Source: Dudresnaya verticillata
Lineage: Eukaryota
NCBI GenBank assembly: GCA_977862235.1
Contig: OZ374557.1
Span: 3,534,001-3,598,000 of the forward strand
Reading direction: 5' to 3'
Length of the DNA: 64,000 nucleotides
Under the pieces are notes generated by a model that saw nothing but the letters and a program-made list of their open reading frames with translations, was not told the DNA's origin and made no database searches. Below, one piece after another: positions 1-64,000 of this stretch (positions are counted from its first letter, which is position 1; each line of letters starts with the position of its first letter). The position numbers and the translations under genes were made by a program.

Positions 1-666
1 AAACTTTAATGGAGTTTGACGTAATGAGAGGACGTAAAAGCGCAGTAATGGCACTGAGCGAATAAATAGAGAGTAACCGATGGAGCCACGACGCGGGAAT
101 GACGCTCTTTTCTGCTCTGTTCTGGTTCATTCGGATTCTTCAGTGTGACATGCTTGCATGTCGCGTGGTGCCTGATTGATTTGCCTTCTCTCTTGGGCGC
201 AGTAATGCTAATTCACTGCAGCGCCCGTGGCACAGAGTTCCGTGCCCATGTCGAGCATCACAGCTTTGTTCTGGCGTCGTTGGAAATAGTGTTCAAGGAC
301 TTTCCACACCTGCCTGTCCCAGAGAGCTGGAACAAGAGTGTGAAATGTACTGGCTTGGAATCAACACTTTCCGTACTTGCAAAGGGCTTGCGGGTATGAA
401 AACCAGAAAACCAGTCTCACTGAACCATGAATCATTTACATGAGCAAAGCACAGGAAAGCACACACTAGGCTACGGCTGAGCAGAGCACCTGTACTCGAT
501 CACCAAGACACTACAATACTACGAAGGGCATACGGGTCACGGCCTGTAGCCGCGAAGCACAAAAAAAAGAATCACGGCATGATGAACAGTCGATAGAACA
601 TGACCGGACCGGACGGACTCTGCAATTGTACATGTAGAGGTTTCCAAACCGTGACAGAAAAAGTGC

Positions 667-969
667 TTACTCCATTGCTTCCGGAGTCGGGGTCGGGGTA
701 CGTCGGACCTTGCCGCAAATGAAGCCGCGACGACGCGGGGCCGGACGGTTACGGCACCTCTTGACCGTGCAGAAACCTTCCTTGCCACGGCAGTCCCTGC
801 GAGCCTTCCTCCTGGCCCTCCGGCCAACACGGCACTTGCTCATGCAACGGACGCGCTGACGAATGGCTTCGATCGCGGTGTCCTCGTTCTCGTTGCCAAC
901 GTTGACAGAGAGAGCGAAGGCTGCAGCCACGAGGGCCAGAAGCGTGAAGAAGAAAAGCGACTTGCTCAT
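667..969 (-). CDS. Small secreted Cys/Arg-rich prepropeptide (100 aa)
   Basis: ATG at 969, TAA at 667. Hydrophobic signal peptide MSKSLFFFTLLALVAAAFA, acidic spacer NENEDTAIEA, then an Arg/Lys-rich domain with 6 Cys. Confidence 0.75.
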   Translation of the reverse strand: MSKSLFFFTLLALVAAAFALSVNVGNENEDTAIEAIRQRVRCMSKCRVGRRARRKARRDCRGKEGFCTVKRCRNRPAPRRRGFICGKVRRTPTPTPEAME

Positions 970-2488
970 TGTTGACGAAGACGGATTTGTCGGCGGAAGT
1001 CGGGTAGTCAAGAATGCTGCGGGCGATAGGAAGAGAATGTGGGCGCGCTTACGCTGGGCTCGATCGGCTTAAGTAGCGAGAAATTGGGGCGCGCAAGCAT
1101 GTTGCAGATGGCGGTTAAGGTTCTGGAAGCGCTGGGAAGTGCGGCAGTTGACGGGCGGGTGGGCAGATTCTGATTCACCGGGGCAGTCAGGCTGAGAGGG
1201 AAAATCTTGGGTGGCAGCTTGCTTGCTGATGTCAAACGTTGCGCATCCATCAGGATCAGGCCGTCGTCGCGCTGCTGCGGCGGTTGACAGTGCGGCGTTT
1301 GGACGGGGAAGGCGGTGTCGGGGTAGACACCCACGGGCTTAGGAGAGAAAATGCTGACCGCAATCTCATCGGAATCTGTAAAGACCAAGTGTGGGCGGCG
1401 GTGGCAGTGAGCCACGCAGAGCGACTGGATGGCTGCCGTGAGATGTTTGTGTCACTTTTTTGGGTCAAGTTGATGCAATCTATAGTGCTTGTAAGGCCAC
1501 GCAAGCGGCAAGCGTGGGCGCAATAAGCGCCAAGATCGGCAGCGCGGCTGGCAGTAGCGCGCAATAGCGCCGCGTTTGCGGCGTTTTGGGCGCTTGTTTG
1601 ACGGCAACTGCGAGCGCCCAGGCGCAAATCACCGGCAGGTCTGCAACATTGCGCTTCGTTGGCGTTCTACGTACCACGCGCTGCCTGCCGCGCGGCGCAG
1701 CCGTTGGACGGCCTCCTTCGCGCGCGCGCACGCGCGCACGGCCCCCGCGCGAATCACGGCTCGCTGTCATCCTCGGGAGAGGTGCGCGGTCCTCTGCGTG
1801 GTGCAGCGCGGCGCCGCGCCGCTTGGCGTCCGTCCCACGCCCGCGGAGCACGGCCTGTGCACACACGCCAAGCAGCCTTCTTCATTCGCCCGTGGCACAA
1901 ACAATTGGTTGCTTGCCGCCACGGAACGTCCCGCGGGGCAACCGCTGCAAGTGTGCACGCGCACGCCGGCGCTAATTGTCATCTTTGTAGATATTGCACT
2001 TTGCAATAGATACAAACTGGCAGTTTGCAACCGGTGAAATATAGTGGACGATGCAGAAGATAGACATAGACCAGTCCGTAACAGTTGCACAGACAAGCCC
2101 TTCCCTGCCATGTTCCGACACGAGCTTTCTTTCTGCTGAGCGCTGTCCTTGTCGTTGCTCAAGGCGCGCGGCGCCTTGAGAGACTCAACCTGCGATGTTC
2201 ATCTCTCAATCCTCGAGGGGGTGCCAGTGCCATCGAGACCAATACAATGTTAGCAGAGCTATGCACACTGTGTGTTGTAGCAGCGCCAGCTTGAGAGTGC
2301 CGCACGTGTCCAATCGAATCGCACATCAAGAACAAATCGCTCAGAAAAAATAGCCCTCAACCCCACACAGCCCCATTCCCCGATTCCTTCCAACATCGAC
2401 AGCAAACGCTGCTCACATGCTTTGCCACCCCCGCACGCCGCCGCCGCCGCCGCCGCCCCGCCCGCCCCCCCCGATCGCGCGCGCAGCA

Positions 2489-2622
2489 ATGTCGTCCGAG
2501 CCGCAGCTAACGCCGGCGGAGAAGGCGGAGGCGCGCCGCCAGAAGATCCTGGCGAAGAAGAGTGCGCGCATCAAGTACGCGGCCGGCGACCGGTCGCAGC
2601 TGCCGAGCGTGGCGCCGCCGGA

Positions 2623-2661
<39 letters not shown>

Positions 2662-3130
2662 CGTGCCCGCAGGGCGACGCGCGCCAGCGTCGCCGCGCCT
2701 TGCGCCGGCGCCCGCGCCCGCGCCAGCCGCGGCCGCGGTCTTCCCGCGCGTCGGCGCCGGCGCGCCCGGCGGGGTTGCGCTGCGCGCGCCGCGCGCGTGG
2801 GCGCGTGTGGTGGTGATGGTGCTTTCGGCGGTTGCGTTTGCGGTGATGGCGCGGATGGAGGTGGTGCCGGAATGGCGAGTGTCTGCGGTGCATGTGTTTT
2901 TGTCGGTGCAGTTGTGCTTGATCTTGCCGGAGGTGGTTGCTGCGATGTCTGCGGGAGGGCGAGACGCTGGTTTGGCGGCATTGTTCGGGTTTGACAGCGG
3001 CGCGCGCGGCATTGTCGGGCTTTTGCTCCGTGCTACGAGCATTGCCGGCGCCGTCAATCGAGTGTCGAAGGAGCTTTCCGTTTTTGTCTTTGCGTTTTTG
3101 TGCACATGGTATGTATTGGAACGGGTTTAG
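2489..3130 (+). CDS. GET2: GET2/CAML-like tail-anchored protein insertase receptor (213 aa)
   Basis: N-terminal basic motif AEARRQKILAKKSARIKYAAG resembles the EARRRKIL..R....G motif of GET2/CAML; Pro-rich linker; about three hydrophobic segments in the C-terminal half. Confidence 0.55.
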
Positions 3131-3924
3131 GGAAGGGCTCTAGAGGGAGAAGGGTGTGTCAAGAAAACAAGTATGGTGCGTGCCTTGCAGTTGCAGCAGG
3201 GAGAGACGGCTTGCATCTCCTCTACTCTGCTTGAGGAGGACTTGGTTCAGTGCGGGTGGCGCAGACTCTGCAGACTCTGATGCCGGATCGATTTTTGCTT
3301 TGCGGCATGTGAGAGGAGGCTGCCCGACTCTTCTACCTAGGACTTGAGAGAGACTGAGCTGAGCTGAGCTGGTCGTCGGCAAGCTGGGCGGCTGCGGCCA
3401 ATCATGCCAGCTGTAACAGCCAAAAAAGCCCCAAGCGCTTGAAAGCACGGCGCTAGAGCTCGGAAGCTGTTGGTTGCGTGTGGCACAGGCAAAAAGTGCA
3501 GTTTGTGGCGACATAGGTGCGGATGTGCATCTCGTTTGAGCCTTCTGGAGTACTGGTAGATGGTCGAGAGAGATGCATGGGACAGTCGTCAGGTTTACGG
3601 TGCGAAGGGCATTATGGCGAACCTCCTCGATGCGAATGAATTTCCGCTCCCTTCTAATAATGTAATGGAGGACTCTCGAGGCTCTAGCTGATGACCTGCA
3701 AAACGCCAATGCCAAAGACATCTGGCCTACCTTGCGTACCTCGTGGCTCTCAAAAAGCGCCCAGCGCGAGGAACAAAAGCAAACGAGAGGGACAGACGGC
3801 GCCGCTCCGCTAGCGTGTGGCGCATTGAAACGCCGCAAAGCTCTCATCGTCCGCCAAGATGAACAAGATGTAAAGAAAAAAAAACACTAGCACCACCACC
3901 GTACGCTGATGATGACGATGACGA

Positions 3925-5560
3925 TCAGCTGCCCTTTCCAAAGCCACCGGCCTGTTGCCTCGCCTTGCGCCTCGCACTCGCAGCCTTCATGGCCTCGGTC
4001 TCGACAAACCTGGGCTCAGACAAGGCCTTTGTCTTGCCGACGGCCGAGACGCGGTCCGCGTCGACGCCCCTCCCACTACTCTGGCTCTTCCCGACGGCGG
4101 CGGCGGAGCTTGCCGAATCTGCGCCAACATTGCGGCGACTCGGCTCTGCGCCACCGCCACCTCGCACGAGCACGGTGGCAGCATCGGGCCTACGCGGCGC
4201 CGTCTTCGCGGGGTGGTGGCTCTTCACGGCGGGCGCGGCGGGGCCCTGCGGCGCCAGCGTCGGCGCGGCTCCCGCGCGCGGGGCTGCGCGCGCGGAAAGC
4301 GCGCGCCAGTTGCGCAGCACAAACATGACGACGGCGTACAGCAGGGCCAGTCGCAGCAGGTCGTGGCGCACGAGGCGCACCAGCGCGTGCGGGTTGCGCG
4401 CGCGGCGCCACAGCGACAGGTCTGTGGCGAGGCGCGCGTAGTAGCGCGCGTACGCCGGCGGCGACGTGAGCGGGTCGGCGAACGGGAGGCGCCAGTTGAT
4501 GGCTGCGTACGCGGCGTGGATGTCGCGGTCGGTGGGCGGGGCCACTGCGCGGCGCGGGCGGAGCACCAGCAGGCCCTGCGGCTCGTCGACCGGGCCGGCC
4601 TCGGGGTCGGTGTTGCGGTGGGCGAGCACGCGCGCGACCTCGACGTAGTACGGCAGGACTGCGGCGTAGAGATGCAAGCGGGCGTAGAAGTCGTGCAGGA
4701 AGACGACCGAGTCGGGGTGCAGATGGCGGAGGACCTTTAGGGCGCAGGCGACCCCTGTCGGTGGAGCGGGAGCGGATGTTTCGAAGGTGGTTTGCAGGTT
4801 AGTAGTGGAGAGAGAAGAAGACAGGGACAAGGACGGCAATTCGAGTTTGCTTGTGACTGTGTGTGGTGGGTGGTTGGTGTGAAACAAACTTACTCGCTCG
4901 GCCATCAATAAGCACCTTGTCAAACATGGTATCCGGAAAGGTAGCCACAGCATCAACATACTCTTTAAACTGGGCGTAGTTGCCATGCTCGGTCGGCGAA
5001 AGCGTGCCCCACGCGCGGTAACCCGGCGGGACATTGACACAGCGCACCTGCAAGCGGCCATAGTCCGCCTTGCCCCGCACCGCCGCGCGCACATAGTCTG
5101 CCCACTCGCAGTCGTGCTCCAGCGAGTACGCGCTCCCCACCAGCGGGGCAAAGTTGAGCGTGGACCCGCCCGCGCCAAACTCGAGATACACGTCGCGCGG
5201 GCGCAGGTAGGCCGCGATCAGGTCCAGCTCCGCGCGGTGCATCATCTGGCGCGCGTACGCGGGCCGCGCGCCGGCCGACGCGTTGGCGCGCGGCGGCGCG
5301 CCGGACACCCATGCGGGCAGGCGCGCGGGCGGGGCGGCGGACGGCGGCGGCGGCGCGCGCGGGTGCGCGGCGGCGACGGAAGACGACGGCGACGCGCGGC
5401 CGTGCAGCCAGGTGTACACCGCGTCGGACAGCGACGGCGCGGGCGCGAACAGCGCGGCGCGCGCCGGCCGCGCCGCGCCGCCGAGCAGCAGCACCAGCAG
5501 CAGCGGCAGCGCCGCGGCCAGGCGCGGCGGCGGCGGCGGCAGGCGGCGGCGGCGGCGCAT
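3925..5560 (-). CDS. Membrane-anchored class I SAM-dependent methyltransferase, two exons (5560-4894, 4754-3925)
   Basis: N-terminal signal/anchor; motifs YLEFGAGGST, SLEHD, DKVLIDGRAR-VAC, VFLHDF. Splicing out 4755-4893 joins two ORF-track frames into one reading frame. Second hydrophobic helix LALLYAVVMFVL. Confidence 0.85.
4755..4893 (-). other. Spliceosomal intron, 139 nt
   Basis: GTAAGT donor at 4893, ACTAAC branch site at 4803-4798, CAG acceptor ending 4755; the frame is restored on splicing. Confidence 0.85.
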
Positions 5561-6257
5561 GGCGGCGGCGGGGCGGGCGCGGTGCGGCGCGGGGGCCGGC
5601 GCGGTGCGGCGCGCGCGGGGGCCGGCGGAGTTGTGCGCGGCGCGCGCGGGGGCCGCGCGGTGTCAGCGCGTGTGACGGCGGCGTGACGGCGCGGTGGAAC
5701 GCGGACAGGTGTCCCGCGCGGGGCGCGGGCGGCGGCGCGGGCGGATCGCTGCGCGGTGTGCGGCGGACCGCGCGGCGGCGGGCGCCAGGTCATGGCGCGG
5801 GGCCAACAAAGGGCGGTCTGCGCTGATCGCGGCCGCTCGCTGCGCTGCGCGCGACACGGCTGTCCCGCCGATGGAACGCGGCCATTGCCGTCTCGCGCGC
5901 AGATCGCGCCAGTGCAAGCGCCCGCGGCGCACCTTCGCGATACAGTAGCGCTCGCGCGCCGCGTGGAACGCCCCGCGGCGCGGGGGCGGGCGAGCGGCGG
6001 CGCGCGGTGCGAGCGGCGCGCGCGCCCGCCCCGCGCGTCACGCCGCGCGCGCGCCCGCGCCCGCGCCGTACAGTCGCTCGGCTGCGCACCTTCCTCCGCT
6101 GCGCGCTCGCTGGGCGCGCGCGCGGGCCTCCACCGCGCGCGCGCGTGTGCAGGCGCCGGTCGCCAAGTCAACACGCGCGCTCGCTGTCTTCTCGCGCGCC
6201 CCCGCTCCCCGCCGCGCGTGCGCGTACGGAGCGCGCCGGCCGCGCCGCCGCGCCCGC

Positions 6258-6263
6258 TAAATA
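6258..6263 (+). promoter_or_regulatory. TATA-like box (TAAATA)
   Basis: Isolated AT-rich hexamer in an extremely GC-rich stretch, about 40 nt upstream of the ATG at 6300. Confidence 0.55.
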
Positions 6264-6299
6264 CCGCCGGCCCCCGCGCGCGCCGCCGCCGCGCCGGCC

Positions 6300-7394
6300 A
6301 TGGCGTGCTGCACCTGCGCGCCCCGCTGCTGCTGCCGCGCCGCCTGCTGCTGCCGGACGGCTTGCAAGGCGTCGCCGGCCCCCTCTAGCTCTTCGCCGTG
6401 CGCGTCGTGCGCCACCGCCACCGCCACCACCACTGCCACCGCCACCGCCTCCGCCACCGCCGCCGCCTCCGCCTCCGCCACCGCCGCCGCCGCCATGTCG
6501 TCGTCGCCGCGCCCCAACTTCTCCACGCGCGACCTGCCCGACCTCACGGCGCCGCCGCCCACCACGCGCCCGTCGTCGTCCAAGGCGCGCGCGTCGTCGC
6601 GCTCGGCGACGCACACGCGCACGCGCACGCAGACGCACACGCGCACGCGCCGCTCCACCACGCGCCACACGGCGTCGGCGTCGGCGTCGGCGTCGGCCGC
6701 GCCCGCGCCGGCGTCGCGCACCAAGTCCAACCCAACCACGCCGCCCGCCACCGCGCGCTCCAAGTCGGCCACGCCCACCGCCACGGCCACGGCCACAGCC
6801 ACCGCCGCCGCGCGCTCCAAGTCCAAGACAAAGACAAAGACCGTGTCGGCCGCGTCCGCCCCGCCGCCGTCCGACCCCTCCAGCTCGGCCTCGCCGTCGC
6901 CGTCGCCCACCCCGTCTGCCGAGTCGAGCTCGTGCCACTGCGACGCCTCGTCCTCGTCCAGCCCGAAGCAAACCACCCGCTCCGCCTCCGCCGCGTCTGC
7001 CGGAGGTAGCGCTGCATCTGCATCTGCCTCTGCCTCTGCCTCTGCATCTGCATCTGCCTCGCGTTCGCCGACCGGTGGCTCCGCTGCATCCGCCTCGCGG
7101 TCGCCCACCGCCTCTGGTGGAGCGTCGGCCTCGCGGTCGCCCACCGGGTCCGCCAGCCCCTCCGCCGGCGCCGGGTCGCCGTCACGATCGCCGAGCAGGT
7201 CTGCCGCCGCGTCGGGCTCGCGGTCTGCGAGCGCGTCGCCCACGCGCTCCGCCTCGGCCTATGCGTCGCGCAGCGCAGCCGTGGTCGTCTCATCGTCCAA
7301 GAAGGAATGCCGCCCGTGCAGGCCGTCATGCCGGTCACGGTGTTGCATGCCGGTCATCAAGGTGTACGTCAACTGCTACAAGCCGTGCAAGTGA
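6300..7394 (+). CDS. Ser/Ala/Thr-rich low-complexity protein with Cys-rich N- and C-termini (364 aa)
   Basis: gccATGG context, upstream TATA-like box, GC-ending codons, SRSPT repeats; termini MACCTCAPRCCCRAACCC and CRPCRPSCRSRCC...CYKPCK. Confidence 0.65.
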   Translation: MACCTCAPRCCCRAACCCRTACKASPAPSSSSPCASCATATATTTATATASATAAASASATAAAAMSSSPRPNFSTRDLPDLTAPPPTTRPSSSKARASSRSATHTRTRTQTHTRTRRSTTRHTASASASASAAPAPASRTKSNPTTPPATARSKSATPTATATATATAAARSKSKTKTKTVSAASAPPPSDPSSSASPSPSPTPSAESSSCHCDASSSSSPKQTTRSASAASAGGSAASASASASASASASASRSPTGGSAASASRSPTASGGASASRSPTGSASPSAGAGSPSRSPSRSAAASGSRSASASPTRSASAYASRSAAVVVSSSKKECRPCRPSCRSRCCMPVIKVYVNCYKPCK

Positions 7395-7557
7395 GCGCGC
7401 GTTCTCCGGGGGGGTGGGGTGGGGGTGGGGGTGGGGGGAGATGTTGGATGTTGTTGTAGAGCTTGCCTGGTGCTCTACCGGCGCTTCGCGTGTCCGCCGC
7501 CGAGGCTCACGCTCGCTCGCTCTCACCCGCAATCTCGCATATTCTTGCACGGTGACG

Positions 7558-7596
7558 CTCTCTCTCTCTCTCTATCTCTCTCTCTCGCTCTCTCTC
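7558..7596. repeat. (CT)n microsatellite
   Basis: Interrupted CT dinucleotide run. Confidence 0.9.
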
Positions 7597-8882
7597 GCTT
7601 GCGCGCACTCGTACGCTCGCATGCACACCCGCTGCAACAGCTGGAGGGCGTTGATGTTCTTTTAGTCAGTAAACGTGGTTAGCGTCCGGTTGGCTCGCAA
7701 GATAACCGGCAAGGACCGAGAGAAGACGCAACGCGGCGACTGCGACACGAGCGAGCGACAGTGCGAGAGGCGCGGAGGCTCATTAGCCACGACCCGTGGG
7801 GGGCGGGAGGCGGGTGCGGGCGATCGAGATGGCGGCGTGCACTGGCGCGGAGATGTGTGTTTCCGGGCGGCGCTTCTGCAACCACGCGGTTTGGCGCTGG
7901 CGGCAGAGGCGAAAAGCTATCCGATTCGGCGCGTCGGTGCGCGTCGCGATCGCGAGGCGGACCGCTCTGACGCGCGCAGCCGCGCCTTACAGCGCGCCCT
8001 GCGCATTACAGCCGCCGCCGGCGCCAGGCGGTTCGCGCGGCCCAATGGCGCCGCGACAGCGCATCCGACGCCCTTCGCGCAGCGGAGCAGTGCCGAGTTG
8101 CCGACACGGTGGCGCCAATTGGATCGACAGGCACTTTGATGTTGCCACAGATGTTACCGAACCTTGCCGCTGGCCCTTGGCCTCTCCCCGCTCCGGTCGG
8201 GGAAGGGCCCCGCGGGAATACAATACATTGCCGCCTTGCCTGACCTCCGCGCACGGTACGCAGTCTCAGCAACCGCCTGTTTGTGTGCTCTGTCAAGGAT
8301 CTCCTTGTGCGCGGTGCTGCTGTAGCTAGTAGACAGTAGCCAATAGAGGGGCAGAGCCGGGTCTGGCTATAGAGTCCTGCAGCCGAATGGACGCTGTCAG
8401 CAGGGCGGCTTACAGAAGAGGACCTCATTGATGCAGGACACGCTGTCCCTTAATCGTTGCACACGTGGCCTTACACTCGCGCCAGTTGGACGCCCAGGAT
8501 TGGCTGATTTATGGCGCGCCGTCGCGCTCCTACGCATGGACGAGGAGCGTTCCCACGCTGAAGGTATAACCAATGCCTTTATGAACCCCGCTTGGCTGCC
8601 GGCCTATCTGCCAACAAACCCCCTTGTAGCGTAGTGCAACCCCACCAACTTCTGTAACGGACATCTGGCCTGACTCTTTCTCGCAATGAGATTAGAGAGA
8701 TAATGCGGACAAAAATCGTTCGACAAAAACTCAGTTTGTGACTCACGGATCGCAAGCCGAGAAGTCGGAACGAAACATAAATCACTAAATGCATTAGTTC
8801 TTTATTATGGGCGGCTTTTCGTATCAGAAGGATACAGTACGAGCCCTTTGGTGCACCACGTTCACGCGCGGCACACACCGCC

Positions 8883-9037
8883 ATGCGCCAAAAGGACTTC
8901 AGCGTCGGTGCGACTCGCCGAAAGGTGAGTAAGAGCAGGTGGTTGCTGGCGGCTTCGATCGCTGGAAAGAGCCATCCTAAACTGCAGCATCGCCTTTACA
9001 ACAAGCTCAAGACAGGAAAGCTAGACTTGCGCAAGGT
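8883..9037 (+). pseudogene. PIF/Harbinger (DDE_Tnp_4)-like gene, piece 1 (N-terminus)
   Basis: ATG 8883, MRQKDF...KLDLRKV; stays in frame with pieces 2 and 3 once elements A1 and B1 are removed. Confidence 0.65.
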
Positions 9038-9712
9038 TGTGGTGAAGTGAGCCGTGGCGCGCACGCGACACGCCGACGGCGAGCCAACCGCAACGGATGA
9101 TGTGGCAATACGCCACGCTGATGATCTGGCAACGTGTAACCGTGTCGGATGTCGTGCGCATTGCTGTACGCCGGTACGCATTGCTGTACAGCAGTGAGGC
9201 GCACCAACTATATCGGAGTATTTGTAGTATTTATTCTTTATTTTTAGTGAGTATCTGTACAGTATGTAGAGTAGTGCGCCAGCCAATGAGAATGCTGCGC
9301 ATGTCCGTGTCGGAGATTGGGACCAGCAGGGCCGATTCCACCATGGGTCCAGACCACTAGGGTCTGGACCCCACGGACCGGACCGCTCGGTGCCACTCTG
9401 ACTTCTATATAAGGGCGGCACCGCAGCGGCTCCTAAGGTAAACGGGTAAGCAACCTTAGCCCAATCCTTTACGGTTTTCCCCGCGCCGAGCCCGTTGCGG
9501 TCTACCACCACCACCGTTACGGAGTCCGTCCCGGCACTTGTACCACCCCCTTGTCTGTTGCTTCCCAATATCCGTCTCGGTTAGCCGCTCGCTGTTCTCC
9601 CGTTACGGTGCGAACTGCTCTACCACCCCGTGGAGGTATTGTTGCTCTCGTCCGTTAAGGAAAGTCAGGCCAGCTGTCCGTCTCGGAGTTCGTCGGTTTT
9701 CACTACACCACA
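9038..9712 (+). repeat. 5' LTR of A1
   Basis: TGTGGTG...CACCACA termini; TATATAA at ~9406; about 7 substitutions versus the 3' LTR. Confidence 0.97.
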
Positions 9713-9717
9713 TCTTT

Positions 9718-9736
9718 TGGTCTCCCGACCTAGAAC
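9718..9736 (+). promoter_or_regulatory. Primer-binding site of A1 (TGGTCTCCCGACC..., possibly tRNA-Tyr)
   Basis: TGG-initiated, just downstream of the LTR; the same 19-mer follows the 5' LTR of B1. Confidence 0.75.
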
Positions 9737-9860
9737 ACCGTCACGGTTGGAAGAAAAAGCCGTCGAAATCCGCTACGGTAGGAATTCGGCTGTACCGACA
9801 ACCCGTTACGGAATATTGGATAGACAAGCCAGAACAACCGTTGTGTTCCGTTAAGCTATC

Positions 9861-12800
9861 ATGCAGAACGAAGAACACGCAGACCCTCCCGTTACGGAAC
9901 CTAAAGCGGGTGACACTACCCCCGCTGCGCGCAGTCTGCGCAGTGAAGGAGGTGAAATCCGTTCCGGAGTGGAGAACCCAGAAGAGATCCTAAAGGGTGC
10001 TGCTGGTAAAGCTCCCCGTTCCCGTGTCGGATCAGACGCCTCCAAGAAGGCAGCTCTGCAACCCAAGCCGGAATCCCATCGGGTCCACTGGGTCCTGTCG
10101 GAGGTCCTTTCTAGGGTGTTAGAGCATCTCCGATTGGAAGTACAACCTGGAATGGTAAAAGAGGTGGAGATATCCCTCTCGGAAACTGTTCCGTCTTTGG
10201 TTAATTCCTATCTGGAGCAGCACCTTCCTCGGATATTGCAAGCTTTAATCCTACAGGAAAAGGTGGCCGCCGAGCTCGAGAGCCAGATTGCTCCCGGCAT
10301 GGCAAGGCCTCCCGCTACGGAAGCTTTCACTGAGCAACCACCGTTACGGAATGACTTCCCGGTCGAGGGAAGAACGCAGCAGCCGCAACAACCCCCCGTT
10401 ATGGGATTGCAGTCGGGCACAGTACCCTCTGGGCCACTGCCACCGGCTCCCGTAACGGATTCTCAACGTCAATACGCCCCTACGGGACCAACACACACTC
10501 AGCCACCGTTACGGTATTCACCTGGACACGTAGATATGCCTACGCCAGGGCGCTATCAGCAAGAGCGCTATACCGTTCCGGTTCGATCAGGTGGAGGCAG
10601 CGACCATCTCAGCGATGCGTCCAGCTCACCCCATCCGAGTCGGAGGACCGGTCGAGGTTGGCATAAACGAGATGCCCGACACTCCCGCTCTGACCCTCCC
10701 CGTCGGTCGCACATGGGCGACCACACCCAGCGACGACGCCACCAATCCGGTAAGGAATCCAACGAGAGCAGCTCAGAGGATAGTCAACACCGCCGCCGCA
10801 AGAGGAGAAACAGAAGATCGCGGAAACGCGAAAAAGGGCATGACTCCTCTACCTCTACGGATTCAGACTCAGAGAGTTCTTCCGTAACGGATAGAGAGAA
10901 TAGGCACCGGGCCAGAAAACACAGTGCCAAATCCGGAAAGGTGAAGGTAATCCGGCCGCTACATGACAAGTTTGTCAAGGCGCTAGATTACCGCACCTAC
11001 CGATTGGATAAGAGGAGTAAGACATACGGCTCTAAGTTCTCACAGAACATGAGCCGTATACGGAAGAAACTCGACGTCCAGATGTCGTCCCATACATTCG
11101 ATGGGACGGACCCTATTACCGTCTTGGGATTTCTCGCCAAGTTCCGTGACGGTTGTAACATCAACGGCATCGCCGAAGGGGTTGCCGTCTGGTGCTTCCA
11201 GTTTTTCCTTAAAGGACAGGCCGAAGCCCTTCTACAGGCTAGGCTTGCTGGAGGTACCATGGCGGTTGACGTGGAGCAGGCCGAGATGCTCCGCACATAT
11301 TCCGAGGTGGTGAACTTTTTATTGAGAACCTACGCTACGGATGAAGTGATTGCTGAAGCCTATACGGATGTCAGCAACTTCAGACAAACATCCGCCATGA
11401 CGGAAGAGCAGTTCTCGAACCAGCTCTGGGCCAAGGCTCTCCGTTGCGGTACAGTATTTTCCGATCGGGCATTGAAGTCACTGTTCGTTGAAGGACTCCT
11501 ACCGGGTACTCGTCAACAGATGAGAAATTATCTAGCGACGCATTCCCAGTTGGATTACCAGGCCATCACTCGCTATGCGACGGGCCTCGGTCAGTCCCAT
11601 CGGGCAGCTCGACGCCAAACCGTTCCGGCTCACATCTTTGATGGGCGCACTAAAGCGCGCCCATCTAAGGTGTTGTCGCTGGATTCCGTATCGGATGTAC
11701 ACTATGAGCCGCAAGGGAATCTTTCCGCTACGGATAATCAAGTGCTAGCCGTCGAGGGAGGCCACGGTGCCGCTACGGGAACGAGCACGGGGGTTACCTT
11801 TTCTACCCCGTACTCCTCGCCCCCGCAAAGCGTCCACCCTACTCCGCCCATGATGCCACGCGCGCAAGGTCCCCCCTATGGTGGATCTCGCCCGGCTCCT
11901 GGCCCCCAACTGTGGTGCAAGGTGAGGGCTGCCCCTTTTTCGCTCTGAGCGTATTATATGCCAACGTCCACCGACGGAACGTCCACCGCCGTTGGCGCGC
12001 GAACACGTCATCGACGATTGGCCCACGGGCATACGGCCGCCGTTACCCCGCGCGGCGCGGCGCACGCGCCCACTGTACGGCCAGATCCGGATGCACGATC
12101 CCGATCGGCCGGGCGCAGGGCGCCCGCCTGTAAGCTTGGCCCGGATCCGGATCGGATCCGGATGGAACTTCGAGATCCGGCATCCGGATCCACCATGATG
12201 TAAGGAGCGCGCCTGTAAGGGCCGCGCGCCAGCAATGCTGGCCGGGATCTGGATCCGAATCCGGATCACCCGCAACGCTACACGCATGCGCCTGTAAGCT
12301 ACTCCTGAGCTCCCGCGCGCGCGGCTGCATGGCGGCGACGACGTGTCAGACGCTCGACGACGTGACACGCGTCCTGAGTTCCCGCGCACCGCGCCCACCG
12401 CCGTCGCTCACGTAGTATATTAGGTAATCCGTCTGCGACGCTGAGTAAACCCCGGACAAGCCGGCCTTGGTCCAGACTTCCCCGTTCCGCTCGCGCGTAT
12501 CCTACCGCTGCCTACGGCTAAGCGTCTACCTCCCGTGCTTCCACGTCTCTACCCGTCCTTGACGTGTTTTCCTTTTGTTCCTTTCTGTTTCCCTTTTCCC
12601 TTCCTTCACACCTTCCGCCTCGGGCGTCTACAGTCCGCCCAAGGCGTGTCCCTTTGCTCTACCACCAAGTCGCCCACGGCGGGATCACCCCTCGCCAAGG
12701 GCGCAGCTACCCACCGAGCCCCGAACTGCTCGGCGGTCCATCGTCTACAGACGCTTTGCACCACACCAACAGCAGCCGAGTCACCGTTACGGAAATAATG

Positions 12801-13201
12801 CCCACGATGGGCGAGGACAGCAGCAACCAGCACCTCCGCTACGGGATGAGTCGGATCCTCGGGTCCGACGCCTTTACGGAAGTGGTAACTGTCGCATCTG
12901 CCTTTCGCCAGAGCACGTTGTTTGCCCATGGATACATGACGCCGATCGGGTTAGGCTTATGGAAGAGCGCGAGCGCAACTTCCAGAAGCACTACCCTGTA
13001 GGTCGCAGGTTCGTAGTAGGAACCAGTTCGACTCCGCAAGGGAATCGGGGCAGACCGCAAACGCCCCCTCCGCAACGGAATGCCCCGATACTATCGGTAG
13101 AGGACCATGACGGAGTGGAATACGCGGAATTGCGCGAGCCCATGGAGGCGGATCCGAATGGTGCAACCTTGAATTCGGAAAACTCAAGGGGGGATGCGTA
13201 A
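9861..13201 (+). pseudogene. gag: gag of A1, interrupted by solo LTR F1
   Basis: 9861-11910 and 12771-13201 join in frame (GPQ|QQPSHRY, as in A2); zinc-knuckle-like CRICLSPEHVVC. Confidence 0.9.
11911..12765 (+). mobile_element. Solo LTR, family F (F1, 855 bp)
   Basis: TGTGGTGCAA...TTGCACCACA termini, TSD CCAAC, absent at the equivalent site in A2. Confidence 0.9.
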
Positions 13202-16200
13202 GGGCGCCGCCATCCCCGCCTCACGGCGTTCCACCTCTCGCGAGTGTGGACCCGCCAGGGGATCGCCGAGATACCGTTACGGAACTCCTATTGGCTTATC
13301 AGACCAATGATACTATCTTCTTTATGCAACATCAAAATTACAAGATGCAAATTACCGTGGGACGGACAGATAGCGTGATACTTCCTTTAATCTCCGTCTT
13401 GGACTCTGGCGCTGGGCCCAATCTCATTAGTGCCAGGCGCCTTCCGCGCCAATGGCTCCCACTCATACGCCCAGCAGCCAGTCCTCCATTACGGGATGCG
13501 TCTAATCGCGCTATACGCCCTCTTGGTCAGATCCAACTTTTCGTCCGTATCGGAGAGCTCCGTGCTCGCGTCCAGTTTCTAGTGGTCGCGAACTTGGCGG
13601 CTCCCTGTATTTTGGGAACTACCCTCATCGACCGCTACGTGAAGGCAATACTCCCTCCGTTACGGAAAGTTGTTTTTCATCATTACCCACCGGTATCCCT
13701 TGTTGGTCAAGCCAAAATTCCGAAGACGGGAACCACTGCAACCCTACAGCCCTCACCTCTCTCTACCGCTACGGTTTCTCAGAAAATTCGTTTAGCAAAA
13801 TCTACCCTTATTCCCCCTATGACTCAAACCACCGTAACGGTTAATACCCCACGGGTGGGTTATGCTTTCTACAAAATCATCCTAAGCCGGCTTTTAAGCA
13901 CCTTACGTTAATGGCTAATGGTACTATGGATGTTGTACCTAACAAACCGTTTCGGATCTGGGTCTCTAATTTTTCTAACAAGCCGGTACGGTTGCCTAAA
14001 TCTACTGTCGTGGGCCTCGCTACTGCTGCCCCCTCTGCTATTTTTACCGTTGAAAGTATACCTCCATTTAAGGAGGGGGAGGAATTATTCAATCATTTAA
14101 TTCTAACCCTACCTCCGAAAAGGCCAGCAGCATCTCCCCTCACGACAAGGAAGTAAGCAAACCCGTAACGGAAAATACAAATACTACCGACTGGAAGGAT
14201 CAAGTCCATATCGGCACAGAAGAAGCATCGCTCCGCAAACGGATTTTAACCCTACTCGAGGAATATAAGTCGATGTGGAGTGGCGATCTGGGCAACATTA
14301 CAGCTGCCAAGCACCGCATCGAGTTAACTCCAGGAGCTAAGCCAGTATACCAAGCCCCATACCGTGCCGGACATAAGCAGCGAGATCTCGAAAAGACAGA
14401 GATCGATCGCATGCTTTCCGCTAAGGTAATTGAACCGGCCTCATCGGAGTGGGCCAGCCCCGTGGTTTTCGTTCCAAAAAAGGACGGCACCATGCGGTTC
14501 TGTGTTGACTATAGAAGGCTCAATTCCGTAACGGTTAGGGACTCATATCCCTTGCCCAGGATGGATGAGTGCATAGATTCCCTTGGGGAAGCTACTGTAT
14601 TTACCACCCTGGATTGCAATAGCGGATATTGGCAAGTCGAGATTCCGGAAGAGGAAAGGGACAAAACTACTTTCACTAGCCATTTTGGCTTATACCGTTT
14701 TCGGAGAATGCCATTCGGATTGAAAAATGCACCGGCAACCTTCCAACGGGCAGTGGATATAATCCTTTCTACGGTTAAATGGCAATTTGCCCTCGTCTAC
14801 CTAGACGATGTAATTGTCTACTCAAAAACCGTTACGGAACATTTCCACCACCTGAAGGAAGTCCTTACGCTTTTATGATCCGCTGGGGTAACGTTGAAAT
14901 TGTCAAAGTGTGACTTCTTCAACGCGTCTGTACAATACCTGGGGCATGTTATCCGTCCCGGAAAATTAGAAGTGGATAATAGAAATATCCAATCCGTCAA
15001 GGTCGCGAAGCCACCGACTAACCAAACGGAATTGCGATCCTTCTTGGGAATGTGCAACGTGTATCGTCGTTTTGTACCCAACTTCGCTCGGATTTCAGCA
15101 CCGCTAAATAAGAAAACCGGCAAGGGCTCACCCTTTGAGTTTGGGATTTTATCCGATACGGAATATAAGGCCTTCGAGGAACTGAAGAGACGCCTTATCT
15201 CTCCACCTATATTGGCTCTACCCCGTCACGGATATAAATATACGTTGGACACGGACGCATGTGACCACCAAGTCGGCTGTGTCCTTCTGCAGGAACAACC
15301 GAATGGCGATCAACTCCCTATTGGATATTGGAGCCGAAGCCTCACCGATGCGGAGAAAAATTATACGACAACCGAAAAGGAATGCTTAGCCGTGGTCTGG
15401 AGCATGTTAACACTCCGACCCTACCTTTACGGTGACAAGTTTATTCTCCGAACGGATCACGATGCCCTGCGGTGGATCTTGAACCTCGCAGACTCATCTG
15501 GCCGCCTTTCCAGGTGGAGGCTCCGCCTATCGGAATTTGAATTTGAGGTGCAATACCGTCCTGGAATTAAGCATCAACTCGCCGATGGGATGTCGCGACT
15601 CCGAACGGATGGCGGTGACGATAGACCTTTGGATGAAGAGATACCCTGCTTTATCGCCGAAAATACCGTCGACGGATTATATGAGCATGGAGTTTATTTA
15701 ACCGATTGGGCTACATCACAAGAAACCGCTACGGAAAATAACGTAATATGCGCCGTGGAGCCCGCCAGTGGGAGCGCATCCGCCTCCCCTGATAAGCCCG
15801 ACGCAATACCGTCACGGTTTACTGTAATCCAAGAATCCGACGTTAAGGATGAGACAATTACCAGGGAAGAGTTCCTCGAAGCGCAAGCCAGAGACCCTTT
15901 CTGTCGTCTCAAAGCCGATACGGTAGGCTCCCCTGGATCACAGTTTGACTATGACCGTAACGGATTCTTGGTACGCAAGTCCCAATTGGATGGTGCTCTA
16001 CAGAAGGTGGTGCCCTAAAGAAGGTGGTGCCAAGCGAACTCCGTGGACGGGTATTGTATTTATCCCACTACACCCTGATGTCGGGTCACCTAGGCGGAAT
16101 TAAGATGTATTACACACTCCGACAGGATTATTATTGGCCTCATATGGCCAACGATGTATTTGAATCCGTTCGGACATGTCGCTCCTGTGTGAAGACAAAG

Positions 16201-17598
16201 GGAACCCGTTTTCGGAATCAAAGATTTATGAAGCTCTTCCCCGCTAGCGGACCTTTGGAGTTTGTCGCTATCGACATTCTCGGGCCACTTCCGAAGACAA
16301 AACGGGTTTATGTCTACGTCTGGGTAATTACCGATCGGTTCTCTAAGCTGACGCGCTGTATTCCGTTACGGACAACAACGGCCGTTGTGGTGGCTAATAC
16401 CTTTCTGGACTTTTGGGTGTACGCCTACGGCGCACCCCAATTTGTCCTAACCGATAACGGACCGCAGTTTACTGCTAAGTTCTTCGACGCGGTGTGTTCC
16501 TTACTCGGAGTCAGGCACCTGCTCACCGCTGCCTACCATCCGCAGACAAATGGGCAAGCTGAGCGATTTAATAAGACAATCGCTCAAAGTTTGCGCCATT
16601 ACGTTGAGGATCATCACTCCGATTGGGATCTGTACCTGCAACCGTTGACGTATGCGTACAACATGCAGGGGCACCGTGTTACGGAAACAACGCCATTTGA
16701 TTTGGTGTTGACACGCCACCCATCGGACATTGTTGTACGAGGGGCTCCTGTCGAGCATCAAGAAACCGTTACGGAAGGGCGTATGACCCCGGTGCTACAT
16801 AAGCGGAGTACCATGCGCCGTTTACGGTATGCGCTCCAAACAGCGCGCACGAAGCAAACAGTGGCTCAGCAAAAAGCCAAGGCACTGTTTGACCGTAAGG
16901 TGCGCTTTAGGCCCATAATCCGTAACGGAGATCAAGTCTACGTCGACAGGCCGCCCCATAACTTAAGGCCTACCGAACGCCGTGAACGGGACCGATTGGA
17001 AGGCAAGCCGGATGATGTAGGCGAGGTGGCTCAGGAAATGAAGAAACTCCTTCCGAGAGCCACGGGGCCTTACGAAGTGGAATCCGCAACGGAACATGTT
17101 GTTACAATCCGAAAGGAAGGGGTATTGATCCCCGTGAGTATCGATCGTATCACGAAGGTTCCGATCGGAGTTGCGGTTCAGCCGGCACCCTTAACAGTGC
17201 CGCCTGTCACGCCATCAACCGTCTACGGAGAAGTAGTACCTCCTTCTGAAGGTACTACTCCCTCCGCGACGGAACCACTGCAAGCCAATACGGAATATGT
17301 GATCGACAAGATTGTCGGTCACCAAATCGACAAGATTGTCGGTCACCGCGACGAACCTACTGGGATGACATACAAAGTCCGCTGGTATCGTTACCCTCCG
17401 GATCAGGACACTTTTGAGCCCGCGGAGGAGTTACCGCAGAACTTCATCTACCGATATTGGAAGCAAAAGAAAAAGACATCCGCTAAGGGTAAGCCACGGC
17501 GACGTGCTAAGCCAACACGTCACTCACCGTATCGGACAGTTAGAATGCTGGGGTGTGATAACACACAACGTTTATCGCAAGCTAAGATCGAGGCATAA
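13177..17598 (+). pseudogene. pol: pol of A1 (protease, RT, RNase H, integrase, chromodomain), disrupted
   Basis: LDSGA, YLDD, TDACD, HHCC, TDNG, ERFNKT, YKVRW..DTFEP motifs. Frameshifts near 13850 and 14080, TGA at 14876, short duplications at ~16002-16031 and ~17302-17347. Confidence 0.95.
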
Positions 17599-17632
17599 TG
17601 GAAACCGTTAAGGAGATCGTCGAGCTGTAACT

Positions 17633-20481
17633 CTAAGAGTTACGTCGACGCCGTTTCGGAGCAGGGGCCACTGTATCTTCCTCGTTGCTCCCCTGACCCG
17701 TTCGTAAGCCGGGTTCCTCACTCGGATCCGACTGGAATACGCATTGCGTATTATCTCCCAAGACGCGAATCGCGCTATCCATGCGCCGACGCTGACGACG
17801 GACCACCGCGCGGAGATGAATTACTTGTTCCATCAACCCCTCCGCTAAGGTTAGCGCTTCCTGAACGGATCCTGGCAATGGGAAGCGCTGCGTACGGCAA
17901 ATGCCCCGTAGCACCTGTAACCCACTTTCCGTAGCGGCTAGATGAGTCGGAACCGTAACGGGGGGATCCTCATCTTCTTGAAACTCTACCTTTGGGGAGA
18001 TCGACGGCTTATCCCTACCCTCGGCTTCGAGCGAATGTTCCGTTGAGGAAACCACCAATACGGATGGTCCCGACTCGGGTGAAGGTACGCCTTTCCGCAG
18101 CGGTGGATCCGTGTCCTTCTCTGGCGAGGCAGTATCGCTTTTCCGTAACGGTTCCGGACTTGGCGCAAGAGCCGAGGGCTTGTCTCCAGTTGCCCCAACA
18201 TTTGGGCGCCTTGCAGCCACTTCCGATACGGTGATCGGTGCCTCACTCACCGCTGGTGTAGGAGTGGGCGCCGACAGAGGAGCACTTGGTAGGGGCGGTT
18301 CCGCGGCGACAGGCATTTGCGTCGCAGGAGACAGTGCCGCCGGTACAGCATCCGGCGCCACTTCCGAAACGGTCTGCTCCTTTGAGACTCCCTCCTTGGA
18401 TGGTGCCGCAAGCTTGGGCACCGCCCTAGTCGGTGCAACCACGCCTATGGGCGTTGGGGTCTTATCCGATACGGGAGTAGTAGTCTCATGAGCCACCTCG
18501 CGAGACGTGGGTGTCACGGCCACCGGAAGGATTGGAGCGGGTGTCTTCTCGCTACCCGCTGCCATTGAGGCCACGGGCATGACCTCCTCCTGGTCTTCCA
18601 CGAAGGGGCCAGCCTCTTGCTGCCTCACCGTAACGGAATCGCGTGGGTCGGTTGTACGCGGACGCCCCGCTGTCCCATGACAGCTTCCCCAATCTTCAGC
18701 CCCATCCAAACCGTCAGGTACGCATCCCTTGGTGCTTGGCGAGAGGCATAGTCCCGATGGGCCTGCACCTCTAAGGCCAACCATTCCGGACGCGGGTCTT
18801 CTCGATGAAGGAAATAGGGCTCACCCACCCCGGACCTCAGCGGGGGCACCGATAGGACACGGTCCTCGTCCGAATTATACCCCAAGAAGCCCGGAGTGCG
18901 TTGCCAATCTTGCTCTCCGTGTACGGATAAAAGACGCTCAACCCGATGGAGAGGGTATGCCGACCCCGTCACCAAATCGGCTACGCCGACTTCGCGAATC
19001 AGGGCGATCACCGTTACGGGAAGTTGGAAAATACGGCCACAGTCTCCTCCCGGCAGGTCATCCTCATCCCGTGGGAAGCATCGCCAGTCAGCTAACTTGG
19101 TGTTATACCGAACTCCGTAATAGGCCACCTGGAGCCACGAGAAGAGCACCAGCATGGCCCATTCCGATCGGAAGATGCGCCACAATACATCGAGCTGATC
19201 TTGATTCGGGGGACGTTCTCCGTTCGGATGCTTGTCGTTCCACTCCCGTTCGGTGAGTAAGTCCGCCGAGAAGTACGCTACGACGGACGGCGTGGGGACA
19301 GACAACCAACGGGTCACCTCATAACGCGCCCACCATGACGGAGCTGTAAGGTACAACTCACGACGCACCCGATACGGAAGATGGAAGAACTCCTTAGTGT
19401 TCCAAATATGCAGGATTGGCGAGCCAACCTGTATTCCGTCACGGGAACGAGTTCGCAAACGGTGTTCCGTCGCGGCATCGTCCTTCCACCCATCGGCATA
19501 GCGGAACCAATATACCGATTGGTCATAGGGGCGGTCGAAGCAAATGAATTGCACTCCGACCGGCGCACCCCGAAGACGGAAACCTGTGGCCAACAGGTGA
19601 CTCACCTTGGCGGTATATCCTACCTCCCCATGGCAGCGATACCACAACAAATCCGAAACGGTAGAGGTCCTCGCTTGACAATAGCCATGCACCCATCGGC
19701 TTTGCCACACAAACTCTCTCCGATTCGGAACAACGCCAATACGTTGATTCGCCTTGAAGGGTTGCGCCATGACGGCCTTGTACCTTCTCGCTTCCAAGAC
19801 GGTTGGATACTTCTCAATGAAGAGGTCCACCGTCATCGGGGGCCTAATCTTAGCCCTTTCCGCATCGGTTCTAGCCGGGCGCCCCGCGCGATGGTCAAAA
19901 TGGTGTCCCGGCCAATAACCACTCGGGACAGGGCCCTCTCCGTCACGGGTATGCACTAACGGCCACCAAGGCCCCGGTGCAAGTGGGTTTCTTTGCGAGG
20001 GGCCACGCATCCGTCTCGGTGTACTTGAGGAAGGATGAGGACTGGAAGCCATCCTACCACTCGGCGTCGATACCGGTGTCGATGGTGTCCGTAACGGAAT
20101 GGCCGGTAGGTCTGCCAAGTTGAGCTCCTCGCCACCACGACGAAACGCATCATCGCGCTCCTTGGTTGGCGCCTCTACGTCACGGTGAGTCTCTGCACTC
20201 CCTGGTAGCAAGGGCCTTGTGGCAGCGCTCGCAGCAAACCGATTCGGATCATAGACAGACCACCCTCGGCTCGCTGATGGAGCCGGTGAAGGTTCCGTCA
20301 CGGCGATGCTCATACGACCGCCCGTCGCGGGTCGCGTCGCTGCCGCTGAGGAAGAAGCCGGCGCTTGCGTCGAAGCATCCGTCACGGTTCGCGCGCCCTG
20401 CGCCCCAGTTGTGGAAGCAGCGCGGGAACGCCTTGTCGGTTGAAAGGGCGACGGTGAGCGCTTAGCCTTCTCCCCTGCCAT
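17633..20481 (-). CDS. Antisense accessory ORF of A1 (~950 aa after correcting one frameshift near 18716); function unknown
   Basis: ccaccATGG at 20481. ORF-track frames 18625-20784 and 17633-18784 read as one frame at the same junction in A2 (DAYRNGLDGVEDWGSC). Ends in the basic PKRRRRNS. Confidence 0.8.
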
Positions 20482-20601
20482 GGTGGGAGAAGCGCGCACG
20501 AAGGAGGAGGAAAAGTTGCGCACGATACCGTATCGGTTGTGTGTGGGTGTCGCAGCAAAGGTAATCCGTGACGGTGGGCGCCCGAGGACGTGGCGCCATT
20601 T

Positions 20602-20612
20602 AAGGAGGGGGG
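20602..20612 (+). promoter_or_regulatory. Polypurine tract of A1
   Basis: AAGGAGGGGGG just before the 3' LTR. Confidence 0.85.
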
Positions 20613-20614
20613 TC

Positions 20615-21289
20615 TGTGGTGAAGTGAGCCGTGGCGCGCACGCGACACGCCGACGGCGAGCCAACCGCAACGGATGATGTGGCAATACGCCACGCTGATG
20701 ATCTGGCAACGTGTAACCGTGTCGGATGTCGTGCGCATTGCTGTACGCCGGTACGCATTGCTGTACAGCAGTGAGGCGCACCAACTATATCGGAGTATTT
20801 GTAGTATTTATTCTTTATTTTTAGTGAGTATCTGTACAGTATGTAGAGTAGTGCGCCAGCCAATGAGAATGCTGCGCATGTCCGTGTCGGAGATTGGGAC
20901 CAGCAGGGCCGATTCCACCATGGGTCCAGACCACTAGGGTCTGGACCCCACGGACCGGGCCGCTCGGTGCCACTCTGACTTCTATATCAGGGCGGCACCG
21001 CAGCGGCTCCTAAGGTAAACGGGTAAGCAACCTTAGCCCAATCCTTTACGGTTTTCCCCGCGCCGAGCCCGTTGCGGTCTACCACCACCACCGTTACGGA
21101 GTCCGTCCCGGCACTTGTACCACCCCCTTGTCTGTTGCTTCCCAATATCCGTCTTGGTTAGCCGCTAGCTGCTCTCCCGTTACGGTGCGAACTGCTCTAC
21201 CACCCCGTGGAGGTAGTGTTGCTCTCGTCCGTTAAGGAAAGTCAGGCCAGCTGTCCGTCTCGGAGTTCGTGGGTTTTCACTACACCACA
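20615..21289 (+). repeat. 3' LTR of A1
   Basis: Direct repeat of 9038-9712. Confidence 0.97.
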
Positions 21290-21326
21290 AAGGTCAACGT
21301 TCGCGGTATGCAAATCCCCTCCACAC
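21290..21326 (+). pseudogene. Harbinger-like gene, piece 2
   Basis: 37-bp spacer between A1 and B1 reading V-NVRGMQIPST in frame with pieces 1 and 3. Confidence 0.6.
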
Positions 21327-22459
21327 TGTGGTATAACGGGCGTTGACGCCCTGTAAGGAGCCACGTGGACACGAGTCCTCTGTAAGGAATGACAGGCGCA
21401 CAACTGCCCGGGTGATATGGCTGGTGCTCCGATTGATTTCATTGCTGGAACGCTCCTGCGCTGTAAGGCAACACGTGTACAGAGTTGATCTGTAAGGCAC
21501 ACTGCTCCAGATGATATGGCACTGTGCCATTTGGGGATTAACTATGGCCGCACCATCGCGCCATGCATTGCTGGCGGATGTTTGCCTCGCGGCGCCTGAC
21601 AGTGGCGCCGCGCTCGCCTTGTGGCCTGACCACTCATCCCTATCTAAGGACATATCCCACCTGTATTGTACAGTATTAGCTAAGTATTAGCCATAGAGCT
21701 CTAGCTGAGCGAGGAGCACCTTTTCGGCTCTCGCCGTATTTATGGGGCCCCTGGGTAGCAAGGGCCCGGCACTAAACCGGCAACGGTCTGTGCCTTGGGT
21801 TTTCCCCTTTTTGGACGCTTACGGTGCTACCGCTACAACTTCCCTTTGGGCGTCTACAAGCCCTGTCGTCTACGACGAATTGCTCTATTCAGCAGGGTTC
21901 GCCTTTCCCTTTTTCCTTTGTTAGGGCTTGAAGCCCTTTCAAGTCTCTACCACCCCTTTACCGAGCTACCAACCACGCGAGTGGGATCGCTCTTTGAGGA
22001 CAGCTGTCGTGCCGTGTCGCCGTCTCTGTTGGCTTCAAAGCCAGTCTACTACAGTGGTCTCCCGACCTAGAACAAGTTCTCAGGGTCGGACCCTTTTTCT
22101 ACCTTACCCTCGACGGGTCGAGTCAAGATATTCAAGACAGGACGTTGTCCGTTGAAGTTTCAAGAATCTTCCTTCGAAGGGTAAAACCCTAGTCGTCTAA
22201 TTGTCGACGGTTTCTACGCTTTATATTAAGCTCCGGAGTGACGTCAAATCTTGTGAGCATTCAAAATACATTTAACGGTTTTAAAACCGTCCCCAGAAGT
22301 GTCCCTCAGCGGCGGATTGACGCCCGGGTTGAGCCCGCTTCAACAGGGTTTCCGTGCAACCTGAGAAAACACGTGTAATCTTACAGTTCGGAACCGCCGA
22401 GAGGCCTGGGAAGAAGTCCCAGCTACCTCGCCGGCTGAGCCGAGAATTGTATTGGCAAT

Positions 22460-25170
22460 ATGCCAACCTCTAATGGCGAGACTACCCGGCCCGGATTATC
22501 AAGCCGGGGAGCAAGCCGAACAGGCAGTCTTGCCTCCGTGAGAACGACTGGGCCCCGCACCCGCGCAGCCTCAACCGCTCTCGCAGTAAACCCCGTAGCG
22601 GATAAGCCGGGCCACCCTCCTCGATTAACGGGCGCCCCGGCTGGAGAAGAAACACCTGGACCAGGTAGGGACCAGGTCCCGGAAGGAGAATATACGGTTC
22701 GAACCGTGCAAGAAGTCCCCGCCAACATCGGGGAGAATGAGGATTCGAACTCTGGAATGATGCCGCCGCCTCTGGCTTTAGCCAGCCAGCAAGTCATAGG
22801 CGGACGAGCCCAATATGACGATAACACGGCCGCCCCGGACGTAGGGCTGCCGTCAAGAACGAAGTACCATTCGTCGGACGTCCGCTGCTTTACAGAGCGC
22901 GAAATAGACGGATGGTTGGATTGGGAATCGAGAGATCATTGACGACGAGTGTCGTGGCGCTCCTGGAGAGTCAAGCCGATGACACCTTTCTAATGGTCAA
23001 GAGATATATCGACGAGGCGTCGGCGCGCCGTGACGACCGCCTTTTGGCTAAGTGCCAACAGGAGATGGAATCTCGATTCCGGAAAGGTCCTCTTAGAGCA
23101 TTAGAAGAAGAGAGGGTCGAAACCCTGCAAGCGCAAATGGACTCACTAGGTGACCAATTGGACGCCGTCCATGGAAACCTCCATACGCTTACAAAGGTCA
23201 CCGACCTAACTCGAGAAGAAGCCGTAATGGCTATAGAAGACGTTCGTAGAAACGTAGACGACACAAGGTGTGTCGAACAAGACAGAGCGATCGCGCTCTT
23301 AAGACAAGAGCTTGATGCAGAAAAGCGGAAGGTTTCATTGCTGGAAGCAAGGATGCGATGACTCAGTCGCGAGAGGGATTTAATCCCTGAGGTCTAGCGG
23401 CGACGCTCCCCCGTGCCCCGCGGCACGAGAGACCGTCGCAGGACGTCTCCAAGACGTGACTCGGAGGGGGAGTCTGGACAGGACGACCTTAGTCGTAGGA
23501 AGTCCACACACCCCCGGTGTGATTGCCGATCATCGCACGGTCCCACTGTATGTCGAAATACACGGGACGCCCGTCAGGACCGGCTTTCAAGCCGTAATGA
23601 TGAGGGGCAGCGACGAAACGCCTCATACCCAGCGCCGATGCAATCGGACAAGGACGAGTCAACGTCGCGAGGTCTTTCAAGACCCTCTTGGAGCTCCTGG
23701 CGAGGACCGCGTCGAGCGGGAATCAAGGAGTTAACTCCACGAAACCCGGCGTTCATACAGGTACTTTCGTATCGGAGATACCGATTACTGAATGTCGATT
23801 CATATCGTGGGCCCGAGGTAACGGAAGCCACCTCGAAAAAGATCAAGCGGATTAAATCCGTAATGAGGAGTCGGAGATTCGATGGGCGAGATCCAGTTTC
23901 CATCATAGGCTTTCTAGCCACCTTGAAGAGACAGTTGGACCAAGCCCAAGTGAGCGAAGGAGCGGCCATCCTGATCATACCTGAATTCCTTGAAAAGGAC
24001 GCGAAGGACATGTTCGAAGCAAATTTCGACGCGGCCGGAGACGACAATGGCAGATTCAATGAGTGGCCCGAGGCCATAAATTACCTCTTGCGGACTTACG
24101 CCAAAGACGTTTACATTGAACAGATTTCTTCTGAAATGGATACGATGACCCAAGGGTCAGAGGAAGACGAAGTCTCTTTTTCAAGACGTCTACAGAATAA
24201 GGCGCGAAAGGTCACGGGAGTCTACTCGGAACAAGACTTGATAACGCGTTTTATACGCGGGCTTCTACCAGCGGTGAAACCGCTTCTAAGTACGTCCTCT
24301 CTGGACCCGCGATCCGCGCGACTAGCCGACTACGTCGAGTTAGCGACAGCTCAGGGAGATTCGCACCGCGCCCTTGCGGGTGGTGCTCGTCTCAAGAAGG
24401 CGAGCTCCTCGTTACCTCGCAAAACCCTGGCACGGGTCAAGACACACAAGTCTGGAAGAGCGCTCCTCATTCGGCAAAACAGGACTCAACAGTCCTCAGA
24501 CACCGATTCCTCGAAGAACAGCAGCTCTGAGGCCGACAGTGAGGACGCAGTGGTTGCAGCCATTGATCGCGAAGCGCCTCCGTCCACCGTAACCCAATCA
24601 GACTCGTGGTCTGCGGCGTTGAGTGACCATCCATACCATGGCGATGTGGACGCAGTCCTTCAGAACTACAACCACAGGATGCCTGCGTGGGCTCAGCCCA
24701 CAATGACACAACGTCCCGGTTGGGTGGCTGTCGAAGACAGGCCAAATGACATATGCTTCGAGTGTCTGGGTATGGGCCATAAAATGCCGAATTGCCCATA
24801 TCTGGCTCGTACGGATGAACCGTCATTTGAGGTACTAAAACGCCAGCAGTTTTATCAACTGTCTCGCGAACAGAAGGCATGGTTAGCCACCATAGGGCGA
24901 CTGCCTGATTTCGCCCCGGGGAATACCCGTAGGGAACAACCCGAGTATGCATCGCCAGGACGTGGAGCAGGGCCATCGAGGGGGCCTCCTCAAAATGTGG
25001 GGTCTGCCCCAAGCCGGAATGGCCATGTCCAATTTCAAGGGGGATTGAATCATCCAGTGGACACTCCGAAACATACGCCAACGGCGCCACGGTCGCCCAG
25101 ACCTGGCTCCCGAAACCTTCCGCCGCCTCCACCACTCCCGCAGTCGCCTGCTAGTAGGCCGAAAAAATAG
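22460..25170 (+). pseudogene. gag: gag of B1 (one frameshift, internal stops)
   Basis: Core homologous to A1 gag (FDGRDPVSIIGFLA, YLLRTYA); canonical zinc knuckle CFECLGMGHKMPNC; coiled-coil-like N-terminal part. Confidence 0.9.
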
Positions 25171-28100
25171 CAAGGGGGGAACCGGTTTCGGTCCACTGGG
25201 CGACTCCAGTCGTATCGGAACCCCCCGATCGCTCCGAGGAATGTCATTTCCTATGTCCTCCCTCACCCGAACGATCGGCCTCGCGGGAACTCCCGCTTCC
25301 TCTTCCAAAGAAGGTTTTAGCACACCCCGTGGGCTTACCCCCCGGGTGCAAGTATGATGAGTACATTAAGGACCCAGTGTGCGCGCTATCGAGATACAAC
25401 TATAAAGTTGTCGCGTCCGTTGGGACCTCTGTTGAAAACATGACTCAAGTACTTTCCGTTCTGGACACGGGCGCAGGCCCCAATCTCATCAGAGCTGACG
25501 TGCTCTCTTTGGACGACCGGAAGAAGGTTTCCTCGACCCAGTCGATCGTCAACCTTACCTCGGCATCAAGCCACCGCTTACCAACATTAGGAATGATCTC
25601 CCTCGTCGTCAAGATTGGAATCTACAAGGTCCGTCAACCCTTCGTCGTGGTTTCGGCGCTAGCCGTCGATATGATACTAGGATGCACCTATATCGATAGC
25701 CACGTCGAACAACTTCGAGTGCGTAAGCAACACGTAGTCTTACGTGACGGTTCGGTACATCCCATTCTACGAAGAAGATGCGGAATCCCGAGAGCCACAA
25801 GCTCTGGTGAGCCCATGGAGGTTCCTCCACTAACTAAGTCGCGCCTCGTGCGCGTCACTCACAAAACTAACTTACAGCCCGGTTCTGAAACCTGGGTCGC
25901 GGTTTCCTGCCCCGCCACAGGAACCCACTTTTTGGATTCCTTCCAACGCCTCTACGACCGGCAGCACGTGGTCGTCGCGAATGGAATCGTCAAGATACAA
26001 GAGAACGTTCTCTTCCGTGTTAAGATCGCTAACTTCTCTCCCCGAGTGCAACGGTTAACCAAGAACCAAGTTATTGGTCGCGCCGTTCCCGCTCCGACGG
26101 CCACGCCGGTCTATACTCTTTCCATCGACGATGTCCCCGACAATACGGACCCGAAGCCAAAGGACTCGAGTCCTCCTGCCGATACATCGTTCGATGTAGG
26201 GGGCAGGGCTAGCTGCTGCTCTTGGCGCGGCCAACTCCAAATTAGGCGTCCAAACCGCCACTGAGAAGCTCACAGTCGAAGACTTGGAATTAGAACACCT
26301 ATCCCCGTCTGACAGACGCCGCGTTCGCAAAATGTTGCGTCCGTTCGCCGACATGTGGAACGGGAAATTAGGAACCATCGACGTCACGGAGCATCGTATT
26401 GAGCTCACAGAAGGTTCCAAACCTGTATTCGCACAACCCTATCGTTCAGGGCCGAAAGCGCGACAAGCGGAGCAGGACGAGGTCGATAAGATGCTCAAGG
26501 AAGGAGTCATAGAGCCAGCACGCTCTGAATTCGCAAGTCCAGTGGTACTGGTTAAGAAGCCTGACGGATCCCTCCGGTTCTGTGTCGATTACAGGAAACT
26601 GAACGCGATTACCATCAAGGATTCGTATCCTCTACCGCGCATGGATGAGTGCTTGGACTCGTTGGGCGACGCCCAGTATTTCACCACCCTCGATTGCAAT
26701 TCGGGCTACTGGCAAATACCGGTTGCGGCTGAAGATAGGCCCAAGACAGCGTTCACCTGTCATGCTGGTTGCTTTCAGTTCTGCCGAATGCCATTCGGAC
26801 TGTGCAACGCACCTGCGACGTTTCAACGAACGGTCGATATCCTATTATCGGGATACAGATGGAGATCCTGCCTCGTCTATTTGGATGACATCATAGTCTT
26901 TTCCAAGAGTGTCGACGAACACATAGGCCACGTTCAAGAGATACTCTCCGTATTGAACCAAGCAGGCGTATCGCTCAAGCTCAAGAAATGTAATTTCTTC
27001 ACAAAGAGTGTGGACTACCTCGGACATGTGATCCGACCAGGGCTGCTGGAGTTGGCTACCAAAAACACCCAAGCTATCGAAGGTTTCAAGGAGCCTACGA
27101 CTCAGACACAACTAAGGTCGTTTATTGGATTGTGTAACGTCTATAGACGCTTCGTACCGAATTTCGCTAGGGTCCCGTCTCCGCTTAATAGGCTTCTACA
27201 GAAGGATGTTGGGTTCAACTTACCCCCGTTTGATGAACGGCAACGCGAAGCCTTCGCCCTGTTGAAGAAGGCACTCATAGCGCCACCGATCCTCCGGCTT
27301 CCTAAGGAAGATAGACCTCTCTCGGTAGATACCGACGCGTGTGATTATCAGATAGGGTGTGCCCTTATGCAGATGGAGCCAGATGGCACCCGCCACCCGA
27401 TCGGTTTCTGGAGCCGCGGTCTTACCCAGGCTGAGCGGAATTATTCCGTTGGAGAAAAGGAGTGTCTCGCTGTCGTCTGGGCCACACAAATGCTCAGACC
27501 GTATTTGGAAAGGTCGCATTTTGACCTCTATACCGACCACCAAGCGCTCAAGTGGATGATGAGTATGACCGACGCATCAGGTCGTCTAGCGCGCTGGCGC
27601 TTGCGACTCTTGGAGTACGACTTCACGGTTCAACACCGTAAGGGAAATAAGAACCAGATAACAGACGCCGTCTCGCGACTACCCACTTATGGATTCACCA
27701 GTTGGGAACCGGACCTAGAGGTCCCTTGCTTCATTATCGCCGACAGCGAGCGCGAGGGATTTCCCGATCGTCCTTCCGAAGGAAATGCTAGAGCCGACAC
27801 CGAGCCGCGACCTTTGGAGGTTTGGGAAGTCGAACCCGAGGACCACTTAGCCGAGTTTGAATTCGAGGATGAGCAGTTGATAGCCACAGTGGCTGAAAAG
27901 GAAGTGGACGAGAAGAGTCTATCTCTGATTACGGTGGAAGAACTACTTCGCACGCAATTGACAGATCCCTTCTGCAAGGGTATTAAGCTGGCCATCGAGA
28001 CTGGAAAGCCAGGCTGTTACCTCGAAGACGAAAGGGGACTTTTAGTCCGACGGTCTTATATCGACAAAACTTTGCAGGTAGTGATACCTCTGGTCCTTCA

Positions 28101-29741
28101 AGAACGGGTTCTACATCTGGGGCACTATCCAGAGATGGCAGGTCATCCCGGTGGCACCAGAATGTATCATAACTTGCGCCGACAGGTCTATTGGCCTGGA
28201 ATGGCTCTCGCAGTATACTCGACCGTTCGAAATTGTGTCAAATGCGCTCGGGAACGAGTCCAATTACGGCAACATGCTTCGCAGATGAAGCTGTTCCCGG
28301 CTACGATGCCGTTAGAATTCGTGGGGATTGACATGCTAGGGCCGCTACCCCGATCGAGCAAGGGTAACGAGTACGTTCTCGTAATACCGATCGCTTCTCA
28401 AAGCTCACCAGGGCTGTCCCATTGAAAACGGTAACGGCGTACACCGTGGCAAAAGCGTTCTGCGAACATCGGGTATACACTTACGGGCCTCCCCGCTATG
28501 TTTTGTCGGACAACGGTCCGCAGTTCGCATCAAAGCTTTTCATAGCCGTCTGTGGCATACTTCGGATCAGGAATCTGTTCACGTCCACTTACCATCCACA
28601 GACGAATGGACAAACCGAGAGGTTTAATAGAACCTTGTTGGCTGGACTGAGACACTTCATCTCCGATGACCAGAAGGACTGGGATGAATTCACGTCGGCT
28701 TTGACGTACGCGTATAATACGACCGTTCACCGCGGGACCGGTCTCGCGCCCGTCGATTTGGTTTTATCTAACCCTCTCATGACCATTCTAATGGAAAGAG
28801 CCGAGACAGTAGACGTTGAAAACGTTCCAGCAACTAACGTGAAGAAACGGCTGACTACCCGGCTCGAGAAGCTGATGGATACAGCGTTACCACGCCTGCG
28901 GATGGCCCAGCGACGATATGAAGTTAACTTCAACAATCGTATGCGGTTGACTAACCAAAACGTACGCCCAGGCCAATGGGTATTCCTCGAAAGGGAAAGG
29001 AAGATGAAAGACGCCAAAGGCGTGGCTCGAGAAGGGAAACTATTTCCAAAAGCGCTAGGCCACTTTAAGGTACTCGAACGAGGAACACACACAGTCGTGT
29101 TGCAAAAAGCTGGCGAAAAAGAGTTAGTCTCTCTGGATCGTGTAACATTGGCCCCATCGCCAAACGATGAGTTCAGCGCTATTGGGCAAGTGCCCCCTAT
29201 CGTAGAATCTGGGCCTGACGACGCGGAACCAGCAGACCCACCTTCGAGGGCAACGCCCCCGAATACCAGTGATATCGAAAGGGCACCAGCTCAAACCGGC
29301 CGTGAGCTATTGGAAACGGTCCTCGAGGCCGCAGATGCGCCGACTGTCTCGCCCCCACGGCGAGAAAACGATAATATCGATAACGGCGCTGGCCCGGTTT
29401 CCATAACCGCACCCGCTCATGAGGTTCTCATACTGCCTGAATTAGGCAATCGCGCGGCAATGGTATCCAGGGATAATAGTTCTCCTCGGCTTGTTGCCGG
29501 ACCAACTGCTACAGAAGCCGAAGAGACGGCTCCCCGCCGTAAGTTCTCACGCTTCAAGAAAGCTCCCCCTCGGGAGTATGTTTATGACAAGTTAGTCGGA
29601 TACGACGCAGAGTCGGAAATGTACAAGGTACGATGGTACCAGTGCCCTGCCTCTCAGGACACGTGGGAACCACGACGGCATCTCCCGGATAACTTAGTCA
29701 AGCGGTATCACCGTAAGAAGGGAATCCCTCTTCCCGCCTAA
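25161..29741 (+). pseudogene. pol: pol of B1 (PR, RT, RH, IN, chromodomain), two frameshifts
   Basis: LDTGA, YLDD, TDACD, HPG..C..C, SDNG, YKVRWY..DTWEP; frame breaks near 26200 and 28385. Confidence 0.95.
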
Positions 29742-29893
29742 CTACAGGGATACCAATCTGTATATCAGCCTGTGGCCAGAGGCAAACCCTGTTTCATGAT
29801 GCCAAGGGCGTACCTTCTCCCCCTCCCTCTGGATAAGAGAGGCGGGTGGTAGTGTAACACAAGACCGATGTCTTAGAGGAAGCGCCAATGCGA

Positions 29894-30008
29894 TGTATAA
29901 TATGGAAGGTTCAAGACCTTGGATAGATGAAATGGGTGTATAATATGGAAGGTTCAAGACCTTGGATAGATGAAATGGATGTATAATATGGAAGGTTCAA
30001 GACCTTGG
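29894..30008 (+). repeat. 43-bp tandem repeat, ~2.7 copies
   Basis: TGTATAATATGGAAGGTTCAAGACCTTGGATAGATGAAATGG(G/A) starting at 29894, 29937 and 29980. Confidence 0.9.
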
Positions 30009-30713
30009 CTAAAATGTAGGAAATGGTGGAAACCATAGGGCACGAGCTCTGGGACGTTGCAACGTGACCTGTCAACAGACGCGGAAGAAGCAAACCCAGG
30101 CATAAAGCCTCTCAGACAACCTCCTGGCTCATAATCCATGACTCCTTCTATCAAACGAGACGTCAACGTCTTTTTGGAGGTCCCATGACCTATGAGTCAC
30201 CCGGCGCCGCTCGCCCCCGCACTCAAAATGGAAGAAAGAAGGGAGCACGACTATCCCTCTCCCTGGAAAGAGGGGTCTCACCCCGAACAGGCTCCGACTG
30301 ACCAGCGTGGCAGGCGTTGGCGCCAAATAGAGTTCAACTCTACAATGTGAATAACCCCTACTGTAGAGTGGCTCCTTCTGAGATGGCAGCCCCTCATTGG
30401 CCATTCCCCAGGGAAGAGGCGGATTGCACGACGAATCAAAATTCGTGGAAGAAATATCCGCGGCACGGAGCCCCTACAGTGGCACCGGACTACAGTGGCT
30501 CCTCCAAGGAGTACGAACACGCACTTGCGTCATGGTGCCGAGCGTCCGGAACGCTCAGCGGGCTAGGCTAATAACAAGTCGGCTCCAAGCCGAAGGTGAT
30601 TCAACAAGCAGAATTACTTTACGTTAGCGGATAAGCCGCTCTTGCCCAAGTAAGGCGGATTACGGGACGGGCGCCTAAGGCACATAAGGGAGTAAGGTGA
30701 TTGAGCAAACCAC

Positions 30714-32969
30714 CTAATCGGACAATAGGTCGATGACCTGGTCCTCCTCAAGCGGAGGGTTAGGCTGAGGAGCCGAGTGGGATACCACTACTCGACGGAC
30801 CTCGCGCACTATGTGGCGCCCTCGACCAAGTCGACGACTACCACGTTCGCGACGCGATGACATGTTGTTGTCACCACGGATTCCAGCCGCCGGACGCTCG
30901 ATTTCCATCGCATCGACGCCATGCGTAGTGGCAGAGACGTCGGGCTCCACTTCGTCCTCCTCTTTGACGACTAGCTCGGTCTTCTTGACAAGGTCGTCCC
31001 GACCAACTGGAGGCTTCTCTGCCTGGGTCCCCTCTTGAGGATGAGCCATTTTGGGCTTTGAGCCTTCGTTGCCTGGGGCGACCGCGGTCGATCCCAAAGT
31101 CGGATCTGATGCGCTTTGCATCACCTTGGCTTGAGAGCCAATACGTGGGCAGTCTTCGCCCAGAAGCTCCCCCGAGGGGGCAAAGCCGGCTAGCGCCGTA
31201 GTAGGCCCTTGAGGCGTCACCAACGAGGCGACGGCCTCCTGCTGCAACTCTCTCCCGACCGGCTTTGCAGCCGAACCCCCGCCCTTCACCACCGTCGCCG
31301 ACGAATATTCTCGTGGCACAACTGCCATATCCTCGCTCGTTTGAGCACGAGGGTCGAGCCCTACGACGCTGGTCGACTCCATCTTGACTGAAGACGCCCC
31401 AAGATGGCCTATGCCACGACGCGGGGTGATCTCCGCTTTAGCGGCACGTCGGCCCAGGGGAGGAAGAAACGCGAAATGAGCGCGAAGGCGCTCCATCTGG
31501 TCGACAGGACTAGGCGTCCTTATCCACTCACTTTCATAGTCTATCATGACTTCTTCAACCCAGTCTGCAAGACTGTGAATGTTCAAGTGACGAAAGTCCC
31601 AGTGGGCAAAGAGGCGAATGGCCAGACCACGTCTGTTGAACACATCTCGGATGACTTGATCCGCCTTCGCATATGCGGACGCAGTTGGTGCATGGGGCCC
31701 CTGAGCCTGGCCATCGACGGTATTGTCAAATAGCGGGACATCGTCCGGAGTCTGTGGCCCTGGCTCACGCCATTTCGCACTAACCCAACCAGTGGTGACG
31801 CCGGTCATACGAATACCTTCGTCGAGAATTAGAGGGCTCTCCTCAGACGGCTCCGGCTGTATCATATAGTCGGGCAAAACCGGACGCCACTTGAGCGGGT
31901 CAAAGTCGACCCAATCTCCGCGATCGAAGACTGGCGTCAAATGCCCCGTGTTTTCAGGGAGGTGACGATTACGCTTGGAGATCCGAATCCACTTGATCCG
32001 CTCCACAAAGCACAGCAGGGCTTCCAAGTCCTCAGCGTCAGAGTCGTTAGCGGTCAACCCCGCTGGGCCCAGGGCCCTAATCGCCACCCGAAGCGGCTGC
32101 CCTATGAAAAATAATACGCCACGCCGGGCCTCGTAGTCCAGGGTCTGGGCTACCGAGACGACCCACTCATGTCTGAAGATGCTCCATAGCACACTATCAT
32201 CCATGGCCTTCGCCATCATTTCTAGACCCAGATAGGCGATAATGGTGGGAACACCAACGGGCATGGAATAGGACACTTCATAGTTCTTGTGGTCGTCCGG
32301 CACCTGGGGATACTTCCCATTGTAGAATTCCGGCTTGATAGCCGATACCTCTTGGCAATGGCAGGGCACCAAGCAACCCGTCTTATGACGTTCACGACGC
32401 TTGAAGCGAGTATATTCCAACGGCTTCGCCGTCTGCGGGTTGTCGAGGGCATACTTCAAGTTGGATGACTCATCCCATCTCACGATGCGAGCCAAAGTAT
32501 ATGGGAAATTATCCCTGCCCGCACGAATAAGCGGCCGCTCGTGCATGACCATGCTTAGATCCCACTCGCCATTCTGGTGGATCTCTTCCAATGTGTCGGC
32601 GGTCGAAGCTAGCTTCTGAGCTAAGGTGTTGCTCCACGGCACTTCATGCCGGAATCGCACATACGCGAGCTCCCATTGAAGGGTATTGGCATCGCCATAG
32701 AGACGGGGTAAGAAGCGGTTCGTACCGGTTAGGATACTCAAACGCGCTCGCATAAGGGTGTTCCAAACGCGGCTTTGAGCCGTACGACTTCCGCGACGTC
32801 GAATCTCCTCGCGACTGGCACCTGCCCGCACCTTAAGGTGTGCAAGGTCGGTACGCAGGAGCCAGTCGCGGCTATGCGAAACAGCAAACGGCACACCTGC
32901 CGCATCCACCTCGTGCCCGAGCACGTTTGCACTCGAGCCGGCAGCTCCATACGCTAGCGGGGGCGCCAT
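30714..32969 (-). CDS. Intact antisense accessory ORF of B1 (751 aa); function unknown
   Basis: Long uninterrupted ORF; shares YEV...P...AY and VLW.IFR.EW blocks with the A-family antisense ORF; close homologue at 53266. Confidence 0.85.
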   Translation of the reverse strand: MAPPLAYGAAGSSANVLGHEVDAAGVPFAVSHSRDWLLRTDLAHLKVRAGASREEIRRRGSRTAQSRVWNTLMRARLSILTGTNRFLPRLYGDANTLQWELAYVRFRHEVPWSNTLAQKLASTADTLEEIHQNGEWDLSMVMHERPLIRAGRDNFPYTLARIVRWDESSNLKYALDNPQTAKPLEYTRFKRRERHKTGCLVPCHCQEVSAIKPEFYNGKYPQVPDDHKNYEVSYSMPVGVPTIIAYLGLEMMAKAMDDSVLWSIFRHEWVVSVAQTLDYEARRGVLFFIGQPLRVAIRALGPAGLTANDSDAEDLEALLCFVERIKWIRISKRNRHLPENTGHLTPVFDRGDWVDFDPLKWRPVLPDYMIQPEPSEESPLILDEGIRMTGVTTGWVSAKWREPGPQTPDDVPLFDNTVDGQAQGPHAPTASAYAKADQVIRDVFNRRGLAIRLFAHWDFRHLNIHSLADWVEEVMIDYESEWIRTPSPVDQMERLRAHFAFLPPLGRRAAKAEITPRRGIGHLGASSVKMESTSVVGLDPRAQTSEDMAVVPREYSSATVVKGGGSAAKPVGRELQQEAVASLVTPQGPTTALAGFAPSGELLGEDCPRIGSQAKVMQSASDPTLGSTAVAPGNEGSKPKMAHPQEGTQAEKPPVGRDDLVKKTELVVKEEDEVEPDVSATTHGVDAMEIERPAAGIRGDNNMSSRRERGSRRLGRGRHIVREVRRVVVSHSAPQPNPPLEEDQVIDLLSD

Positions 32970-34488
32970 AGCCCCGATGTGACTTCAACTGCGACGTCGG
33001 CTCCAGAGCCGATCCGAAGACTCGACGAGCACGACCTGAGTAATTCTTCTAAGGCACGGAGGCCTTCTGAATGTCGGCTCCAAAGCCCCCTTTGGGTGAC
33101 GAGCGCGACCTGAGTCTTCTATGGCTTTCAAGCCGTCCCAAATTCTGACCGTCGGCTCCAAAGCCGCTCCTCAGAGACAGCGAGCGCGACCTGAAAAGTC
33201 TCCGGCGACTTAGCAAATTCTTCGCGCAAGAACCCCGGCGCACGTGGCACACGCCCACCACGGCACCGGAGCCGACAGGGAAGTCTGTAGTCGCTATCGC
33301 CGGCGTAAGCCGGTATGTTGCACAAAAGCGACGTCGGTCGCAAGAATGCGTCACCGCGACGAAGCGGCGTCCACCGGCGCGATTGGAAGGTCGAAGGGCA
33401 CTGAAAGCCCACGCGCACGACAAGGGAGGTTGGTCGCGTCCGTTCTTGACCGCGGAAGACTGGGTGGGGGACGAGAGTCCTAGTCGGTGTAATAGGCGCT
33501 CGCCAGAAGGGCACCCCGCGAAATCGATACCAGTCGTGCCTTGCACGGTCGCCGTCGACGGCCCTGGCCGTCCTGATTTGGCCTTCGACGCTTGTCGAGA
33601 CGGGTAGGGAACCCCGAGAAAATTGGGAGGCGGTTGCCAACCGTGTTCGCCGGGCCAATGAACGGACTAAGATTGAAATCTCAACGGCCATCTAATTGGA
33701 AACAGCGTTGCTGTCCCACTGTACTGAGCGCGGTCGCTCAGTTTTAAGAAGGGGGCCGTGTGGTATAACGGGCGTTGACGCCCTGTAAGGAGCCACGTGG
33801 CCACGAGTCCTCTGTAAGGAATGACAGGCGCACAACTACCCGGGTGATATGGCTGGTGCTCCGATTGATTTCATTGCTGGAACGCTCCTGCGCTGTAAGG
33901 CAACACGTGTACAGAGTTGATCTGTAAGGCACACTGCTCCAGATGATATGGCACTGTGCCATTTGGGGATTAACTATGGCCGCACCATCGCGCCATGCAT
34001 TGCTGGCGGATGTTTGCCTCGCGGCGCCTGACAGTGGCGCCGCGCTCGCCTTGTGGCCTGACCACTCATCCCTATCTAAGGACATATCCCACCTGTATTG
34101 TACAGTATTAGCTAAGTATTAGCCATAGAGCTCTAACTGAGCGAGGAGCACCTTTTCGGCTCTCGCCGTATTTATGGGGCCCCTGGGTAGCAAGGGCCCG
34201 GCACTAAACCGGCAGCGGTCTGTGCCTTGGGTTTTCCCCTTTTTGGACGCTTACGGTGCTACCGCTACAACTTCCCTTTGGGCGTCTACAAGCCCTGTCG
34301 TCTACGACGAATTGCTCTATTCAGCAGGGTTCGCCTTTCCCTTTTTCCTTTGTTAGGGCTTTAAGCCCTTTCAAGTCTCTACCACCCCTTTACCGAGCTA
34401 CCAACCACGCGAGTGGGATCGCTCTTTGAGGACAGCTGTCGTGCCGTGTCGCCGTCTCTGTTGGCTTCAAAGCCATTCTACTACAACT

Positions 34489-35007
34489 TGTAAGGAAGTA
34501 CCTTTTAGGTCTCTTGTGAACTCAAAGAGAGCACTCAGTGAGAAAGACACAGAGCGGGTGCCTGGTAGCGGTGGTAGAGCGGGAGGAATCCAGAGGGTAG
34601 ACGAGGACACGTAACTTGATTGGAAGCACGATACTGAAGGTAGTTCACTGGGCGGGCGGTTAGCCGGGCACGGGTGACAAGTGTGCTGCGGTGTCGATAG
34701 CTTGGAGACCGAGTTGGGGCCGGAAGGTGCTTACCTTTACTGCACAATGACCGCTACGGGAGATACCCTTATATGGTACTCGGACTGTCAGGCAACACCC
34801 CTCATACTTGGATATATACACGCCCCGTATCCTAAGCTATAATTTCTAAAATAAATAGACAGATACTAAGCTACTGACCTGCAGGGTGACACTTGCACCA
34901 ATCATAGGCTACCCATCTTGTCCCTGCTGGCGCCCTATAGGTAACGCTATTTCCGCGCATACACGCGGGCAGAGGGCCCACTTCTGTAAGCCCTTCACTA
35001 TATTACA
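34489..35007 (-). mobile_element. Solo LTR, family C (519 bp), inside the inverted segment
   Basis: TGTAA...TTACA termini; minus-strand CATATAAGGG...GTAAAGGTAAGCA resembles the A-LTR promoter; TSD CGTAG is recovered after undoing the inversion and the B solo LTR. Confidence 0.8.
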
Positions 35008-35135
35008 CTACGCTTCGTTTTGCCTCCGTGCTAGCTCATCAATATTGCTATTCGCAGGATCTCACTGACCTTGGTACAAAACGGAAATGGGACAGGGCAT
35101 CCAGTTCGCTGTACACGTTCAAATTGAACCGTGTG
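35008..35135 (-). pseudogene. Harbinger-like gene, piece 3 (inverted)
   Basis: Minus strand reads RFNLNVYSELDALSHFRF and, after a frameshift and a stop, GKTKRS. Confidence 0.7.
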
Positions 35136-35862
35136 TGTAGTAGAATGGCTTTGAAGCGAACAGAGACGGCGACACGGCACGACAGCTGTCCTCAAAGAGC
35201 GATCCCACTCGCGTGGTTGGTAGCTCGGTAAAGGGGTGGTAGAGACTTGAAAGGGCTTAAAGCCCTAACAAAGGAAAAAGGGAAAGGCGAACCCTGCTGA
35301 ATAGAGCAATTCGTCGTAGACGACAGGGCTTTTAGACGCCCAAAGGGAAGTTGTAGCGGTAGCACCGTAAGCGTCCAAAAAGGGGAAAACCCAAGGCACA
35401 GACCGCTGCCGGTTTAGTGCCGGGCCCCTGCTACTCAGGGGCCCCATAAATACGGCGAGAGCCGAAAAGGTGCTCCTCGCTCAGTTAGAGCTCTATGGCT
35501 AATACTTAGCTAATACTGTACAATACAGGTGGGATATGTCCTTAGATAGGGATGAGTGGTCAGGCCACAAGGCGAGCGCGGCGCCACTGTCAGGCGCCGC
35601 GAGGCAAACATCCGCCAGCAATGCATGGCGCGATGGTGCGGCCATAGTTAATCCCCAAATGGCACAGTGCCATATCATCTGGAGCAGTGTGCCTTACAGA
35701 TCAACTCTGTACACTTGTTGCCTTACAGCGCAGGAGCGTTCCAGCAATGAAATCAATCGGAGCACCAGCCATATCACCCGGGCAGTTGTGCGCCTGTCAT
35801 TCCTTACAGAGGACTCGTGTCCACGTGGCTCCTTACAGAGCGTCAACGCCCGTTATACCGCA
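35136..35862 (-). mobile_element. Solo LTR, family B, inverted (727 bp)
   Basis: Near-identical reverse complement of the B1 LTRs. Confidence 0.95.
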
Positions 35863-36205
35863 CACGTAGTAGGTATAGATGTTACAGTATAACAGCGTGC
35901 GGCATCGTTCTACGCAGACGTGCTACCCCATGTCGATGGTACGATCTTGAGCTTCTATTCGGAATGCAAGCAAGCAAGATGAGCGAGATTTTCGGGGAGC
36001 AAGTGCAATGCTTCTTTCCAACGCAGGGTGAACTTCTTTGTAGCTTTCGGATGGACCTCTTGAGTGAAAGCGCATCCATCTCTGCTTCTGCTATCGAGAG
36101 GAAAGGTGCACCGCTGGCCAAATGCGTGTGGTTTATAGACGGCAGCAAGATAGAGATGTGCAGGCCTGGTGGTGACGGTAGCATGCAGCGCAGTGTTGTG
36201 TATAC
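35863..36205 (+). pseudogene. Harbinger-like (DDE_Tnp_4/HARBI1-type) gene, piece 4
   Basis: RYRC..TACGIVLRRRATPCRWYDLELLFG and AIERKGAPLAKCVWFIDGSKIEMCRPG..QRSV (first catalytic Asp in FIDG); continues after A2 as YAGHK.KH at 48098-48123. Confidence 0.85.
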
Positions 36206-36831
36206 TGTGGTGAAGTGAGCCGTGGCGCGCATGCCGCACGCCGGCGGCGAGCCAACCGTAACAGGTGATGTGGCAATACGCCACGCTGATGATCTGGCAA
36301 CTTGTGGCCGTGTCGGGTGTGTGCACATTGCTGTACGCTGGTATGGATTGCTGTACAGCAGTGTAGCGCACCAACCATACCGGAGTATTTGTAGTATTTA
36401 TTCTTTATTTTTAGTGAGTCTGTGTACAGTGTGTAGAGTAGCGCGCCAGCAAATGAGAATGCTGCGCATGTCCCTGTCGGAGATTGGGACCAACAGGGCC
36501 GATTCCGCCATAGGACCAGACCACTAGGGTCTGGCCCCCACGGACCAGACCGCTCGGTGCCACCCTGACTTGTGTACCAGGGCTGCACCGCAGCGACTCC
36601 TAAGGTAAACGGGTAAGCAACCTTAGCCCAATCCTTTACGGTTTTCCCCGCGCCGAGCCCGTTGCGGTCTACCACCACCACTGTTACGGAGTCCGTCCCG
36701 GCACTTATACCACCCCCTTGTCTGTTGCTTCCCAATATTCGTCTCGGTTAGCCGCTCGCTGTTCTCCCGTTTCGGTGCGAACTGCTCTACCACCCCGTGG
36801 AGGTAGTGTTGCTCTCGTCCGTTAAGGAAAT

Positions 36832-37470
36832 TGTAGTAGATTGGCTTTCAAGCCAGAGTAGACGGCCACACAGCACGACAGCTGTCCTTAAAGCGTGATC
36901 CCACTCGCGTGGTTGGTAGCTCCAAAAGAGGTGGCAGAGACTTGAGAGGGCGGCAAGCCCTGCAAAAGAGGGGGAAAAGGGAAGGCGAACCGTACTGCTT
37001 AGAGCAGTCGTCGTACGTAGCACGGCTTGTAAACGGCTAACGGGGGTTGTAGCGGTGATATCGTGAGAGTCCAACAAAGGAAAAAAACCCAAGGCACACA
37101 CCGCTGCCCGTTTAGTGCGGGGCCCCTGTTACTCAGGGGCCTAATAAATACGGCGGGAGCCGAAAAGGTACTACCCGCTCAGTTAGAGCTATAATGCTAA
37201 CAGTGAGCTAATACTGTACACGAACAGTTACACTAGCGATTAAAAATAGGAATGAGCGGTCATACCGCTTCCGTACGTACGGCGTCATTGTAAGACGCCA
37301 CGCCCAAAATAGACGTGCCATCATGGCGCGTATCCACCACTCAGCGCGCATAGTGCTCACGTAGTAAATTGTCCAATGGCGAGCAGCCAGCTCACTCCGG
37401 TTTCCCACGCCTTACAGGCGTCGCGTGTACACGTGGCTCCTTACAGCGCCCCAGCGCTCTTTATACCACA
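36832..37470 (-). mobile_element. Solo LTR, family E (B-related, 639 bp), inserted in the A2 5' LTR
   Basis: TGTAGTAG...TATACCACA termini; TSD GAAAT/GAAAG; diverged similarity to the B LTR. Confidence 0.88.
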
Positions 37471-37485
37471 GAAAGTCAGGCCAGC

Positions 37486-40163
37486 CGTCACGGTATTCTA
37501 CTGGACACTTAGATGTACCTACGCCAGGGCGCTATCAGCAAGAGCGCTATACCGTTCCGGTTCGATCAGGTGGAGGCAGCGACCATCTCAGCGATGCGTC
37601 CAGCTCACCCCATCCGAGTCGGAGGACCGATCGAGGTCAGCATAAACGAGATGCCCGACACTGCCGCTCTGACCCTCCCCGTCGGTCGCACATGGGCGCC
37701 CACACCCAGCGACGACGCCACCAATCTGGTATGGAATCCAATGAGAGCAGCTCAGAGGATAGCCAACACCGCCGCCGCAAGAGGAGAAACAGAAGATCGC
37801 GGAAACGCGAAAAAGGGCATGACTCCTGTACCTCTACGGATTCAGACTCAGAGAGTTCTTCCGTAACGGATAGAGAGAACAGGCACCGAGCCAGAAAACA
37901 AGGTGCCAAATCCGGAAAGGTGAAGGTAATCCGGCCGCTACATGACAAGTTTGTCAAGGCGCTGGACTACCGCACCTATCGATTTGATAAGAGGAGTAGG
38001 ACGTACGGCTCTGAGCTCTCACAGAACATGAGCCGTATAACGAAGAAACTCGACGTCCAGATGTCGTCCCATACATTCAATGGGACGGGCCCTATTACTG
38101 TCTTGGGATTTCTCGCCAAGTTCCGTGACGGTTGTAACATCTACGGCATCGCCGAAGGGGTTGCCGTCTGGTGCTTCCAGTTTTTCCTTAAAGGACAGGC
38201 CGAAGCCCTTCTACAGGCTAGGCTTGCTGGAGGTACCATGGCGGTTGACGTGGAGCAGGCCGAGATGCTCCGCACATATTCCGAGGTGGTGAACTTTTTA
38301 TTGAGAACCTACGCTACGGATGAAGTCATTACTGAAGCCTATACGGATGTCAGCAACTTCAGGCAAACATCCGCCATGACGGAAGAGCAGTTCTCGAACC
38401 AACTCTGGGCCAAGGCTCTCCGTTGCGGGACAGTATTTTCCGATCGGGCATTGAAGTCGCTGTTCGTGGAGGGACTCCTACCGGGCACTCGTCAACAGAT
38501 GAGAAATTATCTGGCGACGCATTCCCAACTGGATTACCAGGCCATCACTCGATACGAAACTGGACTGGGTCAGTCCCATCGGGCAGCTCGACGCCAAACC
38601 GTTCCGGCTCACGTCTTTGATGGGCGCACTAAAGCGCGCCCGTCTCAGGTTTTGTCGCTGGATTCCGTATGGGATGAACACTATGAGTCGCAAGGGAATC
38701 TTTCCGCTACGAAGAATCAAGTGCTAGCAGTCGAGGGAGGTCACGGTGCCGCTACGGGAACCAGTACGGGGATTACCTTTTCAACCCCATACTCTTCACC
38801 CCCGCAAAGCGTCCACCCTACGCCACCCAGGATGCCACGCGCGCAAGGTCCCCCCTATGGTGGATCTCGCCCGGCTCCTGGCCCCCAACAGCAGCCGAGT
38901 CACCGCTACGGAAATAATGTCCACGATGGCCGAGAAAAGCAGCAACCAGCACCTCCGCTACGGGATGAGTCGGATCCTCGGGTCCGACGAGTTTACAGAA
39001 GTGGCTGTGGTGCAAGACCCCGGGGGAAAACCCGTTTTATATCGCTACACCCGCTCGCGCGGTGAGCGGACGACGGTACACGCGGATCACCCGCGACCAT
39101 AACATACGCCGATTACCGGCAACTTGGATGGGCCCGTGCGCGAATGCCGCGCGTGCGAGATCCGGCCAATGGTTGACGCGCCCTTGCCACGGTGCGCGCG
39201 CGCCCGTACAGCACGCGCCAACAGCACACACGGGCGACACGTCTCCACGTGTACACGCGTAACACGCGCGCCGAATATACCCGAGGGAATCCTCGCCCGG
39301 ATGCGCCCCAACAATGCGCACCCTTAGATTACACTGATTTACAGTGCGGTAGTAGTATTTCTACGCTAGGTATTTTTGCGCGATATTTTAGTGAGCTCGA
39401 GATGCGCGCGCATGACAAGTGTCAAGCGCACAGCGCCACACACGCGCGCACATCTCCCGCGGGGAATACTTAGTATACGAGGTGAACCCCCCTCACAGTA
39501 AAGCGCCAAGAAGGCCTAAGAACTCGAGGATACCCCCACCTTCGCACTCGGTGACGACACCGCGCGCGACTTGGGCTTACGTACCCCGTTCTACTGCCTG
39601 GCTTCAACGGCACTCACCGGCGTAATCGCCTTCATCGTTCTACGTGCACTACAGCACTCTTACGTGGGCCGGGGGTTTACAGTCGACCCCGTCCACGTTT
39701 CAACCAGCCGGGGCACACCCCGTGTCCCTAGCTCTACCACCCAACCGGCGTCGGCCTCACCGCCGCCGCCTGCTACCACCCCGTGGGAGGACCACTCGGA
39801 CTCTGGTTCTGGGGTTGCGCCCTTGTTCGGGCGTTGCACCACAGTGGCAATTGCCGCATCTGCCTTTCCGCCGAACATGTCGTTTGCCCGTGGATAAACG
39901 ACGCCGATCGGGTTAAGCTCATGGAAGAGCGTGAGCGCAACTTCCAGAGGCACTACCCTGTAGGCCGCAGGTTCGTCGTAGGAACCAGTTCGAATCCGCA
40001 AGGGAATCGGGGCAAGCCGCAAACGCCCCCTCCGCAACGGAATGCCCCGATATTATCGGTGGAGGACCATGACAGAGTGGAATACGCGAAATTGCGTGAG
40101 CCCATGGAGGCGGATCCGACTGGTGCACCCTTGATTTCGGAAAACGCAAGGGGGGACGCGTAA
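37486..40163 (+). pseudogene. gag: gag of A2, 5'-deleted and interrupted by solo LTR G
   Basis: Collinear with A1 gag from ~10506 onward. Confidence 0.9.
39006..39843 (+). mobile_element. Solo LTR, family G (838 bp)
   Basis: TGTGGTGCAA...TTGCACCACA termini, TSD GTGGC, absent from A1. Confidence 0.9.
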
Positions 40164-43100
40164 GGGCGCCGCCGTCCCCGCCTCACGGCGTTCCACCTCT
40201 CGTGAGTGTGGACTCGCCCGGGGATCGACGAGATACCGTTACGGAACTCCCATTGGCTTTTCAGACCAATGATCCTATACGTGTTATGCAACAACAAAAT
40301 TATAAGATTCAAATTACCGTGGGACAGACAGATAGCGTGATGCTTCCTATAATCTCCGTATTGGACTCTGGCGCGGGGCCAAATCTCATTATTGCCAGGC
40401 GACTTCCCCGTCAATGGCTACCCCTCATTCGCCCCACCACCAGTCCTCCGCTACGGGATGCATCTAATCGCGCTATACGCCCCCTTGGCCCGATCCAACT
40501 TTTCGTCCGCATCGGAGAGCTCCGTGCTCGCGTCCATTTCCTCGTGGTCGCGAACTTAGCTGCTCCGTGTATCTTGGGGACTACCTTCATCGACCGCTAT
40601 GTGAAGGCAATCCTCCCTCCGTTACGGAAAGTTGTTTTTCATCATTACCCACCGGTATCCCTTGTTGGTCAAGCCAAAATTCCGAAGACGGGTACCGCCG
40701 CAACCCTACAGCCCTCATCTTTATCCACCGGTACGGTCTCTCAGAAAATTCGTTTAGCCAGATCTACCCTTATTCCCCCTATGACTCAAACCTCCGTAAC
40801 GGTTAATACCCCCACGGGTGGGTTATGCTTTCTACAAAATCATCCTAAGCCGGCTTTTAAGCACCTTACGTTAATGGCTAATGGTATTATGGATGTTGCA
40901 CCTAACAAACCGTTTCGGATTTGGGTCTCTAATTTTTCTAACAAGCCGGTACGGTTGCCCAAATCTACTGTCGTGGGCCTCGCTACTGCGGCCCCTTTTG
41001 CTATTTTTACCGTTGACGGTATACCTCCATTTAAGGAGGGGGGAGGAATTATTCAATCATTCAATTCTAACCCTACCTCCGAAAAGGCCAGCAGCATCTC
41101 CCCTCACGACAATGAAGTAAGCAAACCCGTAACGGAAAATACAAATACTACCGACTGGAAGGATCAAGTCCAGATCGGCACAGAAGAAGCATCGCTCCGT
41201 AAACGGATTTTAACCCTACTCGAGGAATATAAGTCGATGTGGAGTGGCCATCTTGGCAACTTTACAGCTGCCAAGCACCGCATCTAGTTAACGCCCGGAG
41301 CTAAGCCAGTATATCAAGCCCCATACCGTGCCGGACATAAGCAGCGAGATCTCGAAAAGACAGAGATCGATCGCATGCTTTCCGCTAAGGTAATTGAACC
41401 AGCCTCATCGGAGTGGGCCAACCCCGTGGTTTTCGTTCCAAAAAAGGACGGCACCATGCGGTTCAGTGTTGACTATAGAAGGCTCAATTCCGTAACGGTT
41501 AGGGACTCATATCCCTTGCCCAGGATGGATGAGTGCATAGATTCCCTTGGGGAAGATACTGTATTTACCACCCTGGATTGCAATAGCGGATATTGGCAAG
41601 TCGAGATTCCGGAAGAGGAAAGGGAAAAAACTACCTTCACTAGCCATTTTGGCTTATACCGTTTTCGGAGAATGCCATTCGGATTGAAAAATGTACCGGC
41701 AACCTTCCAACGGGCAATGGATATAATCCTTTCTACGGTTAAATGGCAATTTGCCCTCGTCTACCTAGACGATGTAATTGTCTACTCAAAAACCGTTACG
41801 GGACATTTCCACCACTTGAAGGAAGTCCTTACGCTTTTACGATCGGCTGGGGTGACGTTGAAATTGTCAAAGTGTGACTTCTTCAACGCGTCTGTACAAT
41901 ACCTGGGGCATGCTATCCGTCCCGGAAAATTAGAAGTGGATAATCGGAATATCCAATCGCTAAGGTCGCGAAGCCGCCGACCAACCAAACGGAATTGCGA
42001 TCCTTCTTGGGAATTTGCAACGTGTATCGTCGCTTTGTACCCAACTTCGCTCGGATTTCAGCAGCGCTGAATAAGAAGACCGGCAAGGGCTCACCCTTTG
42101 AGTTTGGAATATTATCCGATACGGAATACGAAGCCTTCGAGGAACTGAAGAGACGCCTTATCTCTCCACCTATATTGGCTCTACCCCGTCACGGATATAA
42201 ATATACGTTGGACACTGACGCATGTGACCACCAAGTCGGCTGTGTCCTTCTGCAGGAACAACCGAATGGCAACCACCTCCCTATTGGATACTGGAGCCGA
42301 AGCCTCACCGATGCGAAGAAAAATTATACGACAACCGAAAAGTAATGCTTAGCCGTGGTCTGGAGCATGTTAACACTCCGGCCCTACCTTTACGGTGACA
42401 AGTTTATTCTCCAAACGGATCACGATACCCTGCGGTGGATCCTGAAAATCGCAGACTCATCTGGGCGCCTAGCCAGGTGGAGGCTCCGCCTATCGGAATT
42501 TGAATTTGAGGTGCAATACCGTCCTAGAATTAAGCATCAACTCGCCGATGGGATGTCGCGACTCCGAACAGATGGCGGTGACGATAGACCTTTGGATGAA
42601 GAAATACCTTGCTTTGTCGGCGAAAATAACATGCGCCGTGGAGCCCGTCAGTGGGAGTGCATCCGCCTCCCCTGACAAGCCCGACGCAATACCGTCACGG
42701 TTTACTGCAATCCAAGAATCCGACGTTAAGGATGAGACAATTACCAGGGAGGAGTTCCTTGAAGCGCAAACCCGAGACCCTTTCTGTCGTCTCAAAGCCG
42801 ATACGGTAGGCTCCCCTGGATAACAGTTTGACTATGACCGTAATGGATTCTTGGTACGCAAGTCCCAATTGGATGGCGCTCTACGGAAGGTGGTGCCAAG
42901 CAAACTCCGTGGACGGGTATTGTATTTATCCCACTACACGCCGATGTCGGGTCACCCAGGCGGAATTGAGATGTATTATACACTCCGACAGGATTATTAT
43001 TGGCCTCATATGGCCAACGATTTATTTGAATCCGTTCGGACATGTCGCTCCTGCGTGAAGACAAAGGGAACCCGCTTTCGGAATCAAAGGTTTATGAAAC

Positions 43101-44404
43101 GTTTCCCCGCTAGCGGGCCTTTGGGGTTTGTCGCTATCGACATTCTCGGGCCACTTCCGAAGACAAAACGGGGTTATGTCTACGTCTTGGTAATTACCGA
43201 TCGATTCTCTAAGCTGACGCGCTGTATTCCGTTACGGACAACAACAGCCGTTGTGGTGGCTAACGCCTTTCTGGACTTTTGGGTGTATGCGTATGGCGCA
43301 CCTCAATTTGTCCTAACCGATAACGGACCGCAGTTTACTGCTAAGTTCTTTGACGCAGTGTGTTCCTTACTCGGCGTCAGGCATCTACTTACCGCTGCCT
43401 ACCATCCGCAGACAAACGGGCAAGCTGAGCGATTTAATAAGACAATCGCCCAGCGTTTGCGCCATTACGTTGAGGATCATCACTCCGATTGGGATTTGTA
43501 CCTGCAACCGTTGACGTATGCGTACAACATGCAGGTACACCGTATTACGGAAACAACGCCACTTGATTTGGTGCTGACACGCCACCCATCGGACATTGTT
43601 GTACGAGGGGCTCCTGTGCAGCATCAAGAAACCGTTACGGAAGGGTGTATGACCCCGGTGTTACAGAAGCGGAGCACCATGCGCCGTTTACGGTATGCGC
43701 TCCAGACAGCACGCACTAAACAGACAGTGGCCCAGCAAAACGCCAAGGCATTGTTTGACCGTAAGGTGCGCTTTAGGCCCATAATCCGTAGCGGAGATCA
43801 AGTCTATGTCGACCGGCCACCCCATAACTTGCGGCCTGCCGAACGCCGTGAGCGGGACCGATTGGAAGGCAAACCGGATGATGTGGGCGAGGTGGGTCAA
43901 GAAATGAAGAAACTCCTTCCGAGAGCCACGGGGCCTTATGAAGTGGAATCCGCAACGTAACATGTCGTTACAATCCGCAAGGAAGGGGTATTGATCCCAG
44001 TAAGTATCGATCGCATCACGAAGGTTCCGATCGGAGTTGCGGTTCAGCCGGCACCCTTGACAGTGCCGCCTGTCACGCCATCAACCGTTTACGGAGAAGT
44101 AGTGCCACATCCAGAAGGTACTACAGTACCGCCTACACCGTTAGCGGGAATTGCACCCTCCGTAGCGGAACCCCTACAAGCCGATACGGAATATGTGATC
44201 GACAAGAATGTCGGTCACCGCGACGAACCTACTGGGATGACATACAAAGTCCGCTGGCATGGTTACCCTCCGGATCAGGACACTTTTAAGCCCGCGGAGG
44301 AGTTGCCGCAGAATTTCATCTACCGATATTGGAAGCAAAAGAAAAAGACATCCGCTAAGGGTAAGCCACGGCGACGTGCTAACCCAACACGTCACTCACC
44401 GTAA
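40139..44404 (+). pseudogene. pol: pol of A2 with chromodomain; several stops and frameshifts
   Basis: Closely similar to A1 pol; stops at 41285, 42343, 42821, 43958; deletion near 42625. Confidence 0.95.
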
Positions 44405-44443
44405 CGGACAATTGGAATGCTAGTGTGTGGGAACGTACAATGT

Positions 44444-47286
44444 TTATCGGCGACGCCGCTTCGGAGTAGAGGCAACTGTATCTTCCTCGTTGCCCCCCTG
44501 ACCCGTTCGTAAGCCGGGTTCCCCACTCGGATCCGATTGGAATGCACGTTGCGTATTGTCTCCCAAGACGCGAATCGCACTATCCATATGCCGACGCTGA
44601 CGACGGACCACTGCGCGGAGATGAATCACCTTCTCCATCAGTCCCTCCGCTAAAGTTAGCGCCTCCTGAACGGATCCTGGAAATTTGAAGCGCTGGGTAT
44701 GGCAAATGCCCCGTAGCACCTGTAACCCGCTTTTAGTAGCGGCTAAGTGAGCCGGAACCGTAACGGTGGGATCCTCATCTTCCTGAAACTCTACCTTTTG
44801 GGATATAGGCGACTTATCCCTAACCCCGGCTTCGATTGAGCGCTCCGTTGAGGAAACCACCAATACGGATGCTACCGACTCGGGTGAAGGTACTTCCTTC
44901 CGCAGCGGTGGAGTCGTATCCTTCTCTGGCGAGGCGATATCGCTTTTCCGTAACGGTTCAGGACTTGACGCGGGGGTCGAAGGCTTGTCACCAATTGCCC
45001 CGGCACTTGGGCGTTTTGGAGCCACTTCCGGTACGGTAATCGGTGCCTCACTCACCACTGGTGTGGGAGTGGGTGACAACAGCTGAGCACTTGTCGGGGC
45101 AGTTCGGCGGCTGCAGGCATTTGCGTCGCAGGAGACAGTGCTTCCGGCACAGTAACCGGCGCTGCTTCCGAAACGGTCTGCCCCTTCGAGCCCCCCTTCT
45201 TGGATGGTGCCGCGGGCTTAGGCACCGCCACAATAGGCTCAACCACGTCTATGGGCGTTGGGGCCTTAACCGATACGGGAGTAGTAGTCTCACGATCCAC
45301 ATCGCGCGACGTGGGTGTAGCGACCACCGGAAGGACTGGAGCGGCTGTTTTCTCGATATTCGCTGCCATCGGTGCGATGGGCATGACCTCCTCCTGTTCT
45401 TCCAAGAAGGGGCCAGGTTCTTGCTGCCTCACCGTAACGGAATCGCTCGGGTCGATTGCACGTGAACGCCCCGCTGTCTCCTAACAACTCCCCCAATCTT
45501 CGACCCCGTCCAAACCGTTACGGTACGCATCCCTTGGTGCTTGGCGAGGCGCATTGCCCCGATGGGCCTGCACCTCTAAGGCCAACCATTCCGGACGCGG
45601 ATCTTCTCGATGAAGGAAATATGGCTCACCCACTCCGGGCCTAAGCGGGGGCACCGATAAGACACGGTCCTCATCCCGAATATGCCCCAAGAAGCCCGGA
45701 GTGCGTTGCCAATCCTGCTCTCCGTGTACGGAAAAAAGACGCTCAACCCGATGGAGAGGATACGCCGACCCCGTCACCAAATCGGCTACGCCGACTTGGC
45801 GAATTAGGGCGATCACCGTCACGGGAAGTTGAAAAATACGGCCACAGTCTCCTCCGGGTAGGTCAGCTTCGTCACGCGGGAAGCAGCGCCAGTCGTATAA
45901 CCTGGTATTGCACCGCACGCCGTAGTAGGCAACCTGGAGCCACGAAAATAGCACCAGCATTGCCCACTCCGATCGGAAGATGCGCCAAAGCACGTCGAGT
46001 TGATCTTGGATCGGGGGACGCTCTCCGTTCGGATGTTCGCGATTCCACTCCCGCTCCGTGAGCAGGTCCGCAGAGAAGTACACCACCACAGAAGGCGTGG
46101 GCACGGATAACCAACGAGTTACCTCGCATTTATCCCACCACGACGGAGCTGTGAGGTAGAGCTCACGTCGCATCCGATACGGAAGGTGGAAGAACTCCTT
46201 GTTATTCCACGTGTGCAAGATGGGTGCCCCCACATGCATTCCGTTTCGATAACGTGTCCGCAATCGGTGTTCCATCGCCGCGTCGTCTTTCCACCCGCCG
46301 GCATAGCGGAACCAATCCACCGACTGGTCATACGGTTGGTCGAAGCAGATAAACTGCACCCCGATCGGTGCACCCCGTAGACGGAACGCCTTGGCCAACA
46401 AACGGCTCACCTTCGCGAAATACCCAACTTCTCCGTGGCAACGGTACCACAACAAATTCGAAACGGTAGTGGTGCGTTCTTGGCAGTAGCTGTGCACCCA
46501 TCGGCTTTGCCACGCAAGCGCCGGCCGGTTCGGCACGAAACCAATCCGCTGGTTTGCCTTGAAGGGCTGCTCCGAAACGGCTTGGTATCGTCGCGCTTCC
46601 AAAACGGTTGGGTAACCCTCGATGAAGTATGACACTGTCATCGGTGGTATCACCTTCGCCCGTTACGCATCGGATCTCGCCGGGCGCCCCGCACGGTGGT
46701 CGAAATGGTGCCCCGGCCAGTATCCGCTCAGGGCAGGACCCTCGCCGCTACGGGTACGCGCCATCGGCATCCAAGAGCCTGTCGTAGGCATCATGCTCCG
46801 CACTGGCACCCGCGACCGTTTCGGAGTGCTGCCTGACGCATATGGGCTCGCACCTATGTTCCGCATCGGGGTTGAGTCTGGAGTCGATGGCGTCCGTAAC
46901 GGAATCGATGGTAGGTCCGCCAAGTTGAGCTCCTCACCACCACGTCGGACCTCCTCGTCGTCATCATTGGTCGAATCTTCTCCGTGACGGTGGGTCGCTG
47001 CATTCCCTAACTGGGTGCTCCTTGTGGCTGGGCCAGCAGCAAACCGATTCGGATCGTAGACAGACCAGCCGCGGCCCGCCGATAGTGCCTGTGACGGTTC
47101 CGCTGCGGTAACGCCCGCGCGACCACTCGTCGTGCGTGGTGCCACAACCGCCGAGGACGAGGCCTGCGCTTGAGTCGAAGTATCCGTAACGGTAGGCGCA
47201 CCCGGTGCTCTCGTCGTCGAGCTCGCGCGGGTACGCCGTGTCGGTTGAAAGGGGGAGGGGGAGCGCTTGCTCTTCTCCCCTGCTAT
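44444..47286 (-). pseudogene. Antisense accessory ORF of A2 (start codon lost, internal stops)
   Basis: Fragments 46663-47145, 45481-46653, 45052-45432 and 44444-45079 align to the A1 antisense protein. Confidence 0.85.
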
Positions 47287-48123
47287 CTTGGAAGCGGGCG
47301 CACGAAGGAGAAGGAAGACTTAAGGAAGATATCCAAATCGGTTGTGTGTGTGGGTGTGGAAGCAAAGGTAATCCGTGACGGTGGGCGCCCGAGGACGTGG
47401 CGCCATTTAAGGAGAGGGGTCTGTGGTGTAGTGAGCCGTGGCGCGCATGCCGCACGCCGACGGCGAGCCAACCGTAACGGGTGATGTGGCAATACGCCAC
47501 GCTGATGATCTGGCAACGTGTAGCCGTGTCGGGTGTGTGCGCATTGCTGTACACTGGTACGCATTGCTGTACAGCAGTGTAGCGCACCAACCATACCGGA
47601 GTATTTGTAGTATTTATTCTCTATTTCTAGAGAGTCTGGGTACAGTGTGTAGAGTAGCGCGCTAGCAAATGAGAATGCTGCGCATGTCCCTGTCGGAGAT
47701 TGGGACCAGCAGGGCCGATTCCACCATAGGACCAGACCACTAGGGTCTGGTCCCCACGGACCGGACCACTCGGTGCCACCCTGACTTGTATATCAGGGTG
47801 GCACCGCAGCGGCTCCTAAGGTAAACGGGTAAGCAATCTTAGTCCAATCCTTTACGGTTTTCCCCGCGCCGAGCCCGTTGCGGTCTACCACCACCACTGT
47901 TACGGAGTCCATCCCGGCACTTGTACCACCCGCTTGTCTGTTGCTTCCCAATATCCGTCTCGGTTAGCCGCTCGCTGTTCTCCCGTTTCGGTGCGAACTG
48001 CTCTACCAACCCGTGGAGGTAGTGTTGCTCTCGTCCGTTAAGGAAAGTCAGGCCAGCTGTCCATCTCGGAGTTCATGAGGTTTCACTACACCACATATAC
48101 GCGGGCCACAAGTGCAAGCACTG

Positions 48124-48776
48124 TGTAGTGCAACGATATTGCCACTTTTCGTGTTACCACGTGATCAGCGCGTTAATCGCGAAGGCTTACACACGTGTGC
48201 TCGTTAGGTAGCGCACGTGGCCACGTCGGCCCACTTCGGACGCGCGCAGCCCATTCTGGGCTTGCCCGCGCGCGCTCCTATTACTTACATTCCCCTTTAC
48301 AGTAGTCGACACTCAGTGTACACTAGGTACACTTAGGTGTCAGTGTTAGTTGTCAGTGTAGGGCCGGACCCACCTGGTGGACCAGACCCATTGGGGTCTG
48401 GCCCACACGGACCGTACCGCGGGGCGTAGATAATCTCCCAGTATATTAATGGGTGGTCACCGCGAGTCCTACAGTAAATGGGTACGCAGCCCTGGGAAAA
48501 GTGACTTACCCTAAGCCTTACCCTCATACTCCTTCGCGGTTTCCCCTCGCCAGTCCCGTGCACGGATTCCTCTTACCTCCGTCCCGGTGTATCTGTCCTG
48601 ACACTGTACCGTCCCCCTTGTCTGTTGTGTCCCTTTACTCCTTACAGGTGTTGCCGCTCGAGGTACTTCCTTCGGTCTACGAAGTAAGCTCTACCACCCC
48701 GGTGCCGTGTGAGATCACTCCTTATTCCGATTGCCTGATCAGCTCTCCTTACAGGTGTGCCTTTCACTACACTACA
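48124..48776 (+). mobile_element. Solo or recombinant LTR, family D (653 bp)
   Basis: TGTAGTG...CACTACA termini; shares the CCAGACC..GGTCTGG hairpin and CCCCTTGTCTGTTG with the A LTR; flanks CACTG/ACAGC do not match. Confidence 0.8.
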
Positions 48777-49110
48777 ACAGCTACAATGCTAACAGTGAGC
48801 TAAATATTGTACACTAATAGTTACACTAGCGATTAAAAATAGGAATGAGCGGTCATACCGCTTCCGCGCTTACGGTGTCACTGTAAGACGACATTCGCGG
48901 AATATCCTTGAAATCATGGCGCGTATTCATCACTCAGCGCGCATAGTGCTCACGTAGTTAATTGTCCAACGGCAAGTAGCCATCTCACTCATGTTTCCCA
49001 CGCCTTAAGGTGTCACGTGTACACGTGGCTCCTTACAGGGCCCCAGCCCTCGTTGTGCCACACGGTCCCCTTCTTGAAACTGATCGACCGCGCTCAGTTG
49101 GGAGTTGTAC

Positions 49111-50802
49111 TGTGGTGCAATCCGTCTTGGACGAGTAGCACCTCCCGGCAGTTCGAGCCCGGGGGTAACGCGCTAGTAGCGAGGGTGCCGTAGAGCGTAG
49201 ATAATGTGGTATAGACGTTGTGCGCAAAACGACTCCGTGGTCTACGTGAAAATAATCGAGAAATACGAATTTCGAAGTGACTCCGTGAATGCGCACGCCA
49301 CGATGGCAAACGTATTACAGTGCGCATACTATGCGCGCGCGACGATGACATTCGCATTACAGCACGCACGCGATACGAAATCGCTGACACCTCCGGACAA
49401 ATTTCGAGCTGACTTCGTGATCGCGCGCGCCACGATGGCATTTGTATTAAAGTGCGCACCCGATACGAAATCGCTGACAACTTCGTGATCTTCCCGTTGT
49501 TTCCCGCGCGTAACGACACCGAGGCCCACGACGCGCGTGCACCTCCGTATGCATTGCTGGCGCACTTCGTAACCGCCACCATACGTGAGACGACCGCTCG
49601 TTGGCACCGAGGCCGTTACGAATCATTGGAGTACGAACCGTCTCCCGCGTTGACGTGTATTCGTGCCCACGTAGTATTACTTAGGCAGTCGTCTGGCACA
49701 ACCTCGGAGGGTTTCCGGTAAGCGACTAGCGCCCGGACCTCGGAGTCTTCGGTAAACGCCTGTTTCTTCGAGTTCGGTGTCTTCGTCCTCGTGACCGCGG
49801 ATACGGTCGAGACTCGCTTTCGATAGCCCCGCGCACCCGGCGTCATCCCCGGTGATCGATCGCTCGAGTTCTCCCTTCCGCGCACGAATACGTTGACACC
49901 GTGGTCCTTCATGTTGGTCGCTCCGCTCTACCACGCTACCACCCCTTTTTCTTTCTCCGTTAGGCTACGAGGCCATTCGTTAGGCTCCGAGGCCATTTTT
50001 TACAGTGCGAGACTTCCCCGCGTCACCGTGGACTTCGTTATACCTAACACGCCGAGGGCGGACTGTAAACGCCCTGGGCGGTAGAAGTGGAACACAGCCA
50101 CAGAAAGGAGAGAGAGAAGGAGAAAGACGCGTCAAGGTCGTAGACGGACGCGGAAGCGCGGGCGGAGCTGCGCAGTTGCCTTCGTTGGTAACGGGGAATA
50201 CGCACTAGCGAAGGGGCTTCAGGTCCGAGGCCGGGTTGCCGGGATTTACTCAACGTCCCAGACGGGTTACCTAATATACTATCGCTATGACGCGGGCTGC
50301 GGCGGCGCGGCGTGGCGCGCGGGAACTTGGACGCGTGTCGCTCCCCGGTGCGTCTGACAAGTCGTCGTCGCCATGCAGCCGCGTGCCCGCGGGTAAAGAA
50401 TAGCTTATAGGCGCGCGCGCGCGTTTGTAGAGGTGATCCGGATTCGGATCCCGATCCCTGCCAGCATTGCTGGCGCGTGGGCGTGCCTTACAGGCGCACG
50501 CCTTACATTGTAGCGGATCCCGATCTGATCCCGATGTCCGATCCAGATTCCATCCGGATCTGGGCCATCACTACAGGTACCCGCCTTACACCTCCCGGAT
50601 CCCGATGGGCGATCCGGATGCGTGTCGCGCGGGCGTACAGTGAGTGAGCCGCCATGCCCGGCGGCGGTTGTGGCGTCCGTACGCCGTTGAGCCGGCCGTC
50701 CGTGACGTGTTCGTGCGCGCCAGCGGCCGTTGCGATGCCCGTCGGTAGACGTCTTATGGCACGCTCCGAGCGGAAAAAGGGGCTCACCCCCCTTGCACCA
50801 CA
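49111..50802 (-). mobile_element. F-like solo LTR (F2) containing nested LTR H
   Basis: TGTGGTGCAA...TTGCACCACA termini, TSD TGTAC; both halves are reverse-complement similar to F1. Confidence 0.85.
49205..50044 (+). mobile_element. Solo LTR, family H, nested in F2
   Basis: Starts TGTGGTATA after GATAA; ends TATACC followed by TAA (terminus/TSD apparently clipped by ~5 bp); internal degenerate repeats at 49290-49490. Confidence 0.65.
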
Positions 50803-50831
50803 TGTACAGCGATGCTGTGTCCAAAGCCGGT

Positions 50832-51659
50832 TGTGGCGCACGGGGTCAGGGCTTTTAGTTCCTCGCCATGGGTGTATCAAGACCGCATCGACCGACTGAT
50901 GGTCGCCTGGAACGGCTCATTCGCCGTTGGCGCGAACACGTCATCGACGATTAGCCTACCAACGCACGGGCGCCATACCCCGCGTCACGCGCTCCCGTTG
51001 CACTTTACGGCACAACGTTGTGGAGCGGATCTGGATGATGCATCGGGATCAACGAGGTGTAAGGCGCTTGACTGTCTGTTTGGAACCCCGATTGAATCCG
51101 GATCCAACATCCGGATTGGGCATTGGGATTTGCTGTAAAGGAGACAGAGGTGCGCCTGTAGTACTGTCGCCAATCGGGATCCGAATCCGGATCGCCTACA
51201 GAACCACGCAACCGTGCTTCTGTAAGACGCGCACGACGGTGTACAGCGGCTGCAACACCCCGGGACGTGTCAGGCGCACCTCCACGCGACACGCGTCCCG
51301 GGTTCCCGCGCACCACGTCATGCAGCCGCCGCACCGCGGCCTCGTAGCATTACTTAAATACCTCGTCTAGGACGCAGCAGTAAAGCCCCGGTAAGCCGGT
51401 TTGGGTCTAGACTTCCCTTCCGCGAACCCTACCGCAGCCCGGAAGCATAAGCGTCTACCCATCCGTGTTTCCACGTTCATACCGTTGCTAACGTGTTTTA
51501 CTTTGGGTTTCCTTGCCCCTTTTCTCTCTCGCCTAGGGTGTTTACAGTCCGCCCTAGGCGTGTTCAACCTGCTCTACCAAGTTCGCTAGCAGCGGCTACC
51601 CACGGGGCTCCCGAACGGCCTGGAGGTGTTTTCCGTCTACAGACGACGCTTGCACGACA
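50832..51659 (+). mobile_element. F-like solo LTR (F3, 828 bp)
   Basis: TGTGGCGCA...TGCACGACA termini, TSD CCGGT. Confidence 0.85.
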
Positions 51660-51893
51660 CCGGTGGTCGTTAAGATTGAAATCTCGGCCGGTTCATTGGC
51701 TCCATAGCCACGCGTGAGAAAACGCCTCCCTTGGACCCTCTCAACGGTGAGGCCAAGTCAGCGCGGCTCGAGCCGTCGGCCGCGGCATGACCGGTATCGA
51801 TTTGCGCGAAACGCCAGACGGCTTGTGCCAATTTCAACACCGGCGCGCAGCCGTCTCTGCTCTCACTGTGCCCAGCACACTCACAACCCCCTC

Positions 51894-52799
51894 TGCAGTC
51901 CCAGGGGTGGGTCCCTCTTTTCGTTGTCAGCGGGTTGATAAGTACGCGTCTACCGACGGCCAACCGCCCACAGCGCGCTCAACCCGCCCGCGGCGCAAAC
52001 ACGTCACCGACACATGCCCCTGGCCACCCGGGCCAGAACGGCTCATTTGGCGTACAGACCGCGCGCCCGACGCCGCAGCACTGTACGGCGCCACGCGTGC
52101 GCGCATGGCACAGTGGCGGGAACGTCCGCTGTAAGCGTGGCCCGGGATCCCGTATCGAGATCAAACATCGGGATCAAAAAGTGTAAGGCACGCGCCTGTA
52201 AGCCTGGCGCATCCACATGGCTGGCCCTAATCCGGATTGGATCGGGATTAGTACGAATCAAGATCGCACGCTCTACAGGACGCGTGCGGCTGTAAGGAGA
52301 TACATCCACGTGTACGTGTAAGCACTCACGTGGCGAACTACGCGTGATCTGTCAGACGCGCGGCTGCATGACGGACGAAACTTGTCAGACGCGCCTCGGG
52401 ACAACACATGTCCCGAGTTCCGCGCGACGCGCGCGCACGTACCGCCGCCGCTAGGTAGTTCTATACTTCGTTGATCCGTCCCAGACGTTTAGATAAACTC
52501 CCGGCAAGCCGGCATTGGTTCAGACTACCCTTCTCGCGCTACGCGTACCTACCCGCTAGCCTTGAGGCCCAAGCGTCTGACCTACCGCGCTTCCGCGTCC
52601 GCACTGCGTCCAAGACGTGTTCCTTTCTACCCTCCTTTTCCTTTTTCTTCCCTTGTTTTCCTTTTACCGCCCAGGGCGTTTACAGTCCGCCCTCGGCGAG
52701 TTCCCTGTGCTCTACCACACCTACCCGCTTCAAGCGGGTACCCACCGGACTCCGAACGGTCCGGAGCTGCAGTCCGTCAACAGACGCGTTTGTACCACA
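51894..52799 (+). mobile_element. F-like solo LTR (F4, 906 bp)
   Basis: Degenerate TG start, ...TGTACCACA end, TSD CCCTC; shares the TACAGTCCGCCC block with F1-F3. Confidence 0.8.
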
Positions 52800-53265
52800 C
52801 CCTCCGCCGACGACATCTCTTGTCCAACCTCTCGGCCTGTTCCCTCTATCGGTGGCGTGTCTGGCGACGTCATCAGCCGCAGCTCACAGCCGTGGTCAGG
52901 TGCGCCATAGGCGTCGACACCCTGCCCAGGTTGCACGCGTCTCAGCGTTCGCCGGCTCCCAGCCGTTTTGTCAGGTCGCGCTCGTCAGCCTCTTGGCTTG
53001 GCTTCGGAGCCGACGGCCAGGCTCAAGAACAGCCTCCGCGCCGGAGAAGGTTTCTCAGGTCGCGCTCGCCAGTCTCTGGACTTGGCTTTGGAGCCGACAT
53101 TCAGGGAGAAGAACGACTTTGGTCGCAGAAGTAACCAGGTCGCGCGCACTACCCCGCCCGGACAGTTCTGGAGTCGACGCTAATCAAGAGAGAGGTCTCC
53201 GAACCTCAGGAGATCTGAGTCAAGAACGGCGTGTGAGTCGTTGGGTACTAGGGAGTCACATCGAG

Positions 53266-54072
53266 ATGGCTCCGCCACACCTGGCATACGGAACGGCAGG
53301 CTCTAGTGGCAATTTCTTAGGACATGAGGTAGATGCGGCTGGAGTGCCGTTGGTGATCTCCCACAGCCGCGACTGGCTCTTGCGTACCGATCTAACACAT
53401 CTAAAGACGCGGGCGGGAGGTAGTCGCGAGGATATTCGCCGCATCGGAGGAAGGACGGCTCAGAGGTGTGTGTGGACCCGCCTCATGCGCACTCGGGTTG
53501 GCATTCTGACTGGTACCAACCGGTTCCCCCGGCTCCTTGATGGCGATGCCGATACTCTGTAATGGGATCTTGCCCATGTGCGCTTTAGGCATGAGATTGC
53601 GTAGAGCAATAACTTGACGCAGAAGTTAAATTCCCAAGCCGAGCTGCTGCATAAGATCCATCAGAGTGGAGATTGGGACCTTCGCATTATAATGCATGAA
53701 CGCCCGCTCATACGTAAGGGTCGGGATAACTTCCCTTATACCATGGCCCGCGTAGTGCGGTCGGACGAGTCGTCGAATCTCAAGTATGCGCTTGACAACC
53801 CACAGACGGTGATGCGGTTGGAATACTCCCGCTTCAAGCGGAAGAATCTTCATAACACTGGTTGTCTCGTTCCTTGTCATTGCCAGAAGGTGACGGCTAT
53901 TAAGCCGGGGTAATATAACGAGAAGTACCCCCAGATTCCGGACGACCACACGAATCTCGAGGTCCCGTACTCGATGCCCGTTGGAACTCCGACTATCGTC
54001 GCCTACCTTGGTCTAGAAATGATGGCTAAGGCCATGGATGACATTGTACTTTGGAGTATCTTCCACCATGAA
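53266..54072 (+). pseudogene. Antisense accessory ORF of E1 (three stops, truncated)
   Basis: MAPPHLAYGTAGSSGNFLGHEVDAAGVP...VLWSIFHHE aligns to the N-terminal part of the B1 ORF 30714-32969. Confidence 0.9.
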
Positions 54073-55550
54073 ACACTGGTTTCCCGCGTTGCAGAATGTA
54101 CTTTCAAAAACAGACTGAAATAAAACGCTTCAAACGTACATGCGTTGGAACGGGGAGCGTCCCCTGAGCACGCTGGTGCAAACGGAGTAGAGAACTAAGT
54201 AGTTCGCGAGTTATGTTGGTTGGCGTGCTAACCCGTCAGTGAGTCTGCAATAATCAATTTTGGTGTAATTTATGAGATTCTTTAATTCGGATTTTGAGGT
54301 AACCTAGGCTATTTCCATGGGCCCCTCACCGCGCAGTATACGCTGCCCCAACAGGGCAGAACTACTCGTCAGTTCAATGCCGCTCCCCCCATGACATGCA
54401 GAGTACTGCCGCACTGTCATGAATTCCCTTCCCGGACTCACTCCGGTGCAACTTCGGGCATTCGTCAACCGCCAACTGCACGCTACCTCTCTACTGCCAT
54501 GCAATCTCTTCTCTTCCCTAGGCTTCAGGACTTGCTCTTCGCAGTCGCACTCGCTCGCTACACTCTCCCTCCTCACCGACACATCGGTTCGTTGTCCTCC
54601 GCGACAACCAAAAACCCCACCGAAGTACTGTAGTCCTTGTTTCACCAACGTTGCAGCATGTGCTGCACAGTGCGACGTCATTCGTGTAGCGCTCTTCCCA
54701 GTGTATACCGTCCTCTCCGTCGACCTACTCCATGTGGTTTGGACTGGGCTCCGGTACTGAATTTTGTCCCACATTGCCGTGAATTCGCCGAGGTCATAAG
54801 TTAGACCTCGTTCCCCGCTCCGGACACCCCGTACTTCACCTGTGCAGTTCCTATACATGTAGCGAGCTGCAGCTCGCCAGAAACCCCGGTCAAAACCACA
54901 AACGGCCATTTCTAGCCGTCCACTTGAACCAAATTCGAAAGTGCACTCGAAACTGTCTCCCGTAGTATTCCACACCACGATTCCTTACTTGCGCCCGTTC
55001 CCCTCTTCAAGCGCCTCAGCATGATAAACTTACACAACAGCTCCTGTGCTCACTTTATCTGTAACTAACACTCCGCAACTACATTTACTCTAAACCTCAG
55101 TCCGCTTCAGACTCCGGGTCTTCTTCATCGACCTCCACCGCCCACCACCCTAAGAAAACAGTAGTATTCCCTCCAGCACCACCTTCACCGCCTCCCCAAC
55201 TGCGACAGCATCCGCAATCATGACCCGTGCCCTCCCCACCAGGTCCAGACGAAGCCATATGGTGTCACTGGTATGACGCCTGGCGCGCGCCCGAGCTTCT
55301 CCTAGCTCGGCGCGCAGTCTCCGCACCTCCAGCACCAGCGTTTCCGGTGCTTCATCGAGACTCTCCATCTAAGTCGTCTCCACCAACCCTCAAACCGACA
55401 CTGTACCACTCCCTTCTATAGACGGAACCGGGCACCATTCTGAAGTTTAGTTGACCACGTTTACACCAACTCAGCACATCTTTTCCCTATTGCGACACCG
55501 CTGCAACGTCGGGAATCGTTAGCATGCAAGCCGTTCTTGGTCCATAGTTG

Positions 55551-56219
55551 TTATTCTTTTTGCGAACATGGCGAATTCCAATCAATGAGAGTACCTGATG
55601 GAGGAATGATCACAATGTTCATCCTAAAGATTCTGCGTTTTTCTTCATGGACTTTGCGAACTGCTGTCTCATACTGTCGACGTTCTCGTGCTGACATCTT
55701 ATCCATGCGTATAAGCAGAGGGTTGGGAGTCATCTCACGCAGCTTCTGCATTCCTCTCTCCCTTGCATCCCTGAGGAAGTTACTCAATGCGAAATCTTGC
55801 TTGCGCCCTGCCACATTGTATTGTCCTTCTTTCCCTATTACATCCGTCATGAAACACTCGAAGACCGACCTGTCAAAGAGCTTGATGCCCAGAGTTTCTA
55901 GACCAATTATTTCCTTCCCTGCGCTGCTGAACTATATCAATGTACTCTCCAATCTTTCCACTCCGAACCGTTTCACGATGTCCTTCGCATACTCCCGGTC
56001 CTTGCACAAGTCGGCTATATTCAGGGACTCCATTTTCTGCCCCACTTCCACCATATCAAATGTTACGTCCTGCAGCTCTATCAGACATTGACCGTGTACA
56101 GCCGGATTTCTGTGCCCCATTCTGTTCTTTTCGGTAGTGCCATCCATGTGCCATACACGATTCAAGTGGAATGGCATGCATTCCTGAGTAACTGAGCGTG
56201 AGCCACTTCCGAGACTCAA
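55551..56219 (-). pseudogene. Degraded unknown protein gene
   Basis: ORFs 55932-56219 and 55551-55850 are the same frame separated by one stop; protein-like composition; family not recognised. Confidence 0.4.
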
Positions 56220-56760
56220 TGAGGGGTGCTTCCTGTTCCAGTAGTCATCTCAACATCACGGTGGCGGGCTGCGGCCTTCATCATTGCTTCGTGTCGTAAA
56301 CGGTCATGAGAGATGTCTTACAGGATATACTGTTCCCGCTTCTCTCTACAAAGTATATGGGAGAGAGACAGAACTCATCATATGAACCTGGGATTCGGAT
56401 TGCTCACGTATTGCTTGGCAGTCGTATTAGCACACGTAGTTGTCCTACCCAAATTTGATTGACGAGAATAAGAATCCCCCGTTCACCACGGCTTCGGTTG
56501 CACTCAAACTGTAGGGTCGTCCCCAGGGCAGTTACATGACGTAAAGACACGTATCTTTATTCCGTCGTTGAGAGAAAGCACACAGGATCTCCATGCGATA
56601 AATAGTGTGATGCCGGTCTCCAAGGCATAGGCTATAGCGGTAGCCTGTGCGGTCAACGCGGGAAACCTCACTTGCCACCTTGAACGCCCCTTACGGGGTT
56701 TGACTAAGTTCTTGAATTCGCTCTAAAGTCCTTCACGGCCATCTAGGTAATCACCTTCAT

Positions 56761-59436
56761 ATTCGGAATGGTGGTGGGAAACGAAAGTCGAGAGGTGCTG
56801 GACCTAAACAGATTCCTCGATCGACACAGACCGCAAAAGCTCTATTCGTCGACTTAATAGATCGTTCCGTCAACAAAAGAGTAGACCCCGCTTCCTGTAT
56901 TCCATTGACGGCCATTCGTCCTATTGTGAGGTCTGGAGTGGAGCGTTTGAAAGCGCGCTTTGATGTGTCTCGCAAGGCCCTCCACGATCCTCGAGCTAGT
57001 GCAACGGGATATGTTGCTGGCTCTGACGCTCCCATTGTAATTGAAATGTCTGTCTCCTTTCGATCTTTGGTAATTGAGCACTTCCAACAAAAATTGAAGG
57101 AAGACGGAACGTGATACTCGCAAAAAGAATCCGTGGAAATTTCAAACAATCGAGCGAAATGGTATGGAGTAGTGGACGGGATACAAAGACTTATAGCTAT
57201 CACAGAACTCCGAGAGGAGGATTACGAGACGTGAAAAGCTTTCTCATGGCCTGGTACTGTTCTTAGAGGGAGCCATGAATTGCAGTCACTTCGACAAGTA
57301 GCTCGTCACCAGAATGACAAGCACGATTCTTCATTCCACATCGAGACTACTTTCTTCGATACTCTTCGAGGCCTGAGAGAGGAGGCAGATCTTCTCACAG
57401 CGGGGAATGGCGGAAAACTTCCGAATGCCACGAGGATTGCGGAAGCCTATGACGGATGCAACCATTTCAGGGACGATACTGTTAAACAGACTGCCCAGAC
57501 TGTCCTTAGACTTGACCGCGCAGTGATTGACACAATCGGAGCCATTATAAACGAGGAGAGGGATGATTTGGTGTCGATTCGAACTACAACTGTGGATCAC
57601 AAGGACATCAATAAGAGTGTGAACTGTCGAATGTACCGCAAGTTCATCAATATAACATCTCCCAAGTCCGCGACAGTGTTCATGAACGCGTCGTAAGCAC
57701 CGGATGGTGTACAAGCACAGATTGCGACTTTATACCGTTTGAGAGAATTGCACCGTTTACACAACTTCAAACCGCTGTCTTACCGGTACACCGTGGAACA
57801 GTTTCAGGAGGCCACCGCCGCTCTTCACGAGGATCGTAAGTTTGAAGCTCTCCGGGAAAGTCACGAGTGGCCAGAGTCCATGCAGGTGCTTCACTCGAAC
57901 CTTCTCAATACACAGAAGATGGATGACGAGGTTGCGGAGAATATAGAAAATGACAAGGACATTGTGGCATCTACACTGTAATTGTACAGGGATGTCTGTC
58001 CCCAGGAAGCTGCTGTTAAGAAGAAGAAGCATGCCGACCTGCTCAAGAGTATTGGCGGAAGAAAGACAACACATAGTTCTGGACAGTGTCCAGATAATGC
58101 TTCTCTGGAAGGGCCGCACTTGCCCTGTGATAGTGCCGAGCGCAATGATTGCGGAGAATCCACTCCTTCACCAAAACCTGGGGCACCTGTTGATAAACAG
58201 AATTGCAAGTCTGTCCCCGCGGGATGTGTTGACAGTACTACTGGTTCCGGAACAAACCCTTCAGGACAGCAGGGAAACGAGCAGGGATCACCAAATGAGG
58301 ATGGCAACTGTGGCACAACACATGAACACGAGAAAGGGACCGCCAATAGCCATACTGGAGACACCGGGGAGGACACGAATGACCATCTGGAAGGGAATCA
58401 AAAACATACACGATCGTTCGCGTATACCATTCAGTCTGAAAAGCTCGAAACATCTGGTAGTGAAGAAGTCGATGCACTGAATTCAATGAGGATCAGTTGT
58501 CGCCACATGAGGTGGCAGACGTATGACCAGTCCGTACGAAACGATTCGAGCCCACTGCTCGGCCTCGTACTGACGGACCCTCCGGACGGAATACCGCCTA
58601 GTCGTTCGAATGCTGGTACATCTTACGACAATTATATCAGCGATGGGAAGATTAAGCAATTCATCGAATTCTGTCGAAGGGTCGTTAAACCTGGTCACTG
58701 GGTTTTCATCTTCTGCAGTTTCATTAACTTTGCAAGGTATCAACGTGCTCTGGTTGATGCTGGGTTCGACTGCCCGGAATATCCCTTCACCGTTTGCAAA
58801 GATGCCAGGACATTGCAGGGACATCGTAATGACTACCCACAGAATGCTACGGCGTTTGGTCGCCGACGGGGAACGTGTGGGGAAAATTCAAGCCTGACCT
58901 CTCCAGTCCACTTCACTTCTTGGGAAGCAAAGATCGGCGAAAGTTCGCAACCTTCTCAAGAGTTCCAGTATCGAGACAAAAGCTGCTGAAGCCAGGGACC
59001 AAATCCCCTGTTCTGGTAGAGGAGAAGAACGTTTTGGCTCTAAAGGAGGTCATGACAACTTTTTGTTCCGATGGTGGACGCGTTTTGGATGCCTACGGAT
59101 GTACCATGACCACCTGCATTGCAGGTTTGAGAACAGGGCGTCCAACTGTGGGCATCGAGCAGAACCCTGCAAAGTTCAGACTGGCATATGACCGTTTGAA
59201 GAAAATCGCAGTCGATGTGTGTAGTGAAAAGCAGCGCTCTTCCACACTCACTGTCGTCAAACGGCAACACCGCTAAACGACTACCGATACTGATTCCGCT
59301 GGGAAGAGGCGGAAAGTAGTACAGAATGAGGAGAATGTGATAACGTCAACTGTAACAGACCAGCAACCCGCCAAACAGAAACGAACTAGTCCGGAAGGCT
59401 CAGAATCTGATCCTGTGCGGGTGCTTCGAAGGTAGT
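56761..59436 (+). pseudogene. ParB-like domain fused to beta-class N6-adenine/N4-cytosine DNA methyltransferase
   Basis: One frame with isolated stops (57112, 57232, 57694, 57979): WYGVVDGIQRLIAI (ParB/Srx-like DG..R), then LVLTDPP(D). After a frameshift near 58860: EKN..L......S.GGRVLDAYGCTMTTCIAGLRTGRPTVGIE...A.DRL. Confidence 0.75.
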
Positions 59437-59919
59437 CCTGCTTCAAGACGTAGATAAGGTCGGAACAGCATCTGTGCAACGAAGTGCTGAGAGTTCCAAA
59501 ATAACTGAGACTCTTCACGGAGTGTCGTTGTCGAAAATTGCGAGGGAAGGAGACCAGCTCGTCTCTCTTTAAGGATTCAGCGCATTACCTGGAAGTGAGT
59601 CCCGGAAGTATCCGTATAGTTTCACAGGCCAAGAGGAAGCACCGGAGACGCTGAGTGGGCTGGTGGGGTTCTTTGCATGGGATTTGCACAAGTTGGAATC
59701 GTCGTAGTACGATATTACCGTCAGAGTAACTTCCGAGATGCATATTGGGTATACTCGCCTGGCACGAGATTTTCAGAATCCTCCGTCTACAGCATTTATT
59801 CCAGATCAAGTGCGGCTTTGCTGCAATGGCCTTGCAATGTCTGGAACATGGACAAAGACATACCCCATGAACTCCTCACATGTACATCGCGACCGAATTC
59901 TGAGTCTTGACCCACGACA

Positions 59920-60183
59920 ATGTTTCGTGAAGTTCAGACTCTTCGGGCTGAGGTGCTTGAGATGAGGTCGTTCATTGATGACGCACGACTGCGCCTGGAT
60001 GCCATATATAGCGATGTTTTCAACCGCGTGGAAAAGGTGGTTGTACAGGTGATGAGATTTGCCAGGCAGGCTCGGGACAGACTACGTTCAATTGAAGAAA
60101 GGTTGGGAATTGAACACAGAGAAGAGGTGGACATCGAGTTGGATTCAGATCCAGAATCACATTTGCCTTCCCCTCCAGTTTGA
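59920..60183 (+). CDS. Small coiled-coil protein (87 aa)
   Basis: ATG start, heptad-like pattern, acidic/Pro tail. Confidence 0.5.
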   Translation: MFREVQTLRAEVLEMRSFIDDARLRLDAIYSDVFNRVEKVVVQVMRFARQARDRLRSIEERLGIEHREEVDIELDSDPESHLPSPPV

Positions 60184-60241
60184 TCGCCATTGTACTGCAT
60201 ACCGACGGGCCTAGTGAGAAGGGGCTAGAAGAAAAATCAGA

Positions 60242-60577
60242 ATGACGCGTCAAACACTCCAGGAGCTGAGAGGTGAGATTGACGACCTCCGTCTGCAGGT
60301 TCGACAACTGCAGACGAGAGCAAACTATCTCGATGAGCAACTTAGGGCCGTGGCACAAGCCGTGAGAGAGATTGTGTGTGGTGAAGGCAGGCGAGCTGTG
60401 AACGCGCTGAGGAGCATTAGGGGGAGATTCCGTGCCCTATACAGGGCGATTACCAGAATGTATGGTCCAGCACAGAACGAACAGAACCCCGGTTCGGATG
60501 GAGGGGGGATACCGGAAATGTGTAGCAGTCGGGAATCTTTAGAGTGGTTCTGTGCCTCGCCAGAAACTGAAATGTAA
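60242..60577 (+). CDS. Small coiled-coil protein (111 aa)
   Basis: ATG start; LQELRGEIDDLRLQVRQLQTRANYL heptads; tandem with the previous ORF. Confidence 0.5.
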   Translation: MTRQTLQELRGEIDDLRLQVRQLQTRANYLDEQLRAVAQAVREIVCGEGRRAVNALRSIRGRFRALYRAITRMYGPAQNEQNPGSDGGGIPEMCSSRESLEWFCASPETEM

Positions 60578-60902
60578 ACTGCGTTGTGTTGCATCTTTCC
60601 ATCTCTTCTCACACTCGAACAACACGACACGCGCCCGTATCCGTGCTTGACGGTAATGCCGCGGAGGACGACTCCCTGCGCTGTGCGCTGTGCGCAGGAC
60701 ATTTGGCCATGCGAGAGCGTTTCTGCGTCACATGGGCACCGGGTCTCAACCCGGCGCGGGGTCAGCAATGATAGCCTAGGCGTGAACAGGAAGAACTGGC
60801 GGCAGTGTGGATGGTGCGTGGCATGCTGCGCGAGGTGCACGCACAAATCTGGCGACGAGCGCCGGCAGGCAGCGAACTGTGTACGACCGAGCCCCGGGAG
60901 CC

Positions 60903-61211
60903 CCGGATAGGTTTTCACAGCACGACCTTGCAGAAACCTAAAAACTAATATCAATATTGACGAATAGGTTTTCACGGCGCGCGAGATCGAATATCTGTTT
61001 AATAGGTATTTCTACACTGAATCTGGAAATACCTAGATAGTTACTTTCCAAATCACTTTCACAAAACCTATTGCAATAGGTTTTGCTGTCGGTGCGTCAG
61101 AAATACCTTTATAGTTATTTGTAAGCACGCAACCAGAATACCTATTAGAAAGGCTTTTGCGTCGCCGGGTCGAGAAAACCTAAAAAGTAATATCGATATT
61201 ACCGGATAGGT
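60903..61211. repeat. AT-rich array of ATAGGT(T/A)TT / AA(A/T)ACCTA motifs in both orientations
   Basis: About 10 copies, including the palindrome CAAAACCTATTGCAATAGGTTTTG and two copies of GAAACCTAAAAA.TAATATC.ATATT. Confidence 0.75.
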
Positions 61212-61766
61212 CCTGGCGGTTCGCATTCGCAGAAAGCTATCCGGCCATCTCGGAACCTCACCCTCCCATCGCTGCAGCCACGCGACCTCGCGGTCGGTAT
61301 GACACACATCAGCAGAGCTGCTGCTGCATCCCTGCCCAAAACGCCCCCCGCGCATGACACCCACACCCCCAGCTGCCTGTACCGCGCTGATCATGCTGCA
61401 GTCGCAGCGCCGCGTCAACGTCCGCCAGTTGCGGTCGAGGTCTGCCGCGTCTGCAACCGCGCTGAACGCGCGTGATCGCGCACAGGAGCGCAATACGCCC
61501 CCACCGTTGCCGTGCACCACGCCGTTTGTACGGGGTGTCGCCGGTGCTGCATGCCCTCGCTCCGGACTTGCTCAGGAACTTGAACTCGTCCTCATCCGCC
61601 CTCTCCTCATCATCTAGAGCGCTGTTCGTTAACAACCTCAATATGGCAGGTAGTCGCAGATTGTCACCTTTCTACAGCACGACCTTCACCGTGTTTACAG
61701 CTTTCGACATGATTCAAGCAATCCCGCGACTGCACTAGTGGAGCAGAGGTCACGGACAGCTACATT

Positions 61767-62375
61767 GTGTCTATCAAACAAGCTCTCCGAGGGACGTCCT
61801 GGTGGCTGTCCGCGAGGTTGCATCTTGAAAACACGAGGGCTAGTCGACACCCGTCTCTCTGGTATTGCGTGGGCATAGGCTCCGTCTTGAATAACACCAA
61901 CTCTCGCCATCAGCTTTCGTGCGCTCTTATGATTAAGGCGTTGCTTGGCAACCCCTCGCGTTGCACCATCACCGACCCGGTTATGAATGAGGATGACATC
62001 AAGATGGCACGCGAGGCAGGCTTCGTGGTTGTAGTGGCGGACGCTTTCACAGTGCGTGCCCCGCCTTCTGGGGCCTGTACCGTGCTCTTCATGCCGCACT
62101 GTGGTAGAGCTCTAAACAAGAAGACCCTGAGGCGATGTTCAGAGTTTTCAGACAAGGGAATTGTTCTCTTTGGCAACATCCTGTCTGGTCACGCAGCATT
62201 CCCGCGAGGTTCCTATGGCTTCTCGTTGCATGGTTTAATTGCCAGGCTTATAGGTTCAAAGGCACTACATGAGAGGGAAAGTCTAGAGTCGAAGCGGTCA
62301 ACGCGTGAGTTGGATTTCAACGATCTTGTTGCGACCACAATCGAAGACCCAGGCAACGATATGAACCACGATTAG
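61767..62375 (+). pseudogene. SRR1: SRR1-domain protein (5' end not resolved)
   Basis: CVGIGS, RHQL, TDPVM, TVLFMPHC, IVLFGN in SRR1-domain order; no ATG between the in-frame stop at 61710 and the start of the domain. Confidence 0.65.
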
Positions 62376-62384
62376 CACGCTTGG

Positions 62385-63170
62385 CTACAGCAGATGGCTC
62401 CATTTGTTGCATATTTGATGCTTAGTCTGTTCCGGGGCCGTGCCGCCTACAGTGTTCCGCAGGGCGACGCTCTGCTCAGGCTTCCACCAGTTGAGACACT
62501 CAGCGTTCGCTTCCGGCTCGGACATTTGAATCTACTCTAGGGTTAACTTATCAAGGCTCACATAAGTTTTCCGGCAATACCCAACCAGAAGACCAACCCG
62601 GTGGTGGGCATCCCGGCACGGAAAACCCTGTTCGACTAGTCACTCCGCAAGTTCCGTAGCCATTAGAGCCGGGTACCTCGCTGCTTCATACATGCGCTCC
62701 TTATTCACACGCATCGATGCAACCATTGGCCTGTAAACCGAAAGCACCAGCTTCACAGTGTCAATAGCGTCGAAAATGGGCTCCTTATCCTCTTGCATGT
62801 CGCGATTGTATTCCAGAGGAATTCTCTTCATAATCGTAAGCAAAGTCGCAAGGTCTCCTTGAACCCGACCAATTCTTCCACGCGTCAGCTCACACATGTC
62901 TGCGTTCTTCTTCTGCGGCAGAAGGGAGCTTGCCGTGCAAAACGCGTCGCCAAGTTCAACCCATCCAGCTTCTTGGCTCATCAAGAATATGATATACTCA
63001 ATGAGGCGGGACAGATGCATCATTACAATGCTGCAAGTCGAAACTAGCTCTGTTTCGAAATCGCGGTCACTAACGGCGTCCAGGTAATTGTTGCATACGC
63101 CGCCTAAGCCCAGTTCCTTCGCGACAAAATCTCAGCGGAAGCTATAAACACCGGTAGAGGTTTGCTGGAC
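62385..63170 (-). pseudogene. argH: Argininosuccinate lyase, C-terminal half, with nonsense codons
   Basis: LDAVSDRDF, HLSRL, SSLLPQKKNAD (fumarate-lyase signature SS.MP.K.NP), YNRDMQEDKE, RDAHHRVG, GGTAP; in-frame stops at 63132, 62640, 62532. Confidence 0.9.
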
Positions 63171-63605
63171 CCCGCAGTGTTTTTCATGACTCAAGGGTAT
63201 ATGGGATGAATAGCCATCGCGTTCTCCAGCAAATATGAAAGCGTCTTTGACAAATTGAGCATAAAGGTCAAGGGCCATTTCATAGTTGGAAAGCGAGGCA
63301 GATCTGCCTGCTACACTCCAGTGCACATATTGCGCAAGGGAGTGCGAAAAACGGGAGGTAGTCTACTTCACTCTGCAATGTCATGCGTAACGAAAGCGGA
63401 TATGCAGGGCATCCAAATCGAAAGTAGTCCTGGCAGTGTGGTAAGTTATGCCACATCAAGGACAATCAGCGCTACTTTATGTCAGCGTTACGTTATGCCA
63501 CATCAAGGGCATTCAGAGTAGGTATTGGGTCATTAGCATTCCGAGGTTCACAACAATTCCCTTCTCCTTCAATCCAGGAGCTTAAGGCTTTAATGGACTA
63601 TCGTG

Positions 63606-64000
63606 CTACGATTTCTGTAGGGAGCCTCGTATCTTCTTCTTAACGGCTTGGGGCAGGCATCTATTAGACAGCTTCTCAAACTCAACGAGGACAGACGCGG
63701 CATCAACATCGTCCATCCATGCCCTCTTGGTTCTGGCGTAGACAGAAGGGCGATATTTACCGTCCCACGCGTCCTGTCCTGAACCAACCTCATACCACGT
63801 GATTGACAGGGTGCAAACGACACCTGCGCTGTCCTTCTTCCAGCCCTGTACCTGTCCGATCCAGAAAGGCACATTATTGTCCTTAATGTTCAGCACCACG
63901 AAACGGTTGACACCATACGTCAAGTCAGCACGCTGATTCTCGTGCTCAGCGTCATCCTGCTCCTCAGCGTCTCTATCTGCATCCTCCCCCAGTTCAACAT
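63606..64000 (-). CDS. C-terminus of a protein running in from beyond the window; BAH/SH3-like beta-rich domain after an acidic linker, possibly transposon-associated
   Basis: PFWIGQV...SITWYE...W.D.V...SVL..F..L...LP pattern; frame open to the window edge. Confidence 0.45.
   Translation of the reverse strand, partial: VELGEDADRDAEEQDDAEHENQRADLTYGVNRFVVLNIKDNNVPFWIGQVQGWKKDSAGVVCTLSITWYEVGSGQDAWDGKYRPSVYARTKRAWMDDVDAASVLVEFEKLSNRCLPQAVKKKIRGSLQKS

Follow-up and report, generated by a model that had tools for sequence, protein, structure and literature searches.

What is encoded backwards between the integrase of an LTR retrotransposon and its 3' LTR, and does the element make use of it? In the window, by which we mean the whole stretch of 64,000 nucleotides analysed, an earlier note had proposed a single antisense gene of about 950 amino acids with its own expression signals in this position. 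The element that carries it, A1, is an 11.6-kb chromodomain Ty3/gypsy LTR retrotransposon of the chromovirus type. Its two LTRs are 98.8% identical over 679 nt (blastn), and a 5-bp target duplication, a PBS-like sequence and a purine tract can all be read from the sequence. The parts of A1 that read forward are the following:

9038..9712, plus strand: 5' LTR, with TG...CA ends and the primer-binding site directly after it
9861..11948, plus strand: gag-region open reading frame (ORF) of 695 aa, taken from the ORF list, with 30% amino acid identity to the gag of family B
13324..17598, plus strand: pol, in four separate ORFs with breaks in this copy
13324-13911, plus strand: protease region, named by its position and a D[ST]G-type motif, without a Pfam family
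14273-14878, plus strand: reverse transcriptase (RT; Pfam RVT_1, 1e-26)
15050-16018, plus strand: RNase H (Pfam RT_RNaseH, 4e-35)
16078-17598, plus strand: integrase and chromodomain (rve 5e-13, Integrase_H2C2 1e-10, Chromo 5e-10)
20615..21289, plus strand: 3' LTR, a candidate site for an antisense promoter

The gag of family B, the second element family in the window, has a weak match to Retrotrans_gag (E 6e-05) whose 23.6 bits just miss the Pfam cut-off of 24.1. Named matches in the polymerase search comprised one from Agarophyton chilense as well as a frog and a bacterial bin.

The antisense gene occupies the minus strand between the integrase-chromodomain gene and the 3' LTR, which is the aORF-3R placement. 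Its ATG at 20481 lies 133 nt from the edge of the 3' LTR, its stop codon at 17633-17635 and the integrase stop of the other strand are 35 nt apart, and its reading terminates in ...APAPKRRRRNS. In A1 this reading is spread over two ORFs, and the other full copy of family A in the window, A2, carries a homologous gene:

20481..18625, minus strand: upstream ORF of 618 aa, with a disordered basic N-terminus and the core, out of frame past residue 588
18784..17633, minus strand: downstream ORF of 383 aa, homologous reading from about 18715, with a Pro/Ser/Thr linker, a C-terminal amphipathic helix and KRRRRNS
18716..18718, minus strand: break in A1, a one-base gap relative to A2 at which the frame switches (MAFFT alignment of A1 and A2, three-frame translations)
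44444..47286, minus strand: antisense gene of A2, homologous and more decayed than that of A1

The interval 17633-20481 measures 2849 nt and is not divisible by 3. The proposal of a single gene of about 950 amino acids thus stands as regards real coding but not as regards the A1 copy, which is frameshifted into two overlapping ORFs of 618 and 383 aa. Because the A1 frame is broken near 18717 relative to A2, the predicted product of about 949-950 aa is the unbroken reading of the lineage and not that of A1. An intron at 18625-18784 was considered in place of the frameshift and rejected, given that the homologous stretch of A2 reads through in one frame with a matching protein. A1 carries one break. 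A2 carries four: its start codon reads ATA, stops interrupt the frame at codons 208 and 602, and there is a gap of one base. Since both full family A copies are broken, no copy in the window is able to make the family A antisense protein.

Comparison of A1 with A2 shows that this antisense frame has been under purifying selection in the element lineage. By the pairwise Nei-Gojobori method, dN/dS is 0.12 in the core (417 codons, pN 0.086, pS 0.475), 0.19 in the C-terminus (106 codons), 0.33 in the N-terminus (170 codons, pN 0.217) and 0.46-0.58 in the linker (pN 0.116-0.13). All selection estimates in this work depend on two pairs of sequences, in which the synonymous sites are saturated. The earlier note had named a dN/dS near 1, together with the lack of an antisense transcript, as the outcome that would speak against a gene, and the core value lies well below it. 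Four of the five other frames give values of 0.63-4.0 (at least 0.93 outside the linker pieces) and contain 2-23 stop-containing codon pairs per compared stretch. The lone lower alternative is the plus-strand mirror frame at 0.22-0.53, as shared third positions would lead one to expect. Differences over 19971..19042 are distributed across codon positions 1, 2 and 3 as 37, 36 and 127. Of the six indels that separate A1 from A2, three lie at 20493-20546, no more than 65 nt ahead of the ATG, and none falls in the following 1776 nt of reading. The core was also said to be more conserved than the linkers. This is true of amino-acid change but not of raw nucleotides, where most of the core is 63-83% identical, a low figure because synonymous sites are saturated. 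A chance ORF is ruled out by the selection pattern together with the open run of 618 codons, which is longer than any in 1000 shuffles (mean 169, maximum 362).

Divergence between the two copies is unevenly distributed. A mosaic block was delimited as follows:

19060..20540, minus strand: leader, N-terminus and most of the core, with a dS of 0.6-1.7 relative to A2

Outside this block, in gag/pol and the rest of the antisense gene, dS between A1 and A2 is 0.05-0.31. Hypermutation was rejected as the source of the diverged block: its changes are mostly at third codon positions and mix transitions with transversions. Versions of the antisense gene appear to have been exchanged between element lineages by recombination, and the mosaic block suggests that the gene is a module exchangeable between them.

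The gene is not confined to family A. Two further loci in the window are related to it:

30714..32969, minus strand: antisense ORF of family B (751 aa), distantly homologous and in the same slot between the chromodomain ORF and the 3' LTR (33759-34485)
53266..54114, plus strand: relic of a B-type antisense gene in an element of opposite orientation, with 3 in-frame stops (tblastn, codon comparison)

The family B ORF scores E 5.4e-16 with a profile made exclusively from 43 outside sequences, and E 5e-05 with A1 (BLASTP). The relic is 72% identical to B residues 1-282 at the amino acid level (pN 0.165, pS 0.727). All three full-length elements of the window (A1, A2 and B) therefore carry the antisense gene, in addition to the relic. 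Between families A and B, identity is 63% for RT, 30% for gag and about 21-27% for the antisense core. Outside the window, a phmmer search of 1.84 billion protein representatives recovered 94 relatives at E<=1e-3, counted at 50% clustering, with 30 at E<=1e-10 and a best value of 2.3e-33. Matches span query residues of about 190-550, and long members measure 927-1004 aa. Two of the 30 clusters looked up were named, both from red algae. The relatives from Gracilariopsis chorda are hypothetical proteins (including PXF39757.1, PXF42436.1, PXF45335.1 and PXF45952.1), and the one from Gracilaria changii is an ORF of a transcriptome assembly, which tells neither strand nor start. Together with the Agarophyton chilense match to the polymerase, these two named clusters make a red alga the probable host. 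The core dN/dS of 0.12, the presence of a homologue in a second family and the 94 relatives bear out the earlier proposal of a genuine antisense protein-coding gene of the element. We assume that all 94 outside relatives are element-borne; those in red-algal genomes are probably mis-annotated as host 'hypothetical proteins'.

Other searches returned little. A word-indexed protein search gave nothing with the 618-aa ORF or with a 45-sequence alignment, and a Pfam hmmscan of the antisense ORFs gave no family at E<=0.1. Of 24 long relatives, 21 had no Pfam family and the other 3 matched only coiled-coil or low-complexity models, weakly: nearly every row scored under the curated cut-off, and the two that exceeded it had no matched stretch. 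When 45 members were scanned at E<=1, the most frequent family was a coiled-coil model (3 of 45), and PF04195 was absent among the matches listed (25 of 38 families). No zinc-cluster (Zn(II)2Cys6) family was found in the Pfam scans of the ORFs or, among the matches listed, of the 45 members. Metagenome contigs yielded no relative locus with the core protein or a 2-sequence alignment, prokaryote genome contigs no relative with a 2-sequence alignment, and viral contigs no usable locus for the ORF or core, with one matching stretch lacking a locus.

The sequence features that had been proposed as expression signals are present as described and lie in the leader:

20482..20614, minus strand: leader of 133 nt, with TTAAAT at 20598-20603 and, at 20602-20612, the complement of the polypurine tract (PPT)

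The minus-strand ATG at 20481 stands within CCACCATGG, pyrimidines make up 68% of the preceding 60 nt and 49% of the gene as a whole, and TTAAAT is found about 120 nt upstream, at 20603..20598 on the minus strand, overlapping the PPT complement. This box is the complement of the ATTTAA that adjoins the polypurine tract where the internal region meets the 3' LTR. In family B a box of the same kind, TTAAAA, stands in the same place beside the PPT, and the ATG is about 790 nt away. Because the box flanks the PPT, and because B has the box with a distant ATG, conservation of TTAAAT needs no antisense promoter. The pyrimidine-rich leader and the CCACCATGG context are absent from family B and from the relic.

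Composition analysis agreed with the layout proposed for the protein, a disordered N-terminus followed by a Trp/Tyr/Arg-rich core and a Pro/Ser/Thr linker:

about residues 1-185: N-terminus, P/S/T/A/R-rich, pI 11.4, Cys 0%
about residues 186-588: core, W 4.2%, Y 5.2%, R 11.2%, Cys 1.2%
about 270 residues: linker, P 15.5%, S 10%, T 9%, acidic
last 89 residues: C-terminal R-rich helix

The C-terminal helix is a putative coiled coil, as read solely from the heptad spacing of its hydrophobic residues. The terminal basic motif was recovered as an aligned KRxR in A1, A2 and all six close relatives, these six having been picked because their tails showed such a motif. Structure prediction, which had been suggested for the core, gave a mostly alpha-helical AlphaFold2 model with a pLDDT of 83.4 and a pTM of 0.84. 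The core is thus confidently modelled, and the predicted fold matched no known family or fold. Foldseek comparison of the model gave no match at E<=1e-3 in the PDB (best E 0.7) or among the BFVD viral models (best E 0.5), a wide VIA-align comparison reached a best Z of 3.1, the ESM Atlas held no usable match and a sequence-profile search of the PDB returned one row, at E 0.12. The last subdomain of the core (about 470-560) has a model pLDDT of 83.7 and a winged-helix-like order of helix-strand-helix-helix-strand-strand. Its best Foldseek E is 1.1, with winged-helix proteins among several weak rows, and its best VIA-align Z of 4.0 is to an unrelated protein. Nothing in its fold, family or motifs connects the core with DNA binding or any other activity.

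How might such a gene serve its element? We think it fairly probable that it is a frameshifted antisense accessory gene of about 949 codons, belonging to a chromodomain Ty3/gypsy element, with a product that is predicted to be nuclear and to help or regulate the element in trans. Transcription of the gene would start from an antisense promoter of its own, located at the 3' LTR or within it. The C-terminal KRxR motif may carry the protein into the nucleus and the C-terminal amphipathic helix may pair it, while the Arg/Trp/Tyr-rich core and the basic N-terminus could bind nucleic acid or chromatin. Such binding would promote the element's own expression or integration. A more specific form of this proposal, which we put forward tentatively, is a lineage-specific nuclear factor of a fold not seen before that would recognise the DNA or chromatin of its own element and switch on or protect its own family, with versions traded by recombination. 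The protein could also be an anti-silencing or counter-defence factor, each lineage having its own version that lifts host silencing from its own copies. It would then resemble VANC, the accessory proteins of the VANDAL DNA transposons of Arabidopsis. The faster evolution of the gene relative to RT (about 21-27% in the antisense core and 63% in RT between A and B) is in line with this, as is the module exchange indicated by near-identical gag/pol in A1 and A2 next to an antisense gene most of which diverged anciently. A disordered, basic N-terminus and a KRxR at the end of the protein would likewise suit a nuclear, chromatin-directed protein. Against it, no residue pattern or fold links the protein to known silencing suppressors, and with a core dN/dS of 0.05-0.12 the single pair compared does not point to positive selection. 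We regard anti-silencing as rather unlikely.

A captured (transduced) host gene travelling as a passenger, or a look-alike host family, would have no role in the element. The annotation of the Gracilariopsis chorda relatives as ordinary hypothetical proteins would fit this, and the antisense gene has a slightly higher GC3 (0.56-0.62) than RT, RNase H and integrase (0.52-0.57). Passengers, however, are found in one or a few copies, whereas this gene fills the same slot in three of three full-length elements from two families and in a relic; it was under purifying selection during the divergence of those lineages and its relatives form multi-member clusters on short contigs. A host origin without a role is therefore improbable. 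It is very improbable that the antisense RNA is itself the functional product, regulating the element through double-stranded RNA formed with the genomic RNA, and that the ORF is incidental. Regulatory antisense transcripts are discussed for several retroelements in the excerpts of PMC7264820 that we used, and the gene does run towards the 3' end of integrase, the two stops being 35 nt apart. Such an RNA predicts neither the third-position excess (127 compared with 37 and 36), the dN/dS of 0.12 nor the 1776 nt without indels, and protein-level homology with 94 proteins would not be expected of it either. An envelope-like or other structural particle protein, equivalent to env, is the most improbable reading. 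Some Ty3/gypsy elements have env-like ORFs behind pol in this same region, as stated in the same excerpts (PMC7264820). Here the orientation is opposite, no match was found among viral protein models (BFVD) and a nuclear-type basic motif ends the protein. The earlier note had already judged the protein not to be env-like, and this is sustained by the lack of a signal peptide and of a clear membrane segment: the highest 19-residue Kyte-Doolittle mean, 1.58, lies inside the folded core.

The preferred reading, an accessory gene with a nuclear product, has precedents in other elements. Excerpts of two papers (PMC7264820, PMC11963269) describe aORF-3R genes in plant Ty3/gypsy elements, namely gene23 of maize Grande, rice RIRE2 and ORF4 of Silene Retand, the last with a TRP28 / Transposase_28 domain (PF04195). 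According to these excerpts, plant aORFs in this antisense position have a promoter of their own, from which they are transcribed, and the Grande GENE23 protein is nuclear (PMC7264820, PMC11963269). The A1 gene shares with the plant genes, as they are described there, its slot, its orientation, its family-wide occurrence and a lack of resemblance to known proteins. GENE23 has been localised to the nucleus, and the A1 protein carries a conserved terminal KRxR. Unlike the plant genes, which the excerpts place in non-chromovirus Tat/Retand elements, the A1 gene belongs to a chromodomain element that is probably red-algal. Its protein is also much larger (about 950 aa), with a core of about 400 aa and an unmatched fold, its ORF starts just 133 nt from the LTR and, unlike the TRP28 proteins of Retand, it shows no PF04195 among the matches listed.

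A closer counterpart in element type is brtn, which Boty-like chromodomain Ty3/gypsy elements of Botrytis carry in antisense and which PMC7264820 cites. Both genes accompany a chromodomain integrase and lie backwards between the chromodomain and the 3' LTR, and brtn-type fungal products share with the A1 protein a helical, possibly pairing C-terminal part. The fungal antisense products of this type are small proteins with a cysteine motif, some of them spliced. The A1 protein differs in its length of about 950 aa, in being unspliced according to the alignment, in a core with 1.2% Cys and in having no zinc-cluster match. HBZ and APH-2 of HTLV-1/2 are retroviral antisense genes transcribed from the 3' LTR, according to excerpts of the same literature (PMC7264820, PMC11963269). 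Like them, the A1 gene is antisense and adjoins the 3' LTR of a reverse-transcribing element, and like theirs its protein may be nuclear and dimerise through a helical region. The A1 gene is not related to them in sequence or domains, with no bZIP family among its Pfam matches listed, and element class, host and protein size differ.

Among the literature matches listed, no paper dealt with antisense or extra ORFs of LTR elements in red algae. To our knowledge, none of the antisense accessory genes behind pol in flowering-plant and fungal Ty3/gypsy elements has an established function. A third, unrelated and much larger family in this slot, probably red-algal, suggests that the position has been filled repeatedly by LTR retrotransposons, and such repeated filling suggests in turn a general need of their life cycle. 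Being large, under selection and confidently modelled, and matching nothing known, the family is well suited to structural and functional study. A further parallel with Retand lies in the pol-to-LTR region, where family B has a tandem repeat (29887-30008), as do many Retand elements in the published descriptions excerpted here.

The minus strand of A1, a chromodomain Ty3/gypsy LTR retrotransposon of element family A, contains a gene in the 3-kb interval separating the integrase stop (17598) from the polypurine tract (20602-20612). Several LTR retrotransposons lie in tandem on the plus strand within the window, including a second family A copy (A2) and an element of a second family (B). Between the LTRs of A1, the plus strand has one ORF each in the gag and protease regions, along with RT, RNase H and an integrase with a terminal chromodomain (Pfam), and these gag/pol genes are split by several breaks. 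The features concerned are as follows.

9038-9712 and 20615-21289, plus strand: LTRs of A1 (98.8% identity over 679 nt, TG...CA ends, 5-bp target duplication)
20481..18625, minus strand: upstream ORF of the antisense gene, 618 aa (ORF listing)
18784..17633, minus strand: downstream ORF of the antisense gene, 383 aa (ORF listing)
21327-22053 and 33759-34485: LTRs of family B (99.2% identity)
30714..32969, minus strand: family B antisense ORF, 751 aa, between the chromodomain ORF and the 3' LTR
from 36205 and from 47421: LTRs of A2
53266-54114, plus strand: relic of a B-type antisense gene (72% identity to B residues 1-282, 3 stops, pN 0.165, pS 0.727)

The earlier note had described a single ORF of ~950 aa; A1 instead has two ORFs in different frames. 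Relative to A2 it lacks one base near 18717, the exact point at which the homologous reading switches frame in the A1/A2 alignment. Read across this break, the lineage product comprises ~949 residues, and long relatives elsewhere measure 927-1004 aa. The A2 gene is more damaged: ATA stands where the start codon should be, codons 208 and 602 are in-frame stops, and there is a separate one-base gap. The sequence signals claimed for the gene are all present: the start CCACCATGG at 20481, a leader with 68% pyrimidine over the 60 nt preceding it, TTAAAT at 20603..20598 and a basic terminus, the reading closing ...PKRRRRNS.

The selection tests are two pairwise comparisons with synonymous sites saturated in both, and with this limit the A1/A2 comparison (Nei-Gojobori) yields dN/dS values of 0.12 for the core (417 codons, pN 0.086, pS 0.475), 0.19 for the C-terminal helix region (106 codons), 0.33 for the N-terminus (170 codons) and 0.46-0.58 for the linker. 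A dN/dS near 1 had been named beforehand as the result that speaks against a gene, and with the core at 0.12 the gene stands. Of the other five frames, four have values of 0.63-4.0 (at least 0.93 once linker pieces are set aside) and show 2-23 codon pairs with a stop in each compared stretch; the remaining one, a plus-strand frame sharing third positions with the gene, has 0.22-0.53 and 2-19 such pairs. A1/A2 differences in 19971..19042 number 37, 36 and 127 at codon positions 1, 2 and 3. Zero indels occur across the 1776 nt from the ATG to the A1 break at a nucleotide identity of mostly 63-83%, and three fall in the 65 nt preceding the ATG. The open run of 618 codons exceeds the maximum of 362 found in 1000 shuffles. 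The dN/dS values record selection that acted while the lineages were active, prior to insertion; the stops and frameshifts arose afterwards, by decay. The reading is very probably a real accessory gene of the element.

Divergence between A1 and A2 is strongly uneven. At synonymous sites, gag, protease, RT, RNase H and integrase diverge by 0.05-0.29, and the C-terminus, the linker and the final sixth of the core by 0.17-0.31. Values climb to 0.6-1.7 from the N-terminus to core residue ~480, so the common ancestor of this block is far older than that of the rest of A1 and A2. Finer windows place its edges near 20540 and 19060, and residues 181-480 show a dN/dS of 0.05-0.12. The simplest reading is that recombination put a different, equally functional gene version into one lineage; template switching between co-packaged RNAs would be one example of a route.

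Family B is 63% identical to family A in RT, 44% in RNase H and 30% in gag, and has a homologue in the same position. Its antisense ORF matches A1 over one motif-rich stretch (BLASTP E 5e-05) and scores E 5.4e-16 against a profile built from 43 outside sequences only. With this homologue and the B-type relic, the antisense gene is found in all three full-length elements of the window plus one relic, and it characterises the element group, being common to two families. The ~790 nt from the B antisense ATG to the polypurine tract (32970-33758) contain repeated ...GGAGCCGAC...-type motifs, and the bases directly preceding the ATG, AGTCACATCG, are common to B and the relic; this stretch may be a B-type leader or promoter region. 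In B, the chromodomain ORF and the end of the antisense ORF flank a 43-bp tandem repeat (29887-30008, 2.8 copies, 96% matches), which recalls the tandem arrays between pol and the 3' LTR of plant Retand elements, as described in an excerpt of PMC11963269.

The protein family is new to databases. A word-indexed protein search returned no match to the antisense ORF, and a phmmer search over 1.84 billion cluster representatives yielded 94 proteins with E<=1e-3, of which 30 have E<=1e-10 (best E 2.3e-33, 34% identity), all aligning to query residues ~190-550. Two of 30 clusters looked up are named: one comprises four Gracilariopsis chorda 'hypothetical proteins', the second a single ORF of a Gracilaria changii transcriptome assembly. 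All other clusters are ENA or Logan contigs. A search with the family B polymerase gave 5825 proteins, and among the 120 matches listed three have an organism name: Agarophyton chilense (a red alga), a frog and a bacterial bin. On these names the host is probably a red alga. We assume that the outside relatives are element-borne. Their common layout consists of an N-terminus that varies, a DHRxxR motif at the entry to the core, motifs including W..RW.H, E.R.R, LCVPTPP..AY, SE[FW] and GRLF.L, and a Pro/Ser-rich spacer; the closest also have a C-terminal amphipathic helix and terminal KRxR. The latter aligns in A1, A2 and six relatives picked for such a tail, and a loose basic-tail pattern occurs in 13 of 36 stored proteins of at least 480 aa.

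From an alignment of 45 sequences, AlphaFold2 gives a model of core residues 171-588 (mean pLDDT 83.4, pTM 0.84) that is mostly helical and ends in a small helix/strand subdomain. Pfam has no family that matches the antisense ORFs or any scanned relative's core, a PDB sequence profile and the ESM Atlas gave no match, Foldseek reached no better than E 0.7 in PDB and 0.5 in BFVD against a threshold of 1e-3, and VIA-align against 48,161 chains reached a top Z of only 3.1. When the last subdomain is modelled alone (pLDDT 83.7), its elements run helix-strand-helix-helix-strand-strand, an order reminiscent of a winged helix; winged-helix proteins account for several non-significant Foldseek rows (E 1-6), and the best VIA-align hit (Z 4.0) is to an unrelated protein. 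The product lacks a clear membrane segment, as the earlier note had stated. The C-terminal helix (VQEALTLAEGLMEQVIHLRAVVRRQRRRMDSAIRVL), read by eye, has hydrophobic residues every seven positions over about five heptad turns, compatible with a short coiled coil.

Antisense extra genes in the slot between pol and the 3' LTR are a known kind, and PvRetro13 has one. Excerpts of the literature likewise place such genes in Grande, RIRE2 and Retand (TRP28 domain) (PMC7264820, PMC11963269) and, as brtn, in Boty (PMC7264820). Compared with the genes of these five elements, the A1 gene differs in host group and in product size (~950 aa). Its product belongs to an unrelated protein family without a TRP28, zinc-cluster or bZIP match, and its core has an unmatched fold. 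Among the literature matches listed, none gave an account of such a gene in red-algal elements.

A function of the product can be proposed only from architecture and analogy. The gene would be driven from the 3' LTR, by an antisense promoter lying at or within it, the terminal KRxR would take the product into the nucleus, the C-terminal helix would let it pair, and the basic N-terminus and Arg/Trp/Tyr-rich core would act on nucleic acid or chromatin, helping expression or integration of its own element. In the excerpts of PMC7264820 and PMC11963269, plant aORF-3R genes have their own promoter, Grande GENE23 is nuclear and HTLV antisense genes offer a second analogy. As a whole this mode of action is tentative, somewhat short of an even chance. 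TTAAAT is weak evidence for a promoter element of the gene; it is kept in A2 simply because it complements the A/T box flanking the polypurine tract, and a counterpart exists in B, whose ATG lies ~790 nt away. The product could alternatively be an anti-silencing factor specific to its own element family, which fits the fast divergence of the gene and the module exchange between lineages; we regard this as rather unlikely.

Both A1 and B are non-autonomous in their present state. Pol is split into several ORFs in each of these young-looking elements (A1, 13324-17598, LTRs 98.8%; B, 25440-29741, LTRs 99.2%), whereas the antisense gene is broken once in A1, and the 751-aa antisense ORF of B is unbroken. 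The A1 integrase ORF also contains a perfect 24-bp tandem duplication (17302-17347) doubling eight residues (IDKIVGHQ / IDKIVGHR) directly before the chromodomain. A primer-binding-like sequence of ~19 nt after the 5' LTR is identical in A and B (9713-9740; 22054-22080) despite 63% RT identity. Window positions 4000-8000 are 74% G+C, with G+C-rich tandem repeats at 5321-6491; both strands carry ORFs of 253-389 aa, none of which matches a Pfam family. A solo family B LTR lies inverted at 35136-35863 (98.8% identity). Both A2 LTRs are interrupted, the 5' LTR by a 356-nt piece (36831-37186) whose start reads as the end of an inverted B LTR, and the 3' LTR by a 732-nt insert (48047-48778) that matches, by size only, a B LTR plus a 5-bp duplication.
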